Part shown: positions 1 through 64,000 of the stretch, in pieces
Layout of the letters: each line of letters starts with the position of its first letter
Position numbering within the stretch: the stretch's first letter is position 1
Origin: Macrostomum lignano
Lineage: Eukaryota
Direction: 5' to 3'
Assembly: GCA_002269645.1 (NCBI GenBank)
Contig: NIVC01000945.1
Span: 124,001-188,000, forward strand
Length of the DNA: 64,000 nt
The notes under the pieces: model-generated
The model's database searches: none
Told to the model about the DNA's origin: nothing
What the model saw: the letters and a program-made list of their open reading frames with translations, nothing else
Program-made: the position numbers and the translations under genes

Positions 1-664
1 CATTTCAGTGGAGTGGCTAATGTACAGTATTGCTGAGCCAATTAGCAAGTTGTCCTATAATAAGGTTTCTAAACTTATCTAAGTAATTTTAGCTGCCTTT
101 GTTTTAACAAAATAGCTTATGTCTTCTTATTTGTTACTGAACTAAAAGTAGAAAGCTGTTTTAATAAGTACTCGCAAGTACTCGGAATGAGACTAAATTA
201 ATGAGATTAAATTGTACTCTTAGGCTTTTTCGCACCTATCAATCTTTAATATCCATCCAAGACCCGTGATCTGAACTCATAGCAGATAAAAGATTGTGCA
301 TCTCAACAGATTAAATTTTACCTCGTCATCCTCTTGATCCTCTTGACAGCAGGAAGTCGATATAGGACTTTGGCAGTGAGCCAGCTAATCCAATCTATCT
401 GATATCTTAATTACCAATTAATACATATATCTACCAGATCATATCTCTATGCAGATTCTTTGTTTGCTTTGTTCTCCATCAATCAAAATCCTATATTTAT
501 TGAGCATTTAGTTCTGTTTCCTGAATGCGCCTAATGAACTGTAATTGATGACATTGTGCACGATTTAGACTGGGCAGTTAAGTTAGTTCTTGGCAAATTT
601 ATACTGTTTCATTTTGGGTACCGGTTTTTTAGCTGGGCTATAGGCTCGAATAACCCTGATGCTT

Positions 665-1230
665 TATTGAGTTCGTAAATCTCCCAAATTGCCGAATCTC
701 CCACATCCTAAAATCTCCCACATTCCCAAATCTCCCACATCCCGAAATCTCCCAATTCCCAAATCTCTCACATTCCCAAATCTCCCACATCCCCAACTCT
801 CCCACATCCCCAACTCTCCCACATCCCCAAATCTCTCACATTCCCAATTCTCCCACATCCCCAAATCTCTCACATTCCAAATTCTCCCACATCCCCAAAT
901 CTCTCACATCATCAAATCTCCCACACCCCCGAATCTCACAATCTCCAAATCTCCCTCATCCCCAAATCTCTCACATCCTCAGATTTCCCACAATCCTGAA
1001 TTTTCCACATCTCTTAATCTCCAACATCCCCAAATCTTCCACATCTCCAAATCTCACACATTCCCAAATCTCACACATCCCTAAATATCCTATGTCTCTA
1101 AATCTCCAACATCCTCAAATCTCCCACATCCCCAAATCTCCCACATCCCCAAGTCTCACCCATCCCAGAATCTCTCACATCCCCAAATCTCCCTCATCCC
1201 AGAATCTCTCACATCCTCAAACACCCTGAA
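665..1230. repeat. Degenerate ~17-19 nt C-rich minisatellite (cccaaatctcccacatc) in KCNAB intron
   Basis: Tandem copies read directly. Confidence 0.9.
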
Positions 1231-1300
1231 TCCTACGTCTCATACATGTCATGCTATTCAGTCCAATATTCAACAATAAGCCTTCAAGCAAAGTTCTCAC

Positions 1301-2454
1301 CTAGACGTGCCCCAGTAGAATGCCCATCCCTGATTTATGCAGAAGGTAAACGCCCGCACAATTTCTTCCATTGGCGTGCCCGGATCCGGCCTACTAGCGA
1401 ACACGAGGTCCACGTAGGTCATGCGAAGCCGCCGCAACGAGTCCCGCAGGCCTTCGACTATGCGTTTCCTAGAAAGTCCGCCCTCGGAAGCCGCCGCTCC
1501 GCCCCATTGGTGAATTTTGGTGCTGATTACGTAGGACGAGCGACGCCAGGGCTTCTGCTGGAGGAGGCGGCCGAGCAGCTCTTCGGCTCCACCTGAGGCG
1601 TACACCTCAGCGGTGTCGAATAGATTGATGCCGCAGGCGTAGGCTAGGGTTAGTAGGTCGTCAGCTACGGAATCTGAAATTAAATGAAAAATGGCAGTCA
1701 GACAATCAGAATGAATGGAGAGAGAAATTAATGACAGGAAAGAGTGGATTCTGGGGTAGGAATTGAGAGCTAGGCGGGAGTGGAGTGATGTGTGTACTGG
1801 GGTAGGAATTGAGAGCCAGGCGGGAGTGGAGTGAGGTGGGTGCTGGGGTAGGAATTGAGAGCCAGGCGGGAGTGGAGTGAGGTGGGTGCTGGGGTAGGAA
1901 TTGAGAGCCAGGCGGGAGTGGAGTGAGGTGGGTGCTGGGGTAGGAATTGAGAGCCAGGCGGGAGTGGAGTGAGGTGAGTGCTGGGGTAGGAATCAAGAGT
2001 CAGGCGGGAGTGGAGTGAAGTGGGTGCTGGGGTAGGAAATATAGACACGGACAAGAAGGGAGTTAGGTGGGTGCCAGTACTTTACAGTTTTCATACCGGT
2101 ACAAGAGTACTAACCATCGATCTGGCCAGCAAAGGTGACCCAGGTGCCAAGACCGATGCGCGAAACTCGCAGTCCAGTCCTGCCCAAGTTGTTATAGTGC
2201 AGCTTAGTATCTAGTCGGTACAGTCCCTCTGGATTCTGCTGCTGGTGTTGCTGTTTTTGTTGATAATGCCACCTTTCTTCCGTTCTCCTTGGCGATGACG
2301 AATGAAAGTAGCTGGAAGTTGATGCCTGAGAGTAGGAGTCTTCTGCCCGGTGACGACGAATTCCGCCGCCGCTGGCGAGGGAGGCGGCAGACGCGGAGCC
2401 GGCGGGTGACGACAGGTGGGGTTCTGTAGCGCGCCGCTCCTTGATCAGCTCCAT
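1301..2454 (-). CDS. KCNAB: Voltage-gated K+ channel beta subunit (aldo-keto reductase family), 5' part; exons 2454-2115 and 1673-1301; downstream exons not found in window
   Basis: Splicing gives [27 protein letters not shown]|[25 protein letters not shown]...VISTKI...[44 protein letters not shown]...WAFYWGTSR, which are Kv-beta motifs. GT-AG sites at 2114/1674 (phase 1) and a donor at 1300. An in-frame acceptor at 2473 suggests a further upstream exon. Confidence 0.93.
1745..2070. repeat. ~44-nt minisatellite in KCNAB intron (ggggtaggaattgagagccaggcgggagtggagtgaggtgggtgct)
   Basis: About 6-7 tandem copies. Confidence 0.9.
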
Positions 2455-2526
2455 ACCGGATGTACGACGACTCTAAACAAAAAAGTTTGTTGACACAATT
2501 GAGCAACTTCAACTAGAATCAGACGC

Positions 2527-3645
2527 AGGTGAAGCGTGGCGTGAGGTGGGTGTCGGGAAGGGTAGGAAATCAGACACGAGTACAGCGCGGCGTGAGGTGG
2601 GTGTCGGGAAGGGTAGGAAATCAGACGCGAGTACAGCGCGGCGTGAGGTGGGTGTTGGGTGTCGGGAAGGGTAGGAAATCAGACACGAGTACAGCGCGGC
2701 GTGAGGTGGGTGTCGGGAAGGGTAGAAAATCAGACGTGAGTACAGCGCGGCGTGAGGTGGGTGTCGGGTGTCAGGAAGGGTAGGAAATCAGACACGAGTA
2801 CAGCGCGGCGTGAGGTGGGTGTCGGGAAGGGTAGAAAATCAGACGTGAGTACAGCGCGGCGTGAGGTGGGTGTCGGGTGTCGGGAAGGGTAGGAAATCAG
2901 ACACGAGTACAGCGCGGCGTGAGGTGGGTGTCGGGAAGGGTAGAAAATCAGACGTGAGTACAGCGCGGCGTGAGGTGAGTGTCGGGTGTCGGAAGGGTAG
3001 GAAATCAGACACGAGTACAGCGCGGCGTGAGGTGGGTGTCGGGAAGGGTAGAAAATCAGACGTGAGTACAGCGCGGCGTGAGGTGGGTGTCGGGTGTCGG
3101 GAAGGGTAGGAAATCAGACACGAGTACAGCGCGGCGTGAGGTGGGTGTCGGGAAGGGTAGAAAATCAGACGTGAGTACAGCGCGGCGTGAGGTGGGTGTC
3201 GGGTGTCGGGAAGGGTAGGAAATCAGACACGAGTACAGCGCGGCGTGAGGTGGGTGTCGGGAAGGGTAGAAAATCAGACGTGAGTACAGCGCGGCGTGAG
3301 GTGAGTGTCGGGTGTCGGGAAGGGTAGGAAATCAGACACGAGTACAGCGCGGCGTGAGGTGGGTGTCGGGAAGGGTAGAAAATCAGACGTGAGTACAGCG
3401 CGGCGTGAGGTGGGTGTCGGGTGTCGGGAAGGGTAGGAAATCAGACACGAGTACAGCGCGGCGTGAGGTGGGTGTCGGGAAGGGTAGAAAATCAGACGTG
3501 AGTACAGCGCGGCGTGAGGTGGGTGTCGGGAAGGGTAGGAAATCAGACACGAGTACAGCGCGGCGTGAGGTGGGTGTCGGGAAGGGTAGGAAATCAGACA
3601 CGAGTACAGCGCGGCGTGAGGTGGGTGTCGGGAACGGTAGGAAAG
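2527..3645. repeat. 45/51-nt minisatellite upstream of the KCNAB coding exon (gggaagggtaggaaatcagacacgagtacagcgcggcgtgaggtgggtgtc)
   Basis: More than 20 near-identical tandem copies with alternating variants. Confidence 0.95.
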
Positions 3646-5053
3646 CATAACAATTCATGAGGCAGTTTTCAGATTCAAAGTAAATGTCACTCAAAAAACT
3701 CACCAGTTAATTGAAGGCCTTTTATGATGTCATTTTTCCTCGTATTGAAGCTCTGAATCTCATTGCCTATGACGCTAGGTTGGAGAATTGTAGCGACCGT
3801 TAATATCCTCTTACGGGGATAGCTTCCAAAAAAACAGGATTGACGCTGGTTGGATGGCTCTGAAATATCTGGCCTACTAGCTACATGGACTTCTACAGAG
3901 TTCTAGGCATCTGGGAAACAGGGAATAACAATTGATCTAGTTTGCAATCCAGATCGAGTGACGGTTTTAGTAATCCATGGCTTATGGGTGGCTTATAGAG
4001 CGCTATATTTGCATTGGGTCGGCTTGATTCCTCTGGGCTTTTTGGGGGGAGAGCAAACAGGAGTGAGATAGATCGAGAGGATGAGAGAGAGAGAGATGAA
4101 GTCTTTATGGCCCGCCAAGCCATATACAGCAACTTGTATATATGAATGCTAATTCTTGAATGGAACCGCATTGCAATGCAATACGTGCGCCAATACATAC
4201 TTAATGCGCGCCTGGAGGGAGATCTGAGAGCTGCCTGATGGCGATGCCGGCACACAATATGATAGCCTATAGGGCCATAGGGATAAGTATAGAGGAACCC
4301 AGTTCACTGAGCTATCTATAGCCATATTTTAATACTGTGGCCCACACTAAAGTTAATTTGATTGAAGAAAATTCTCGACGTGATGAGCTTAAATTTCAAT
4401 AATAATTATTACGATGGATTAAGCGCTACTATGGTGGCAGCTGAATACTGCACAGACAAGCGCATCAACACTGTACGCGGGAACGAACTCGCACACACGC
4501 TCACACTGGGTGTACAGCAGCGGTCCTGACTTTCTAATCGTCAGGCATGTGCACTCGGTGAATCGCATGACACCCCTGGCCAATTTTCAATGCAAAAGCC
4601 TGAAATGAGTTTGGCGAGTTAGTTGTTGCAGAATCTGCCAATACATCGACAAATGGATGAAAATAGAATTTACCATAATTGTTCAAAGGTTTCAGAACGC
4701 TCACCAATTGCGTTAGTATAGCTGCGATTCGGAGGTTTGCGGGTCGGAGCCCCCTAAATGTAAAGCGAGACTTCTTTACTGATGGTATTTCAGTGTCCAG
4801 CTCTTATGCATTGCTCAGCTTAGTGCCTCTTGACCTCTTGATTGCTTTGCTAGCTACTATGAATTCATACGATAATATGAATTAAGCTGGTATCCCAAAA
4901 ACTCAACCCTTTTGGGGCGAATATTTAAGCATTTCTTAGAAGTAGAAATTCGTAAGATTTGTTTCTAAAAATAATTGCGTATCGAGTGCGCACGATACGC
5001 AAAACTCTGTTAGCGGATTTTCCGCGGAATTTCCGTCAGCTATAAGGTATAAC

Positions 5054-5886
5054 CAGGCGCGTCGCCACCGGGGGGGGGGACATGTCCCCTCCAGTAAAAG
5101 CTATGGGGTGACATGCCAATGCTTTGTCCCACACACCCCACCTTGTGACCCGTTGTGGTAATCAATAATTTTTCTTCAGGGCGCCAAATATAACGCCTTC
5201 GGCACCAAAATGAGTGCCTGCGGCGCCAAAAGGCCTGCGGCGCCAAACTGAGTGCCTGCGGCTCTAAATTGAGTGTCTGAGGCGCCAAAAGCAGTGCCTG
5301 CGGCGCCAAACTGAGTGCCTGCGGCTCTATATTGAGTGCCTGAGGCGCCAAGTGCCTGCGGCGCCAAACTGAGTGCCTGCGGCTCTAAATTGAGTGCCTG
5401 AGGCGCCAAAAGCAGTGCCTGCGGCGCCAAACTGAGTGCCTGCGGCGCCAAACTGAGTGCCTGCGGCTCTAAATTGAGTGCCTGAGGCGCCAAAAGCAGT
5501 GCCTGCGGCGCCAAACTGAGTGCCTGCGGTGCCAAACTGAGTGCCTGCGGTGCCAAACTGAGTGCCTGCGGCTCTAAATTGGGTGCCTGAGGCGCCAAAA
5601 GCAGTGCCTGCGGCGCCAAACTGAGTGCCTGCGGTGCCAAACTGAGTGCCTGCGGTGCCAAACTGAGTGCCTGCGGCTCTAAATTGGGTGCCTGAGGCGC
5701 CAAAAGCAGTGCCTGCGGCGCCAAACTGAGTGCCTGCAGCGCCAAAAGGAGCGCCTGTGGCGTCAAAAGGAGCGCTGACAACACGATTCTCAAAATAATG
5801 GAAATGTGGAATTTACTTATGTACATGTACATGTTGAATTCTTGGCTTTGTTCCCCACCACCATAAAATCCATGGCGACGCCCCTG
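5054..5886. mobile_element. Non-autonomous hAT-type DNA transposon, 833 bp, with internal ~21-nt tandem array
   Basis: 14-bp TIRs caggcgcgtcgcca / tggcgacgcccctg (1 mismatch) and a perfect 8-bp TSD ggtataac at 5046-5053 and 5887-5894. No transposase ORF. Confidence 0.85.
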
Positions 5887-6711
5887 GGTATAACTTTTGA
5901 TTGTAAATTATTATATACTTGCCGTTAAAGCGAAAAAATCGGATTTTTTTGCATAACAACTACTTGTAAGTAGAGTACGAGTATTTGTCATATTATTTAA
6001 GAAGTCGAGCATTCAATTTAAGATACGGCCAACCAAATTCAAGCCTCACGCTATAACACTTGTCTAGTTGAATTAAGACTTTAAACTCAGAGCCATTATA
6101 AATAAAAATTGTGCATTCTGTGATGCACATAGCTAACAAGTCTGCAACTGTCACAGCAACTGTGCCTTAGACAGTGTTTTAACCATAGACAATAGTAGAG
6201 ACATTCTTGAATGTTATGGGAGGCGTCTTCAGTTGAAAAAAATTGCCTTTAAATTGAGTAAACTTCTTACACAATACGTCTTGCCTATACAGTACAACGC
6301 TGCATTCTATTACTCAGAATGCATTTTGAGGACTCCTGCGAAAGCCGCAGCTGCAGACAGCCTGTGGTCGATTATTTATTGCTCTGGAAAGCAAGAAAAT
6401 CTGTTGGGGGTGTGGTAGAGATACGCTTGAAATTTTTCTTGGAATTATTGCAGTGAAAGAATGCCACCTTCCCATGGTTAGTTCATACCCGCCTCAATAC
6501 GATTATTTATAACATAATAGTCGCAGAAAAATGCTTTCTACGGAATTAAATAATATTTTAGCTCCTGGTCGGTTAGGAAAGAATTTAAATTTATATTAAT
6601 TGATTTTACTCTCGATATTTTGTGTGGCGTTTCACGTTTGACGGTAAGTTTGATGCATGGGAGCCCGACGTTTGAATACCGACAATTTATGCTGGTTTTT
6701 AGTTTGGGGTT

Positions 6712-7530
6712 AGGTTTTTAGGTTAGGGTTATGGTTTTTAGGTTAGGGTTATGGTTTTTAGGTTAGGGTAATGGTTTTTAGGTTAGGGTTATGGTTTTTA
6801 GGTTAGGGTTATGGTTGTTAGGTTAGGGTTATGGTTTTTAGGTTAGGGTTATGGTTTTTATGTTAGGGTAATGGTTTTTAGGTTAGGGTAATGGTTTTTA
6901 GGTTAGGGTTATGGTTTTTAGGTTAGGGTAATGGTTTTTAGGTTAGGGTTATGGTTTTTAGGTTAGGGTTATGGTTTTTAGGTTAGGGTAATGGTTTTTA
7001 GGTTAGGGTTATGGTTTTTAGGTTAGGGTAATGGTTTTTAGGTTAGGGTTATGGTTTTTAGGTTAGGGTTATGGTTTTTAGGTTAGGGTAATGGTTTTTA
7101 GGTTAGGGTTATGGTTTTTAGGTTAGGGTAATGGTTTTTAGGTTAGGGTTATGGTTTTTAGGTTAGGGTAATGGTTTTTAGGTTAGGGTTATGGTTCTTA
7201 GGTTAGGGTTATGTTTTTTAGGTTAGGGATATGGTTTTTAGGTTAGAGTTATGGTTTTTAGGTTAGGGTTATGGTTTTTAGGTTAGAGTTATGGTTCTTA
7301 GGTTAGGGTTATGGTTTTTAGGTTAGGGATATGGTTTTTAGTTTAGGGTTATGGTTTTTAAGTTAGGGTTATGGTTTTTAGGTTAGGGATATGGTTTTTA
7401 GTTTAGGTTTATGGTTTTTAGGTTAGAGTTATGGTTTTTAGGTTAGGGATATGGTTTTTAGGTTAGATTTATGGTTCTTAGGTTAGGGTTATGGTTTTTA
7501 GGTTAGGGATATGGTTTTTAGTTTAGATCA
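6712..7530. repeat. 20-nt satellite containing TTAGGG (ggttagggttatggttttta)n, interstitial telomere-like
   Basis: About 40 copies, decaying into degenerate ttagg/ttaggg sequence up to ~7735. Confidence 0.92.
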
Positions 7531-7789
7531 TAGTGTTATGGTTTTAGATCATAGGGTCAGATTTTTTAGGTAAGGATTAAGGTTTTTAGGTTAGGGTTAG
7601 GATTTTAGGTAAATTTATCGTTTTTATGTTAGATCTGTGGCTTTTAGACTACGTTTATCGTTTTCCAGGTTAGGGTTAGTGCTTTAGGTTAAGATTTTTT
7701 AGTTTTAGCTTCAGGTATTTTTTAGGTTTTGGTTAGTTTTTTTATTTTGCATTTACTTTTGACCATAGACTGCAGTCTGCTATACAAAC

Positions 7790-8143
7790 CTAGAGGCAGG
7801 GCGCTGTGTGCACATTGGCGCACTTTAGGCGACATTGTGTCACACAACCGGCGGGAGGCATTACTGAGCAGGCACAGGCACACAAGCGCGCGCGGATACG
7901 TACGCAGTCATACGCACAGGCACACTCTCACACAGGATTGTACAGCGGCCCTAACTGTATTTATCCTTCGGCAAAATGTACACTTCACTGTGCTTTGAGG
8001 GTTGGCCTTCAAGGCCGTTGATTGCACGAGCAGAGCCAAGCCGAGATTCCAATTTAGCTCCAAATTAATGCGCCTGCACTTGGAATCGAGCCTGGGCCGC
8101 TGGCACATCAGAACGCCGCGCCAGACCGCTAGGCTACGGCCCC
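7790..8143 (-). mobile_element. tRNA-derived SINE (family A)
   Basis: Minus-strand head ggggccgtagcctagcgg...ggctcgattcc with A/B-box-like motifs; body matches the copies at 13988-14488 and 49382-49749. Confidence 0.8.
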
Positions 8144-8712
8144 CTGAAGGATTAGATATATCTGTTCCAAATATGCAGTTAACCTACAGAAAGTGCATTT
8201 CTCGCCTCTTTCCCAGTCTCGTCCTTTTCCCGAGGAACAACAGCTTCTATGGTAATTTATCGGTTGTAGCCCAAACAAGGCCTGAGAAGTGTATATTTCT
8301 TAATCGTTTGGTCGGTCCATATGAGCCGACTGATTTATCAATTCTCAATTCGACTGTTCCACAGACCCCCTTTTGTGCCATAGACAATGAATAGGTGGAT
8401 TCTTCATAATAAAGATTAAACTGCTTGCTTCTTTCCAGTCTCTCCTAGCTTGTCGGCCTGGAAGTTCTGCATTATAAAGACTAAGTATATACATAGACTA
8501 GAGGACTTTTGATAAAGCTGTCGAATTTGAGCCATGAAAGCCAGCTATAAATGGACAAGAGAGTTTTAGCTGATAATGAAACGAGAATTTATCGACTTTG
8601 TAGACGCTTGATTAGGGACAGACGAGCTGAAAACCTGCTTTGCTTATTTGATGAAGCAGCCAATGAAATAAACGTTGTCTACATTTATTATGCTTTCCCA
8701 GAAGCTGCCGCC

Positions 8713-15946
<7,234 letters not shown>

Positions 15947-16035
15947 CTGAAAATTATACCATAAATATATTTGGTATTGAAATTCGCCATTCCATTGATC
16001 CTTGGTAATGACATGGCAAGAAAGCCTTGACTTAA

Positions 16036-16041
16036 AATAAA
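16036..16041 (+). terminator. Candidate polyadenylation signal of ceramidase
   Basis: AATAAA about 90 nt after the stop codon. Confidence 0.4.
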
Positions 16042-17594
16042 ATATTTGATGGCTGCATATGCATTTTATTGTTCAGTCACAGTTCCTTTTAAACTATAAT
16101 TTAGGACAGCTATTTATGCCTGGATTAATATTTATTCAGTGTTTCCTCTCCAAATTCGATTTTTGAGTCGAATCAGCAAAAATAATAAAATCTTGTTAGT
16201 GATGGGTTCGGCCTTTTTAAGCCTATCCTATAGCTTCGGGCCTCAGAACTCAAAAATGAATCACTTAAAGCTCTGGCCTCTCACTCCTGTCAGATGGTCA
16301 GCCCCATGGTAGCTAGATTGTGGGCGAGCAGCAAGGTCCTATAGCTAAGAGAAGACTGCGAGAGACAAGCAGGGAGAATTTGAAAGGTAGAGATTAGCTA
16401 ATCCGCAGATTAACTAACCCGCTGCCACCAGTCCGTGTGCCCCGGCTCACCAAACCGGAGCTATCGAAATCGGACTTCCGACTAGAGGGGCACTGCACTT
16501 ACCTGCCACCTAGTGTCTTTTAGCTGTCTAAATCTCGAAGTCATAGCCGAATAGAAGGGACGCTGCTGGGACTAAGATCGCATTGGCCATGCAGGAACAG
16601 AGAGGACTTTTGCAGGGGGTTCTTGCGCTGGCGAGCCTCTATCTAAATATACTAAATCTCTAAGGTTTGTATGCTTGAATGTCCATAACGTTACACTACT
16701 AAAAGTACTATTTCATTACCAAATTCCCAGAAGTACATGTACAAATACACGTAACTGCACACTTTTGGCACTAAATGTGTTAACACATCGACAGATAGCG
16801 TTGATGTAGGTGTATTGCCGCCTTTGGAGATCTTTAGACTAACATTTAACTCGTTTTAGCCGCTTATAGCTGCCTGAGACTGCGCGAAAGCACCAGTCTG
16901 GCACTTAATTTGCATGCTTATCGCAATTTCCGAGATCGACTGATTGACTGAGAACTGTGCCGCTTCCGGTCCACTGTGACCTCTGCCTCTAGATCTAGCC
17001 GCTCATCTCAGCTGGCATTGCGAAGAAAGAAAGAAAACACTAAGTCTTTAACTTCTAGAATTAACTTTCTTACTTAATCCGCAATCCTAAACACCTTAGA
17101 TTGAGTCAGAGCAAATGGCTACTTTTAATATTAACTGACACTTCTGCCTCAAGTTTGACACACAAAAAGTAAGTAAGCAAAAGTGCAAATCCTATCAGAC
17201 TACCTAGGAAGGGGTCAGACAAAGGGTGCACCCAGTTAAGCAGGTCAAGATAGCCTCTCACCAAACCAATCAGAGGACCTAACTGCCGGTAGCCAAGGGA
17301 TCCACAGAGACCGAAGCGCTCAGATGGGATGCTGCTGCTGATCTTAGCTGACGAGTGCCGCCGGTACTCTTCACTTGCCGATTGTCGTTGCTGCTCTTAG
17401 ATCACTGCCGGGAGATACTGCGATGATGCTTCTCAGGGGGAACTTAGCTGTTGAAGGGGGAAGGGGGACCAGACGTCGAAGACGCAGCAGATGCCGAAGG
17501 CCGAAAGGGCCGTCTAAGACGGGGTTAGGACCGTGCAAGAAGGGAGGTCCAAGCAGGCCAAGAGACCTTTTCGAGCGCGGGTTGAGTTGCCGCC

Positions 17595-17726
17595 TTTTAT
17601 AGCTTTCTCGCGGCCGATTTGTTATAACGCACGCCGAATGTTCTGATTGGCTGAGAGCTTTTGTTAAAATAGGCGCCGAATTTTCTGATTGGTCGAGCCG
17701 AGGGCAGTCCGGTCGACTCTGATTGG
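17595..17726 (-). promoter_or_regulatory. Pol II-type promoter: three CCAAT boxes plus TATAAAA, minus orientation
   Basis: ctgattgg motifs (ATTGG at 17646, 17688, 17722) and ttttata at 17595-17601. Confidence 0.55.
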
Positions 17727-18792
17727 CTGAGCTCAAGACCCCAAAACCCACCCCGCTAGGTGGCCTTCAGACCCCAGGGGAGTTGACAGGTGCAGTCATA
17801 AATCATGAGCAAAGCGCAATAAAAGTCCCTTGTCTAGACATCCTGGCGACAAAAGTGACAGCAAAACGCCCATAAATCAAAGGAGAAAGTAACAGAGCGA
17901 TGGGGGAGAGAGCTGGAAGACTTCTTTGACCCAGACAGGCTGGAGCCAAAAGTGACAGCTAGACCGCCATAAATCACTGAGAACAGTGAAAAAGCCACAA
18001 ATCTGGGGGTCAGAATGGGGTTGAAAACATTCCTCCCAGACTTAGTGTCGCCTGTCTAGATTGTTAGAGGTCAATCCGTCTCAAACCCAGACAGTCTGAC
18101 CTTCAAAGATGCGTAAACAATCCAAAATTAGAATCCTAAGAGAAGAGAAGTACCTAAGATAATTTTCTGATAATTAAGATAATTAATAGTAATGTCATAA
18201 ATTAGTATAGAACTTAGCCTAGGTGAGAGAACGGAGAGAAATTCCCAAGCTAGCCTACTGACAGTAGGGGAAAAGCGCATCGAAGCAAAATGTGCGGTTC
18301 TAAGATTGAAAAAGGGTGCGTCCTCATCATTAGTTTGTACTTGTACGTTTTAATCAATGATTAAAAAGTTCTCGGTTAGAGTTATCGCGGTTTATTCGAA
18401 TTTTTTTAACTTTAGGAGAAATTAACATTTTTGCCATTAAACCACTAAGCAAATTCTGAAGTATTTGACTACTTAAACGCAGTTCTATTTCAAATAGTGA
18501 TTGTTTTTTGTTATTATGTTGCTATCGTCAGTGTTCGCTTGCAACAAAATTTAAGTTGGAGCTTTTCTACAAAAGTTAAAACTTTAGTAAAGTCTATTTG
18601 CATAAGTGCTTTACTTAACGCGGATTAAGCAGGCTTAAGCTTATGGCCTTTGCCATTATTTGAACGCTCCTGTGCATCTGACTCAAGTATATATTAACTC
18701 AAGTAGTTTTAATTGAGTTAAGCAATATTTGGGTTTAGGTTCATTAGAGTTTGCTACGCTTACATTTTGTGCTCAATTTTAGGGAACTAACC

Positions 18793-21700
18793 ATGCCGCA
18801 GCTCCCCTTGCTAATTCAAGCATTGCATTCGCTGCCTATCACAATTAGAAATAGGGTTGTTTGGTAAGCCTTTTTCTTTTATGCATCTTGTATTCATAAG
18901 CTTTCGTTTAAAATTTAATACCCTTGGATTTTAGTACTTCTAAGTCCTAAGTCCTAAGTTCTACCACCACAGCAGAAAAAAAATAAATGTGAACATTGAT
19001 AATATAGCATCCTTTGACCATTGAAAAAAATCAATGGTTATATTCATTATTAATATTCAAATAGTTCAATTTGTTCTATGGACTTAGCTGTAGTCAAAAT
19101 GTTATTTTGCTAAACTTTTTAAAGATTAACTTTTGTGTGTTAAAACTCATTTTAGGTATCAATACTTTATTTTATTTTTCACATTTGTTTGCTATACAAC
19201 CTATCATCTATCAAGGAAGCCTATTTCTGTTGTTAAGGTAAGTTTAGATATCTGATAGAATATAATATATTATTATTAATACAACTTCTTTAATAATGAA
19301 ACCTAAATTTTAATATTCCACTTTTAGAGTGTTTTGCATCAGAACTGCACAGAAGTTGCTGCTAAAAAGCATTATGTTATAACAGACAAAAATAATACAT
19401 TCTGTAGCTGGGCTCCATTTGGTATGTCATTTGTTTTTCGTACATTAGTTGAACATATTAACTTGCTATTATTAATTGTCATCAATTTAATTTTATTTTT
19501 AACATCTTAGATAAGGGTGACTACACAGAACTGCTGGGTTCACTGGAATATGCTTACTTATTTGCCTATGCAATTGGTATGCTTGTCAGGTAAAGAATTT
19601 GTTGTTATTAGTTAAATAAAAATATTTCAATTTTGATTTCATATAAAAAGTACTGTATATAAACAGGCCAATCTCTTAAACTGTTTTCAGTGGTCATATT
19701 GCAGAAAGAGTTAATCTGCGGCATTACTTAGGTATTGGCATGCTTTTAAGTGGACTTACGACTGCCATGTTTGGCTTTGGATATTATCTGCAAATCCATC
19801 GGATTGAATATTACATCTTTGTCCAGGTTCGTGCAGTCTTTGTTCTTATTTGTCACACATTAAGTAGAGCCTAACTTTGCAATCTGTAATAATGCACATC
19901 TTTTGCTGTCACACCCGCCTGCTTTCTCTTTTCCTCGCCTCCCCCCTTGCAATCTCCCTCTTCCCCATTCTCTCTCCTCTCCCCTCTGCTCTCCTCTCTC
20001 GTTATTTCCTCTCTCTTCTCCTGTTCTCCCTCTCTCCTCTCTCCCCTCTCCCCCTCTCCCCTCTCCCTCTCCCTCTCTCTCTTCCCCCTCTCTCCCCTCT
20101 CCCTCTCCCCTGTCCCTCTCCTCTCTCCCTGCCCTTCTCTCTCCCTCTCCCTCTCTCTCCCCCCCTCTCTCCCCTCTCCCTCTCCCTCTCCCTCTCATTT
20201 CTTCGTCTACAAAATCACAATCTCATTATTATCACGGTTCATTGCATGCTGCAAAAGGTTTTGACAATTTAAATTTTAGCAATCATCACAAAGATTGCAT
20301 GCAAATTACAGCAGAATCTAACGGCAGCAATATTCCAACTAATTACTATAATTAGATATTCGGCGGGCTGGTTCAGGCCACCGGCTGGCCCAGCGTGGTC
20401 GCTTGCGTTGGTCACTGGTTCGGCAAAGGACGGTAGGTTTAAAATATTGTCATTAGTTACTGAACACTTTGCCAAAGTTTTAATTAGTTTTAAATAACAC
20501 TTACGTGTAGATATTAATCTTCACTCGTAATGCGATATTTTATTCTTATTAGTAAGTTCTGTATGCGCTAAAGCTCTGATAGCTGTCTTACCCACGTCAC
20601 TCTCTTACCCTTGGTTATATAATATCGTTCTGTTAAACGAAAAAGTTCTACTTGTTCATACTTAATGACAGAGTATAGTTATTTAAATAACATATTTTGC
20701 AGCAATTAAATTACTGAATTCACGTACGCACATACCAAAAATATTTACTTTTTATCCGCATCTCGGTAAAGTTGGTCCATCCAGTGCTTCTTATAATGTC
20801 CATCCGGTGCTTATAATGTCCATTTGATGCTTCTCATAATATCCATCCGGTACTTCTCATAATGTCTATCCAGTGCTTATAATGTCCATCTAATGCTTCT
20901 CACAATGTCCATCCGGTACTGGCGCTGTTTATGGGATTATTTTGCATCATTGTTCCCCGTCAAGTTACTCCTAGCAACTATTTTACTAACTAATCCTGAT
21001 AATTTCTGACAAACCACTATTTTTCCACATTGTTTCACAGCCGCGGCTTCATCATGGGAGTCTGGAACAGTCACACCTCAGCTGGCAACATACTCGGCAG
21101 CGTAATTGCCGGCCTATTTGTCTCCTCTAGCTGGGGTTTGAGCTTCATAGTGCCAGGCGCCATTATCTTTGCTGTTGGCTGTTTCTGCTTGCTGTTATTA
21201 ATTCCGTGTAAGTTGGTTTGTGTTTAACTTACTTAGGACCTTGAGTACGTGAGCTAGGTTCCTGGTTTATAGTTTCTTGGAATAGGTTTTCGAAACTTCA
21301 GGATTCGTATAATAGGGTTAATGACAGGTTTCTTAGAACAGGGTTCAGAATCTTTGGGTTTCTTAGAAAAGGGTTCATAATCTTTGGGTTTCTTAAAACA
21401 GGGTTCAGAACCTTTATGTTTCTTAGAATATTGTTCAGGATCTTAGGGTTTCTTAGAATAGGGTTCAGAATCTTGGGGTTTCTTAGAATAGTGTTCAGAA
21501 TCTTGGGGTTTCTTAGAATAGTGTTCAGAATCTTGGGGTTTCTTAGAATAGGGTTCACGATCTTCAGGTTTCTTAGAAAAGGGTTCAGAATCTTGGGGCT
21601 TCTTAGAATAGTGTTCAGAATCTTGGGGTTTCTTAGAATAGTGTTCAGAATCTTGGGGTTTCTTAGAATAGGGTTCAGAATCTTGACGTTTCTTAGAATA

Positions 21701-24700
21701 GGGTTCAGAATCTTGGGGTTTCTTAGAATATGGTTCAGAATCTTGGGGTTTCTTAGAATAGGGTTCAGAATCTTGACGTTTCTTAGAATAGGGTTCAGAA
21801 TCTTGGGGTTTCTTAGAATATGGTTCAGAATCTTGGGGTTTCTTAGAATAGGGTTCAGAATCTTGGGGTTTCTTAGAATAGGGTTCAGAATCTTGGGGTT
21901 TCTTAGAATAGGGTTCAGAATCTTGGGGTTTCTTAGAATAGGGTTCAGAATCTTGACGTTTCTTAGAATAGGGTTCAGAATCTTGGGGTTTCTTAGAATA
22001 GAGTTCAGAATCTTGGGGTTTCTTAGAACAAGATTCAGAATCTTCAGGTTTCCTACAATAGGGTTCAGTATCTCCAGTTTTCATAGAATTGGGTTTAGAA
22101 TCTTCGGGTTTCTTAGAACAGGGTTCCGAATTTTCAGGTTTCTTAGAATAGGGTTCGAAATTCTTTATGGTTCTTAGAATAGGGTTCAGGATCTTCAGGT
22201 TTCTTAAAATACGGTTCGGGAGCATCAGGTTCCTTCGAATAATGTTTTGGACCACCATATTTCTTAGAATAGGTGTTAGGGACGTGACGTTTCTTCACTA
22301 AGATTCGGGACATCAGGTTTGTTAGAAAATAAGACCTGCATTCACGCCACAACATAGTTAAACGTAATTGTAGATACCTGATCATAAAAAATGATAACTT
22401 TGTTTAAACTAGCTGAAGCAATATAACAAATTTTTCAGACCCAACCGATGTTGGATTGCCGTCGCCTCACGATAACGATTTGGTAAGTGTGCTCATCTAG
22501 TTTGAAAGGGCAAATCGTTTCTATTTAAGTAGATTTCGATAGATCAGATTAGTTGGCTTCATCAAGACGTCACTTGACTGTCACTGAGACTGTCTGATAT
22601 TTTTTCTGCCAGTCGCAGGATTTACAGGTTCTACTCGAGATGCCCAGTGTGCGTCAGATGTAAATTTATCACCCCCTTTCAACTTGTATACGTTTATATG
22701 CACTGGTCTGCTTATATTTGCTAATTCTTACATTAATTTGGCTGGTATTCTTTCCAATGTGAGAATTAACATCGGTTATTTGGTGTCTCGTTATTTCCTA
22801 CTTGTCCTTCTAATATTGTATTGGTTGGATTGTATTTTTGTATTGATAACTATAGTACTGCCATTATATCGAAAGTGTTTACCATAAAATTAAAATCTAA
22901 GAAAGAAAACATAGCTCGTACTAATTTTAAAAGAAACAAAAAACTCTTTAGTTTGCGAAGAGCGTAGTACCATTCTATAGGAAATATAGAGCGCAGGAAA
23001 AATTAGGTAAATCAGCCGTTGCTAAGCTGACAATTCGCTGAAATCTTGATAAGCCAGAACTGACACGCAGTCAATAAGGTAGTGTAAATTCTGTATACGA
23101 GTTCAACACGAAATCATATAGCTCTCTAACCCTGAACGTAAGTTTTAAAGCACTATCGTATTAAACCTGCCCTCACACTATTTTTTTAGGTCACAGAGAT
23201 AAAAAAAGCATTAATGTTATTGAAAGTTTATTTCGTTTCTATTTTTGGAATGCTTATTTATATAACTGTTAATAAAGTAACGAATAATATTATTTAGGAC
23301 ATCATGGTTCAGTCGGTAACGCCTTCAACATTGGACATAACCGAGTACGCACCGAATACCCACGATCGACAATGGTTTGATAGTCCCGACTCTGAGCAAC
23401 AGCAGACTTCTTCTCTGTCTGCGTCCCCTGTCGGGGCGACTCCTCCTAGTAGGGCGTCTTCGTCAGTTAATCAACGGGTGCCCGCCGCTGACACCGACCC
23501 TCTGCTGCCAAGACATTCTACTCTGACTGAGTCGACCGCTTCTAGTGATATGGGCAGTCGAAAGGCAATCAGCCTGCTAGGCGCTCTTCGTATTCCGGTA
23601 TGTGGACGAGCATACGTTCTGTATTTTTAAATTTTCTATGCTTTAGGCGGAGTGAGGTAGGTGGGTGTCAATTTCTCCGCCGGCCTGTTATCTTTTCTAG
23701 CCAGTGTAGGCCTAGTGAGGTTGGTGTCAATTTATCTGCCGGCCTGTTATCTTTTCTAGCCAGTCAAGGCGGAGTGGGGTGGGTGTCGATTTCTTCGCCG
23801 GCCTGTTATCTTTTTTAGTCAGTCCAGGCGGAGTGAGGTGGGTGTCGATTTCTCTGCCGGCCTGTTATCTTTTCTAGTCAGCCCAGGCGGAGTGAGGTGG
23901 GTGTCGATTTCTCCGCCGGCCTGTTATCTTTTCTAGTCAGTCCAGGTGGACTGAGGTGGGTATTGATTTTCCCCCCGGCCTGTTATCTTTTCTAGTCAGC
24001 CCAGGCGGAGTGAGGTGGGTGTCGATTTCTCCGCCGGCCTGTTATCTTTTCTAGTCAGTCCAGGTGGAGTGAGGTGGGTATCGATTTCTCCGCCGGCCTG
24101 TTATCTTTTCTAGTCAGTCCAGGTGGACTGAGGTGGGTGTCGATTTCTCCGCCGGCCTGTTATCTTTTCTAGTCAGTCCAGGTGGACTGAGGTGGGTATT
24201 GATTTTCCCCCCGGCCTGTTATCTTTTCTAGTCAGCCCAGGCGGAGTGAGGTGGGTGTCGATTTCTCCGCCGGCCTAGGGGGCGACCGGGACGGCCAAAG
24301 TCGGGCCCGGGTCGGGCCCGGGAATGAGGACTCGGGCCCGGGTCGGGCCTCGGGAATTCGGGACAAGATCTTTAGGACAGCTCAATAATTGGAAAAAATC
24401 ATAATAAATCTTAATACTTTTAGCATATGCGGATTACTATTAAATATATAATAAATATATGAATTTTTAAATTTAATATAATATATTAAATGTATAATAA
24501 ATATATGATAAACATTAAATATATTATAATATATGAATATATTAAATATATAATAATATATAAATATAATATATTATATTAAATATATAATAAATATTAT
24601 TTTTATTTAATACATTAGTTAAGACTTCAGAATAGATAAGAGTTACATTAAAAGACTTAATACTCAAATATCAATATACTCAATAGTTCAAATTCAATGT

Positions 24701-27367
24701 CACTGTGTGGCACAAGTACTGTGTGTGTGCCAGTGACAATGACACTAACACTTAACAGGCAGTGAGGTAGGCAAGCAGGCACTGCGGCAGTGCGGCTGGC
24801 ACTGGCAGTGGCAGTAAGCAAAAAGAAGAAAAGCTGAAGCATTAAGTGTAAGGCACTTGGCATTGGAAGCAGTAAGGAAGTAAGAACCAAATCAATTGAT
24901 TGATTCTTTTATTTGAATTTTTAGTTCCTTTACATAGCTTCAATATAAAGAGCCATGTACACAGTCAGTATTCAGTAAGACAACAAGACAAGACAACAGA
25001 ACAGAACACAAGTGAAGTGACAACACAACACAACACTCAACTGTCTCAACAGAACAGGCAAACAGACAATGGAAATACAAGTAATTAGCTGATACCTGCC
25101 TACCTGCTCACCTACCTACCTAAACGAATATGATTACGAATACGATACTGAGTCTACAACTACAACTACCTACGAATACAATACAAATATGAACACGATT
25201 ACAAACTCTGATAGATAGCAAACTTCTTGGAAAAATGGTAGCCTTGGCCCTTAATAAGTACTTCTTGGAACGTAAATAGGAAATGTTATTTACAAAAGCT
25301 TAAAAATGACAAATCAACTTTTTAAAGAATCATATTTTTGCTTTTAGCCTGCAGCCTGCAGCCTGCAGCGTGTAAAGTGGAATCAATATTGCATCAACTA
25401 TGTTTTAATTTTATCTTCCTGGAAAAAATCCGATCTTCCTGGAAAGTGGAAACTGGCTGTGGCTGACGCTCACGGTCACAGACGCTCACGCTTAGAGCCT
25501 ACTACGAATCAATGATATTGCTACTTCACATCATATCATCTATTACTATTACTGCAGTCGTGCAGTGCTTGAGTCTTGAGTGCTGATGCAATGCTTAACT
25601 GAGTGTTGTGCTGTGCTGTGAATAAAAATAATTTTATTCTTATTTGCACGCAGACGCAGTTAGTGCCTTTAGGGAAAAAAGACTTGTCCCGATTTCCCGA
25701 CTTTTTTAGGGTCGGGCCCGGGCCCGGGTCGGGCCACGATTTTGGTCGGGATTCCCGACTTTTCGGGCCCGGGCCCGGGACTGGGTCGCCCCCTACGCCG
25801 GCCTGTTATCTTTTCTAGTCAGTCCAGGTGGAGTGAGGTGGGTATCGATTTCCCCCCCCCCCGGCCTGTTATCTTTTCTAGTCAGTCTAGGCGGAGTGAG
25901 GTGGGTTTCAATTTATCCCCCGGCCTGTTATCTTTTCTAGCCAGTCTAGGCGGAGTGCAAAGTGGGTGTCATGATAAAAAACTTCAATGCCTTTTAAAAA
26001 ATAAATTTCAGGGCGTTATCGAGTACTCCCTGTGCCTGTTTTTCGCCAAACTGGTCAGCTATACCTTTCTCTATTGGTTGCCAAATTACATTAAGCACTC
26101 CAGCGGTCTCAACCCAGAAGAGAGTGCATTTCTATCAACTCTATTCGATGTTGGCGGCATTGTTGGAGGTGTGTTGGCCGGGGTTGTTAGCGATGTGACT
26201 GGTCGGCGAGCTCTTACCTGCATGATGATGCTGCTTCTTGCGGCACCAATGGTATGTACGAGTACTTTATCTATCTACTAAATTTGTGGTAAATTCTTCT
26301 ATTACATGTACATTTTCATGTGTCCAATCTTCGTAAATTTTAACCATACCCACAATAGGGTATCTATTGTGCATAAATACGCAAATTAGAATTACAATTT
26401 CTGTAGGAATAACTGAATTATAGCAAACTTCTTACATCAACTTTCAGCTGTTTATCTACGAGAAGTTTGGTGACACATCATTATTTAACTCGATAGGTCA
26501 GTTTAACGGATAATTATATTTAATAAATGATTTCTCTTATTTCACATATGAAAGTTTCACTTGAATATATAATTGCCCTTCTAGTCCTACTCCTAATCAC
26601 TGGAGGCTTAGTTAATGGTCCATACGCGCTAATTACTACTGCGGTAAGCGCCGATTTAGGCACGTCAGTTAAAGGTGATTCAAAAGCGCTGGCCACTGTT
26701 ACTGCTATTATCGATGGGACAGGGAGCATGGGTATGTAATATTTACTACTTACTAATTAAGCTACTTATAGTAGGCTATGCATGAATTGTAGCATCAAAC
26801 TTATCTAAATTGAAAAATTCAGGCGCTGCACTCGGTCCTCTGCTGACGGGTCTGATCGTGAATACAGGCTGGCAGAATGTTTTCTACATGCTTATGACTG
26901 CCGATTTGTTGGCTTTGCTTGTAAGTGGCTCCTTTATAGCCAATTTATTGTAGTATATTTTATAGGTTTAATTGCTGTCATCAGCCTACATCCATCTCAC
27001 GCCTTCTCCAACCCACCCAGTACATTCCTGCCCCTGCAGACACCCACCTAACGCCTTCTCCAACCCCCAGTACATTCCTACTCCTCTTCAGACACCCACC
27101 TCACGTCTCCTCCAACCCCCAGTACATTCCTACCCCTCTTCAGACACCCACCTCACGCCTCCTCCAACCCCCAGTACATTCCTATCCTCGCAAACACCGA
27201 CTTCATGCCTTTCTGAACCGCCTCTACTATTTTAATCCCATTTCTCTGCATCTTCGTTCCTATTTCAGCTTCTCTGTCGAATGGGCCTAAGCGAGGTAAA
27301 CGAATGCCGAAATCAAAGAACTGAGCCCGCTTACGAAGATCTGGCCAGAGAAACCACTAGGTCTTAA
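18793..27367 (+). CDS. SLC37A: SLC37 sugar-phosphate/Pi exchanger (MFS), 14 exons, 560 aa (18793-18863, 19156-19237, 19328-19421, 19511-19589, 19691-19826, 20356-20432, 21041-21207, 22439-22482, 23298-23597, 26012-26251, 26448-26496, 26585-26731, 26823-26920, 27269-27367)
   Basis: Motifs [76 protein letters not shown] and [16 protein letters not shown]...[21 protein letters not shown]. All introns are GT-AG and in frame; CDS totals 1683 nt. Paralog (A1/A2/A3) not resolved. Confidence 0.95.
19900..20200. repeat. CT-rich simple repeat in SLC37 intron 5
   Basis: Polypyrimidine (ctctcc)n tract. Confidence 0.9.
21330..22330. repeat. 30-nt minisatellite in SLC37 intron 7
   Basis: gggttcagaatcttggggtttcttagaata, about 30 copies; the 10-codon period creates spurious ORFs. 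Confidence 0.95.
23640..25970. repeat. ~58-nt minisatellite in SLC37 intron 9, split by a hAT insertion
   Basis: Units ctagtcagtccaggcggagtgaggtgggtgtcgatttctccgccggcctgttatcttt at 23640-24275, resuming at 25796-25970. Confidence 0.92.
24276..25795. mobile_element. Non-autonomous hAT-type DNA transposon, 1520 bp
   Basis: Perfect 12-bp TIRs tagggggcgacc / ggtcgcccccta and a perfect 8-bp TSD cgccggcc (24268-24275, 25796-25803). Subterminal tcgggcccgg repeats at both ends; AT-rich non-coding interior. Confidence 0.9.
26985..27210. repeat. ~52-nt C-rich minisatellite in SLC37 intron 13
   Basis: About 4 copies of cagacacccacctcacgcctcctccaacccccagtacattcctacccctctt. Confidence 0.85.
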
Positions 27368-28229
27368 CTAACTTAAGCAAACATGTTTTCATCTGATGCA
27401 CAAATTTTTTCTATAGTATAGTAGTATTAGTGGTAGTAGAAATAAGTAATAAAGTGTGCTTTTTTAGGAAATAGTTGAACAGATTCTCAGATTTATTAAC
27501 AATTAATTCAGTGAAATCTAAACGGATCAAAATATTTTTTTTTGTTTTTAACTAATAAAATTCTATTCATAATCAAGTGTCGTGTCTTTCTACTGCAATC
27601 CTGCTCTTGTACTAATATTTGTTAATTTATTAACTGCATTAACTGATCGTTTACCGTCATTTTCACCATTATTGACTTTCCTATCTATACTACTGATTTA
27701 CTGTGTATTCTAGTAGCGTGTATGCGCATTGATGCCAATTTTCTTTTTTGTTTTAGATCGATCAAAGCACGATTACGTGGTAGTAGTGACACCTTTTCTC
27801 GTCCATTATAATTTATTTATAGTGAATTTCATGACAATTCATATGGGTTATTAACGCCCAATGTACTTTTTACGCAATAATTAACAATAATTTAAATTTA
27901 ATGATTGATTTTTTAAATGAACATGCTTTAATTGTTATCTAGCACTTGTAATAGTATATACTCGTAGTATAGACATCATCATATTGCGATGCTTTTTGTG
28001 CATTTTTGTAACCTCAGACAATAGTAAAGTACATCGGTACTGGGTGCAGTACTCGTAGCACACTGGATGAGAAAACTATTTCTGCAAAAATCTATTAATG
28101 AACTTTTTTTCCAAATTTTATTTAGAGCAAAGTTTAAACAGAAAATATTGTCAAATATCAATTAGTGTGTGTTTTAATTAGAGTTTTTTTGATACGCGTT
28201 GGCAGACATGTAGCTGAAATTTTGAGATG

Positions 28230-28890
28230 CTGAACACCTTTATGGAAGATTCTGAGATCCCGAATACTTCTATGGGAGTTTTGAGATCATGAACACTATG
28301 GGAGATTTTGAGATCCTGAACACCTCTATGGGAGATTTTTAGATCATGAACACTATGGGAGATTTTGAGATCCTGAACACCTCTATGGGAGATTTTGAGA
28401 TCCTGAACACCTCTATGGGAGATTTTTAGATCATGAACACTATGGGAGATTTTGAGATCCCGAACACCTCTATGGGAGATTCTGAAATCCCAAACACCTC
28501 TATGGGAGATTTTTAGATCATGAACACTATGGGAGATTCTGAAATCCCAAACACCTTTATGGGAGCTTTTGAGATCCCGAACACCTTTTTAGGAGATTTT
28601 TAGATCATGAAAACTATGGGAGATTTTGAGATGCATAACACCTTTATGGTAGATTTTGAGATCCCGAATACCTTTATGGGAGATTTTGAGATCCCGAATA
28701 CCTTTATGGGAGATTTTGAGATCCCGAATACATCTATGGGAGATTTTGATATCCCGAACACATCTATGGGAGATTTTTAGATCATGAACACTATGGGAGA
28801 TTTTGAGATCCCTAATACCTCTATGGGAGATTCTGAAATCCCAAACACCTTTATGGGAGATTTTGAGATCCCGAACACCTGTAGGGGATA
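28230..28890. repeat. 29/31-nt minisatellite between convergent genes
   Basis: tatgggagattttgagatcctgaacacctc variants in tandem. Confidence 0.92.
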
Positions 28891-28984
28891 TTTAGAACCA
28901 ACCAAGATTAAATATTTGTAATTAGCAAAAAATCAAAATTTAGCATATAACGGTTCAGAATTTTAGTAAATTCAACAATGGTCA

Positions 28985-31900
28985 TCAGTAACGGAAGAAA
29001 ATCTTCATGGCCAGATTTCCTTCGAGGTCCGGCGAAGTTTCCTCAATGATGTCCTCCTGTTTCTCCACGGGATATCCAGCAGATTCGCGTCCTGCGAACT
29101 GAAAATGAATTTGTGTTTTCATAGCTTGTATTAACCTGCTGCGTGCGAATATTTCAGCCAACATTAAACTCGTACCTTTCTCAGCGACTTTGAACTTTCT
29201 CCAGTTGCAAAAGTTTTAGCCGAATGTCTTTTGAAATAATCAGAATGTTCTTTGCTGTGCGTCTTCCATCCGTGCTTATGCCTCTTAGTTCCATATCCAG
29301 ATTTATGTCCAGACTTATGTCCAGATTTATATCCAGATTTATATCCAGATATATGTCCAGATTTATATCCAGATTTATGTCCAGATTTATATCCAGATTT
29401 ATGTCCAGATTTATATCCAGATTTATGTCCAGATTTATATCCAGATTTATATCCAGATTTATGTCCAGATTTATATCCAGATTTATGTCCAGATTTATAT
29501 CCAGATTTATGTCCAGATTTATATCCAGATTTTGACGTTTTGACGTTTTTGCTAATCTCTTTACCCGCTTTCTTTGCACCTTCTTCGACCCTCTTTGCGC
29601 CTTTCGTAAACTTCTTTTCGGCCTTCTTTGTGTCTTTCTTGACCTTCTTTCCGACTTTCTTTTTGCCTTTCTTCACCTTCTTTGCACCTTTCTTCACCTT
29701 CTTTGCACCTTTCTTCACCTTCTTTGCACCTTTCTTCACCTTCTTTGCACCTTTCTTCACCTTCTTTCCGGCCTTCTTTGCACCTTTCTTCACCTTCTTT
29801 CCGGCCTTCTTTGCACCTTTCTTCACCTTCTTTCCGGTCTTCTTGGCACCTTTCTTCACCTTCTTTCCGGTCTTCTTTGCACCTTTCTTCACCTTCTTTC
29901 CGGCCTTCTTTGCACCTTTCTTCACCTTCTTTCCGGCCTTCTTTGCGCCTTTCTTCACCTTCTTTCCGGCCTTCTTTTTGCCTTTCTTCACCTTCTTTGC
30001 ACCTTTCTTCACCTTCTTTCCGGCCTTCTTTGCACCTTTCTTCACCTTCTTTCCGGTCTTCTTTGCACCTTTCTTCACCTTCTTTCCGGTCTTTTTTGCA
30101 CCTTTCTTCACCTTCTTTCCGGTCTTCTTTGCACCTTTCTTCACCTTCTTTCCGGCCTTCTTTGCACCTTTCTTCACCTTCTTTCCGGCCTTCTTTGCAC
30201 CTTTCTTCACCTTCTTTCCGGCCTTCTTTTTGCCTTTCTTCACCTTCTTTGCACCTTTCTTCACCTTCTTTCCGGCCTTCTTTGCACCTTTCTTCACCTT
30301 CTTTCCGGTCTTCTTTGCACCTTTCTTCACCTTCTTTCCGGTCTTCTTTGCACCTTTCTTCACCTTCTTTCCGGCCTTCTTTGCACCTTTCTTCACCTTC
30401 TTTCCGGCCTTCTTTGCACCTTTCTTCACCTTCTTTCCGGCCTTCTTTTTGCCTTTCTTCACCTTCTTTGCACCTTTCTTCACCTTCTTTCCGGCCTTCT
30501 TTGCACCTTTCTTCACCTTCTTTCCGGTCTTCTTTGCACCTTTCTTCACCTTCTTTCCGGTCTTCTTTGCACCTTTCTTCACCTTCTTTCCGGTCTTCTT
30601 TGCACCTTTCTTCACCTTCTTTCCGGCCTTCTTTGCACCTTTCTTCACCTTTTTTCCGGCCTTCTTTGCACCTTTCTTCACCTTCTTTGCACCTTTCTTC
30701 ACCTTCTTTCCGGCCTTCTTTGTACCTTTCTTCACCTTCTTTCCGGTCTTCTTTGCACCTTTCTTCACCTTCTTTCCGGTCTTCTTTGCACCTTTCTTCA
30801 CCTTCTTTCCGGTCTTCTTTGCACCTTTCTTCACCTTTTTTCCGGCCTTCTTTGCACCTTTCTTCACCTTCTTTCCGGCCTTCTTTGCACCTTTCTTCAC
30901 CTTCTTTCCGGCCTTCTTTGCACCTTTCTTCACCTTCTTTCCAGTCTTCTTTGCACCTTTCTTCACCTTCTTTCCGGCCTTTTTTTTGCCTTTCTTCACC
31001 TTTTTTCCGGCCTTCTTTGCACCTTTCTTTACCTTCTTTCCGGTCTTCTTTGCACCTTTCTTCACCTTCTTTGCACCTTTCTTCACCTTCTTTGCACCTT
31101 TCTTCACCTTTTTTGCACCTTTCTTCACCTTCTTTCCGGTTTTCTTTGCACCTTTCTTCACCTTCTTTCCGGCCTTCTTGGCACCTTTCTTCACCTTCTT
31201 TCCGGCCTTCTTTTTGGCGCCCTTCTTGATCTTCTTGGCGCCTCTGCTAGCGCCGATGGATGCGGCAACGCCTTTCATTCTGTCTTTGCCAGTCTTGGAG
31301 CTGTAGGTGGGCGTGAGCAGTATGACTCCGCACACGCATTTCGGGCACATGGCCTGGCAGGCCCGGCGCAAGCTGTGCAGTCCGCTGCGGGACTTCTTGC
31401 GCCTGATCTGCTGCACCAAATCGGCCGCGGCGTCCGCGTTGTCCGCCTTGGAGAGCAGCTCCTCGATCCATGCGGACTTGGTCCGCTCTACCACTGGGTC
31501 CTCGGCTGGAGCCTCTGCGTCAGTGGCTTCCTGGCTGCTCAGGGCGCAGTTGATGCCTGTGGGGGTAGGGATATTAGTTTAAAGAGCGGAGTTACTCAGT
31601 CAGTTAGTTAGTCAGTTAGTTAGTCAGTTAGTTAGTCAGTTAGTTAGTCAGTTAGTTAGTCAGTTAGTTAGTTAATCAGTTAGTCAGTCAGTTAGTCAGT
31701 TAGTTAGTTAGTTAGTCAGTTAGTTAGTCAGTTAGTTAGTCAGTTAGTTAGTTAATCAGTTAGTCAGTCAGTTAGTTAGTCAGTTAGTTAGTCAGTTAGT
31801 TAGTCATTTAGTTAGTCAGTTAGTTAGTTAATCAGTTAGTCAGTTAGTTAGTTAGTTAGTTAGTTAATCAGTTAGTCAGTCAGTTAGTTAGTCAGTTAGT

Positions 31901-33155
31901 TAGTCAGTTAGTTAGTCAGTTAGTTAGTCAGTTAGTTAGTTAATCAGTTAGTCAGTTAGTTAGTCAGTTAGTCAGTTAGTCAGTTAGTCAGTCAGTCAGT
32001 TAGTCAGTCAGTCAGTTAGTCAGTCAGTCAGTTAGTCAGTTAGTCAGTTAGTCAGTTAGTCAGTTAGTTAGTTAGTCAGTCAGTCAGTTAGTCAGTTAGT
32101 CAGTTAGTCAGTTAGTTAGTTAGTTAGTTAGTTAGTCAGTTAGTTAGTCAGTTAGTCAGTCAGTTAGTTAGTTAGTTAGTTAGTCAGTTAGTTAGTTAGT
32201 TAGTCAGTTAGTTAGTTAGTTAGTTAGTCAGTTAGTCAGTTAGTTAGTTACTCACTGGACGAACCATACGGGCACTTTCGTTGCGCAGCAGTTTCCTCTC
32301 CTCCTCTTTCCTCTTCGAAGACAGTGTTGAGCTCGCTAGAATCGGCCGCTCTACTTGACGAGTCATCGCTGTATGCCAGTCTGTTGAAGTCCGTCAACCT
32401 GTTTACATCTGTGAAAGATTATAAAAACGTTTTTGTGCATCGATGGTTGTAATAGCTTCACAGCTTTCAAACTATTTCGAGTCATATCATACGCGAATCT
32501 CACCTCTTCAAATCTCACCCCCACGAATCTCACCCCTACGAATCTCACCTCTTCGAATCTCACTCCTACGAATCTTACCCGTACGAATCTCACCCGTACG
32601 AATCTCTCCTCTACGAATCTCACCCATACGAATCTCTCCTCTACGAATCTCACCCCTACGAATCTCGCCCGTACGAATCTCACCCCTACGAATCTCTCCT
32701 CTACGAATCTCACCCCTACTAATCTCGCCCGTACAAATCTCACCCCTACGAATCTCTCCTTTACGAATCTATCCTCTACGAATCTCACCCCTACGAATCT
32801 CTCCTTTACGAATCTATCCTCTACGAATCTCACCCCTACGAATCTCTCCTTTACGAATCTATCCTCTACTAATCTCACCCCTACGAATCTCTCCTTTACG
32901 AATCTATTCTCTACTAATCTCACCCCTACGAATCTCTCCTTTACGAATCTCTTGTATAACAATTTTTTTAGTCTTTTTTGTTTCGGTGCTGCTGAATAAA
33001 AATGAACATGAAAATGAAATACTGTGGTACTCACTAATCTCAGGACTCAGCACTGACTCATCATCGCTGGTTGGCAACCCGACAGTCAGCCCGCATGCCA
33101 ACAGAGCAATCAGCAGTATCAGCCAAACCAATCTTATTGACCGCCTTGCTGCCAT
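28985..33155 (-). CDS. Orphan secreted lysine-rich repeat protein, ~922 aa; exons 33155-33035, 32408-32256, 31556-29176, 29098-28985
   Basis: Signal peptide MAARRSIRLVWLILLIALLACGLTVG, then an acidic region, a Cys cluster (CQAMCPKCVC), ~550 aa of KKAGKKVKKGA/KKVKKGA repeats, a GHKS/GYKS block and an acidic final exon ending KIFFRY*. Splice phases 1,1,0 are consistent with GT-AG sites. Confidence 0.85.
31590..32250. repeat. (AGTT/AGTC)n tetranucleotide microsatellite in Lys-rich gene intron 2
   Basis: Read directly. Confidence 0.96.
32490..32950. repeat. 15-nt minisatellite in Lys-rich gene intron 1
   Basis: acgaatctcacccct, about 30 copies. Confidence 0.94.
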
Positions 33156-33984
33156 GTTCAAATTTCCTTTCAGGATAAAGGAAAGGTGTTAACTTGATGG
33201 CGACTCCTAGCTGTTGAGATGCAGATAAGAGAGTCTGCAACTGCCAGACCTGCTGACACGAGACTCAACTAAGCTGAGAAAACGTGCCTTAATAAAAAAA
33301 GAGTTTTGGCAAGTGGAGCCATGCAGTTGCTATTGTTCGACTCAGATTCGGACACACAGCGACACAAGCAGAGACAGAGAGACAGAGAGATGAAAAATGA
33401 AATAACCGTGTACAATTTTGTTGTCGTTGAGTTTCTATTCAACCCATGGTTTTTCTCAGTGATGATGCACGTGTGTCTCTCTATACAGGCTATGCAAGCC
33501 CCCCCCCGCACTCGTGCAGCATCTGCCCTAACTCATTCATTTGCTGGTTGCTTCTGAAAATTGGCTCTCAAAACATTGCTTGGCACAACATAATAATGGA
33601 CGATATATGCAGTGAAGTATGTAGGTCAGTTTGTTGAACTGTCAATTCAAAAATAGGCCACTTTGTTGACCTGCAGGGGTCGGCGGACTCTTCTCCTCTC
33701 CTTTTCTCATCTCATAGCTCATCTCCTCTCGTCTCTTCTCTCTCCCCTGAGAGAGATTAGCTGACTATTCAATTTCTAATTTCACAGTTAACAGAAGCAG
33801 TCGCAGCCACAGAAATAACAGTACGAGTACTTTGGTCAATTATTAATATTCGGACAGTAAGCTCGGGAATTTAATTGGCGATAATTGATAAAATTTCACA
33901 GTGAGTAGCAATGACTGTTTATTAATTTATAAGCGCGTCCTTTGAACCGTCCGATCGGGAACCGAGTCTCTCTGCAGCTCATCT

Positions 33985-36900
33985 CTACAGCCTCCTGGCA
34001 ACACCGTGATGGTCATCCTTGCCTGTTGTGCAGAGAGAAGTACAGATCACGTGATGCGTAGTTAATTTATGATTGGATTTTGAGAAAAAAAATTGACTGA
34101 ATTCTACAACCACCTTTATATAAACACTCATTATAGCTTCTACTTACTCTCTAGTGCTTTATAAACACTCATTATAGCTTCTACTTACTCTCTAGTGCTA
34201 TATAAACACTCATTATAGCTTCTATTTACTCTCTAGTGCTATATAAACACTCATTATAGCTTCTACTTACTCTCTAGTGCTATATAAACACTCATTATAG
34301 CTTCTATATACTCTCTAGTGCTTTGTAAACACCCATTTTAGTCTTTACTTACTCTCTACTGCTTTATAAACACCCATTTAAGCTTTTACTTATATTCTAG
34401 TGCTATATAAACACTCATTTTAGCTTCTACTTACTCTAGTGCTTTATAAACACTCATTTTAGCTACTACTTACTCTTTACTGCTTTATAAACACCCATTT
34501 AAGCTTCTACTTACATTCTAGTGCTTTATAAACACTCATTATAGCTTCTACTTACTCTAGTGCTTTATAAACACTCATTTTAGCTACTACTTACTCTCTA
34601 CTGCTTTATAAACTCCCATTTAAGCTTCTACTTACATTCTAGTGCTTTATAAACACTCATTTTAGCTACTACTTACTCTCTACTGCTTTATAAACTCCCA
34701 TTTAAGCTTCTACTTACATTCTAGTGCTTTATAAACACTCATTTTAGCTTCTACTTACTCTAGTGCTTTATAAACACTCATTTTAGCTACTACTTACTCT
34801 CTACTGCTTTATAAACACCCATTTGAGCTTCTACTTACATTCTAGTGCTTTATAAACACTCATTATAGCTTCTACTTACTCTTCAGTGCTATATAAACAC
34901 TCATTATAGCTTCTACTTACTCTTCAGTGCTATATAAACACTCATTATAGCTTCTACTTACTCTTCAGTGCTATATAAACACTCATTATAGCTTCTACTT
35001 ACTATTCAGTGCTATATAAACACTCATTATAGCTTCTACTTACTTTTCAGTGCTATACAAACACTCATTTTAGCTTCTACCTACTCTTCAGTGCTATATA
35101 AACACTCATTTTAGCTTTTACTTACTCTTCAGTGCTATATAAACAGTAAACACTCATTTTAGCTTCTACTTACTCTTCAGTGCTATATAAACACTCATTA
35201 TAGCTTCTACTTACTCTTCAGTGCTATATAAACACTCATTATAGCTTCTACTTACTATTCAGTGCTATATAAACACTCATTATAGCTTCTACTTACTTTT
35301 CAGTGCTATACAAACACTCATTTTAGCTTCTACCTACTCTTCAGTGCTATATAAACACTCATTTTAGCTTTTACTTACTCTTCAGTGCTATATAAACAGT
35401 AAACACTCATTTTAGCTTCTACTTACTCTTCAGTGCTATATAAACACTCATTATAGCTTCTACCTACTCTTCAGTGCTATATAAACACTCATTATAGCTT
35501 CTACTTACTCTTCAGTGCTATATAAACACTCATTATAGCTTCTACTTACTCTCTAGTGCTATATAAACACTCATTATAGCTTCTACTTACTCTTCAGTGC
35601 TGTATAAACAGTAAACACTCATTATAGCTTCTACTTACTCTCTAGTGCTATATAAACACTCATTTTAACTTCTACTTACTCTTCAGTGCTATATAAACAG
35701 TAAACACTCATTATAGCTTCTACTTACTCTCTGGTGCTGTATAAACACTCATTTTAGCTTCTACTTACTCTTCAGTGCTATATAAACACTCACTATAGCA
35801 TCTACTTACTCTTCAGTGCTATATAAACAATCACTATAGCTTCTACTTACTCTTCAGTGCTATATAAACACTCACTATAGCATCTACTTACTCTTCAGTG
35901 CTATATAAACACTCACTATAGCATCTACTTACTCTTCAGTGCTATATAAACACTCACTATAGCATCTACTTACTCTTCAGTGCTATATAAACACTCACTA
36001 TAGCATCTACTTACTCTTCAGTGCTATATAAACACTCACTATAGCATCTACTTACTCTTCAGTGCTATATAAACACTCACTATAGCATCTACTTACTCTT
36101 CAGTGCTATATAAACACTCACTATAGCATCTACTTACTCTTCAGTGCTATATAAACACTCACTATAGCATCTACTTACTCTTCAGTGCTATATAAACACT
36201 CACTATAGCATCTACTTACTCTTCAGTGCTATATAAACAGTAAACACTCATTTTAGCTTCTACTTACTCTTCAGTGCTATATAAACAGTAAACACTCATT
36301 ATATCTTCTACTTACTCTTCAGTGCTATATAAACACTCATTATAGCTTCTACTTACTCTTCAGTGCTATATAAACACTCACTATAGCATCTACTTACTCT
36401 TCAGTGCTATATAAACAGTAAACACTCATTTTAGCTTCTACTTACTCTTCAGTGCTATATAAACAGTAAACACTCATTTTAGCTTCTACTTACTCTTCAG
36501 TGCTATATAAACACTCATTATAGCTTCTACTTACTCTTCAGTGCTATATAAACACTCACTATAGCTTCTACTTACTCTTCAGTGCTATATAAACACTCAT
36601 TTTAGCTTCTACTTACTCTTCAGTGCTATATAAACACTCATTATAGCTTCTACTTACTCTTCAGTGCTATATAAACACTCATTATAGCTTCTACTTACTC
36701 TTCAGTGCTATATAAACACTCATTATAGCTTCTACTTACTCCCTAGTGCTTTTTAAACACTCATTATAGCTTCTACTTACTCTTCAGTGCTCTACTCTCT
36801 AGTGCTCTATAAACACTCATTTTAGCTTCTACTTACATTCTAGTGCTTTATAAACACTCATTTTAGCTTCTACTTACTCTTCAGTGCTTTATAAACACTC

Positions 36901-38802
36901 ATTATAGCTTCTACTTACTCTCTTATAAACACTCAACTAAAGTGCTCACCGAGATTAGTGTAAACAATAACGACAATCACCCCGAGCAGAAATACTACTC
37001 CTAACGAGATGAAGATCACGTTGAGAATTTTCCTGAGCAGAGGCAGCTGCAGGTCCTGGATCTGCTCCAATTGGTCGTCATCGATTCGTTTGTCCTGGAT
37101 TTTGAAATTAGTTAAAATAATTTATATATACCTTGGTAAACAAAAGCCATTAATCATATTGCGCGTTGTAACAATCAGAGCAATTCCCCTCCGAGACATC
37201 AGAGCAATTCCCCTCCGAGACATCAGACCAATTCCCCTCCGAGACATCAGACCAATTCCCCTCCGAGACATCAGACCGATTCCCCTCCAAGACATCAGAC
37301 CAATTCCCCTCCGAGACATCAGAGCAATTCCCCCCCGAGACATCAGAGCAATTCCCCTCCAAGACATCAGACCAATTCCCCGCCGAGACATCAGACCAAT
37401 TCCCCTCCGAGACATCAGACCAATTCCCCTCCGAGACATCAGACCAATTCCCCTCCGAGACATCAGACCAATTCCCCTCCGAGACATCAGACCAATTCCC
37501 CCCCGAGACATCAGAGCAATTCCCCTCCAAGACATCAGAGCAATTCCCCGCCGAGACATCAGACCAATTCCCCTCCAAGACATCAGACCAATTCCCCGCC
37601 GAGACATCAGACCAATTCCCCTCCGAGACATCAGAGCAATTCCCCTCCAAGACATCAGATTAATTCCCCTCCGAGACATCAGAGCAATTCCCCCCCGAGA
37701 CATCAGAGCAATTCCCCTCCAAGACATCAGACCAATTCCCCGCCGAGACATCAGACCAATTCCCCTCCGAGACATCAGACCAATTCCCCGCCGAGACATC
37801 AGACCAATTCCCCGCCGAGACATCAGACCAATTCCCCTCCAAGACATCAGACCAATTCCCCTCCAAGACATCAGAGCAATTCCCCTCCGAGACATCAGAG
37901 CAATTCCCCTCTAAGACATCAGAGCAATTCCCCTCCGAGACATCAGACCAATTCCCCTCCAAGACATCAGAGCAATTCCCCTCCAAGACATCAGACCAAT
38001 TCCCCTCCAAGACATCAGAGCAATTCCCCTCCAAGACATCAGAGCAATTCCCCTCCAAGACATCAGACCAATTCCCCTCCGAGACATCAGAGCAATTCCC
38101 CTCCAAGACATCAGAGCAATTCCCCTCCAAGTCATCAGAGCAATTCCCCTCCAAGACATCAGAGCAATTCCCCTCCAAGACATCAGACCAATTCCCCTCC
38201 GAGACATCAGAGCAATTCCCCTCTGAGACACCTCTTTATCCTCTATTTGAACGCTGCCTTCTTTTCTATCGCACGAGATATACCTTGCCATATTCCTTTG
38301 AATCCGACTCTGCTCGACGGTAAGCTTGAAAATTCACGTTTATAATTCATTATTCACTTTTGTCAGTCAACGATTTTCTGAGTAGGTAAAAAGAAAATAA
38401 TCTTCTTATTTCTTTGAAATCAAAATTTACCGATTCAATTTTTTGCTTTAATTAATCTGCATCTACAGAATCTTATCCATGAAATTGCCAAGCCCCAACC
38501 CGATCGGTGAGGCTTTGCATCTGTTAATTCCAGGAAAAGCACATCCGTCAGCCATCGGTTTTAATTAATTCTGACTATTTCCATGCAAAGACACGTGCTG
38601 ATAAAGCCTGCTGATTTTCTTCTTTCAGCTTTCCATAGGGCCGTGCTTTTATTGTTGCATGTAATTGCAGCTCAGGCCTGCATTCCTGGCGGATCTGACA
38701 GTTACCTGAACAGAATAGATTCTTGCACTTTTCACTGCTCTGCTCCTTTTCCCTTCGAGTTTTCTGTTCTGTCTGTTCTGTCTGTCTGTCTGTCTGTCAG
38801 AG

Positions 38803-38845
<43 letters not shown>

Positions 38846-38874
38846 GTGTCTGTCTGTCTGTCTGTCTGTCTGTG

Positions 38875-38933
<59 letters not shown>

Positions 38934-38961
38934 GTGTCTGTCTGTCTGTCCGTCTGTCCGT

Positions 38962-39030
<69 letters not shown>

Positions 39031-39034
39031 CGCC

Positions 39035-39066
<32 letters not shown>

Positions 39067-39068
39067 CC

Positions 39069-39114
<46 letters not shown>

Positions 39115-41359
39115 CTGTCTGTCTGTCTGTCTGTCTGCCTGCCTGTCTGTCTCAACCAGCCTCACCTGCAGTAGAGTGACAATTCTATCCACCGTAGGGT
39201 GCTTTCTCGCCCTCCGCATAAACTGCCGGCCGCCCCTGACCCCGTGGCAGCCTCTGCGCTGTCGCTGCTGCCTCTTGGCCTGCGACAGCTGGCCCCGCTG
39301 CTGTTGGCTGCCGGCTCGAGATTTGCCGGACAGCCGGCCCTGGCGTTTCTGCTGCAGCTGCTGCTGCCGAACTGTGGCTGCGAGGCCAACAACGGTGGGA
39401 ATTCGAGTCGTCTGTTGAGTGGCCGACTGCAGAAGCAACGGCTCACCGCCGCTGCCTCCTTCGCTGTTGTCACTGAGCTTCAAAATTTCATTGCTGCTAC
39501 TTGTGCTGCCTTGCCGTCCTTGATGCTGAATCTGAACGTGCTGATGATGATGTTGATGTCGCGTGTAGTCTGTGTAGCGCTGGTGACTTCTGGCCGGCAG
39601 CTCGTATCGGGCGGCTGATGACTCGGCAAGATCTGGCGTGGTGCCGTTTGACGATGACAGCTCGGGGTCCGTGTCTGGGATGAGGAGCAGATGGGTTGAT
39701 GGTTGAGTTTTTGAGATCGGTGGAATGCAGTGAGTTTTATGACAGCGAGACAGGTGACGAGTTTGGTGAGAAGGAGAATAGAGGGAGACAAATGAGAGGG
39801 TGTCAGGTGAGAGAGTTTCAGGTGAGAGCGTGTCAGGTGAGAGGGTGTCAGGTGAGAGGGTTTTAGGTAAGAGGGTGTCAGGTGAGGAGGGTGTCAGGTA
39901 AGAGGGTGTCAGGTAAGAGGGTATGAGGTGAGGAGGGTGTCAGGTGAGAGGGTGTCAGGTGAGAGGGTGTCAGGTGAGAGGATGTCAGGTGAGACGGAGT
40001 CAGGTGAGACGGAGATAATTGAGAGGGAGATACGTGAGAGGGAGATAGGTGGAAGAAAAATTGGTGAGAGGGAGATAGGTGAGAGGAAAATAGGTGAGAG
40101 GTAGATAGGTGAAAGGGAGATAGGTCAGAGGGAGATAGGTGAGGGGGAGATAGGTGAGAGGGAGATAGGTGAGAGGGAGATAGGGGAGTGGGAGATAGGT
40201 GAGAGGGTGTCAGGTGAGAGGGTGTCAGGTTACAGAGTGTCAGGTGAGACGGAGTCAGGTGAGACGAAGATAAGTGAGAGGGAGACAAGGTGAGTGGGAG
40301 ATAGGTGAGAGGGTGTCAGGTTACAGAGTGTCAGGTGAGACGGAGTCAGGTGAGACGAAGATAAGTGAGAGGGAGACAAGGTGAGTGGGAGATAGGTGAG
40401 AGGGTGTCAGGTGAGAGGGTGTCAGGTTAGAGGGTATCAGGTGAGAGGGAGATAGGTGAGAGGGAGATAGGTGAGAGGGAGATAGGTGAGAGGGAGATAG
40501 GTGAGAGAAAGAGAGATAGATGAGCGAGATAGGTGAGACGGAGATACGAGTGTGAGAAGGAGACAGGTGAGAGGGAGACAGGTGAGAGGGAGACAGGTGA
40601 GAGGGAGACAGGTGAGAGGGAGACAGGTGAGAGGGAGACAGGTGAGAGGGAGACAGGTGAGAGGGAGACAGGTGAGAGGGAGACAGGTGAGAGGGAGACA
40701 GGTGAGGGGGAGACAGGTGAGAGGGAGACAGGTGAGAGGGAGACAGGTGAGAGGGAGACAGGTGAGAGGGAGACAGGTGAGAGGGAGACAGGTGAGAGGG
40801 AGACAGGTGAGAGGGAGACAGGTGAGAGGGAGACAGGTGAGAGGGAGACAGGTGAGAGGGAGACAGGTGAGAGGGAGACAGGTGAGAGGGAGACAGGTGA
40901 GAGGGAGACAGGTGAGAGGGAGACAGGTGAGAGGGAGACAGGTGAGAGGGAGACAGGTGAGAGGGAGATAGGTGAGAGGGAGACAGGTGAGAGGGAGACA
41001 GGTGAGAGGGAGACAGGTGAGAGGGAGACAGGTGAGAGGGAGACAGGTGAGAGGGAGACAGGTGAGAGGGAGACAGGTGAGAGGGAGACAGGTGAGAGGG
41101 AGACAGGTGAGAGGGAGACAGGTGAGAGGGAGACAGGTGAGAGGGAGACAGGTGAGAGGGAGACAAGTGAGAGGGAGATAGGTGAGAGGGAGATAGGTGA
41201 GAGGGAAAGAAGTGTCTCACCATCAATAACCTGGTCATCTTCATGGCGCAGCTCTCCTCCACAACCGTATCGATAGCTGCTTGCTGACTGCTGCGGCAAA
41301 TGCAACGGCCGCTTGACCGATTCCTGAGCGTAACATTGAAATTCATCGTCCGAATGCAT
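33985..41359 (-). CDS. Orphan single-pass, C-terminally anchored membrane protein, ~307 aa; exons 41359-41221, 39674-39166, 38324-38232, 37094-36950, 34022-33985
   Basis: Five non-repetitive islands between tandem arrays join in frame at GT-AG sites (phases 1,0,0,1). The product has a Q/H/S/R-rich body, one hydrophobic helix ILNVIFISLGVVFLLGVIVVIVY and a short tail ending GKDDHHGVARRL*. No family recognised. Confidence 0.7.
34110..36930. repeat. ~41-nt minisatellite, ~2.8 kb, filling the last intron of the orphan membrane-protein gene
   Basis: ttctacttactcttcagtgctatataaacactcattatagc variants in homogeneous blocks. Confidence 0.96.
37170..38225. repeat. 24-nt intronic minisatellite
   Basis: agacatcagagcaattcccctccg, about 44 copies. 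Confidence 0.96.
38770..39150. repeat. (CTGT)n intronic microsatellite
   Basis: Read directly. Confidence 0.96.
39790..41210. repeat. 15-nt intronic minisatellite (ggtgagagggagaca)n
   Basis: Near-perfect from 40555 to 41205, degenerate towards 39790. Confidence 0.96.
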
Positions 41360-41929
41360 CTCAGTTCAACAGGGATCCACTTCAGTTGTAGACAGACGCA
41401 GTTAATACTCGTAGAAGGGTGCGCGGCCGGGACTGGAAAATTTGCTATGCTTCTAGGAGCAGTTAGTATTCATCTGTTTTCCACTTCTCTGTGGTCTACT
41501 CCCTCCTAGCGCTCTGCCCCTTCTTTTCCACCTCTCCCCATTCAGTTTCTCAGGCTGAGGCGGCGGTTAGGTTTCCCTTTTTTCTCCCCCCCCCTCGCCG
41601 CCTCGCCTCCCCCTCGCCCTCGAATCGCCGCTCAACCCCTCCCCGAAGCCGTCCCGAGCATTCAAGCAGCTTCTGTAGCGAGGAAATTGAAAAAAATACC
41701 AGCGCTACTTCTTACCTCTAGAATTTTTTCTCCAAGCAGAGTCAACTCGTGACCGAGAGAGAAGGAGAGAGTCTGTGTGTGTCTATCGGGCAGGGAAGCA
41801 GTTGAGAAGTCGCTCTTTTCCTATAAGGCCCTCAAAACCTGAATCGCATAATTAATAAAGCAAAATTTTGTGAGCCATCAAAAAGAAGAAAAAACCTATT
41901 TTTTGTAGCCAGGAGTTTCTCTGGCTAGT

Positions 41930-43275
41930 TCCCTGTGTCTCCATGACTCCCCTTGTCTCCCCCATGTCTCCCGTGTCTCCCCGTGTCTCCCCCCTGTCTC
42001 CCCCTGTCTCCCTCTGTTTCTCCCTGTCTCCCCCTGTCTCCCCCTGTTTCTCCCTGTCTCCCCCTGTCTCCCCCTATCTCTCCATGACTCCCCCTGTCTC
42101 CCCCTGTCTCCCCCTGTCTCCCCCTGTCTCCCCGTGTCTCCCCCGTGTCTCCCCCTGTCTCCCCCTATCTCTCCATGACTCCCCCTGTCTCCCCCCTGTC
42201 TCCCCCCTGTCTCCCCCCTGTCTCCCCGTGTCTCCCCCGTGTCTCCCCCTGTCTCGCCTTGTTTCTCCCTGTCTCTCCATGACTCCCCCTGTCTCCCCGT
42301 GTCTCCCCGTGTCTCCCCCTGTCCCCCCTGTTTCTCCCTGTCCCCCCTGTCTCTCCATGACTCCCCTGTCTCCCCCTGTCTTCCCCCTGTTTCTCCCTGT
42401 CTCCCCCTGTACCCCCCTGTCCCCCCTGTCTCTTCATGACTCCCCTTGTCTCTCCCTGTTTCTCCCTGTCTCCCCCTGTTTCTCCCTGTCTCCCCCTGTC
42501 TTCCCCCTGTTTCTCCCTGTCTCCCCCTGTCTCCCCCTGTCTCGCCCTGTTTCTCCCTGTCTCCCCCTGTCCCCCCTGTCCCCCCTGTCTCTTCATGACT
42601 CCCCTTGTCTCCCCCTGTTTCTCCCTGTTTCTCCCTGTCTCCCCCTGTCTTCCCCTTGTTTCTCCCTGTCTCCCCCTGTTTCTCCCTTGTCTCCCTCTGT
42701 CCCCCCTGTCTTCCCCCTGTTTCTCCCTGTCTCCCCCTGTCTCCTTCTGTTTCTTCCTGTCTCCCCCTGTCTCCTTCTGTTTCTCCCTGTCTCCCCCTGT
42801 CCCCCTGTTTCTCCCTGTCTCCCCCTGTCTTCCCCCTGTCTCGCCCTGTTTCTCTCTGTCTCCCCCTGTCTCCCCCTGTTTCTCCCTGTCCCCCTGTCTT
42901 CCCCCTGTCTCGCCCTGTTTCTCTCTGTCTCCCCCTGTCTCCCCCTGTTTCTCCCTGTCCCCCTGTCTCCCCCTGTTTCTCCCTGTCCCCCCTGTCTTCC
43001 CCCTGTTTCTTCCTGTCTCCCCCTGTCTCCTTCTGTTTCTCCCTGTCTCCCCCTGTCTCCTTCTGTTTCTCCCTGTCTCCCCCTGTCTCCTTCTGTTTCT
43101 CCCTGTCTCCCCCTGTCTCCTTCTGTTTCTCCCTGTCTCCCCCTGTCCCCCCCCCCTGTTTCTCCCTGTCTCCCCCTGTCTTCCCCCTGTTTCTTCCTGT
43201 CTCCCCCTGTCTCCTTCTGTTTCTCCCTGTCTCCCTCTGTCTTCCCCCTGTTTCTCCCTGTCCCTCCCTGTCTCC
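41930..43275. repeat. Degenerate ~10-nt pyrimidine-rich array (ctccccctgt)n
   Basis: Read directly. Confidence 0.93.
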
Positions 43276-44457
43276 TTACTTTCTCAACAACTTCCTTCTC
43301 GCCACTGATTTCATAACTACAAAATTAAGGCGTCTTATCTAGTCCTAGGGCTGCAGGCTTAAATCAGATGATGAAGGTCTGTATCAATGTGCAGCTGTTT
43401 CGCTTTAGAAGAAAGATAATTACACGTTTCGCGGCTACTGCAAAGTTCCCAATCAAGCAGAAGAGACTATCTTCGATGATCTTATATTACTTTCTCATCT
43501 CCGGCTAACCAACTCAACTCAATTTTCCCCTGCAGCCAGTGCAACGGCGGATACAGTATTTTCACCGCGACCTTGAGTCTGAAGAGTAGAAGCAGCTGTG
43601 AAATAATCGCGAGAAAATGAGCTCGTAGTACGAGCTAAGTATGAAACGAAATATGAGTAGCTATGAGCTTAGGGGAGGGAAGGCAGACGGATTAAAGTGC
43701 AACAGATGCTTGCGTTAGCTTCCTGTTTTGCGTCATCCCTAAGAGCGAGTATTGATACGGGTATTTGTTATGCCCAGAAGTGTATGCATGAATATGACCT
43801 GGACAAGCAATTTGATTTTCATTTGTAGAGCTCACGTATTTAGGCGTGCATTTGGGCTTCACGAGGGCGTAAGAATCTTTGTAGCTCTTTGAAATTTTAC
43901 TGACTGTACTTTGGAAAAAGCAATGCCATCTCAAGAGTCAGTATTTAGTCAGTAAGTCCTCAAAAAGTCACTGACGGTCACTGGCAGCCAAAATCGTAGA
44001 CCCTACATCATTGCACGGATACATGCGTATTGTCGTTGTCGATTGCCTCTGTTTCGAGGCAACAGGAGACTAACAGGTCTGGAAGAATGCCTGTCTTGAA
44101 CTGGCGTGACTGACTGCTCCCAGACTGACTCGTTCAGAGTTTCTGTCTGCTGCAAATCTGTCACGGAAAACCAATGCTCTGGCACAGAAAATTTAAAGCG
44201 ACTTTGGCAGTCACTAAGGGGTTAAAACACGTTCTAAGTAACACCACGAGTCTTTGTGAACAAGTTTCTATTGGGTTTTGACTGCACTACCTCGGCGATA
44301 TTTTTGCCATCTTACATTTAATCCCTAGCTCTGTGAGATCTGCCTGCCCAACTTCATACATTTCTACTTTCAGTAGTTGATCTTTCCACTAGACAAGAAC
44401 GTCAACTCAACTGGACGTCTTAACGTCAACCGGAGAGGCGGCTCAGCGTGCTTGGCT

Positions 44458-44506
44458 CAAGGACCACTAGAAGAAAGAAACTACTAGTAACTTCTAGTGG
44501 TCCTTG
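44458..44506. mobile_element. 49-bp TIR-only insert
   Basis: Perfect 16-bp TIRs caaggaccactagaag / cttctagtggtccttg, a 17-bp filler and a perfect 8-bp TSD gcttggct (44450-44457, 44507-44514). Confidence 0.88.
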
Positions 44507-44534
44507 GCTTGGCTACGCCGACGATATCGCCCTG

Positions 44535-45398
44535 TGTAGAGTGTTCTAAATCATAAAAGTGTTAATTTGGAGGCTTATTCATTGAATGCTACTGTAAGTA
44601 GACTAATGCGAACATGCGCAGCAAAACTTAAACCGTGAGTCAAGTTACTATTTTAACGAAAACGATGAAGCATGTTACTATTTATAACGAACAATGAATC
44701 ACTTTACTATTTATAACGCAAAGAAGAGTTATGTTACTATTTATACCAAAAAGATGAATCATGCTGCTATTTATATTTTGCAAAAGTTGCCTATAAATAC
44801 AAGTGGTCCGAAGCGGACCGGAGCTACAACAGAGAACCTTCACGAGGGAAGAAGAACTCTGAAGAGGAAGTCGGCGAGGAACTTCCCTCAGACCAAGTCA
44901 ACCGAGACTCGACTGAGTTCTTGCGGTAAGCCTTACTCATTTGCGTTAGGTGTTTGAGTCGACTCGATATTATTGTTGTGACTGAGTCTATTTGAGACTC
45001 CATTGGTTGTAGCCTCCAGAAGGACTTACCCTGATAGCCATCAGAGACTATCAGTGATTACCGGTGCTATACCTAGAGTGTATTAAGAGTTAAGACACTG
45101 CTAGAAGGAGAAGGCGCAGCGCGGCGCAGGGATCCCCATTGTTGATTCAAGGCTTCTGATTGGTCCGAACTACAGATACCGGCCGGAGACAACTTCGTTG
45201 AAATTAAAATGGAACCTGGATCAGAACAACTAGATCAAGACGTCTGAACGGATTGAGACAGAGAACTACGCACCGGAAGAGATTTACTGATCAGAACTCA
45301 AGGTAAGAGATACCTTCATTTGATTACTGGGTTGCCTAGCAGTAGCTAGAAGTGATTGTTCCTTGATTACTTAGAAATTCTTGGTAGTAAGGAACACA
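44535..45398 (+). mobile_element. Possible solo-LTR-like insertion inside the LINE
   Basis: Separates two parts of the RT coding sequence; TGT...ACA ends; TATAAATA at ~44785; GTAAG donors at ~44926 and ~45303. No TSD found. Confidence 0.4.
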
Positions 45399-47111
45399 TC
45401 AACTGGTGGTCAACACTCAGAAGACCGTCGTGCTCTGCGTGCCGGACGACATCGAGGCTGCGATTTCGTGCCGAGGCGCTGATGGACAGGCGACAGAGCT
45501 TCCGCGTTGTCAGCAGCTCGTCTACCTCGGCGGTCTGGTTCCCGGCGTCCGCGAGGATTTGCGGCGTCGCTGCGGGCTTGCCTGGGCTGCCTTTCGTTCT
45601 GTGAGGGCAGTCCTGCAGTCAGAGGCCTTACCTGACCGCCAAGAGGGCGGCGTTGTTCCAGGCGCTGATCGAGACCGTCCTGCTGTACAACGCCGAGACC
45701 TGGACGCTGACGGAGTCGCTCGAGCAACAAGTTGACGCGGCGCACGGTGGCCTGCTGCGCGCCGCCTTCAAGATCGTCTACGAGCGAGTGACCAACGCGA
45801 CTTTGTATCGCCGCGCCGGCCTGGTCTGTCCAAGCGACCTGTTGCGCCGTCGGCGACTCCAGCTGGCAGGCCACATCATTCACGCCGCGTCGTACTGCCC
45901 GCAACCGGTGCAGGAGGTGGTGCTGCTATCGCTGCAGACACCCTAACCGGCGGGGGCAGGCCCGCACTCGGCGTTTCGTCGACTGCCTGCTGGCTGACGC
46001 CGGCGCCCCGAATTCGGCCGGCGGCGTGGCGTTCATTCGCAACCTGGCCTTGACGCGCCCTGTGACGCTGAACGCGTATTCTGTTGTTGTTGTTGTTGTT
46101 GCTTCCCACTAATTATATTTTAGCAATACAGGTAGCTTTCATTAAATTTAAAGTATACCCAGATAATCTGGGCGAAACATAGGATATTTAAACTGAAAAG
46201 TTAGTCCAAAACGTGCACACTCTAAGAGTGAAACGCTATCAAAGAAGCCGGGACTGGATCAGCGGTAGTTAACGCGTACGACTCTCGCATCACAGTACCC
46301 AGGGTCAGCGGAATGAGCCTGACTGCTTGTGTCCTCGCTGACTTGCTGACTTCCACCCAGAGGCCCCGGCAAACTGACTAATTAAGCCATCAGAAGGCCG
46401 ATGTTAATGACTTAAAATAGATTTTTAAGTTGAAGAAAGTTTTCCAAGGCATAAAGTGAACCCTCAGTTAGATGCATATTCGGTTTTTCAAGGACTGCTT
46501 TAGAATTTTAGTCATAGCTAGCTATATTTCTATATTGAAAATGGTCGAAGAGAGCATTTCTATTGTCGATGCGTACCAACAGGAAACTATTAGTTTCAGG
46601 ACAGCACAGCTTAGTGCCAAAGTAAACGTGTAAACTATATAAAATATTGCTTGAGTCAATAGGGAGTTGTGTAAAATTAGAAAAAAACGGATCGCCAGCT
46701 CAAATGATAATACAATATAGAATCATCAAATCGTAGTAGTCTTTTGATTATCATTTAAAGTTCTTGCTTCGCATGTGAAAAAACGCGACATGGTGATTAT
46801 CCAAAAATATGATGAGATAATGCCTATAGATTATAATCTTTTATCCTTTCACACGTCTAATAATCGTTTAATCCCACGTGCAAAATCTAGCAACAGGTGA
46901 AAGTAAATAATTGTTGAGTTATTTGCTCAAAGTGGGACAAATTATCAACTGCAGATGATATCTTAATGAAGAAAACGATTAGAATATCGGATAACGTTTA
47001 GTGTCCGCTAAAGCACTTCAGTTTGTCTTTCTTTGGATTAGCTAATTTGCATCTGATCGGTGTTTACCAATCTTTGATCAATCATGCTTTATGCATTAGG
47101 CAAGTGTCCGA

Positions 47112-50100
47112 TCATATCCGGTTGGTGGTATTTCCGACTGAAAAGGAACAATGTACGAGAGTTATTTATCATATAAGTGACTGACTAGTGCCTCAATAGC
47201 GATTTGATTTGCTCAAAAGTTTAGAAAACTCACCGTCCAGACTTTGTGTAGAATAAATCAGGCGGAATCCTCTCGAAGTAACGCTTGAGTCAGTTTTGAA
47301 TCGAACCAGCACAGGACCTTGCAGGCTTAGTGAAACTCCGGTGGCATTGTTGTTAACCAGACTCGTTGTCAGCTTGCTATCGTCTACCTCATCAGAGATG
47401 CTGAATCTGTCGTATATGAAGATTTTGTCACAGCAGTTCTCAATGTCCACTTCTTCCATCCGGATGTTGACGGGGCCCGTCGTGTCGATCAGCCATTGGT
47501 AGTCTTTGCTATTAGCGTACATCGACGATCCATAGTTGCTTGGACACTTGATCGTGCCCAAGTCCTCCGAAACTGAAAGAAATGCGGTCAATTTGCACCC
47601 GATTTACATTCTAAAGCCATTGTGTACATCGTAAAGTTGCGACTACTAATAACGAAACTGATCAAATTAAATTCTACACTATTAATTACCTTATACACCT
47701 ACGACTACCCTTTTACTCTTAAAGTAGCTTACACTTCTACTCAGAGACGAGGACTACTAGACGAAATGTTCCTAGTGGTCTTTGCTCAGACAAAAGTACT
47801 CTCGTGTTACTCTCGCACTCAATTAGCAAGTTTGAGTAAAACGATCACACACAAACGCACACACATACCTACCGAAAAACCATTTTTAGTATAGGTGGAT
47901 TTAGTATATTTAGATTAGAGCTGCAGTCGAATGAAATCAAGCGAAGTACATATTTAATCCTCTCAGTGGTGAATGCAATCGTAAAAAATTCAACACCTCA
48001 AGCTCACCTACAACCGGTCCGCGTCTGTAAGAGAACGCAATGCCCCGACCATCAAAGCGTCTGCCAGTTTTAACTCTAATCAGCAGGGGTCCCGTCAGGA
48101 CAAAGTCCGCTGACGTGGCATTCGCGTCAGTTAGAATGAACAGCAAGTTTTGCTCATCGGCATCGGCGCTTTCTTGATCAGAAATTGCAAATACTTCAAT
48201 AAAGCTTCCATCTGCTCCGAGATTCGACCGGTTGAAAGCCAGCTTGTAAACATATTTGCCCGGAATCAGCCACTTATACTCCATCCACTTCTCCATTGTA
48301 CTGTTGGTATCGTTTGGGCACTGAATCATTGCAAAACTTTGGGACTGATTGGCGATAACTGAAACTGTTTGAAAGTAGCGGGGGATCAGAGATGATTGGA
48401 AAAAGTCAGAGGAAGTGTAAAAAGTGCAATTACCAGTCCTAGGCTCGATGGAATAGGACAAGTCGAAGCCCTGACCGACTAGCCGTTTATCCGTGCTAAA
48501 CCGGATCAGCACGGGACCAATCAACTTATACGTTGCCGATGTCGCGTTCGCCTGCGTCAGTGTGAACCTCAGCTTGCTCTCTTCTGGCTCATCGGTTTCT
48601 CCATCAGTCATCTCGTACAACTGGATGATGTCATTTCCGTAGCCAATGTCAGCAGATGTGACAGTGATGAGGACGAAATTCCTTCTGTTGATGGTCCATC
48701 TGTACTCCATCTCGTTAGCGTAAGTCGAGCCAGTCTCTTCGGGACAACTAAAGCTACCAGAGTCATTGGTCATGGCAACGTGCACTGAAAATGTGAATAA
48801 ATTTTAAGCACCACATTGCCCACATTGTGCAAAGTAGGAACTTAGTGCCAATCAGCAGATTAATATTATCGCAATACAATGTGCAACTAAATAATTCTCA
48901 CCACTTCTGATCTGATAATCGAAAACAACTTGACCGCTCGCCGAAGCAGAGTTGTTGGACGAATATACAACTGCAAGGATGCCTTTGTGCGTCACGTGAT
49001 TCGCAAATGGGATCCGTCTCGCGCTTCTCAGCATCGCTGGGCTGCTTAGCAGATCCATGTCGCCAGCGAATATCTCTACAGAAGATGAAGTCGTGATACG
49101 GTTAAAGATGACGTGCGTCAGGAAATCATGAGAACCAGTTGGTGCAACAATCCACTTTGTGCTCGAAGGTCTCGGGAGGACGGTAGATCCTTCCGCCGGA
49201 TTGCAGAGTCTCATGCCTCTGCTGCCCCTGATCACCTCGGTTGCTGGTGAAGCCTCTGAAAGATTCAGTTGTGTTTCAGTGCTCATGATTTGGTGGTCTT
49301 TGGAATCAAATGACTGAGACGGAGGTTCTGGCCAGATTTTTCTTGGCGATGCAGTCACAATAATGGTAAGCTCATAATCCTGGGGGGGCGTAGCCCAGCG
49401 GTCCAGCGCAGGCTCTAGTGTGCCAGCGACCCAGGCTCGATTCCAAGTGCAGTCACATTAATTTGGGGCTGAATTGGAATCTCGGCTTGGCTCTGCTCGT
49501 GCAATTAACGCCCTTGAGAGCCAACCCCCCAAGGCGCAGTGAAGTGTACATGCCTAACGATAAAATAAGTTAGGGCCGCTGTACACTCATGTTTGAATGT
49601 GTGCCTGCGTACGTATCCGCGCGCTTGTATGCCTGCTCAGGGGAGTCGGCGGAATGGGCAGTAATGCCTCTCGCCGGTTGTGTGCCTATGTCGCTTAAAG
49701 TGCTCCAGGGTGCTCACAACCCCCCTGCCTCTAATAAAAAAATAATATAAAGCTCATAATCCTTGAATGAGGGCGTACTTGGATGTAAGAAATGGCTAAG
49801 GTGTTAACTTAAAAAGGTGATCTCTGAGTAGGAAGTTTTCTGAATCTTCAGCAAAACAAGGAATTACCTTCAGCCGAACCATCAGCTGTGTAAGTGAGCT
49901 TGAAGTCCCTGCGGCTGCCGTCGCTGTTGGCTGTGAACCGAAGCAGCACGGGACCGGACAGTCGGAACTCTGACTGGCTGGCACTCGAATCGGAAACCAC
50001 AAATTTCAGATTGTCCTCCGTCTCAGACCTCGTGTTTTGGTACAGGTACACTTTGTCCCCAGCAGGAAGATTGATGGAGCTGAACCTGATGCGAACCGTG

Positions 50101-53100
50101 CCGCTTCTGTCGATGATCCATCGATGGTCCAGGTTGCCAACAGTTGCTTCACTTTGCGAGGAGTAACTGATTTCTCCTTCGGCATCACTCAGAGAAACTG
50201 AAATTTGTGGCAGGCGTTTAGGAGGTCAAATCTAGAGGTCAAAGCGGCCTGCTTTGAACTATAAGATGCAATAAGAGGAAAGGGTGGAACTACTTAGATG
50301 ACAAAGACGCAGCAGACTTCGGACTCAACTCACCATTCCCAACGGAGTAGGTGAACCTCAAGCCGAGTTTGTCTCCGCTGGCTCCAGTTCTCAACACCAC
50401 GGTGACGAATCCGCTCGCTCTCAGGGTCTTCCTCTCGCCAAGTAGGCCAGTCTGACTGAATATGGGAGACTCGCTGAGCCTGGGCTCAACTCCCGTGTAC
50501 ACATTGACTGTATCGTCATGGGGCTGGCCTCCCTCGGCATCAAAGAGCTGCAACTCAACCGTCTGTTGAGGGTTCACAGCGATGGACCAGGCTCTCGATG
50601 AGCCCAATGGTCCTCTGGACGGATAAATTGCTTTGCTTCCCTCAATGTTTTTGATGAGTTCAGTCGGCATCGGTAGTTCTGGGATAATGCGAGGGTAAAT
50701 ATGAGTCCAGCTATTATCCGGCCATTAGCAAACAGTGAAAGGCAAGAGTGCTGGCGATACTACACCTTTTCACGTTCAATTTTGATCAAAGTCCAGTTCT
50801 AAAAAAACTAGCGGAAATTCAATTCAGACTGAGGATAATTTTGTCTATGGCTAAACCTTACTTCGGTTAGAATGTTTTGAACTGGGGTTAGACTGGGCCC
50901 AACTGGACTTTGATCAAAATTGAACGTGAAAAGGTGTAAGAATGTGTTCGCTGGTTAAGTTTGTTACACTGAACTCGGCAATTAATCATCGTTTCCTATC
51001 GAAGACACTATATATACCTTTTTACGTTCTATTTGATAAAAACTGCAACCAATTTGGCCACGGCTCAGCCTGACGCAGCCGCAGCAATTTTCCATAGACA
51101 GCCACCGCCAGCGGCAACCAATTTGGTAAAAACTGCGAGCTATTTTGCCAGCTTGAAGATAGCAGCTCAATAGCATAACAATAACGATAAAGAATGTTAA
51201 CAATACATGCACGAAGTCAGAACATTATGTCCTCAGCATTCAAGCACCGATTGAAGTACGTCTGGGAATGGTTGATCCAGCGCAGGCACTTGAGAGGCGT
51301 GATGCAGTTCAGTGCTTGCTGCACTTCTCTCTTCAGAATGCGCATCCTGTGCTGATGCAGTGTCGCACCTGCTGCAGCAGCCAGTCCAGTATCTGCCAAC
51401 TCTACCAGTTCGTTCATACGTGGTCACGATGTTCCTCACTGTCGGTTTCTTCATCCCCATCATTCTGCCAAGCTCTCTCCAGTCGTCGCCACTCCTGTAC
51501 GCTCTCACGATTCGCTCTCGATCCAGCTGACTTATCTTTTGGTACGGCCCACGATTCGCCATCAGAGCAGCTGCTATCTTCAAGCTGGAAAAATAGCTCG
51601 CAGTTTTTACCAAATTGGTTGCCGCTAGCGGTGGCTGTCCATGGAAAACTCTATGTCTATGGTCAGGCTGAGCCGTGGCCAAATTGGTTGCAGTTTTTAT
51701 CAAATAGAACGTAAAAAGGTATATTATTACCCGCTGTCGTATAATCTGTGGTGACTGCCCGCCTAGTTTCGTCTATCCGCCCTACATGCTATTGCTGAAC
51801 ATAAACACGGTCCGAACTGTCGTTGTCATTTCCGCGGTTGATAAATCCCATAAACTGGAGTGAATTAGTTTAGAAATAATTTTTCATTGATTTGACCAAT
51901 AATGGAGCCACTGAGTCACCAACGGCAGTGCGAACCGCATTGAAAATTGAAGTACAGTAGAAAGACGCTAAATCGATTTTCCCAGAAATGAGCTGAAGGT
52001 AAGGAACATATAGTACGAGTATAATTGTCGCATCGCTAGTGCTTTTGCTCTCGAGAAGTCGGATTTTTCTAGCGCGAAGTTTTTTCGACCGAATTATTCT
52101 ATAGCGAAGCCCCCTTCAGAGCCGTCTAGCTTCCGAATTCTAGCGATTAGGAAAATATTCGATCTTTACAAGCGTGCACCTCATTTCTAAAAAAATCGAG
52201 TGTGCCGTTCAAGCTTCAGTTGTCCATGGCAAACCGACTTAAGCATATCAAGCGTCTGTACACATTGAATGCTCTGTAATGAAGGCGTGTTAATACTTAT
52301 TAAACGTGTTTGAGCAGTTGAACAATCATGTATCTGGGACTCAAAAGCTTATTTATAATATTTCCTTTAAATGATGAATAGATGGAAAATGATCATATTT
52401 TACCTTCGCTCCCGCTCTGATACGACAGCTTGAAGATGTTTCCACTGACCCGCTTTGTGGTGACTCGAACCAGCACGGGACCTCTGAGCCTGAACTCTAC
52501 AGAGGTCGCATTCGTCATTGACCTGTGCTCAGAGACGAAGGCCAGCCTGTCCTCGCTGGGGTCAGCAGTCATCTCGTACAGTCTGACAATATCTGCGTGA
52601 GACAGCTTCAGCGAGACCCAGCCTTGACGATCAATGAGCCACCTGTAGTCAGTCTCGAGGTCATACTTCATCTCTTCTTCCGCAGGAAGCTGCCCGCCTT
52701 CAGAGCAGACAACATCAGCTTTTTCGTCTGTCAGGTTTCTCGATTTTACTAAAACGGTTTCATTCAGAGCGTACTGAGGAATAATACGAATATTAAAGAT
52801 GCAAATTAGTAGTTTGACGGAAACAGTAACATCACTTTCTGTTTGTTCTGTTTAGCTTTGTTTTGTCACTCTCTGTAAATGTTTATTGACTAAATATTTA
52901 ATTAACAACAACTTACTTCTGTTCTCAAGAGCCGAGTAAGATAAGTTGAAGCCCGCCCCGGTGATACTGTTGTCAGTAACGAATTGGATCAGCACCGGAC
53001 CAACGACATGAGCTGTTTTGTTATCACTTGTCACGGTAAACCCTTTCTTAGAATCCTGAGCATCTTCAAAAAGCTGAGTCTTCTCATAGAAACTGATTTT

Positions 53101-56100
53101 ATCGATTCCCGTTTCAACGTCATACGAGTCAACCTTAATCTCGAGCAGGCTCAGATCGCCGATCCACCAGGCGTACGTTTTGCTGTTTAAATAGTAACCG
53201 CTGCCGAAATTTTCTGGGCATTGAAGCTTTCCTGAGTCCACTGAAAAGGCATCGAAAATTGAATAGACGTCTGATGGTTTGCATTGGCTCAAATTCAGAC
53301 CCACCTTGCGTGCTAAAATTTAACTTAGATAACAATAATTAACAATACCAATTACTATAAACAGTAATGAGAGTATCTGGAACTCAGGAATTCGAAACTC
53401 ACCCACGTATCGATCGAGATAATAATCGATTATAAAGCCTCTTGACGAGTTCTGACGATCAGTTTTAAATCGGATCAACGCAGGTCCAATCAAAACATAC
53501 TTTCTTGAGCTCCAGCTGTCTCCAGTCAGTGTGTATTTTCTGTTCTCAGGCTGCTGTTCCGCCGAAGAGTCAGTCTTTTCATAGAATTCAACCACATCGT
53601 TTGCGTCCTGAATGCCCATGCTTCTAACTGTCAAAAAGACAACTCTGCTCGATGGGATGTACCAACGATAGTCCATCTGATGCTCGTAGGCTTCATACTC
53701 TTCATTCGGACACCTGATGCTGCCCGAATCGTTCAGCAGATTACGGGAAACTAAAAATTTAAAAGAAGTGGCTTGGTGGAGAAACACTCACGTGCATAAA
53801 AACCGAGCGTCGGAATACGCAGAGCTGCTAAATTTTACACCATGAACTCAAAATTTAAACCAAGTAAATGCATAAAACACCAAAATGGCTCACAAGTTCG
53901 TTCCTCAACAGTATAAGACAAATTGAAGCCTTGGCCAACAAGAGACTCATCCGTGCTAAACCGGATCAGCACGGGACCAATCAACTTATACGTTGCCGAT
54001 GTCGCATTCGCCTGCGTCAGTGTGAACCTCAGCTTGCTCTCTTCTGGCTCATCGGTTTCTCCATCAGTCATCTCGTACAACTGGATGATGTCATTTCCGT
54101 AGCCAATGTCAGCAGATGTGACAGTGATGAGGACGAAATTCCTTCTGTTGATGGTCCATCTGTACTCCATCTCGTTAGCGTAAGTCGAGCTGGATTCCTC
54201 TGGACAGCGAAGGCTTCCAGAGTCCTCGCTAAGGTAGCGATGCACTGAAAGGAAGTAAGGCTTATGGTCTCACCATGGTCTCACTGTGCACTGAAAAGGG
54301 CAAGAGCTCACCGTTTCTGATTTGATAATCGAATTGAAAGACCAAATCAGTACAGCGGGAAGCAATATGAGACTCTTGTATCTGTTCCCAGTAAACGGAA
54401 ACAGGTCCACTTTGACTGACGTGCTGTGTCAGTCCTTTGAACTGAGCCTCAAAGCTATCATTGGAGAGTCTCTGAGTAAGCCAATTTCCAGCATAAACGA
54501 ACCAACCGCAGGTATACGAACCGGGAAAAAATTCAAAAAATCCTTCTACTTTGAAAAGAATATGAACGGTGAATTCATGACTCGGCTTTGGCGCAATGAC
54601 CCAAACAATTTTTGCTCTTTCACTCCTGTCGGTGGTATCAAATTTAGGGAAGCTCCATCTGGTACCTCGACTGCTCTTCACTACTTCAACCGCATTTTCC
54701 ACTGCAAGGTTTGATTGGGATAAAAATGGTTCACGATTACGTACATGTAGTTTTAGTTTTAATATGCACGCGACTTCTCTAAAGGCTTACACTTCAAATC
54801 GGGATCTGACTGATATGCCAGCCGGAAGCTTCTCGGGCTGCCGTCTCCCGCTGCCGTGATGCGAATCAAAACAGATCCTCTCAGCCAGAACTCCGACTCG
54901 CTGGCACTCGCATCTGCTAGCACAAATCTTCTCTTGAGCTCATCCTTGGACGTGGTGTTTTCGTACAGATGAAGCTTGTCTCCGTTCTGGAGATTGAGGG
55001 AACGAACATTGATGCGAACAGAACCGCTGCTTTGAATGATCCAGCTGTAATCCATGTCCAAGTCGAAAGCTGAACTATCCGCCGACGAGTTTTGAGGGAA
55101 CCTGATTTCTCCGGATCGTCCCGACAGTAAAACTTTAAGTGCAAAGAAGAATAGATCTTGCAGACTAAAGTAGTATGACTATATTTTTACATTAGTTATT
55201 GTTAAAAAATGAAAACAAAGTATGTGTAATTACCGTTTTCCACTGAATACTTGAGGCCGAACCCTCGCTTTGCTTCATTGGCGTCGTCGGTTCTCAGCAC
55301 TACGGTGACGAATCCGCTCGCTCTCAGGGTCTTCCTCTCGCCAAGTAGGCCAGTCTGACTGAAAATGGGAGACTCGCTGAGCCTGGGCTCAACTCCCGTG
55401 TACACACTGACTGTATCGCCATGCGGCTGGCCTCCTTCGGCATCAAAGAGCTGCAGCTCCACAGTCTGTTGAGGGCTCACAGCGATGGACCAGGCTCTTG
55501 CGGAACTCGGTCCGCAGCTGCTTCGACCATCGGGCATGAGGCAGCCCTGCAGTCCGTTCAAGTTTCGCAAAAGCGCAGTCGTCATCGATAAATCTGCGGG
55601 GAAGTTATTTAGAAAAGTCACTGTTCCTATCTAGAGATACAAATTGATTGTCGCTTTCAGACTGCCTCACTTTGTCGGTTGACACTGAACGTCGCCCCGA
55701 ACGGCACTATCGCCGGTCTCATCCTTCGCGATTGAAGCCGAACAACTGCTGGGCCTCTTAGTTTGAACTCGGTAGACATCAAATCGCTGAGCGGTGCATC
55801 AGTCAGGGAGAACACGCGACTCCTTGGAGTTGGGATCTTTGTCCTCTCGTGCAGCTCTAGCTTGTCGCAACCGCTTAGCAATTGAGCCTGCACGAATCGA
55901 ATGCTGACCGCCGCTGTTGTGTCGACAACCCACCTGCGGTCAATCTGCATGTCGTAGCCATCGGTATCGCAGACATCCAGCCCAATGGCATTCCTCAAGT
56001 TGCTTGACTGCGCTCCAATTTCACCTTGAGTCTGTGTCCGAACACTGGATATTACTAAAATATTATAGAAACCGTGCATTATTTTCAGACAATAGAAAAT

Positions 56101-59100
56101 ACCAAAGACGCGAAGATGGGATCAAAAACATCAAAGTGACATCAGCATACCGAATTGGTCTCCTATTTCATAGGAAAAGTTTAGAGCTCTTTGCATTGGT
56201 CGACCAGCTGTAACTAACTTGATCATACCAGGTCCGATCAGTCTGTATGTAGATGAAGTAGCATTCCCCTTCGTCAGTGTAATGTTTGCAGTTGACGAGT
56301 CCTTTCTCCATAACTGGATTTTGTCGCAGCAGTCTGAGATTTCCACCCCACTGAATTTGACTGCCACAGCTGCCTTTCGGTCGATTTTCCAAATGTAGTT
56401 TACCTGGGCTTTGGTGAATGATGGCGGGTTCACCCACCGAACTTCACCCGAGTCGCCTGACAGACCTGAAAGTTCGAATTCAAATTTTAACTCGTCTTAT
56501 GAAGCAGCTTTCATGAATATAAAAAGAATGAACTACTGTTTGCCGTGAATACATAAATTTTTAATTTTTTAAACGAGCCAGGTAAGACAATGCAGAAATC
56601 TATCATGAACTCCTAAATTCTAATTAAAATCAAATTATAATCAAACTTTGATAGAAAATTACTATACTAATTATTTCTTACTTGAGGTTTCTTCTAGATA
56701 GTATGTCATGCGAAACCCGTCACGATTGGTACTGCCGTCAGTTTTGAACCTGATGAGCACTGGTCCCTTCAAGGTGTATGTTTCACCGTATCCGTTCCCT
56801 GTAAGCTTGTACTTTAGTTTATTTTCGTCAGGCTTCTCATGCACCGGTGAGTTTTCGTACAAGCCGATCCAATCATAACTACTCTCAGTATCATAGCGAA
56901 TGAACGTAAGCACCACCGTTTTCTGCTCATAGATGCTCCACTCGTAGTCAACGTTGTTATCGTACTTAGAGTATCCATAGTTCTCCGGATATGAAAGGTT
57001 TCCACTGTCCACTGGAAAGATTTAAGGAAAATATAATAACGAGTAAAAAGCGGTTGTTTAGTATGTGCAGACAAAATATTCCCAGAAAGACTGAAAGCTT
57101 CTAGGCAATTATGTGCTAACAAATTTCACGGAAACATTGCGAATTGGATGCTTACAGATTTTTCTGCCAGCCTGATAGTAGAGCTGAAAGCCGGGAGCAG
57201 TAACTTGAGAGTTCGTTCTGAACCGGATGAGCACTGGTCCAACCAGCGTAATATTCGACGCTTCTGCAGCCTCCTGAGTCACATTGAGCTTCCATCTCTG
57301 CCGATCTGGCTCTCCACTCTCATCGACCTTCTCATAGAACTCGATGGTGTCTTGAATGTCAATAAAGTCGAACCGAATGACGATGATGCTTTTTCGATTG
57401 ATTGTCCATCGGTAGTCCATGGACTTCTCATAGTTCACCAGTGCGGTCTCGGGGCAGAAAATATTGCCGGAGTCATAATTCAACATTCGGTGTACTGCAA
57501 AACGTAAATGAGAGTATTTCTACACAGTAAGTTTTATGCTAGCTATTATTATCTCTCAGTTATTATCTCTTGGAATTCTTGAAATCCACTAGTTTTCTAC
57601 GAGCCAAAATTCCAGTTCACAACCATGCAACTGGCTGTGCAGTGTTTATACTTTCTTCGAAAATACATGCATGCGAAACCGTAAGTTTTATCTTCAAACA
57701 ACATGGTCGGATTTCGATAGGATACGAATCGACAATTCGATAAGACCCTAAAGTCACAACTTAATGAAATGAACTTGCTGAGATAAGAATCGGCAATTTG
57801 ATAAGACCTCAAAGTCACAACTCAATGAAATGAACTTGCTGAGATAAGAATCGGCAATTTGATAAGACCTCAAAGTCACAACTCAATGAAATGAACTTGC
57901 TGAGATAAGAATCGGCAATTCGATAAGACCCTAAAGTCACAACTCAATGAAATGAACATGCTGAGATAAGAATCGGCAATTCGATAAGACCCTAAAGTCA
58001 CAACTCAATGAAATGAACATGCTGAGATAAGAATCGGCAATTCGATAAGACCCTAAAGTCACAACTCAATGAAATGAACATGCTGAGATAAGAATCGACA
58101 ATTCGATATGACCCTAAAGTCACAACTCAATGAAATGAACATGCTGAGATAAGAATCGACAATTCGATATGACCCTAAAGATACAACTCAATGAAATGAA
58201 TATTCTGACTTACAAGTCCGCTCTTCAGTAGTGTAGGACAGATTGAATCCCTGACCAACAAAATCTTTGCCCGTGACGAACCGGACCATGACTGGACCCG
58301 GCAGTCGGTAGGCCCCCCGTGCTGTAGCATTCGACTGAGTCAGAGCGAACTTCAGCTTGGCCTGCTGTGGCTCGTCGGTCAAGTAGGTCTCCTCGTACAG
58401 CTCGATGACGCCACTCCCAATGTCCACGGTTGTGACCTCGATAACAACTAAGTTAAGCCGGTTGACTGTCCATCTATACTCCATTTCGCTCTCGTAGGTC
58501 TCACCAGACACCTGAGGACATCGAATTGACCCCGAGTCTTTTATGAGAGGCTCTTGAGCTGAAAAAAAGAGAGAAAAACAACGATGCTCTTAGCTGCTTG
58601 CCAGTGAAATAAAATTCGACTAAAATCTGAACGCATTTTGAGTATTTCATTAAAGAACATTGCAAATAACTTATAGAAGACAATGACTGCATTAATACAT
58701 AAAAATGCTAACATTCATTACCGTTTGCTAACTGAAACTTGAACTCTTGCTGAAATCTAATGAAGCTCGAAGCCCTTGGTCGATAAACCACAGTCAGAGG
58801 ACCGTTGTACCTGACGATGCTCGCATACGGGATCCGCTGGAGTGGCTCAGAACTCGACAAGCTGGTGACGGCTCCCTCATAGAGACTTATTGCGATTCCT
58901 GACACCACTGGTAGCTCTGGCAGGTTCAACAGAACTGAGCGCCTGGGCTTGGCTGCAATGACCCATGCAGTAGGCGACCCGTTCTCGGGGATAAGAACTC
59001 TCGAGCCTCGATAGCCGTCAATCAGCTCAACAGCCATGTCAGTATCTGCAGTGTCACACAAGCAGTTGCGTCAATCGCAAATCTATGCTTGTCACCAAAG

Positions 59101-61818
59101 AGACAGCGGAGAAAAATTTTTAGGAAATTATCACTCACTGCCCGACTGGTCAGCTGCGTACGACAGCCGAAAGCCTCTCGACTGACCGTCTCCGCTGGCA
59201 ACTAATCGAATCATGACGGGACCGGACAGACGGAACTCCGACTCTCTGGAGCTAGCATTGGTCACCAGGAATCTCAGAGCCGCTTCGTCCTCAGACGTTG
59301 TGTTCTCGTAGATGTACAGCTTGCCATTGGGACGGAGGCTTATGGAGGTGAATCGGATGCTGAGTCTGATGTCTCTGCTAATGAACCAGCGGTAATCCAT
59401 GTCGCTGTTGAACTCCGCTGAGCCCTTGGGGAACTCTATTCGCCCACTCGGTTCCGCTTGAGAAGCTTAATGAAGGTGTGGAAATACTGATTACTGATTG
59501 AGTTTTAGTCACCAACAAAGTTGTTGAAATTAGCGTTGTCATTGTATTGACTGTGTATATTTTGATTCACTTTTACCTGACTTTTGTGACTCATGAATTT
59601 GGCTATTATGCCCTAAATCGCACTTTATGCTAAGCTTTTCGCTGCACTTCGATTATCATAGTTCAAAACGATTCTTACTGCTGTACACAGTGTAGGAGAG
59701 ACCGAGCCCACGTCGTGATCGTCTGGCTTCTGTCGTCAGCATCACAGTGACGAATCCGTTCGCTCTCACGGTCTTCCTCTCACCAAGTAGTCCAGTCTGA
59801 CTGAATATCGGAGACTCGCTCAGCACAGGACGAACACCATTATACACGCTTATCGTATCCATATGTGGCTGACTTCCCTCGGCATCAAATAGCTCGAGCT
59901 CAACGATTTGCTGGGGATTCACGGCAATAAACCATGCTCTTGTTGTGACATTGCTCACAGCGATGTCAGCACCTTTACTTTGGTAACAGATTCTCTCTCC
60001 TTTTTCATTTTTGATTATTTCAGTAGGCATTTCCAGATCTGAAGCGACAATGGAATTATCATTGTAATAGTCTAAGAACGGAGTCACCCTAAACTTTAGT
60101 GAGTCACTTTAAGTCTAGAATTACCTCCGTCGCTGCTTCTGTAGGACAGCCTAAAAACTCGTCCCCTTGTCTGTGTCTTCGTAACCTGCACCAGCACCGG
60201 GCCGAGCAGTCGGAAACGCGACGTCCCTTCTCTCTCTTTCGGTCCGTCGATAAAGACGGGCTCCTTGTCGGGGGTTGTCGTCATCTGGTAGATCCGAGCG
60301 AGGTCAGAGAAGGACAGCTTGAGGTCGATTCTCCCGGGTCGGTCAATGAGCCACCGGTATTCAATGCTAACATTGCTGGTGTCTTGATCCGAGACTTCCA
60401 GCTCTGAGCAGATTGCGTCGTCTCTGGGCTCGGTGAAAGTTCTGAATCGAACTAAAATTGCGAAAATTGGGTAGCTTTTCAACTATCAGCTCATTGCTTT
60501 GATATTACTTAAACTATTTACCACTTATACTAATACGTATACTTATCCTACTTATCCAAGCTTATTATTCAGTATAGGAAGCCTTCATTAAATACCTGAC
60601 AGTAGCCAGACACAGTAGCCTGACAACAACGTTACTCACCCAAAGATTCCTCAAGCGTGTAGGTTAGGTTGAATCCCCTCTTTGTGACGCTACTATCTGT
60701 CTTAAATCGAATTAGCACAGGAGCAATGAGCACAAGCACTTCGGATGTAGCGTTATTCGGATTGATTCGGAATTTTGGATTCCTGCGATACGATACTTCG
60801 AGGTCGTCCGTACTCTCGAAAATCTCCAAGCGGTCATATGGGGTCTCCAGTTCCGCAAAGTGGAATCGGATGGCTACAACCTTCGGCCCGCGAATGGTCC
60901 AGTTGTATTCTTTGGAGTTCTCATAGAGGGCGCCGGGCTGCCCAAAGTTTTCCGGACATTGAATTGTGCCAGTGTCGGCCGGGACTGAAACTGTGGATCA
61001 GGGACCACATCAGTACTTGGATGAACATAGCTGACAGAACTGCTTTAATTGCAAAACAGTCTAGAACAGTCAGTCAACACTTCAACTGCTAAAAATTTAC
61101 TGCTGGCCCTAACCTATTATTGAAGTAAATCACCGGCAGAGAAAAGTCAGGAACCAAATTCTGACTGTTCTTGATGATGGCAACACAATACATATATTTC
61201 CCATGATAGCTTCTGATTATAGATTTCTTAACATTGTCTAAAACGTTTTAACATTCATTTCGATGCAGGCTCGTGTTTGAATGTAACCAATATTACGTGC
61301 ATTCAAATCATCATTGTTGTCTGGACTTTAGGGCCCGGACTGATTATACTGAATATCACCGCTTTTTCGCGGCAGACACAATAACTTGCTGTCTTGAACG
61401 TAGACAAATCTGTAGTACATCTACTTGTACTACAGATAGCTGATGTTGAATAAAAGTGTCAAATACAGTCATCAATGATCTTAAAAATGACTGTGCAAAG
61501 TTCATCCGAACTCTTGACTGAAAATCGTGGAACAAATGAAGAGCTAAAAAAATCGAGGGCAATAGAACATCCACAATCACATTGCGGTCAGTCAGTCAGT
61601 CGCAAATCTGACTTGATCGGAGGCTGCAGTTCTCAGTCCATAAGCATTAGGATGTTGAAATATTGGCGTCAGCAATCAGACTCACCTGCTACAGCAGAGC
61701 CGGTTTCAAATGCCAAGAGGCTGCCTAGAAAGGCGGTGAGTAGCAGTAGCAGCAAATCCATTTGCTGGTTGCTGCAAAAGAATTTCTTAGGGCTCCGGTG
61801 CTGCAGCTTGACCAGCAT
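47112..61818 (-). CDS. Secreted multi-CUB-domain protein, 25 exons, ~2,700 aa, 23 CUB-like domains
   Basis: Signal-peptide exon 61818/61761-61686 (MDLLLLLLTAFLGSLLAFETGSAVA). Domain exons: 60984-60640, 60451-60125, 60071-59679, 59465-59139, 59045-58722, 58558-58214, 57494-57156, 57011-56682, 56465-56151, 56054-55671, 55593-55234, 55132-54791, 54701-54312, 54244-53894, 53750-53403, 53240-52917, 52748-52404, 50678-50334, 50197-49868, 49297-48902, 48784-48434, 48364-48008, 47572-47234. Terminal exon 47137-47112. CUB hallmarks (SGxIxCP, YxWxI, D.I..YE, GPVLIRFKTDxSVTxRGF.L.Y) are strong in some exons and divergent in others. A few acceptors have in-frame alternatives. Confidence 0.85.
47748..47784. 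mobile_element. 37-bp degenerate TIR-only insert
   Basis: cgaggactactag...ctagtggtctttg flanked by ctcagaga / ctcagaca (7/8 TSD match). Confidence 0.62.
49382..49749 (+). mobile_element. Full-length tRNA-derived SINE (family A) in CUB gene intron
   Basis: Head gggggcgtagcccagcgg (A box) and ggctcgattcc (B box), A-rich tail, and a 14-bp TSD aagctcataatcct at 49368-49381 and 49750-49763. Confidence 0.9.
50763..50936. mobile_element. 174-bp Tc1/mariner-type MITE
   Basis: Perfect 36-bp TIRs caccttttcacgttcaattttgatcaaagtccagtt with TA on both sides. Confidence 0.9.
51015..51721 (-). mobile_element. Internally deleted Tc1/IS630-superfamily transposon
   Basis: ~150-bp imperfect TIRs starting tacctttttacgttc with TA flanks. 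Remnant N-terminal HTH (MANRGPYQKISQLDRERIVRAYRSGDDWRELGRMMGMKKPTVRNIVTTY, ATG at 51562) is joined out of frame to a C-terminal remnant ending at 51217. No DDE core. Confidence 0.8.
57718..58200. repeat. 61-nt minisatellite in CUB gene intron 7
   Basis: About 8 copies containing aaagtcacaactcaatgaaatgaac...gagataagaatcggcaatt, starting next to the donor. Confidence 0.93.
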
Positions 61819-64000
61819 AATATTTATAAACTTTTAAAGCCCAGGGACCTAGTGAAGCTCCGGAAATTTCCATAGCCATGTTTACGCGTGTTTTCAGCTT
61901 TTTGTGAGCCCTGGATATACCTCGGTTTGTACTCGTAGGGGTAGGTCATCTCGGTGCGATCTTAATGATAAAATATGCCAAAATCTCGCGTGTCAGATGC
62001 AAATTCTCTTAAGCTGCGGCGATGAAAAGCTTTGATTAGACTGCATCGCGACTTTTGTGTTGGCTAAGTAACTTTGTATTGCACTCGGTGACCCTTTGAT
62101 TGTAGAGCCATGGTTTGAACCCTCATATAAACGAACAAGCATCGATAGTGAAAATGGCAAATATGGAATAACACTATCATTTATAGGCAGTTTATACACT
62201 ATTACTCACTTTGGTTAGCTCGTATTTAAGGTGTTGTGAGCTGAATGGAGCCCTCTAGAGGCTTCTAGCACTAGGTTGAACAACTCCAATTTTGAGATGG
62301 ACTGATCAAAATTATAAATTGCTTGTTCGACAAATATTGAGTTTTCTTCAATATCTACGTGACAGACTCGCTCTGGTAGTTATGATTTGTAACTGGTACT
62401 GCTGCTATCTTGAAATATTTGCAGTAGGGTTGTGGCCTCCCTGGTGCAATGTCTGTTGCGAAATAGTCTCAGAACCAGCACTGAGACAATTCTGCCCAAT
62501 TCACTGACTCCTGAGCACATAAAGGCACGCCAATACGCAAGCACGCACTCATACGCACGTTCACACAGGGTGTACAGCGGCCCGAGTTCCTAATCGTAGG
62601 TGTAAACCAAACGGCAACTCCCCCCGACCAATGCATATGCACCAAATAATTAAATCGAACCACCTTGCACCTAGGGGTGTTCGGGATATGGCTTTTGGAG
62701 TAACCTCGTTCCCAAACATTTTTCAGTAACCCCGAACCCCGTCCCGAACCCCGGAAACTCCGACGTGTACACGAACCTACCCATCTTAGTCAGGGGGCAA
62801 GGCACCAAGCGTAATAATAATCTCTGCGTGCATATCTGTTATTTAATGATGTGCCACACGACATAGCAAATTTACCTTTTAAGTTTAGCTTACTTGCAAA
62901 CAGCATATGAGTATGAGCTTCAGCCTCCTTAAGTAACCTTTCTCTATTCAGTTTGGTTCTGTGATCAGTTCCTGATTTCAATTTTTCTTTAATTCCTCTG
63001 GATCTAAAAGGTTAGCATCAATGTTCTGGCCTACAAAAGCCAGGGAAGACAAGAATACTGGCGACTACTCTCGACAATTGGTTTGCTTCCGTTCAATACA
63101 TAATTTATGTCAAATTCAATTAAGCACATCAAGACAGGTGTGAGTCAGAGACAGGTGTGGATACGGAGTTTAAAATACATAATTCTATGGGAATTCAGAC
63201 AATTCGCGAATTCCCGAAAATCACGCTCCAGAATTCCGTCTTGAACCCGATCCCGAAAAAGTCGACTGCCTGCATGGCTGATGCCGGCGCCCTGGACACT
63301 GCCGGCCGGCGGTGCGGCCTACGTTCGCACCCAGGCCCTGAAACGCGTCCTGTGACGTTGTCTCCGCTTGACTGGCTGACAACTTATTTTGTTTTTATTT
63401 TTGTCGTGAGCAATAGTTTCGTTCATTAGTAAAAAAGACAAGATGAATTCCGAAATCTGTACTTACATGTAAAACTGGTCTGAGAAAAAGCATAACCATT
63501 CCAGATAGCTATGTTTAGACCTCCATGAATGAACAACGCTGATGGCCTGATTAAATCCAAGTTCGAAAGGGTTAACTAATTATTAACCCTAACAAATTGC
63601 ATTAAAATGGCCAGTGATTTATCAGTTTAAGCGGGGCAGCGCCCGAGCCCTAATCTAGAGTGGCCATCTGTCTTTCAGGTGAGGTTTGCGATTTTTTACC
63701 TTTGGCGTGCCGAAAATTGTTAAACATTTGTCAACCGGAAACACAGCCCTTGTCTACCATCAAAGGGAGCGTTTGAAACTGCGATCAAGTAAACAAAATA
63801 GCACTCGATTGGCAGAGCTCCACTACTTTTATCAGATGATAAAGGCATCTGTAAATATTTAAGGCAAACAATTTCAACGGAAGCTTGTTCTGGAAAGAAA
63901 AAGTAAGAGAGGTGGGGAGAGGTGAAGATGAGGTTAAAAGATTAGGCGCATTTTTTAAGCTTGGCTTCTGTTTACGAAGCAATATATTATTATACTTCAT

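What the first reader, a model, noticed from the sequence alone, without database searches (positions are those of the whole stretch)
28985..33155. Orphan secreted polycation: signal peptide + acidic pro-like region + ~550 aa of KKAGKKVKKGA
Seen: a 4-exon gene with a classic signal peptide, an acidic segment, a basic cluster (IRRKKSR), a CQAMCPKCVC motif and ~1.6 kb of 33/21-nt repeats whose 11-aa unit is 6/11 lysine, ending in an acidic tail. Lys codons stay on the sense strand and higher-order repeat blocks recur. Established: H1-tail-like Lys/Ala polycations bind polyanions, and Lys-rich secreted proteins occur in invertebrate glues and antimicrobial secretions. Inference: a candidate adhesive/cement, mucus or granule-condensing, or antimicrobial precursor, with acidic flanks neutralising charge until processing.
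Basis: partly seen in the sequence, partly recalled or inferred. Interest (0 to 1): 0.8.

Follow-up and report, generated by a model that had tools for sequence, protein, structure and literature searches.

The report
Secreted poly-lysine protein of a flatworm
A gene of the marine flatworm Macrostomum lignano encodes a probably secreted protein, more than a third lysine, whose 534-residue repeat region has the pattern of one long helix with all lysines on one side; it is probably a glue-like or granule-packing material, but its tissue and function are untested.

Summary
On the minus strand, 33155-28985, four exons with GT-AG borders and matching phases give a 922-aa protein. The window is from Macrostomum lignano.

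The gene is not a strict orphan. One homologue, a 277-aa protein from an RNA-seq contig of unknown organism, has the same layout and an invariant AC.AMCPKCVCGVIL module.

New finding: both repeat units place every Lys on one face of an alpha-helix. This arrangement has the highest hydrophobic moment of all 13,860 permutations. The phase holds over all 534 residues, and AlphaFold2 predicts a helix.

Variants among repeats are mostly synonymous, so the array is under coding constraint.

The acidic flanks (-18) cannot neutralise +326, and the RRKKSR site is not conserved.

Best reading: a secreted binder and condenser of polyanions, acting as a cohesive or glue protein like the K/R-rich regions of flatworm adhesion proteins. 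Tissue, expression and function are untested. I rate it a new variant of a known kind, of moderate interest.

The parts
33035..33155 (-). Exon 1: start codon, signal-peptide-like N-terminus (MAARRSIR + LVWLILLIALLA + CGLTVG), and the start of the acidic region
   Evidence: mean Kyte-Doolittle hydropathy 3.4 over LILLIALLAC; small residues at -3/-1 (TVG|LP); donor gtgagt, phase 1.
32409..33034 (-). Intron 1, mostly a 30/45-nt tandem repeat (32494-32952)
32256..32408 (-). Exon 2: acidic Ser/Asp/Glu-rich segment
   Evidence: The same acceptor at 32408 is used in the public but mis-fused model A0A1I8JRP0.
31557..32255 (-). Intron 2, almost entirely (AGTTAGTTAGTC)n
29176..31556 (-). Exon 3 (2381 nt): end of the acidic region, conserved module, Lys array, linker, SG[Y/H]K array and His/Lys stretch
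31297..31491 (-). Conserved module (aa 114-178): VERTKSAWIEELL...AAADLVQQI...SGLHSLRRACQAMCPKCVCGVILL, with four invariant Cys (CxxxCxxCxC)
   Evidence: Homologue P0005: E 6.8e-16; BLASTP 45% identity, E 1e-22. AlphaFold2 on the 2-sequence alignment: small helical bundle, pLDDT 75, pTM 0.60. No Pfam, PDB or fold match.
29641..31242 (-). Lys array, 534 aa: about 41 units KK[A/T]GKKVKKGA (33 nt) and 11 units KKVKKG[A/K] (21 nt), in higher-order blocks of 219/252 nt; net +298
29530..29640 (-). Unique basic linker: KKDTKKAEKKFTKGAKRVEEGAKKAGKEISKNVKTSK
29299..29529 (-). (SG[Y/H]K)x19 array, 12-nt unit; the Tyr and His units differ only by TAT/CAT
29176..29298 (-). His/Lys-rich unique stretch: GYGTKRHKHGWKTHSKEHSDYFKRHSAK...SLRK
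29099..29175 (-). Intron 3 (77 nt, gtacga...ttttcag). If it is retained, the ORF ends KVRV* at 29164-29166
28985..29098 (-). Exon 4: acidic tail FAGRESAGYPVEKQEDIIEETSPDLEGNLAMKIFFRY plus stop codon. Plausible but unverified
   Evidence: No sequence similarity to the acidic tail of P0005.

Best explanation
This is a real protein-coding gene of Macrostomum lignano. It encodes a secretory-pathway protein of about 95 kDa that acts as an extracellular or granule polyelectrolyte.

Shown by computation:
- The signal-peptide-like N-terminus, the acidic stretch, the conserved helical four-Cys module, the polycation and the acidic tail form a layout shared with one homologue.
- The Lys array is under coding constraint.
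- The array has the register of a single continuous amphipathic alpha-helix: a Lys face of 6 of 11 positions and an apolar stripe G-A-V-A-G.

Inferred:
- The protein enters the ER and is packed into gland-cell granules together with a polyanion such as a sulfated glycan or a phosphoprotein. Its own acidic segments are far too small to do this job.
- Once its charge is neutralised or screened (seawater, polyanion), the array folds into a helix of up to 80 nm. The Lys face bridges anionic surfaces: glycocalyx, mucus, biofilm-coated sand or glass. The small apolar stripe lets helices pack side by side.
- The (SG[Y/H]K)19 block and the His/Lys block supply Tyr, His and Lys for cross-linking or metal or surface bonding.
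- The four-Cys module supplies disulfide links or a sorting signal.

Functionally it would be a cohesive, glue or granule-core component. It would be a stand-alone counterpart of the K/R regions of Mlig-ap1 and of the separate K/R-rich ap3 proteins of other flatworms. Which gland makes it is unknown: adhesive, cement or shell, rhabdite, or prostate.
For: - Gene model with canonical splice sites and matching phases.
- Organism: the only word-index hit is UniRef A0A1I8JRP0 of M. lignano, which contains exon 2.
- Homologue P0005 comes from two intron-less RNA-seq contigs and has the same five-part layout in one transcript.
- The 11-mer and the 7-mer each have the highest possible hydrophobic moment among all permutations of their residues: 11 of 13,860 for the 11-mer, 6.7% for the 7-mer. 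The whole 534-aa array keeps a coherent moment of 0.61 at 98.6 degrees per residue. The mean over 18-residue windows is 0.66, against 0.23 +/- 0.02 for shuffles.
- AlphaFold2, single sequence, gives an unbroken helix over the array with pLDDT up to 93.
- The best PDB sequence matches to the array are designed helical bundles, not histones.
- There is an excess of synonymous variants among the repeats.
- Charge bookkeeping.
- Precedents from the literature: the Mlig-ap1 K/R regions are secreted, bind anionic partners and are blocked by heparin (PMC6410801). Knock-down of the stand-alone K/R-rich Mile-ap3 removes the electron-dense granule core (PMC6745481). Tmed-ap3 is a 'GRKHS' polycation (PMC9229212). 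Tubeworm cement is packed by complex coacervation of oppositely charged components (PMC12621633).
Against: - There is no transcript, expression, localisation or activity data for this gene in anything I could reach.
- No M. lignano transcript joining exon 1 to exon 3 was seen. The only public model (P0001) skips exon 1 and fuses exon 2 to the upstream gene, although that model rests on a frameshifted older assembly.
- The signal peptide was judged by simple rules, not by SignalP. An uncleaved signal anchor is not excluded: the uncharged stretch is 22 aa.
- The helix register is not a family feature. The basic region of P0005 is Lys/Pro-rich and cannot be helical. What is conserved is charge, not helix.
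- The array arose by recent amplification of essentially one unit: 18 of 40 11-mers are identical in DNA. The register therefore counts as one observation, not 52.
- AlphaFold2 is known to over-predict long helices for charged repeats.
- The array is full of Lys-Lys followed by Ala, Val or Gly, so it should be very sensitive to proteases unless it is complexed.
Confidence: 0.45

Rival explanations
1. Host-defence polycation. The protein is secreted onto the epidermis, into mucus or into the gut. It kills or agglutinates microbes through its Lys-faced amphipathic helix, either intact or after cleavage into cationic fragments.
For: - A signal peptide, an acidic pro-like region and a cationic amphipathic helix form the classic layout of linear antimicrobial peptide precursors (established knowledge).
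- The amphipathic register is perfect.
- A weak compositional match, P0004 (231 aa, metagenomic), has a signal peptide, an acidic region and KKVKKAIKKGAKKVKKAV... heptads.
- Long poly-lysines are antimicrobial (established knowledge).
Against: - The apolar face is only Gly-Ala-Val-Ala-Gly. Mean Eisenberg hydrophobicity is about -0.52 per unit (my arithmetic from the scale used), which I judge below what membrane-seeking helices usually have.
- Only 9% of array residues are strongly hydrophobic.
- No spacer or processing sites separate the units. Cleavage at the Lys-Lys pairs would shred the array into 1-3-residue pieces.
- The homologue's basic region is Lys/Pro-rich and not helical.
- The Tyr/His/Lys block has no obvious role in killing.
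Confidence: 0.2
2. Reproductive secretion. The protein is an eggshell or cement-gland precursor that glues and tans eggs, or a prostate (seminal-fluid) protein. Tyr, His and Lys of the SG[Y/H]K block are cross-linked by a phenoloxidase, and the Lys array sticks to the substrate or binds partner-derived polyanions.
For: - The composition of the SG[Y/H]K and His/Lys blocks resembles the Tyr/His/Lys/Gly-rich eggshell precursors of parasitic flatworms and the Lys-Tyr motifs of mussel and tubeworm cements (from my own knowledge, not tested here).
- The protein is rapidly evolving and lineage-restricted, as reported for reproduction-related genes in Macrostomum (title and abstract of PMC7336406).
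- M. lignano has cement glands and attaches its eggs to the substrate (my own knowledge).
Against: - There is no expression evidence.
- The seminal-fluid screen I read makes no mention of lysine, repeats or low complexity in its main text (PMC5977470).
- This rival overlaps with the best explanation. It differs mainly in tissue and in requiring oxidative cross-linking.
Confidence: 0.2
3. Nuclear or sperm chromatin-condensing protein, similar to a histone H1 tail or a protamine. On this reading exons 1-2 do not belong to the transcript, or the N-terminus is not a functional signal.
For: - The Lys/Ala/Gly/Val/Thr composition of the array resembles H1 C-terminal tails and Lys-rich sperm basic proteins (established knowledge).
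- No transcript proves that exon 1 is joined to exon 3.
Against: - There is no linker-histone domain or any other Pfam domain.
- The PDB matches are designed helical proteins, not histones.
- Exon 3 has no in-frame ATG before Met161 inside the Cys motif, and the frame closes just upstream in the intron repeat.
- The homologue's transcript carries a hydrophobic signal-like N-terminus in frame with the same module and basic region.
- The four invariant Cys suggest an oxidising compartment.
Confidence: 0.05
4. Not a functional product. A satellite has expanded inside a decaying or unexpressed gene, in a genome where 30% of this window is tandem repeat.
For: - The window is crowded with satellites that give long accidental ORFs.
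- The array is very young and homogeneous.
- Two frames on the opposite strand are also open.
- The gene is absent from the public protein sets searched.
Against: - The frame is kept over 2.4 kb, through two arrays and three unique segments.
- Every indel in the array is a multiple of 3, and there are no stops although 4-7% of random changes would create one.
- Synonymous variants are in excess.
- All six splice sites are intact.
- The module is conserved, with invariant Cys.
Confidence: 0.08

Closest known systems
[quoted passage not shown]
   Same: - Flatworm origin (Mlig-ap1 is from the same species), a signal peptide, and an enormous low-complexity polycation.
- Gly, His and Ser accompany Lys.
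- These proteins have a proposed or shown role in binding anionic partners and forming the dense granule core (PMC6410801, PMC6745481, PMC9229212).
   Different: - There are no C-type lectin, vWD, C8, TIL or EGF domains.
- Arg is almost absent from the array. The units are Lys/Gly/Ala/Val with a strict helix register, unlike SRKPRRKNRKSRKP-type sequences.
- The protein is much smaller, at 922 aa.
- It has its own conserved four-Cys module.
- Expression in adhesive glands is not known.
P0005, an uncharacterised 277-aa protein from RNA-seq contigs of runs SRR28338163 and SRR28338164 (organism not identified)
   Same: - It is a true homologue: 45-49% identity over the module, with AC.AMCPKCVCGVIL invariant.
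- It has the same order of signal, acidic region, module, basic low-complexity region and acidic tail.
   Different: - Its basic region is only 80 aa, Lys/Pro-rich (KKPGKPxK) and net +26, roughly balanced by its acidic parts (-8 and -9).
- It has no 11/7-mer array and no SG[Y/H]K array.
11-residue amphipathic-helix repeat proteins (apolipoproteins A/E, apolipophorin III, alpha-synuclein, group 3 LEA proteins)
   Same: - The 11/3 periodicity gives a straight polar face and a straight apolar face.
- Folding is expected only on binding or on charge screening.
- Pfam gives weak sub-threshold matches to Apolipoprotein and ApoLp-III.
   Different: - It is not homologous: 18 bits against a cut-off of 90.
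- The polar face is pure Lys with no acidic partners.
- The apolar face is made of very small residues.
- The protein is secreted and carries about +300 net charge.
Polybasic cement proteins of tube-building worms (Pc-1, -2, -4, -5; Sa-5) and Lys/Tyr-rich mussel foot proteins
   Same: - These are secreted, repetitive Gly/Lys/Tyr/His proteins.
- They are packed with polyanions by complex coacervation (PMC12621633; the rest is from my own knowledge).
   Different: - No sequence relationship was tested or is expected.
- DOPA has not been found in flatworm temporary adhesives (PMC9229212).
- Those cements have no long pure Lys helix array.
Histone H1 C-terminal tails and Lys-rich sperm nuclear basic proteins
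   Same: Lys/Ala/Gly/Val composition, polyanion binding, and helix formation on binding.
   Different: This protein has a signal peptide, an acidic N-terminal region and a Cys module. It has no winged-helix globular domain.

Membership tests
New two-member family (this gene + P0005) | Conserved module W-I-x-E-L ... A-A-A-D-L ... S-G-L-x-S-L-x-x-A-C-x-A-M-C-P-K-C-V-C-G-V-I-L, placed between an acidic N-terminal region and a basic low-complexity region | tested here: met
   phmmer E 6.8e-16; BLASTP E 1e-22, 45% identity; alignment with four invariant Cys.
New two-member family (this gene + P0005) | N-terminal signal-peptide-like hydrophobic segment in both members | tested here: met
   Simple hydropathy and the -3/-1 rule. 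SignalP was not available.
Linker histone H1/H5 | Winged-helix globular domain (Pfam Linker_histone) | tested here: not met
   The Pfam scan of the whole protein at E up to 1 shows no such domain. The PDB search with the array finds no histone.
Flatworm adhesion protein ap1 | Core of C-type lectin, vWD-C8-TIL and EGF repeats flanked by K/R regions | tested here: not met
   None of these Pfam domains is present. The domain list is taken from PMC6410801 and PMC8621496.
Flatworm adhesion protein ap3 (stand-alone K/R-rich polycation) | Signal peptide plus a protein made almost entirely of Gly/Arg/Lys (His, Ser) repeats | tested here: inconclusive
   A signal and a Lys/Gly(/His/Ser/Tyr) polycation are present. 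But Arg is only 22 of 922 residues and Ala/Val are prominent. No ap3 sequence was at hand for comparison.
Flatworm adhesion protein ap3 (stand-alone K/R-rich polycation) | Expression in adhesive gland cells; knock-down removes the dense granule core or adhesion | not testable with these tools
   Needs in situ hybridisation and RNAi.
Apolipoprotein A1/A4/E (PF01442) and other 11-mer helix families | Profile match above the curated threshold | tested here: not met
   18.4 bits against a cut-off of 90; ApoLp-III 11.8 bits against 36.3.
Apolipoprotein A1/A4/E (PF01442) and other 11-mer helix families | 11/3 amphipathic periodicity | tested here: met
   Helical-wheel order KKKKKGAVAGK, the highest moment of all permutations, and coherence over 534 aa at 98.6 degrees.
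Linear cationic alpha-helical antimicrobial peptide precursors | Signal peptide, acidic pro-region and cationic amphipathic helix | tested here: met
   This concerns layout only.
Linear cationic alpha-helical antimicrobial peptide precursors | Substantial hydrophobic face and defined processing sites that release peptides of about 12-50 aa | tested here: not met
   The apolar face is G-A-V-A-G. There are no spacers, and the RRKKSR site is not conserved in P0005.

The most novel reading that the evidence does not exclude
The array is a genetically encoded, secreted poly-lysine rod. It would be a single amphipathic alpha-helix of up to about 80 nm carrying about +300 charge. It would fold only when screened by seawater salt or a polyanion. 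It would then act as a reversible electrostatic fastener or coacervate scaffold, a natural counterpart of the poly-L-lysine coating used in laboratories to stick cells to glass. It would be made by a sand-dwelling flatworm and would belong to a previously unrecognised protein family defined by a new four-Cys helical module.
Probability: 0.2. Interest if true: 0.7.

Novelty: new variant of a known kind. Interest (0 to 1): 0.5.

Why it matters
Secreted K/R-rich regions are central to the current model of how flatworms attach and release within a second. Their function is still called enigmatic, and they are hard to study because they sit inside giant proteins of several thousand residues (PMC8621496).

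A compact, stand-alone polycation of 922 aa in the main laboratory species would be a tractable object for RNAi, for antibodies against the unique module, and for peptide biophysics.

The exact helix register is a simple, testable design rule for biomimetic polyelectrolyte adhesives and coacervates.

The case also shows that this gene is absent or mis-fused in the public protein set, probably because repeats break both assemblies and gene models.

Tried and rejected
Look-ups of the exon-3 ORF and of P0001 found nothing on record.
2. Rfam and tRNA scans of the window found nothing.
3. Word-index homology searches:
   - The N-terminal 198 aa hit only the mis-fused M. lignano model P0001.
   - The C-terminal 262 aa gave only three marginal low-complexity hits, P0002-P0004.
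   - The profile of the module found nothing, not even P0005. The index therefore misses things, and the family may be larger than two members.
4. Pfam, PDB sequence and Foldseek searches gave no significant relative for the module, the array or the tail. A strong PDB match of the SG[Y/H]K block to a pyridoxal kinase chain (6su9_A, E 1.5e-16) and to 'OCM3' is, I assume, low-complexity similarity. I did not inspect the alignment.
5. I considered that exons 2-4 belong to the upstream gene, as in P0001, and rejected it. In this window the upstream exon reads ...LLRKILNVIFISLGVVFLLGVIVVIVYTNLGEHFS*. That is a transmembrane segment followed closely by a stop at 36933-36935, which fits a tail-anchored protein. 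P0001's different frame there (PIGADPGPAAASAQENSQ) comes from a frameshift relative to this window. A splice from the gtgagc at about 36950 (phase 1) to exon 2 cannot be formally excluded.
6. The acidic tails of this gene and of P0005 show no alignable similarity, so exon 4 gains no support from homology.
7. Literature searches for the repeat peptides, for the SRA runs and for lysine-rich Macrostomum proteins found no paper describing this gene.
8. I rejected repeat period divisible by 3 as evidence of coding, because 14 of 26 arrays in the window share that property.


Full report
**What is there.** The region 28985-33155 carries a minus-strand gene. I rebuilt it from the sequence.

- Exon 1: 33155-33035.
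- Exon 2: 32408-32256.
- Exon 3: 31556-29176.
- Exon 4: 29098-28985.

All three introns are GT-AG. The donors are gtgagt, gtgagt and gtacga, and the acceptors are cacag, cacag and ttcag. The phases (1, 1, 0) join into one ORF of 2769 nt, or 922 aa.

Introns 1 and 2 are almost wholly tandem repeats. Exon 4 is the least certain part: without that splice the protein ends ...SLRKVRV* at 29164.

**Layout of the protein.**

| Residues | Segment | Features |
|---|---|---|
| 1-26 | Signal-peptide-like N-terminus | MAARRSIR / LVWLILLIALLA / CGLTVG |
| 27-135 | Acidic stretch | Net -15 |
| 136-198 | Basic, Cys-containing segment | IRRKKSR and ACQAMCPKCVCGVILL |
| 197-730 | Lys array, 534 aa | 56% Lys, net +298 |
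| 731-767 | Unique basic linker | |
| 768-844 | (SG[Y/H]K)x19 | 10 Tyr, 9 His |
| 845-884 | His/Lys-rich stretch | |
| 885-922 | Exon 4 tail | Net -3 |

The whole protein has 349 Lys. The mature protein would be about 95 kDa with a net charge of about +326.

**Is it coding or just another satellite?** This question matters because 30% of the window is tandem repeat. In addition, 14 of 26 arrays have periods divisible by three, and several give long accidental ORFs.

Four observations argue for coding.

- The frame runs unbroken from unique sequence, through the 33/21-nt array, a unique linker and the 12-nt array, into a unique tail. All six splice sites are intact.
- The unique sequence just upstream of the array has a homologue in which a basic low-complexity region follows at the same place.
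- Among the repeat units there are 9 synonymous and 5 non-synonymous variant types. Two of the non-synonymous types together make a single Ala-to-Lys change. The expected synonymous share is 21-27%, giving P of 0.0006-0.004. There are no stops and no frameshifts.
- All length variation is in whole 11- or 7-codon units.

The array is young. Of 40 canonical 11-mers, 18 are identical in DNA. It is organised in higher-order blocks: one 7-mer ending in Lys followed by six or seven 11-mers of types A A A T T (T) A. These blocks are 219 and 252 nt long.

**Organism and annotation.** The N-terminal 198 aa hit one protein among 5.8 billion: UniRef A0A1I8JRP0 of Macrostomum lignano (P0001).

P0001 is a fused model. 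It contains exons of the upstream gene (41365-41222, 39684-39145, 37100-37021) and then exon 2 of this gene, entered at the same acceptor. It then reads out of frame and stops in the donor.

In this window the upstream gene's last exon reads DKRIDDDQLEQIQDLQLPLLRKILNVIFISLGVVFLLGVIVVIVYTNLGEHFS*. That is a transmembrane segment followed closely by a stop at 36933-36935. This fits a tail-anchored protein that ends there. A 2.8-kb 41-nt satellite and about 950 bp of unique sequence separate it from the ATG at 33155.

I therefore treat the two as separate genes. A splice from 36950 to exon 2 is phase-compatible, however, and only transcript data can exclude it.

**Relatives.** Three word-index searches found no real homologue. 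The exhaustive HMMER search of 1.84 billion representatives with the non-repeat part of exon 3 found one: P0005, 277 aa, E 6.8e-16.

P0005 comes from two identical intron-less contigs of about 0.9 kb in RNA-seq runs SRR28338163 and SRR28338164. I could not identify the organism.

P0005 has five parts in the same order:

- a hydrophobic signal-like N-terminus;
- an acidic region;
- the module VEATKRSWIAELTEKAGRTEAAADLIEEIQSRTSSSGLRSLKAACKAMCPKCVCGVILMP;
- an 80-aa Lys/Pro-rich basic region (KKPGKPxK, net +26);
- an acidic tail (net -9).

Homology is confined to aa 114-173 of this gene (45% identity, E 1e-22). The four Cys of CxxxCxxCxC are invariant. IRRKKSR, Cys85 and Cys94 are not conserved.

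So the gene is not a strict orphan. It belongs to a very small, uncharacterised family. The transcript of its relative shows that signal, module, polycation and acidic tail occur in one mRNA. That is indirect support for joining exon 1 to exon 3 here.

**The module.** No Pfam family passes threshold, for this protein or for P0005, and no PDB sequence relative passes threshold. AlphaFold2 on the two-sequence alignment gives a small bundle of three or four helices (pLDDT 75, pTM 0.60). No fold match is better than E 0.27.

The module's role is unknown. I suggest disulfide linking or granule sorting, and this is inference only.

**The array has an exact helix register.** On an 11/3 helical wheel the unit KKAGKKVKKGA reads K-K-K-K-K-G-A-V-A-G-K. 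All six Lys are contiguous, and the apolar stripe is symmetric with Val at its centre. On a 7/2 wheel KKVKKGA reads K-K-K-G-V-A-K.

- Each arrangement has the largest hydrophobic moment possible for its composition. For the 11-mer that is 11 of 13,860 distinct permutations, or 0.08%. For the 7-mer it is 6.7%.
- The 7-mers are in register with the 11-mers. The whole 534-aa array keeps a coherent moment of 0.61 at 98.6 degrees per residue.
- The mean moment of 18-residue windows at 100 degrees is 0.66, against 0.23 +/- 0.02 for shuffled arrays.
- AlphaFold2, given a single sequence, predicts one unbroken helix over the 165 array residues supplied, with pLDDT up to 93. The N-terminal part of the same model is below 50.
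- The best PDB sequence matches of the array are designed helical bundles and repeat proteins, not histones. Pfam gives sub-threshold matches to apolipoprotein 11-mer families.

Four caveats apply.

- The array descends from essentially one unit, so the register is one observation.
- AlphaFold2 favours helices for charged repeats.
- Lys-Lys repulsion should keep the free chain unfolded until it is screened.
- The relative's Lys/Pro region cannot be helical, so the family-level constant is positive charge.

**Charge bookkeeping.** The acidic parts sum to about -18, against +298 for the array.

In the short relative the idea nearly holds: -8 and -9 against +26. This suggests an ancestral balanced design that the M. 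lignano array has outgrown. A separate polyanion would be needed for packing.

**Most likely function.** I read the protein as a secreted polyelectrolyte that binds and condenses polyanions, serving as a cohesive, glue or granule-core component. The precedents are close.

- In the same species, adhesion protein Mlig-ap1 carries about 3,600 aa of Lys/Arg regions with pI above 14. Heparin and other sulfated sugars abolish attachment and remove Mlig-ap1 from the footprints. Free Lys, free Arg and a cationic peptide block release (PMC6410801).
- In Minona the K/R-rich part is a separate protein, ap3, whose knock-down removes the electron-dense granule core (PMC6745481).
- In Theama, ap3 is a 'GRKHS' polycation (PMC9229212).
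- Tubeworm cement is packed by complex coacervation of oppositely charged components (PMC12621633).

The Tyr/His/Lys tetrapeptide block and the His/Lys block are the kind of sequence used for cross-linking, metal binding or surface bonding in other extracellular materials. That comparison comes from my own knowledge and was not tested here.

This gene is not ap1, because it has none of ap1's domains. I could not test it against ap3 sequences.

Confidence that it is a real gene for a secretory polycation is about 0.8. Confidence in the specific cohesive or condensing role is about 0.45.

**Rivals.**

- Host-defence polycation (0.2). The layout fits and the helix is amphipathic. However, the apolar face is too weak, no processing sites separate the units, and the relative is not helical.
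- Reproductive secretion such as egg cement, eggshell or seminal fluid (0.2). This overlaps with the best reading and differs mainly in tissue and in requiring oxidative cross-linking.
- Nuclear or sperm chromatin protein (0.05). Against it are the signal in both family members, the absence of a histone fold, and the lack of a start codon in exon 3 before the Cys motif.
- Non-functional satellite expansion (0.08). Against it are the constraint signals listed above.

**Novelty and interest.** Secreted K/R-rich low-complexity polycations are a known kind in flatworm and marine adhesion. This one differs in four ways: a new conserved module, near-pure Lys rather than Lys/Arg, an exact 11/7 helix register, and a compact size. 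I rate it a new variant of a known kind.

Interest is moderate (0.5). The protein would be a tractable handle on the unexplained role of K/R regions in temporary adhesion, and it offers a neat design rule for polyelectrolyte materials. Against that, nothing about its expression or activity is known yet.

Noticed in passing
window 36933-37094, 39145-39684, 41222-41365 (minus strand): This is the upstream neighbour gene. In this window its last exon encodes a transmembrane segment followed closely by a stop (...VIFISLGVVFLLGVIVVIVYTNLGEHFS*), which fits a tail-anchored protein. The public model A0A1I8JRP0 ('CG11148') reads this exon in another frame and fuses it to exon 2 of the Lys-rich gene. 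That model looks like an artefact of a frameshifted assembly.
   Followed up: partly
window 34117-36921: A 41-nt satellite of about 64 copies (2.8 kb) fills most of the space between the two genes. Overall about 30% of the window is tandem repeat with TRF score of at least 200, in 26 arrays. Several arrays give long ORFs in more than one frame.
   Followed up: partly
window ~47000-60500 (minus strand): A long series of exon-sized ORFs shares the pattern ...GPVLIRF.TD....GF.L.Y. Two reach or nearly reach the Pfam CUB threshold (56671-57012 at 28.9 bits; 53320-53787 at 20.2 bits). They probably belong to one or more multi-CUB-domain genes with internal duplication. For example, 47937-48785 and 53835-54245 share near-identical stretches.
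   Followed up: partly
window 51233-51703 (minus strand): An ORF with a helix-turn-helix similar to that of the Sleeping Beauty (Tc1/mariner) transposase. The match is below the Pfam threshold (29.9 bits against 43). It is probably a transposon remnant inside the CUB-gene region.
   Followed up: no
window 12101-12445 (+) and 25742-26281 (+): An exon of a neutral/alkaline ceramidase (Pfam Ceramidase_alk, E 2.4e-33), and an exon of a major-facilitator transporter (MFS_1, E 2.4e-07, just below threshold).
   Followed up: no
window 2110-2454 (minus strand): An ORF ending ...[28 protein letters not shown]. By eye it looks like the start of an aldo-keto-reductase or potassium-channel beta-subunit domain. 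It had no Pfam hit at E of 0.01 or better.
   Followed up: partly
P0004 (loci L001-L003; ENA ERZ6864208, Logan ERR9287621 and ERR9287622): A 231-aa protein from a metagenome with a signal peptide, an acidic region (EDDEEEIEK) and Lys heptads (KKIKKAAKKVKKAIKKGAKKVKKAVKKGAKKVGKG...). The layout resembles this gene, but the match is marginal (E 6e-3). It may be convergent, and it might be an antimicrobial-peptide-like precursor of an unknown eukaryote.
   Followed up: partly
aa 768-844 of the protein (window 29299-29529) against PDB 6su9_A and 9ufe_CA: The SG[Y/H]K block gives strong sequence matches to a segment of a pyridoxal kinase chain (E 1.5e-16) and to a protein called OCM3 (E 2.1e-09). 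I assume these are low-complexity inserts of similar composition and did not inspect the alignments.
   Followed up: no
profile search: The word-index search with the module profile did not return P0005, even though P0005 is in that collection. Negative results from that tool should therefore not be read as absence of relatives.
   Followed up: no

What the first reader, a model, noticed from the sequence alone, without database searches (positions are those of the whole stretch)
47112..61818. ~2,700-aa secreted 23-CUB protein built from a triplicated 7-exon cassette
Seen: the domain exons fall into recurring sequence types in the order A | B C D E F G A | A' | B C D E F G A | B C D E F G A. 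Type C (MPTE..RAWxIAVNPQQxVEL..SESPIFSQTGLLGERKT) recurs at 59679, 55234 and 50334, and type F at 58214, 53894 and 48434. There is a signal peptide but no EGF, protease, TM or GPI segment. Mainly the A-type domains keep the E..D..FxTDxS pattern typical of Ca2+-binding CUBs. Established: cubilin has 27 CUBs plus EGFs and acts as a multiligand receptor. Inference: a lineage-specific CUB-only scaffold with about one Ca/ligand-binding module per heptad, possibly a mucus, matrix, adhesion or pattern-recognition protein.
Basis: partly seen in the sequence, partly recalled or inferred. Interest (0 to 1): 0.78.

Follow-up and report, generated by a model that had tools for sequence, protein, structure and literature searches.

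The report
Flatworm secreted protein of 23 CUB modules
This is a real, intact gene of the flatworm Macrostomum lignano that encodes a secreted chain of 23 very divergent CUB-fold modules built by tripling a seven-exon cassette; databases already list it as an uncharacterised "CUB domain-containing protein", so it is a tidy but fairly ordinary lineage-specific gene.

Summary
On the minus strand, 47112-61761/61818 holds one 25-exon gene. All introns are GT..AG and phase 1.

The window is Macrostomum lignano, locus Mlig029297.g1. Paralogous loci carry transcript-style annotations of 2689 aa with the same exon structure and 95% identity. All 24 exons that could be matched are intact in a second copy (dN/dS 0.41; the 26-nt last exon gave no BLAST match).

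- **Cassette:** types C, D, E and F form clades by cassette position (bootstrap 95-100%). A and B do so weakly. G does not.
- **CUB identity:** Pfam calls only A1, A2 and A4 as CUB. The A/F/G profile hits cubilin and PCPE-1 CUBs, and AlphaFold models of C and E match CUB structures.
- **Cysteines:** the canonical CUB cysteines are gone.
- **Calcium site:** only the A modules keep the Tyr/Glu/Asp/Asp/Ser residues.
- **Other parts:** no EGF, protease, TM or GPI segment.
- **Relatives:** none beyond generic multi-CUB proteins (at most 97 bits).

The likely role is a secreted multivalent binding scaffold. Tissue and ligand are unknown. It is a new member of a known kind, of modest interest.

The parts
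61686..61761 (-). Exon 1: start codon ATG 61761-61759 and signal peptide MDLLLLLLTAFLGSLLAFETGSAVA.
   Evidence: Sequence read; donor G|GTGAGT in phase 1; it is the only stretch with Kyte-Doolittle-19 above 1.6; conserved in the paralogues.
61823..61828 (-). TATAAA box about 28 nt upstream of where the database transcripts and proteins begin.
   Evidence: conserved in L001; the database proteins begin at H (61800), P or K. That this is the promoter is an inference.
60640..60990 (-). Exon A1: CUB module with the full Tyr/Glu/Asp/Asp/Ser site.
   Evidence: Pfam CUB 30.4 bits; gene model; site table.
60125..60451 (-). Exon B1.
   Evidence: best match is B3 at 81 bits.
59679..60038 (-). Exon C1.
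   Evidence: 59-62% identical to C2 and C3.
59139..59465 (-). Exon D1. The acceptor is 59465, as used in the annotated paralogues.
58722..59045 (-). Exon E1.
58214..58558 (-). Exon F1.
57156..57494 (-). Exon G1.
   Evidence: Pfam CUB 17 bits, below threshold.
56682..57011 (-). Exon A2: CUB module with the full acidic site.
   Evidence: Pfam CUB 28.9 bits.
56151..56465 (-). Exon A': an extra, divergent module outside the cassettes.
55671..56054 (-). Exon B2.
55234..55593 (-). Exon C2. Its core shares a block of about 210 nt at 87-100% identity with C3.
   Evidence: AlphaFold model pLDDT 81.5 with CUB fold.
54791..55132 (-). Exon D2.
54312..54701 (-). Exon E2.
53894..54244 (-). Exon F2. It shares a block of about 210 nt at about 100% identity with F3.
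53403..53750 (-). Exon G2.
   Evidence: Pfam CUB 21.3 bits against a cutoff of 21.4.
52917..53240 (-). Exon A3: full acidic site.
   Evidence: Pfam CUB 15.1 bits.
52404..52748 (-). Exon B3.
   Evidence: the same boundary is used in PAA92424.1.
50334..50678 (-). Exon C3.
49868..50197 (-). Exon D3.
48902..49255 (-). Exon E3.
   Evidence: AlphaFold model pLDDT 73.2 with CUB fold.
48434..48784 (-). Exon F3.
48008..48364 (-). Exon G3. It is separated from F3 by a 69-nt intron that happens to be in frame and free of stops.
   Evidence: the same splice is used in the paralogues.
47234..47572 (-). Exon A4: full acidic site.
   Evidence: Pfam CUB 28.7 bits.
47112..47137 (-). Terminal exon (..VGNTTNRI) with stop TGA at 47114-47112.
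   Evidence: the same C-terminus is found in UniProt A0A1I8GGR3.
50700..51742 (.). Insertion of about 1 kb in intron B3/C3, specific to this copy: a Tc1/mariner-like remnant. It is not part of the coding sequence.
   Evidence: Absent from L001; 157-nt inverted repeats; HTH_SB match.

Best explanation
The region is one intact Macrostomum lignano gene, locus Mlig029297.g1. It is one of several ~95%-identical copies in this polyploid genome.

**What it encodes.** A signal peptide followed by 23 tandem modules of about 110 aa, each with a CUB fold and each on its own phase 1-1 exon. There is no other kind of domain.

**How it arose.** An old triplication of a seven-exon cassette (B-C-D-E-F-G-A) was added to a leading A and an extra A'. 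Later gene conversion homogenised blocks of about 200 nt in exons C and F between cassettes 2 and 3.

**How it most likely works (inferred).**
- The protein is exported and N-glycosylated.
- It acts outside the cell as an elongated, multivalent binding scaffold.
- The four A modules, one per cassette, keep the Tyr/Glu/Asp/Asp/Ser residues that canonical CUBs use to hold a calcium ion and clamp a basic side chain of a ligand. This would give regularly spaced binding sites.
- The other, cysteine-free modules would serve as spacers or as calcium-independent surfaces.
- The C module is the most conserved type apart from the gene-converted F2/F3 pair, which makes it the best candidate for a second functional surface.

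**Status of each step.** Shown: gene structure, CUB relationship, conservation, lineage restriction. Inferred: secretion, calcium binding, scaffold role. Unknown: tissue and ligand.

**Confidence.** The single figure given is a blend: about 0.95 for the gene and its architecture, and about 0.4 for the binding-scaffold mechanism.
For: - **Gene model.** 25 exons, all GT..AG and all phase 1, with no internal stops.
- **Agreement with public models.** Full-length GenBank and UniProt models of paralogous loci match at 95.3-95.6% identity. Against the two GenBank models only one acceptor differs.
- **Conservation.** In a second genomic copy (L001) the 24 exons that could be matched keep ag/gt, have no stops and have only 3n indels. 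dS is 0.052 and dN/dS is 0.41.
- **Cassette.**
- **Gene-conversion tracts.**
- **CUB relationship.**
  - Pfam CUB for A1, A2 and A4, and 131 bits for the whole protein.
  - The A/F/G profile hits cubilin 3kq4 at E 1.7e-7 and PCPE-1.
  - B and D match A/F/G by BLAST, down to E 1e-16.
  - C to E by hhalign at 95% probability; C to A/F/G at E 6e-5.
  - The only PDB hit of the C profile is the CUB2 of PCPE-1.
  - The AlphaFold models of C2 and E3 give mainly CUB domains in Foldseek, at TM 0.6-0.7.
- **Secretion.** An N-terminal hydrophobic signal and no other hydrophobic segment; 39 N-glycosylation sequons, 9 of them at one aligned loop position.
- **Acidic site.** Complete only in A1-A4.
Against: - There are no expression, localisation or biochemical data. 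Seven look-ups in papers and their supplements found nothing on these gene identifiers or on CUB proteins of this animal.
- In the A modules the Glu-to-Asp distance is 4 residues shorter than in canonical calcium-binding CUBs, so the site may not form.
- All canonical CUB disulfides are lost. There are 23 Cys in 2676 aa and none at the four canonical positions except C3 in A4, A' and B2. This is unusual for an extracellular CUB protein.
- The alignments used for the AlphaFold models contained the A/F/G modules, which could bias C and E toward a CUB fold.
- E shows no significant profile match to A/F/G directly.
- A dN/dS of 0.41 is only moderate constraint.
Confidence: 0.6

Rival explanations
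1. The copy in this window is a decaying duplicate (pseudogene), and only the paralogous loci are functional.
For: - This locus carries a copy-specific transposon remnant of about 1 kb in intron B3/C3, and a further ~370 nt in intron D3/E3.
- Its public annotation is a truncated 1292-aa 'partial' protein.
- M. lignano has redundant copies of the gene.
Against: - All 25 exons are open, and every splice site is GT..AG.
- The insertions are intronic.
- The truncated annotation is explained by a model that jumps out of frame from exon C2 into the nearly identical tract of exon C3.
- Divergence from L001 shows fewer non-synonymous than synonymous changes per site.
Confidence: 0.1
2. It is the flatworm counterpart of cubilin: a peripheral endocytic multiligand receptor.
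For: - It has many tandem CUBs.
- The named outside hits are cubilin-like proteins.
- The A/F/G profile hits the cubilin CUB5-8 structure.
Against: - There are no EGF repeats and no N-terminal region before the CUBs.
- Identity to cubilin-like proteins is only 25-30%. Nearly all outside hits match best in query residues ~500-790 (the G1-A2 stretch, most often A2).
- The modules lack the canonical cysteines.
- The heptad of seven module types has no counterpart in the outside hits.
Confidence: 0.04
3. It is a fast-evolving reproductive secretion (prostate or seminal fluid, or female tract), by analogy with the spermadhesins, which are CUB proteins of mammalian seminal plasma.
For: - The top Foldseek hits for the E model are spermadhesins.
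- dN/dS of 0.41, with several exons where pN is at least pS, fits relaxed or diversifying evolution.
- It has no detectable orthologue outside Macrostomum.
- Reproduction-related genes evolve rapidly in this genus (title and abstract of PMC7336406).
Against: - The identifiers do not appear in the held supplements of the reproduction-gene paper.
- The main text of the seminal-fluid screen mentions neither CUB domains nor spermadhesins.
- Spermadhesins are single-CUB proteins.
- The per-exon substitution counts are too small for a test of selection.
Confidence: 0.12
4. The 23-exon model is only one of many products. Because every exon is phase 1-1, exon skipping yields a family of shorter in-frame isoforms, for example ones that lack the E modules.
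For: - All domain exons are symmetric.
- UniProt models A0A1I8J6E8 and A0A1I8GGR3 lack exactly the 108-aa exon E1, among other pieces.
Against: - Most gaps in those two models cut through the middle of modules rather than removing whole exons. That looks like a prediction artefact.
- The two GenBank models contain all exons.
Confidence: 0.15

Closest known systems
Cubilin (8 EGF + 27 CUB; structure of CUB5-8, PDB 3kq4)
   Same: - A long tandem array of CUB modules with no transmembrane segment.
- The A modules keep the Glu/Asp/Asp residues of the calcium-site type seen in cubilin CUBs.
- It is the best PDB sequence hit of the A/F/G profile, at E 1.7e-7.
- Several outside hits in the phmmer search that were looked up are named cubilin-like.
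   Different: - No EGF repeats and no N-terminal region.
- Only 25-30% identity.
- Canonical cysteines are lost.
- Seven distinct module types in a triplicated cassette.
- Most modules are invisible to the Pfam CUB model.
CUB-only arrays of other invertebrates, for example Nucella lapillus KAL8573023.1 (2061 aa, 18 CUB)
   Same: - A protein made of tandem CUBs with no other kind of domain.
- It is the best-scoring non-Macrostomum protein, at 97 bits.
   Different: - Its CUBs are canonical: 1680 bits to Pfam CUB, against 131 bits for the whole Macrostomum protein.
- There is no evidence of the heptad cassette.
- 27% identity over the matched stretches.
Spermadhesins (PSP-I/PSP-II, aSFP; PDB 1spp, 1sfp)
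   Same: Among the best structural matches of the C2 and E3 models, at TM 0.62-0.70. Both are secreted CUB proteins.
   Different: Spermadhesins are single-module proteins of about 110 aa with disulfides. Sequence identity here is only 13-15%.
Procollagen C-proteinase enhancer 1 (CUB1-CUB2-NTR; PDB 6fzv, 6fzw)
   Same: Its CUB2 is hit by both the A/F/G profile (E 2e-5) and the C profile (E 0.02). It also matches the models in Foldseek.
   Different: It has two CUBs plus an NTR domain and a defined ligand (the procollagen C-propeptide). Nothing comparable is known here.

Membership tests
CUB domain (Pfam PF00431) | Score at or above the Pfam gathering threshold (21.4 bits). | tested here: inconclusive
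   - Whole protein: 130.9 bits.
- Per module: A1 30.4, A2 28.9 and A4 28.7 pass.
- G2 21.3, G1 17, A3 15.1 and F2 14.4 fail.
- For B, C, D and E, the modules scanned gave no CUB hit. E1, F3 and one or two copies each of B, C and D were not scanned singly.
CUB domain (Pfam PF00431) | Beta-sandwich fold of about 110 residues, superposable on solved CUB domains. | tested here: met
   - The C2 model (pLDDT 81.5) and the E3 model (pLDDT 73.2) have 9 strands.
- Their Foldseek top hits are mostly CUBs (neuropilin, spermadhesin, PCPE-1, TSG-6, C1r), at TM 0.6-0.7.
- Caveat: the alignment contained the A/F/G modules.
- A/F/G align end to end with cubilin and PCPE-1 CUBs.
CUB domain (Pfam PF00431) | Four conserved cysteines forming two disulfides (C1-C2, C3-C4). 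This is established knowledge (Bork and Beckmann 1993). | tested here: not met
   - The C2 position (CxW) is Tyr, Arg, Thr, His or Ile in all 23 modules.
- C3 is kept only in A4, A' and B2.
- There are 23 Cys in the whole protein, mostly one per module, at the 'S' position of the SPxYP motif.
CUB domain (Pfam PF00431) | Conserved core Trp (CxW) and C-terminal GF.a.Y motif. | tested here: met
   Trp is invariant in 23 of 23 modules. The terminal Tyr is present in 21 of 23, with Phe in the other two.
Calcium-binding CUB subclass (as in C1r/C1s, MASPs, cubilin, PCPE; recalled from Gaboriaud et al. 2011) | Tyr, Glu, Asp and Asp (plus Ser/Asn) ligands at fixed positions. | tested here: inconclusive
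   - All five residues are present in A1-A4 only.
- C2 has Glu/Asp/Asp without the Tyr.
- F2, F3 and G2 lack the Glu.
- The Glu-to-Asp loop is 4 residues shorter than in cubilin and PCPE-1.
- Actual calcium binding cannot be tested here.
Cubilin | N-terminal stretch plus 8 EGF repeats ahead of 27 CUBs. | tested here: not met
   No EGF or other domain is found by Pfam in the full protein. The signal peptide is followed directly by module A1.
Nematode CUB-like family (Pfam PF02408, CUB_2) | Match to the CUB_2 model. | tested here: not met
   There is no CUB_2 hit for any module or for the whole protein. Canonical multi-CUB proteins do hit this model.

The most novel reading that the evidence does not exclude
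The disulfide-free modules, and above all the C/E pair, would be a Macrostomum-specific offshoot of the CUB fold. C and E have no detectable sequence relatives outside this gene. On this reading the strict seven-module period reflects a repeating supramolecular unit. The protein would then be the building block of a lineage-specific secreted material or recognition system of free-living flatworms, for example a secretory-granule, mucus or egg/sperm-interaction component whose molecules are so far unknown.
Probability: 0.12. Interest if true: 0.5.

Novelty: new member of a known kind. Interest (0 to 1): 0.3.

Why it matters
It adds a clean, well-documented example of how exon-per-module extracellular proteins grow:
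- a cassette of seven phase 1-1 exons was triplicated;
- it was then partly homogenised by gene conversion;
- the CUB fold survived complete loss of its disulfides.

In practical terms it corrects the truncated annotation at this locus (PAA74479.1). It also shows why near-identical conversion tracts break transcript-based gene models in this polyploid genome.

Macrostomum lignano is a laboratory model with in situ hybridisation, RNAi and transgenesis, so the gene's role can be tested directly. As it stands it is an uncharacterised, lineage-specific secreted protein and does not bear on a long-standing question.

Tried and rejected
1. **Spliced protein as query.** I used the first 1013 residues of UniProt A0A1I8J6E8 instead. 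That model lacks the E exons, so the E type was never searched against that library.
2. **First word-indexed search.** It returned a single protein. E-values in a 5.8-billion-sequence database hide ordinary CUB matches.
3. **The look-up of encoding contigs for A0A1I8J6E8.** Nothing on record. It worked for PAA92424.1.
4. **Expression or function look-ups.** None gave a hit:
   - full-text search for Mlig033186, Mlig029297 and Mlig028314;
   - supplements of PMC5816591, PMC7336406, PMC5730564, PMC12732829 and PMC12896417;
   - PMC11398382 has no supplements held;
   - the adhesion proteins Mlig-ap1 and Mlig-ap2 have other domains and no CUB;
   - the seminal-fluid screen does not mention CUB.
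5. **E versus A/F/G by hhalign.** Not significant. The E profile against PDB gave only chance hits. The CUB assignment of E therefore rests on its link to C and on the model.
6. **Polyprotein idea** (dibasic cleavage sites between modules). Rejected, because the linkers show no recurrent KR or RR sites.
7. **G as a seventh clade.** Rejected by the tree.
8. **More CUB exons outside 47-61 kb.** None found.
9. **FhaA_N Pfam hit** (30.7 bits, no stretch passing on its own). Treated as spurious.
Full report
**What is in the sequence.**
Stop-to-stop ORFs on the minus strand between 47.2 and 61.0 kb form a regular series of 22 open segments of about 110-290 aa. Most end in a shared motif of the type GPVLIRF.TD....GF.L.Y. 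A search for frame-compatible donor and acceptor pairs gives one solution throughout:
- every intron is GT..AG and interrupts the codon after its first base (phase 1);
- every domain exon is a multiple of three.

Upstream, an exon at 61761-61686 encodes MDLLLLLLTAFLGSLLAFETGSAVA and ends in G|GTGAGT. Downstream of the last module, a phase-1 donor (ACG|GTGAGT) leads to a 26-nt exon that ends with TGA at 47112.

The spliced product has no internal stop. It is 2676 aa in my first model and 2679 aa once the D1 acceptor is moved to 59465, as in the annotated paralogues. A TATAAA lies at 61828-61823, and all database versions of the protein begin between 61800 and 61785. This makes 61761 the more likely start; that is an inference.

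tblastn with one module of each type finds no further copies anywhere else in the window.

**The cassette.**
All-against-all BLAST of the 23 modules shows that B, C, D, E and F each have their positional counterparts as best matches. The four A modules are each other's best matches.

| Type | Same-type identity |
|---|---|
| C | 59-70% |
| F | 57-87% |
| D | 44-48% |
| A | 35-42% |
| B | 26-39% |
| G | 28-37% |
| E | 28-29% |

A neighbour-joining tree with 200 bootstraps gives the following support.

| Grouping | Bootstrap |
|---|---|
| C | 100% |
| D | 99% |
| E | 95% |
| F | 100% |
| C+E together | 100% |
| A | 45% |
| B1+B3 | 95% (B2 lies apart) |
| G | 2% |

G1-G3 are equivalent by position only and sit as a grade next to F and A. 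A' is an outlier. So the order A|BCDEFGA|A'|BCDEFGA|BCDEFGA is real. Four of the seven types are robust clades, and colinearity carries the rest.

The introns of the three cassettes do not align with each other, so the triplication is old. Two exceptions are informative:
- F2 and F3 share a block of about 210 nt at essentially 100% nucleotide identity, with flanks at 52-70%;
- C2 and C3 share a block of about 210 nt at 87-100%, with flanks at 30-63%.

Such sharp-edged blocks are the signature of gene conversion rather than of uniform constraint.

**Organism and public record.**
The first protein search returned a single protein, UniProt A0A1I8J6E8 of Macrostomum lignano. An exhaustive phmmer search of 1.84 billion representatives returned two proteins above 2400 bits, and then nothing above 97 bits.

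Cluster look-up shows that the family consists of M. lignano entries only:
- GenBank PAA92424.1 and PAA83892.1 (Mlig033186.g2 and .g1, 2689 aa, 'hypothetical protein, partial');
- UniProt A0A1I8JLF6 (2681 aa, 'CUB domain-containing protein');
- several fragments.

PAA74479.1 (Mlig029297.g1, 1292 aa) is identical to the window's product over its first ~1265 residues, so the window is that locus. Its tail (WSQRRQTRLEVHLLRWECFSE) is exon C3 read one base out of frame. The model slipped from C2 into C3 across the conversion tract.

The full-length paralogue models are 95.3-95.6% identical to my model. The two GenBank models use the same exon boundaries except the D1 acceptor. The UniProt model also differs by 2-7 residues at three further junctions.

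**Conservation.**
The genomic locus of PAA92424.1 (L001, NIVC01000052.1) is colinear with the window through exons and introns, at about 94-97% identity.
- All 24 exons that could be matched keep their ag/gt.
- None has a stop, and indels come only in multiples of three.
- Nei-Gojobori counts give dS 0.052, dN 0.021 and dN/dS 0.41.
- The 26-nt terminal exon gave no BLAST match in L001.

This is moderate purifying selection on the whole array. The window copy carries an extra ~1 kb in intron B3/C3, with 157-nt inverted repeats and a Sleeping-Beauty-type HTH remnant. That does not touch the coding sequence.

**Are the modules CUB domains?**
Pfam recognises the whole protein as CUB and nothing else. 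The score is 130.9 bits, and a 30.7-bit FhaA_N hit has no significant stretch. Module by module, only A1, A2 and A4 pass. G2, G1, A3 and F2 are sub-threshold, and the B, C, D and E modules that were scanned gave no CUB match.

Further evidence by type:
- **A/F/G/A'.** A profile of these modules hits cubilin CUB5-8 (3kq4, E 1.7e-7) and PCPE-1 (E 2e-5), end to end and in register.
- **B and D.** They match A/F/G by BLAST, for example D1-F1 at E 1e-16.
- **C and E.** They match each other by hhalign at 94.8% probability (E 5e-8).
- **C alone.** It matches the A/F/G profile at E 6e-5 in the expected register. Its only PDB hit is the CUB2 of PCPE-1, at E 0.02.
- **E alone.** It shows nothing direct.

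AlphaFold models were built on an alignment of all 23 modules. They give nine-strand sandwiches for C2 (pLDDT 81.5, pTM 0.79) and E3 (pLDDT 73.2, pTM 0.68). Foldseek against the PDB returns mainly CUB domains at TM 0.6-0.7: spermadhesins, neuropilins, PCPE-1, TSG-6, C1r, MASP and Neto2. Other small sandwiches score lower. The alignment contained CUB-like paralogues, so the models are not fully independent evidence.

My reading is that all seven types are CUB-fold modules, five of them too divergent for the Pfam model.

**Unusual features.**
- **Cysteines.** The four canonical cysteines are gone. The CxW cysteine is Tyr, Arg, Thr, His or Ile in every module, and C3 survives only in A4, A' and B2. 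The protein has 23 Cys in all, mostly a single one at the 'S' position of the SPxYP motif.
- **Core residues.** The Trp is invariant, and the final Tyr nearly so.
- **Acidic site.** C2 has Glu/Asp/Asp. The Glu-to-Asp loop in the A modules is four residues shorter than in cubilin or PCPE-1, so calcium binding is plausible but unproven.
- **Topology.** Only the N-terminal signal is hydrophobic. The C-terminus (..STQSLDVGNTTNRI) is polar, so there is no TM and no GPI-type tail.
- **Glycosylation.** There are 39 N-glycosylation sequons, nine of them at one aligned loop.
- **Linkers.** They are short and have no recurrent dibasic sites.

**Function.**
Nothing is published. The gene identifiers occur in no searchable full text or held supplement. 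The known adhesive proteins of this animal have other domains.

The best-supported reading is a secreted, glycosylated, elongated multivalent binding scaffold. It would carry one candidate calcium-dependent site per cassette (the A modules) and a strongly conserved C module as a second candidate surface.

The alternatives score as follows:
- decaying copy: 0.10;
- cubilin orthologue: 0.04;
- reproductive secretion: 0.12;
- isoform family by exon skipping: 0.15.

**Comparison and verdict.**
The nearest known things are cubilin and the CUB-only arrays of other invertebrates. One Nucella lapillus protein has 18 canonical CUBs and no other kind of domain. This gene differs in four ways: the extreme divergence of its modules, the loss of all disulfides, the seven-type cassette, and its restriction to Macrostomum.

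It fails the membership test for cubilin, because it has no EGF repeats. It is a member of the CUB superfamily by profile and fold.

The gene is already in the databases at full length, under uninformative names. What is new is the description of the cassette, the conversion tracts and the corrected model for this locus. I rate it a new member of a known kind, with interest 0.3.

Noticed in passing
window 50700-51742 (intron B3/C3): An insertion of about 1 kb that is absent from the paralogous locus. It has 157-nt inverted repeats (51724-51569 and 51012-51167, 93% identity) and an ORF (51236-51772, minus strand) with a Sleeping-Beauty-type HTH. This is a Tc1/mariner-like remnant.
   Followed up: partly
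window 57721-58208 (intron F1/G1): A tandem array of 8 copies of a 61-bp unit at 96% identity inside an intron of the gene.
   Followed up: no
window 53894-54244 vs 48434-48784, and 55234-55593 vs 50334-50678: Blocks of about 210 nt with sharp edges between exons F2/F3 (about 100% identical) and C2/C3 (87-100%), with flanks at 30-70%. These are gene-conversion tracts between cassettes 2 and 3.
   Followed up: yes
window 55234-55593 / 50334-50678 (public model PAA74479.1): The GenBank model of this very locus stops at 1292 aa because it runs from exon C2 into exon C3 one base out of frame, across the near-identical tract. This is an annotation artefact.
   Followed up: yes
window 61816-61828: A TATAAA at 61828-61823 is followed directly by an in-frame ATG (61818) that probably lies upstream of the transcription start. 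Both are conserved in the paralogous locus.
   Followed up: partly
window 49380-49747 (intron D3/E3): About 370 nt present here but not in the paralogous locus L001. Its nature was not examined.
   Followed up: no
window 1300-1992 (-), 10768-12442 (+), 25673-26278 (+): Exons of neighbouring genes: an aldo/keto-reductase-type protein (95.8 bits), a neutral/alkaline ceramidase (89.6 and 116.6 bits), and a major-facilitator transporter (30.1 bits, below threshold).
   Followed up: partly
window 29167-31578 (-): An 804-aa open frame made of Lys-rich repeats (GAKKxGKKVKK...) over a 66/219-bp tandem array, with no Pfam match. It is unclear whether this is coding sequence or just a minisatellite.
   Followed up: no
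window 1-46000: More than 25 minisatellite arrays fill much of the upstream 46 kb and cause the strong GC-skew swings. Examples are 41 bp x 64 at 34117-36791, 15 bp x 94 at 39780-41206, 10 bp x 134 at 41931-43275, and GTA-type repeats at 9686-10402.
   Followed up: no
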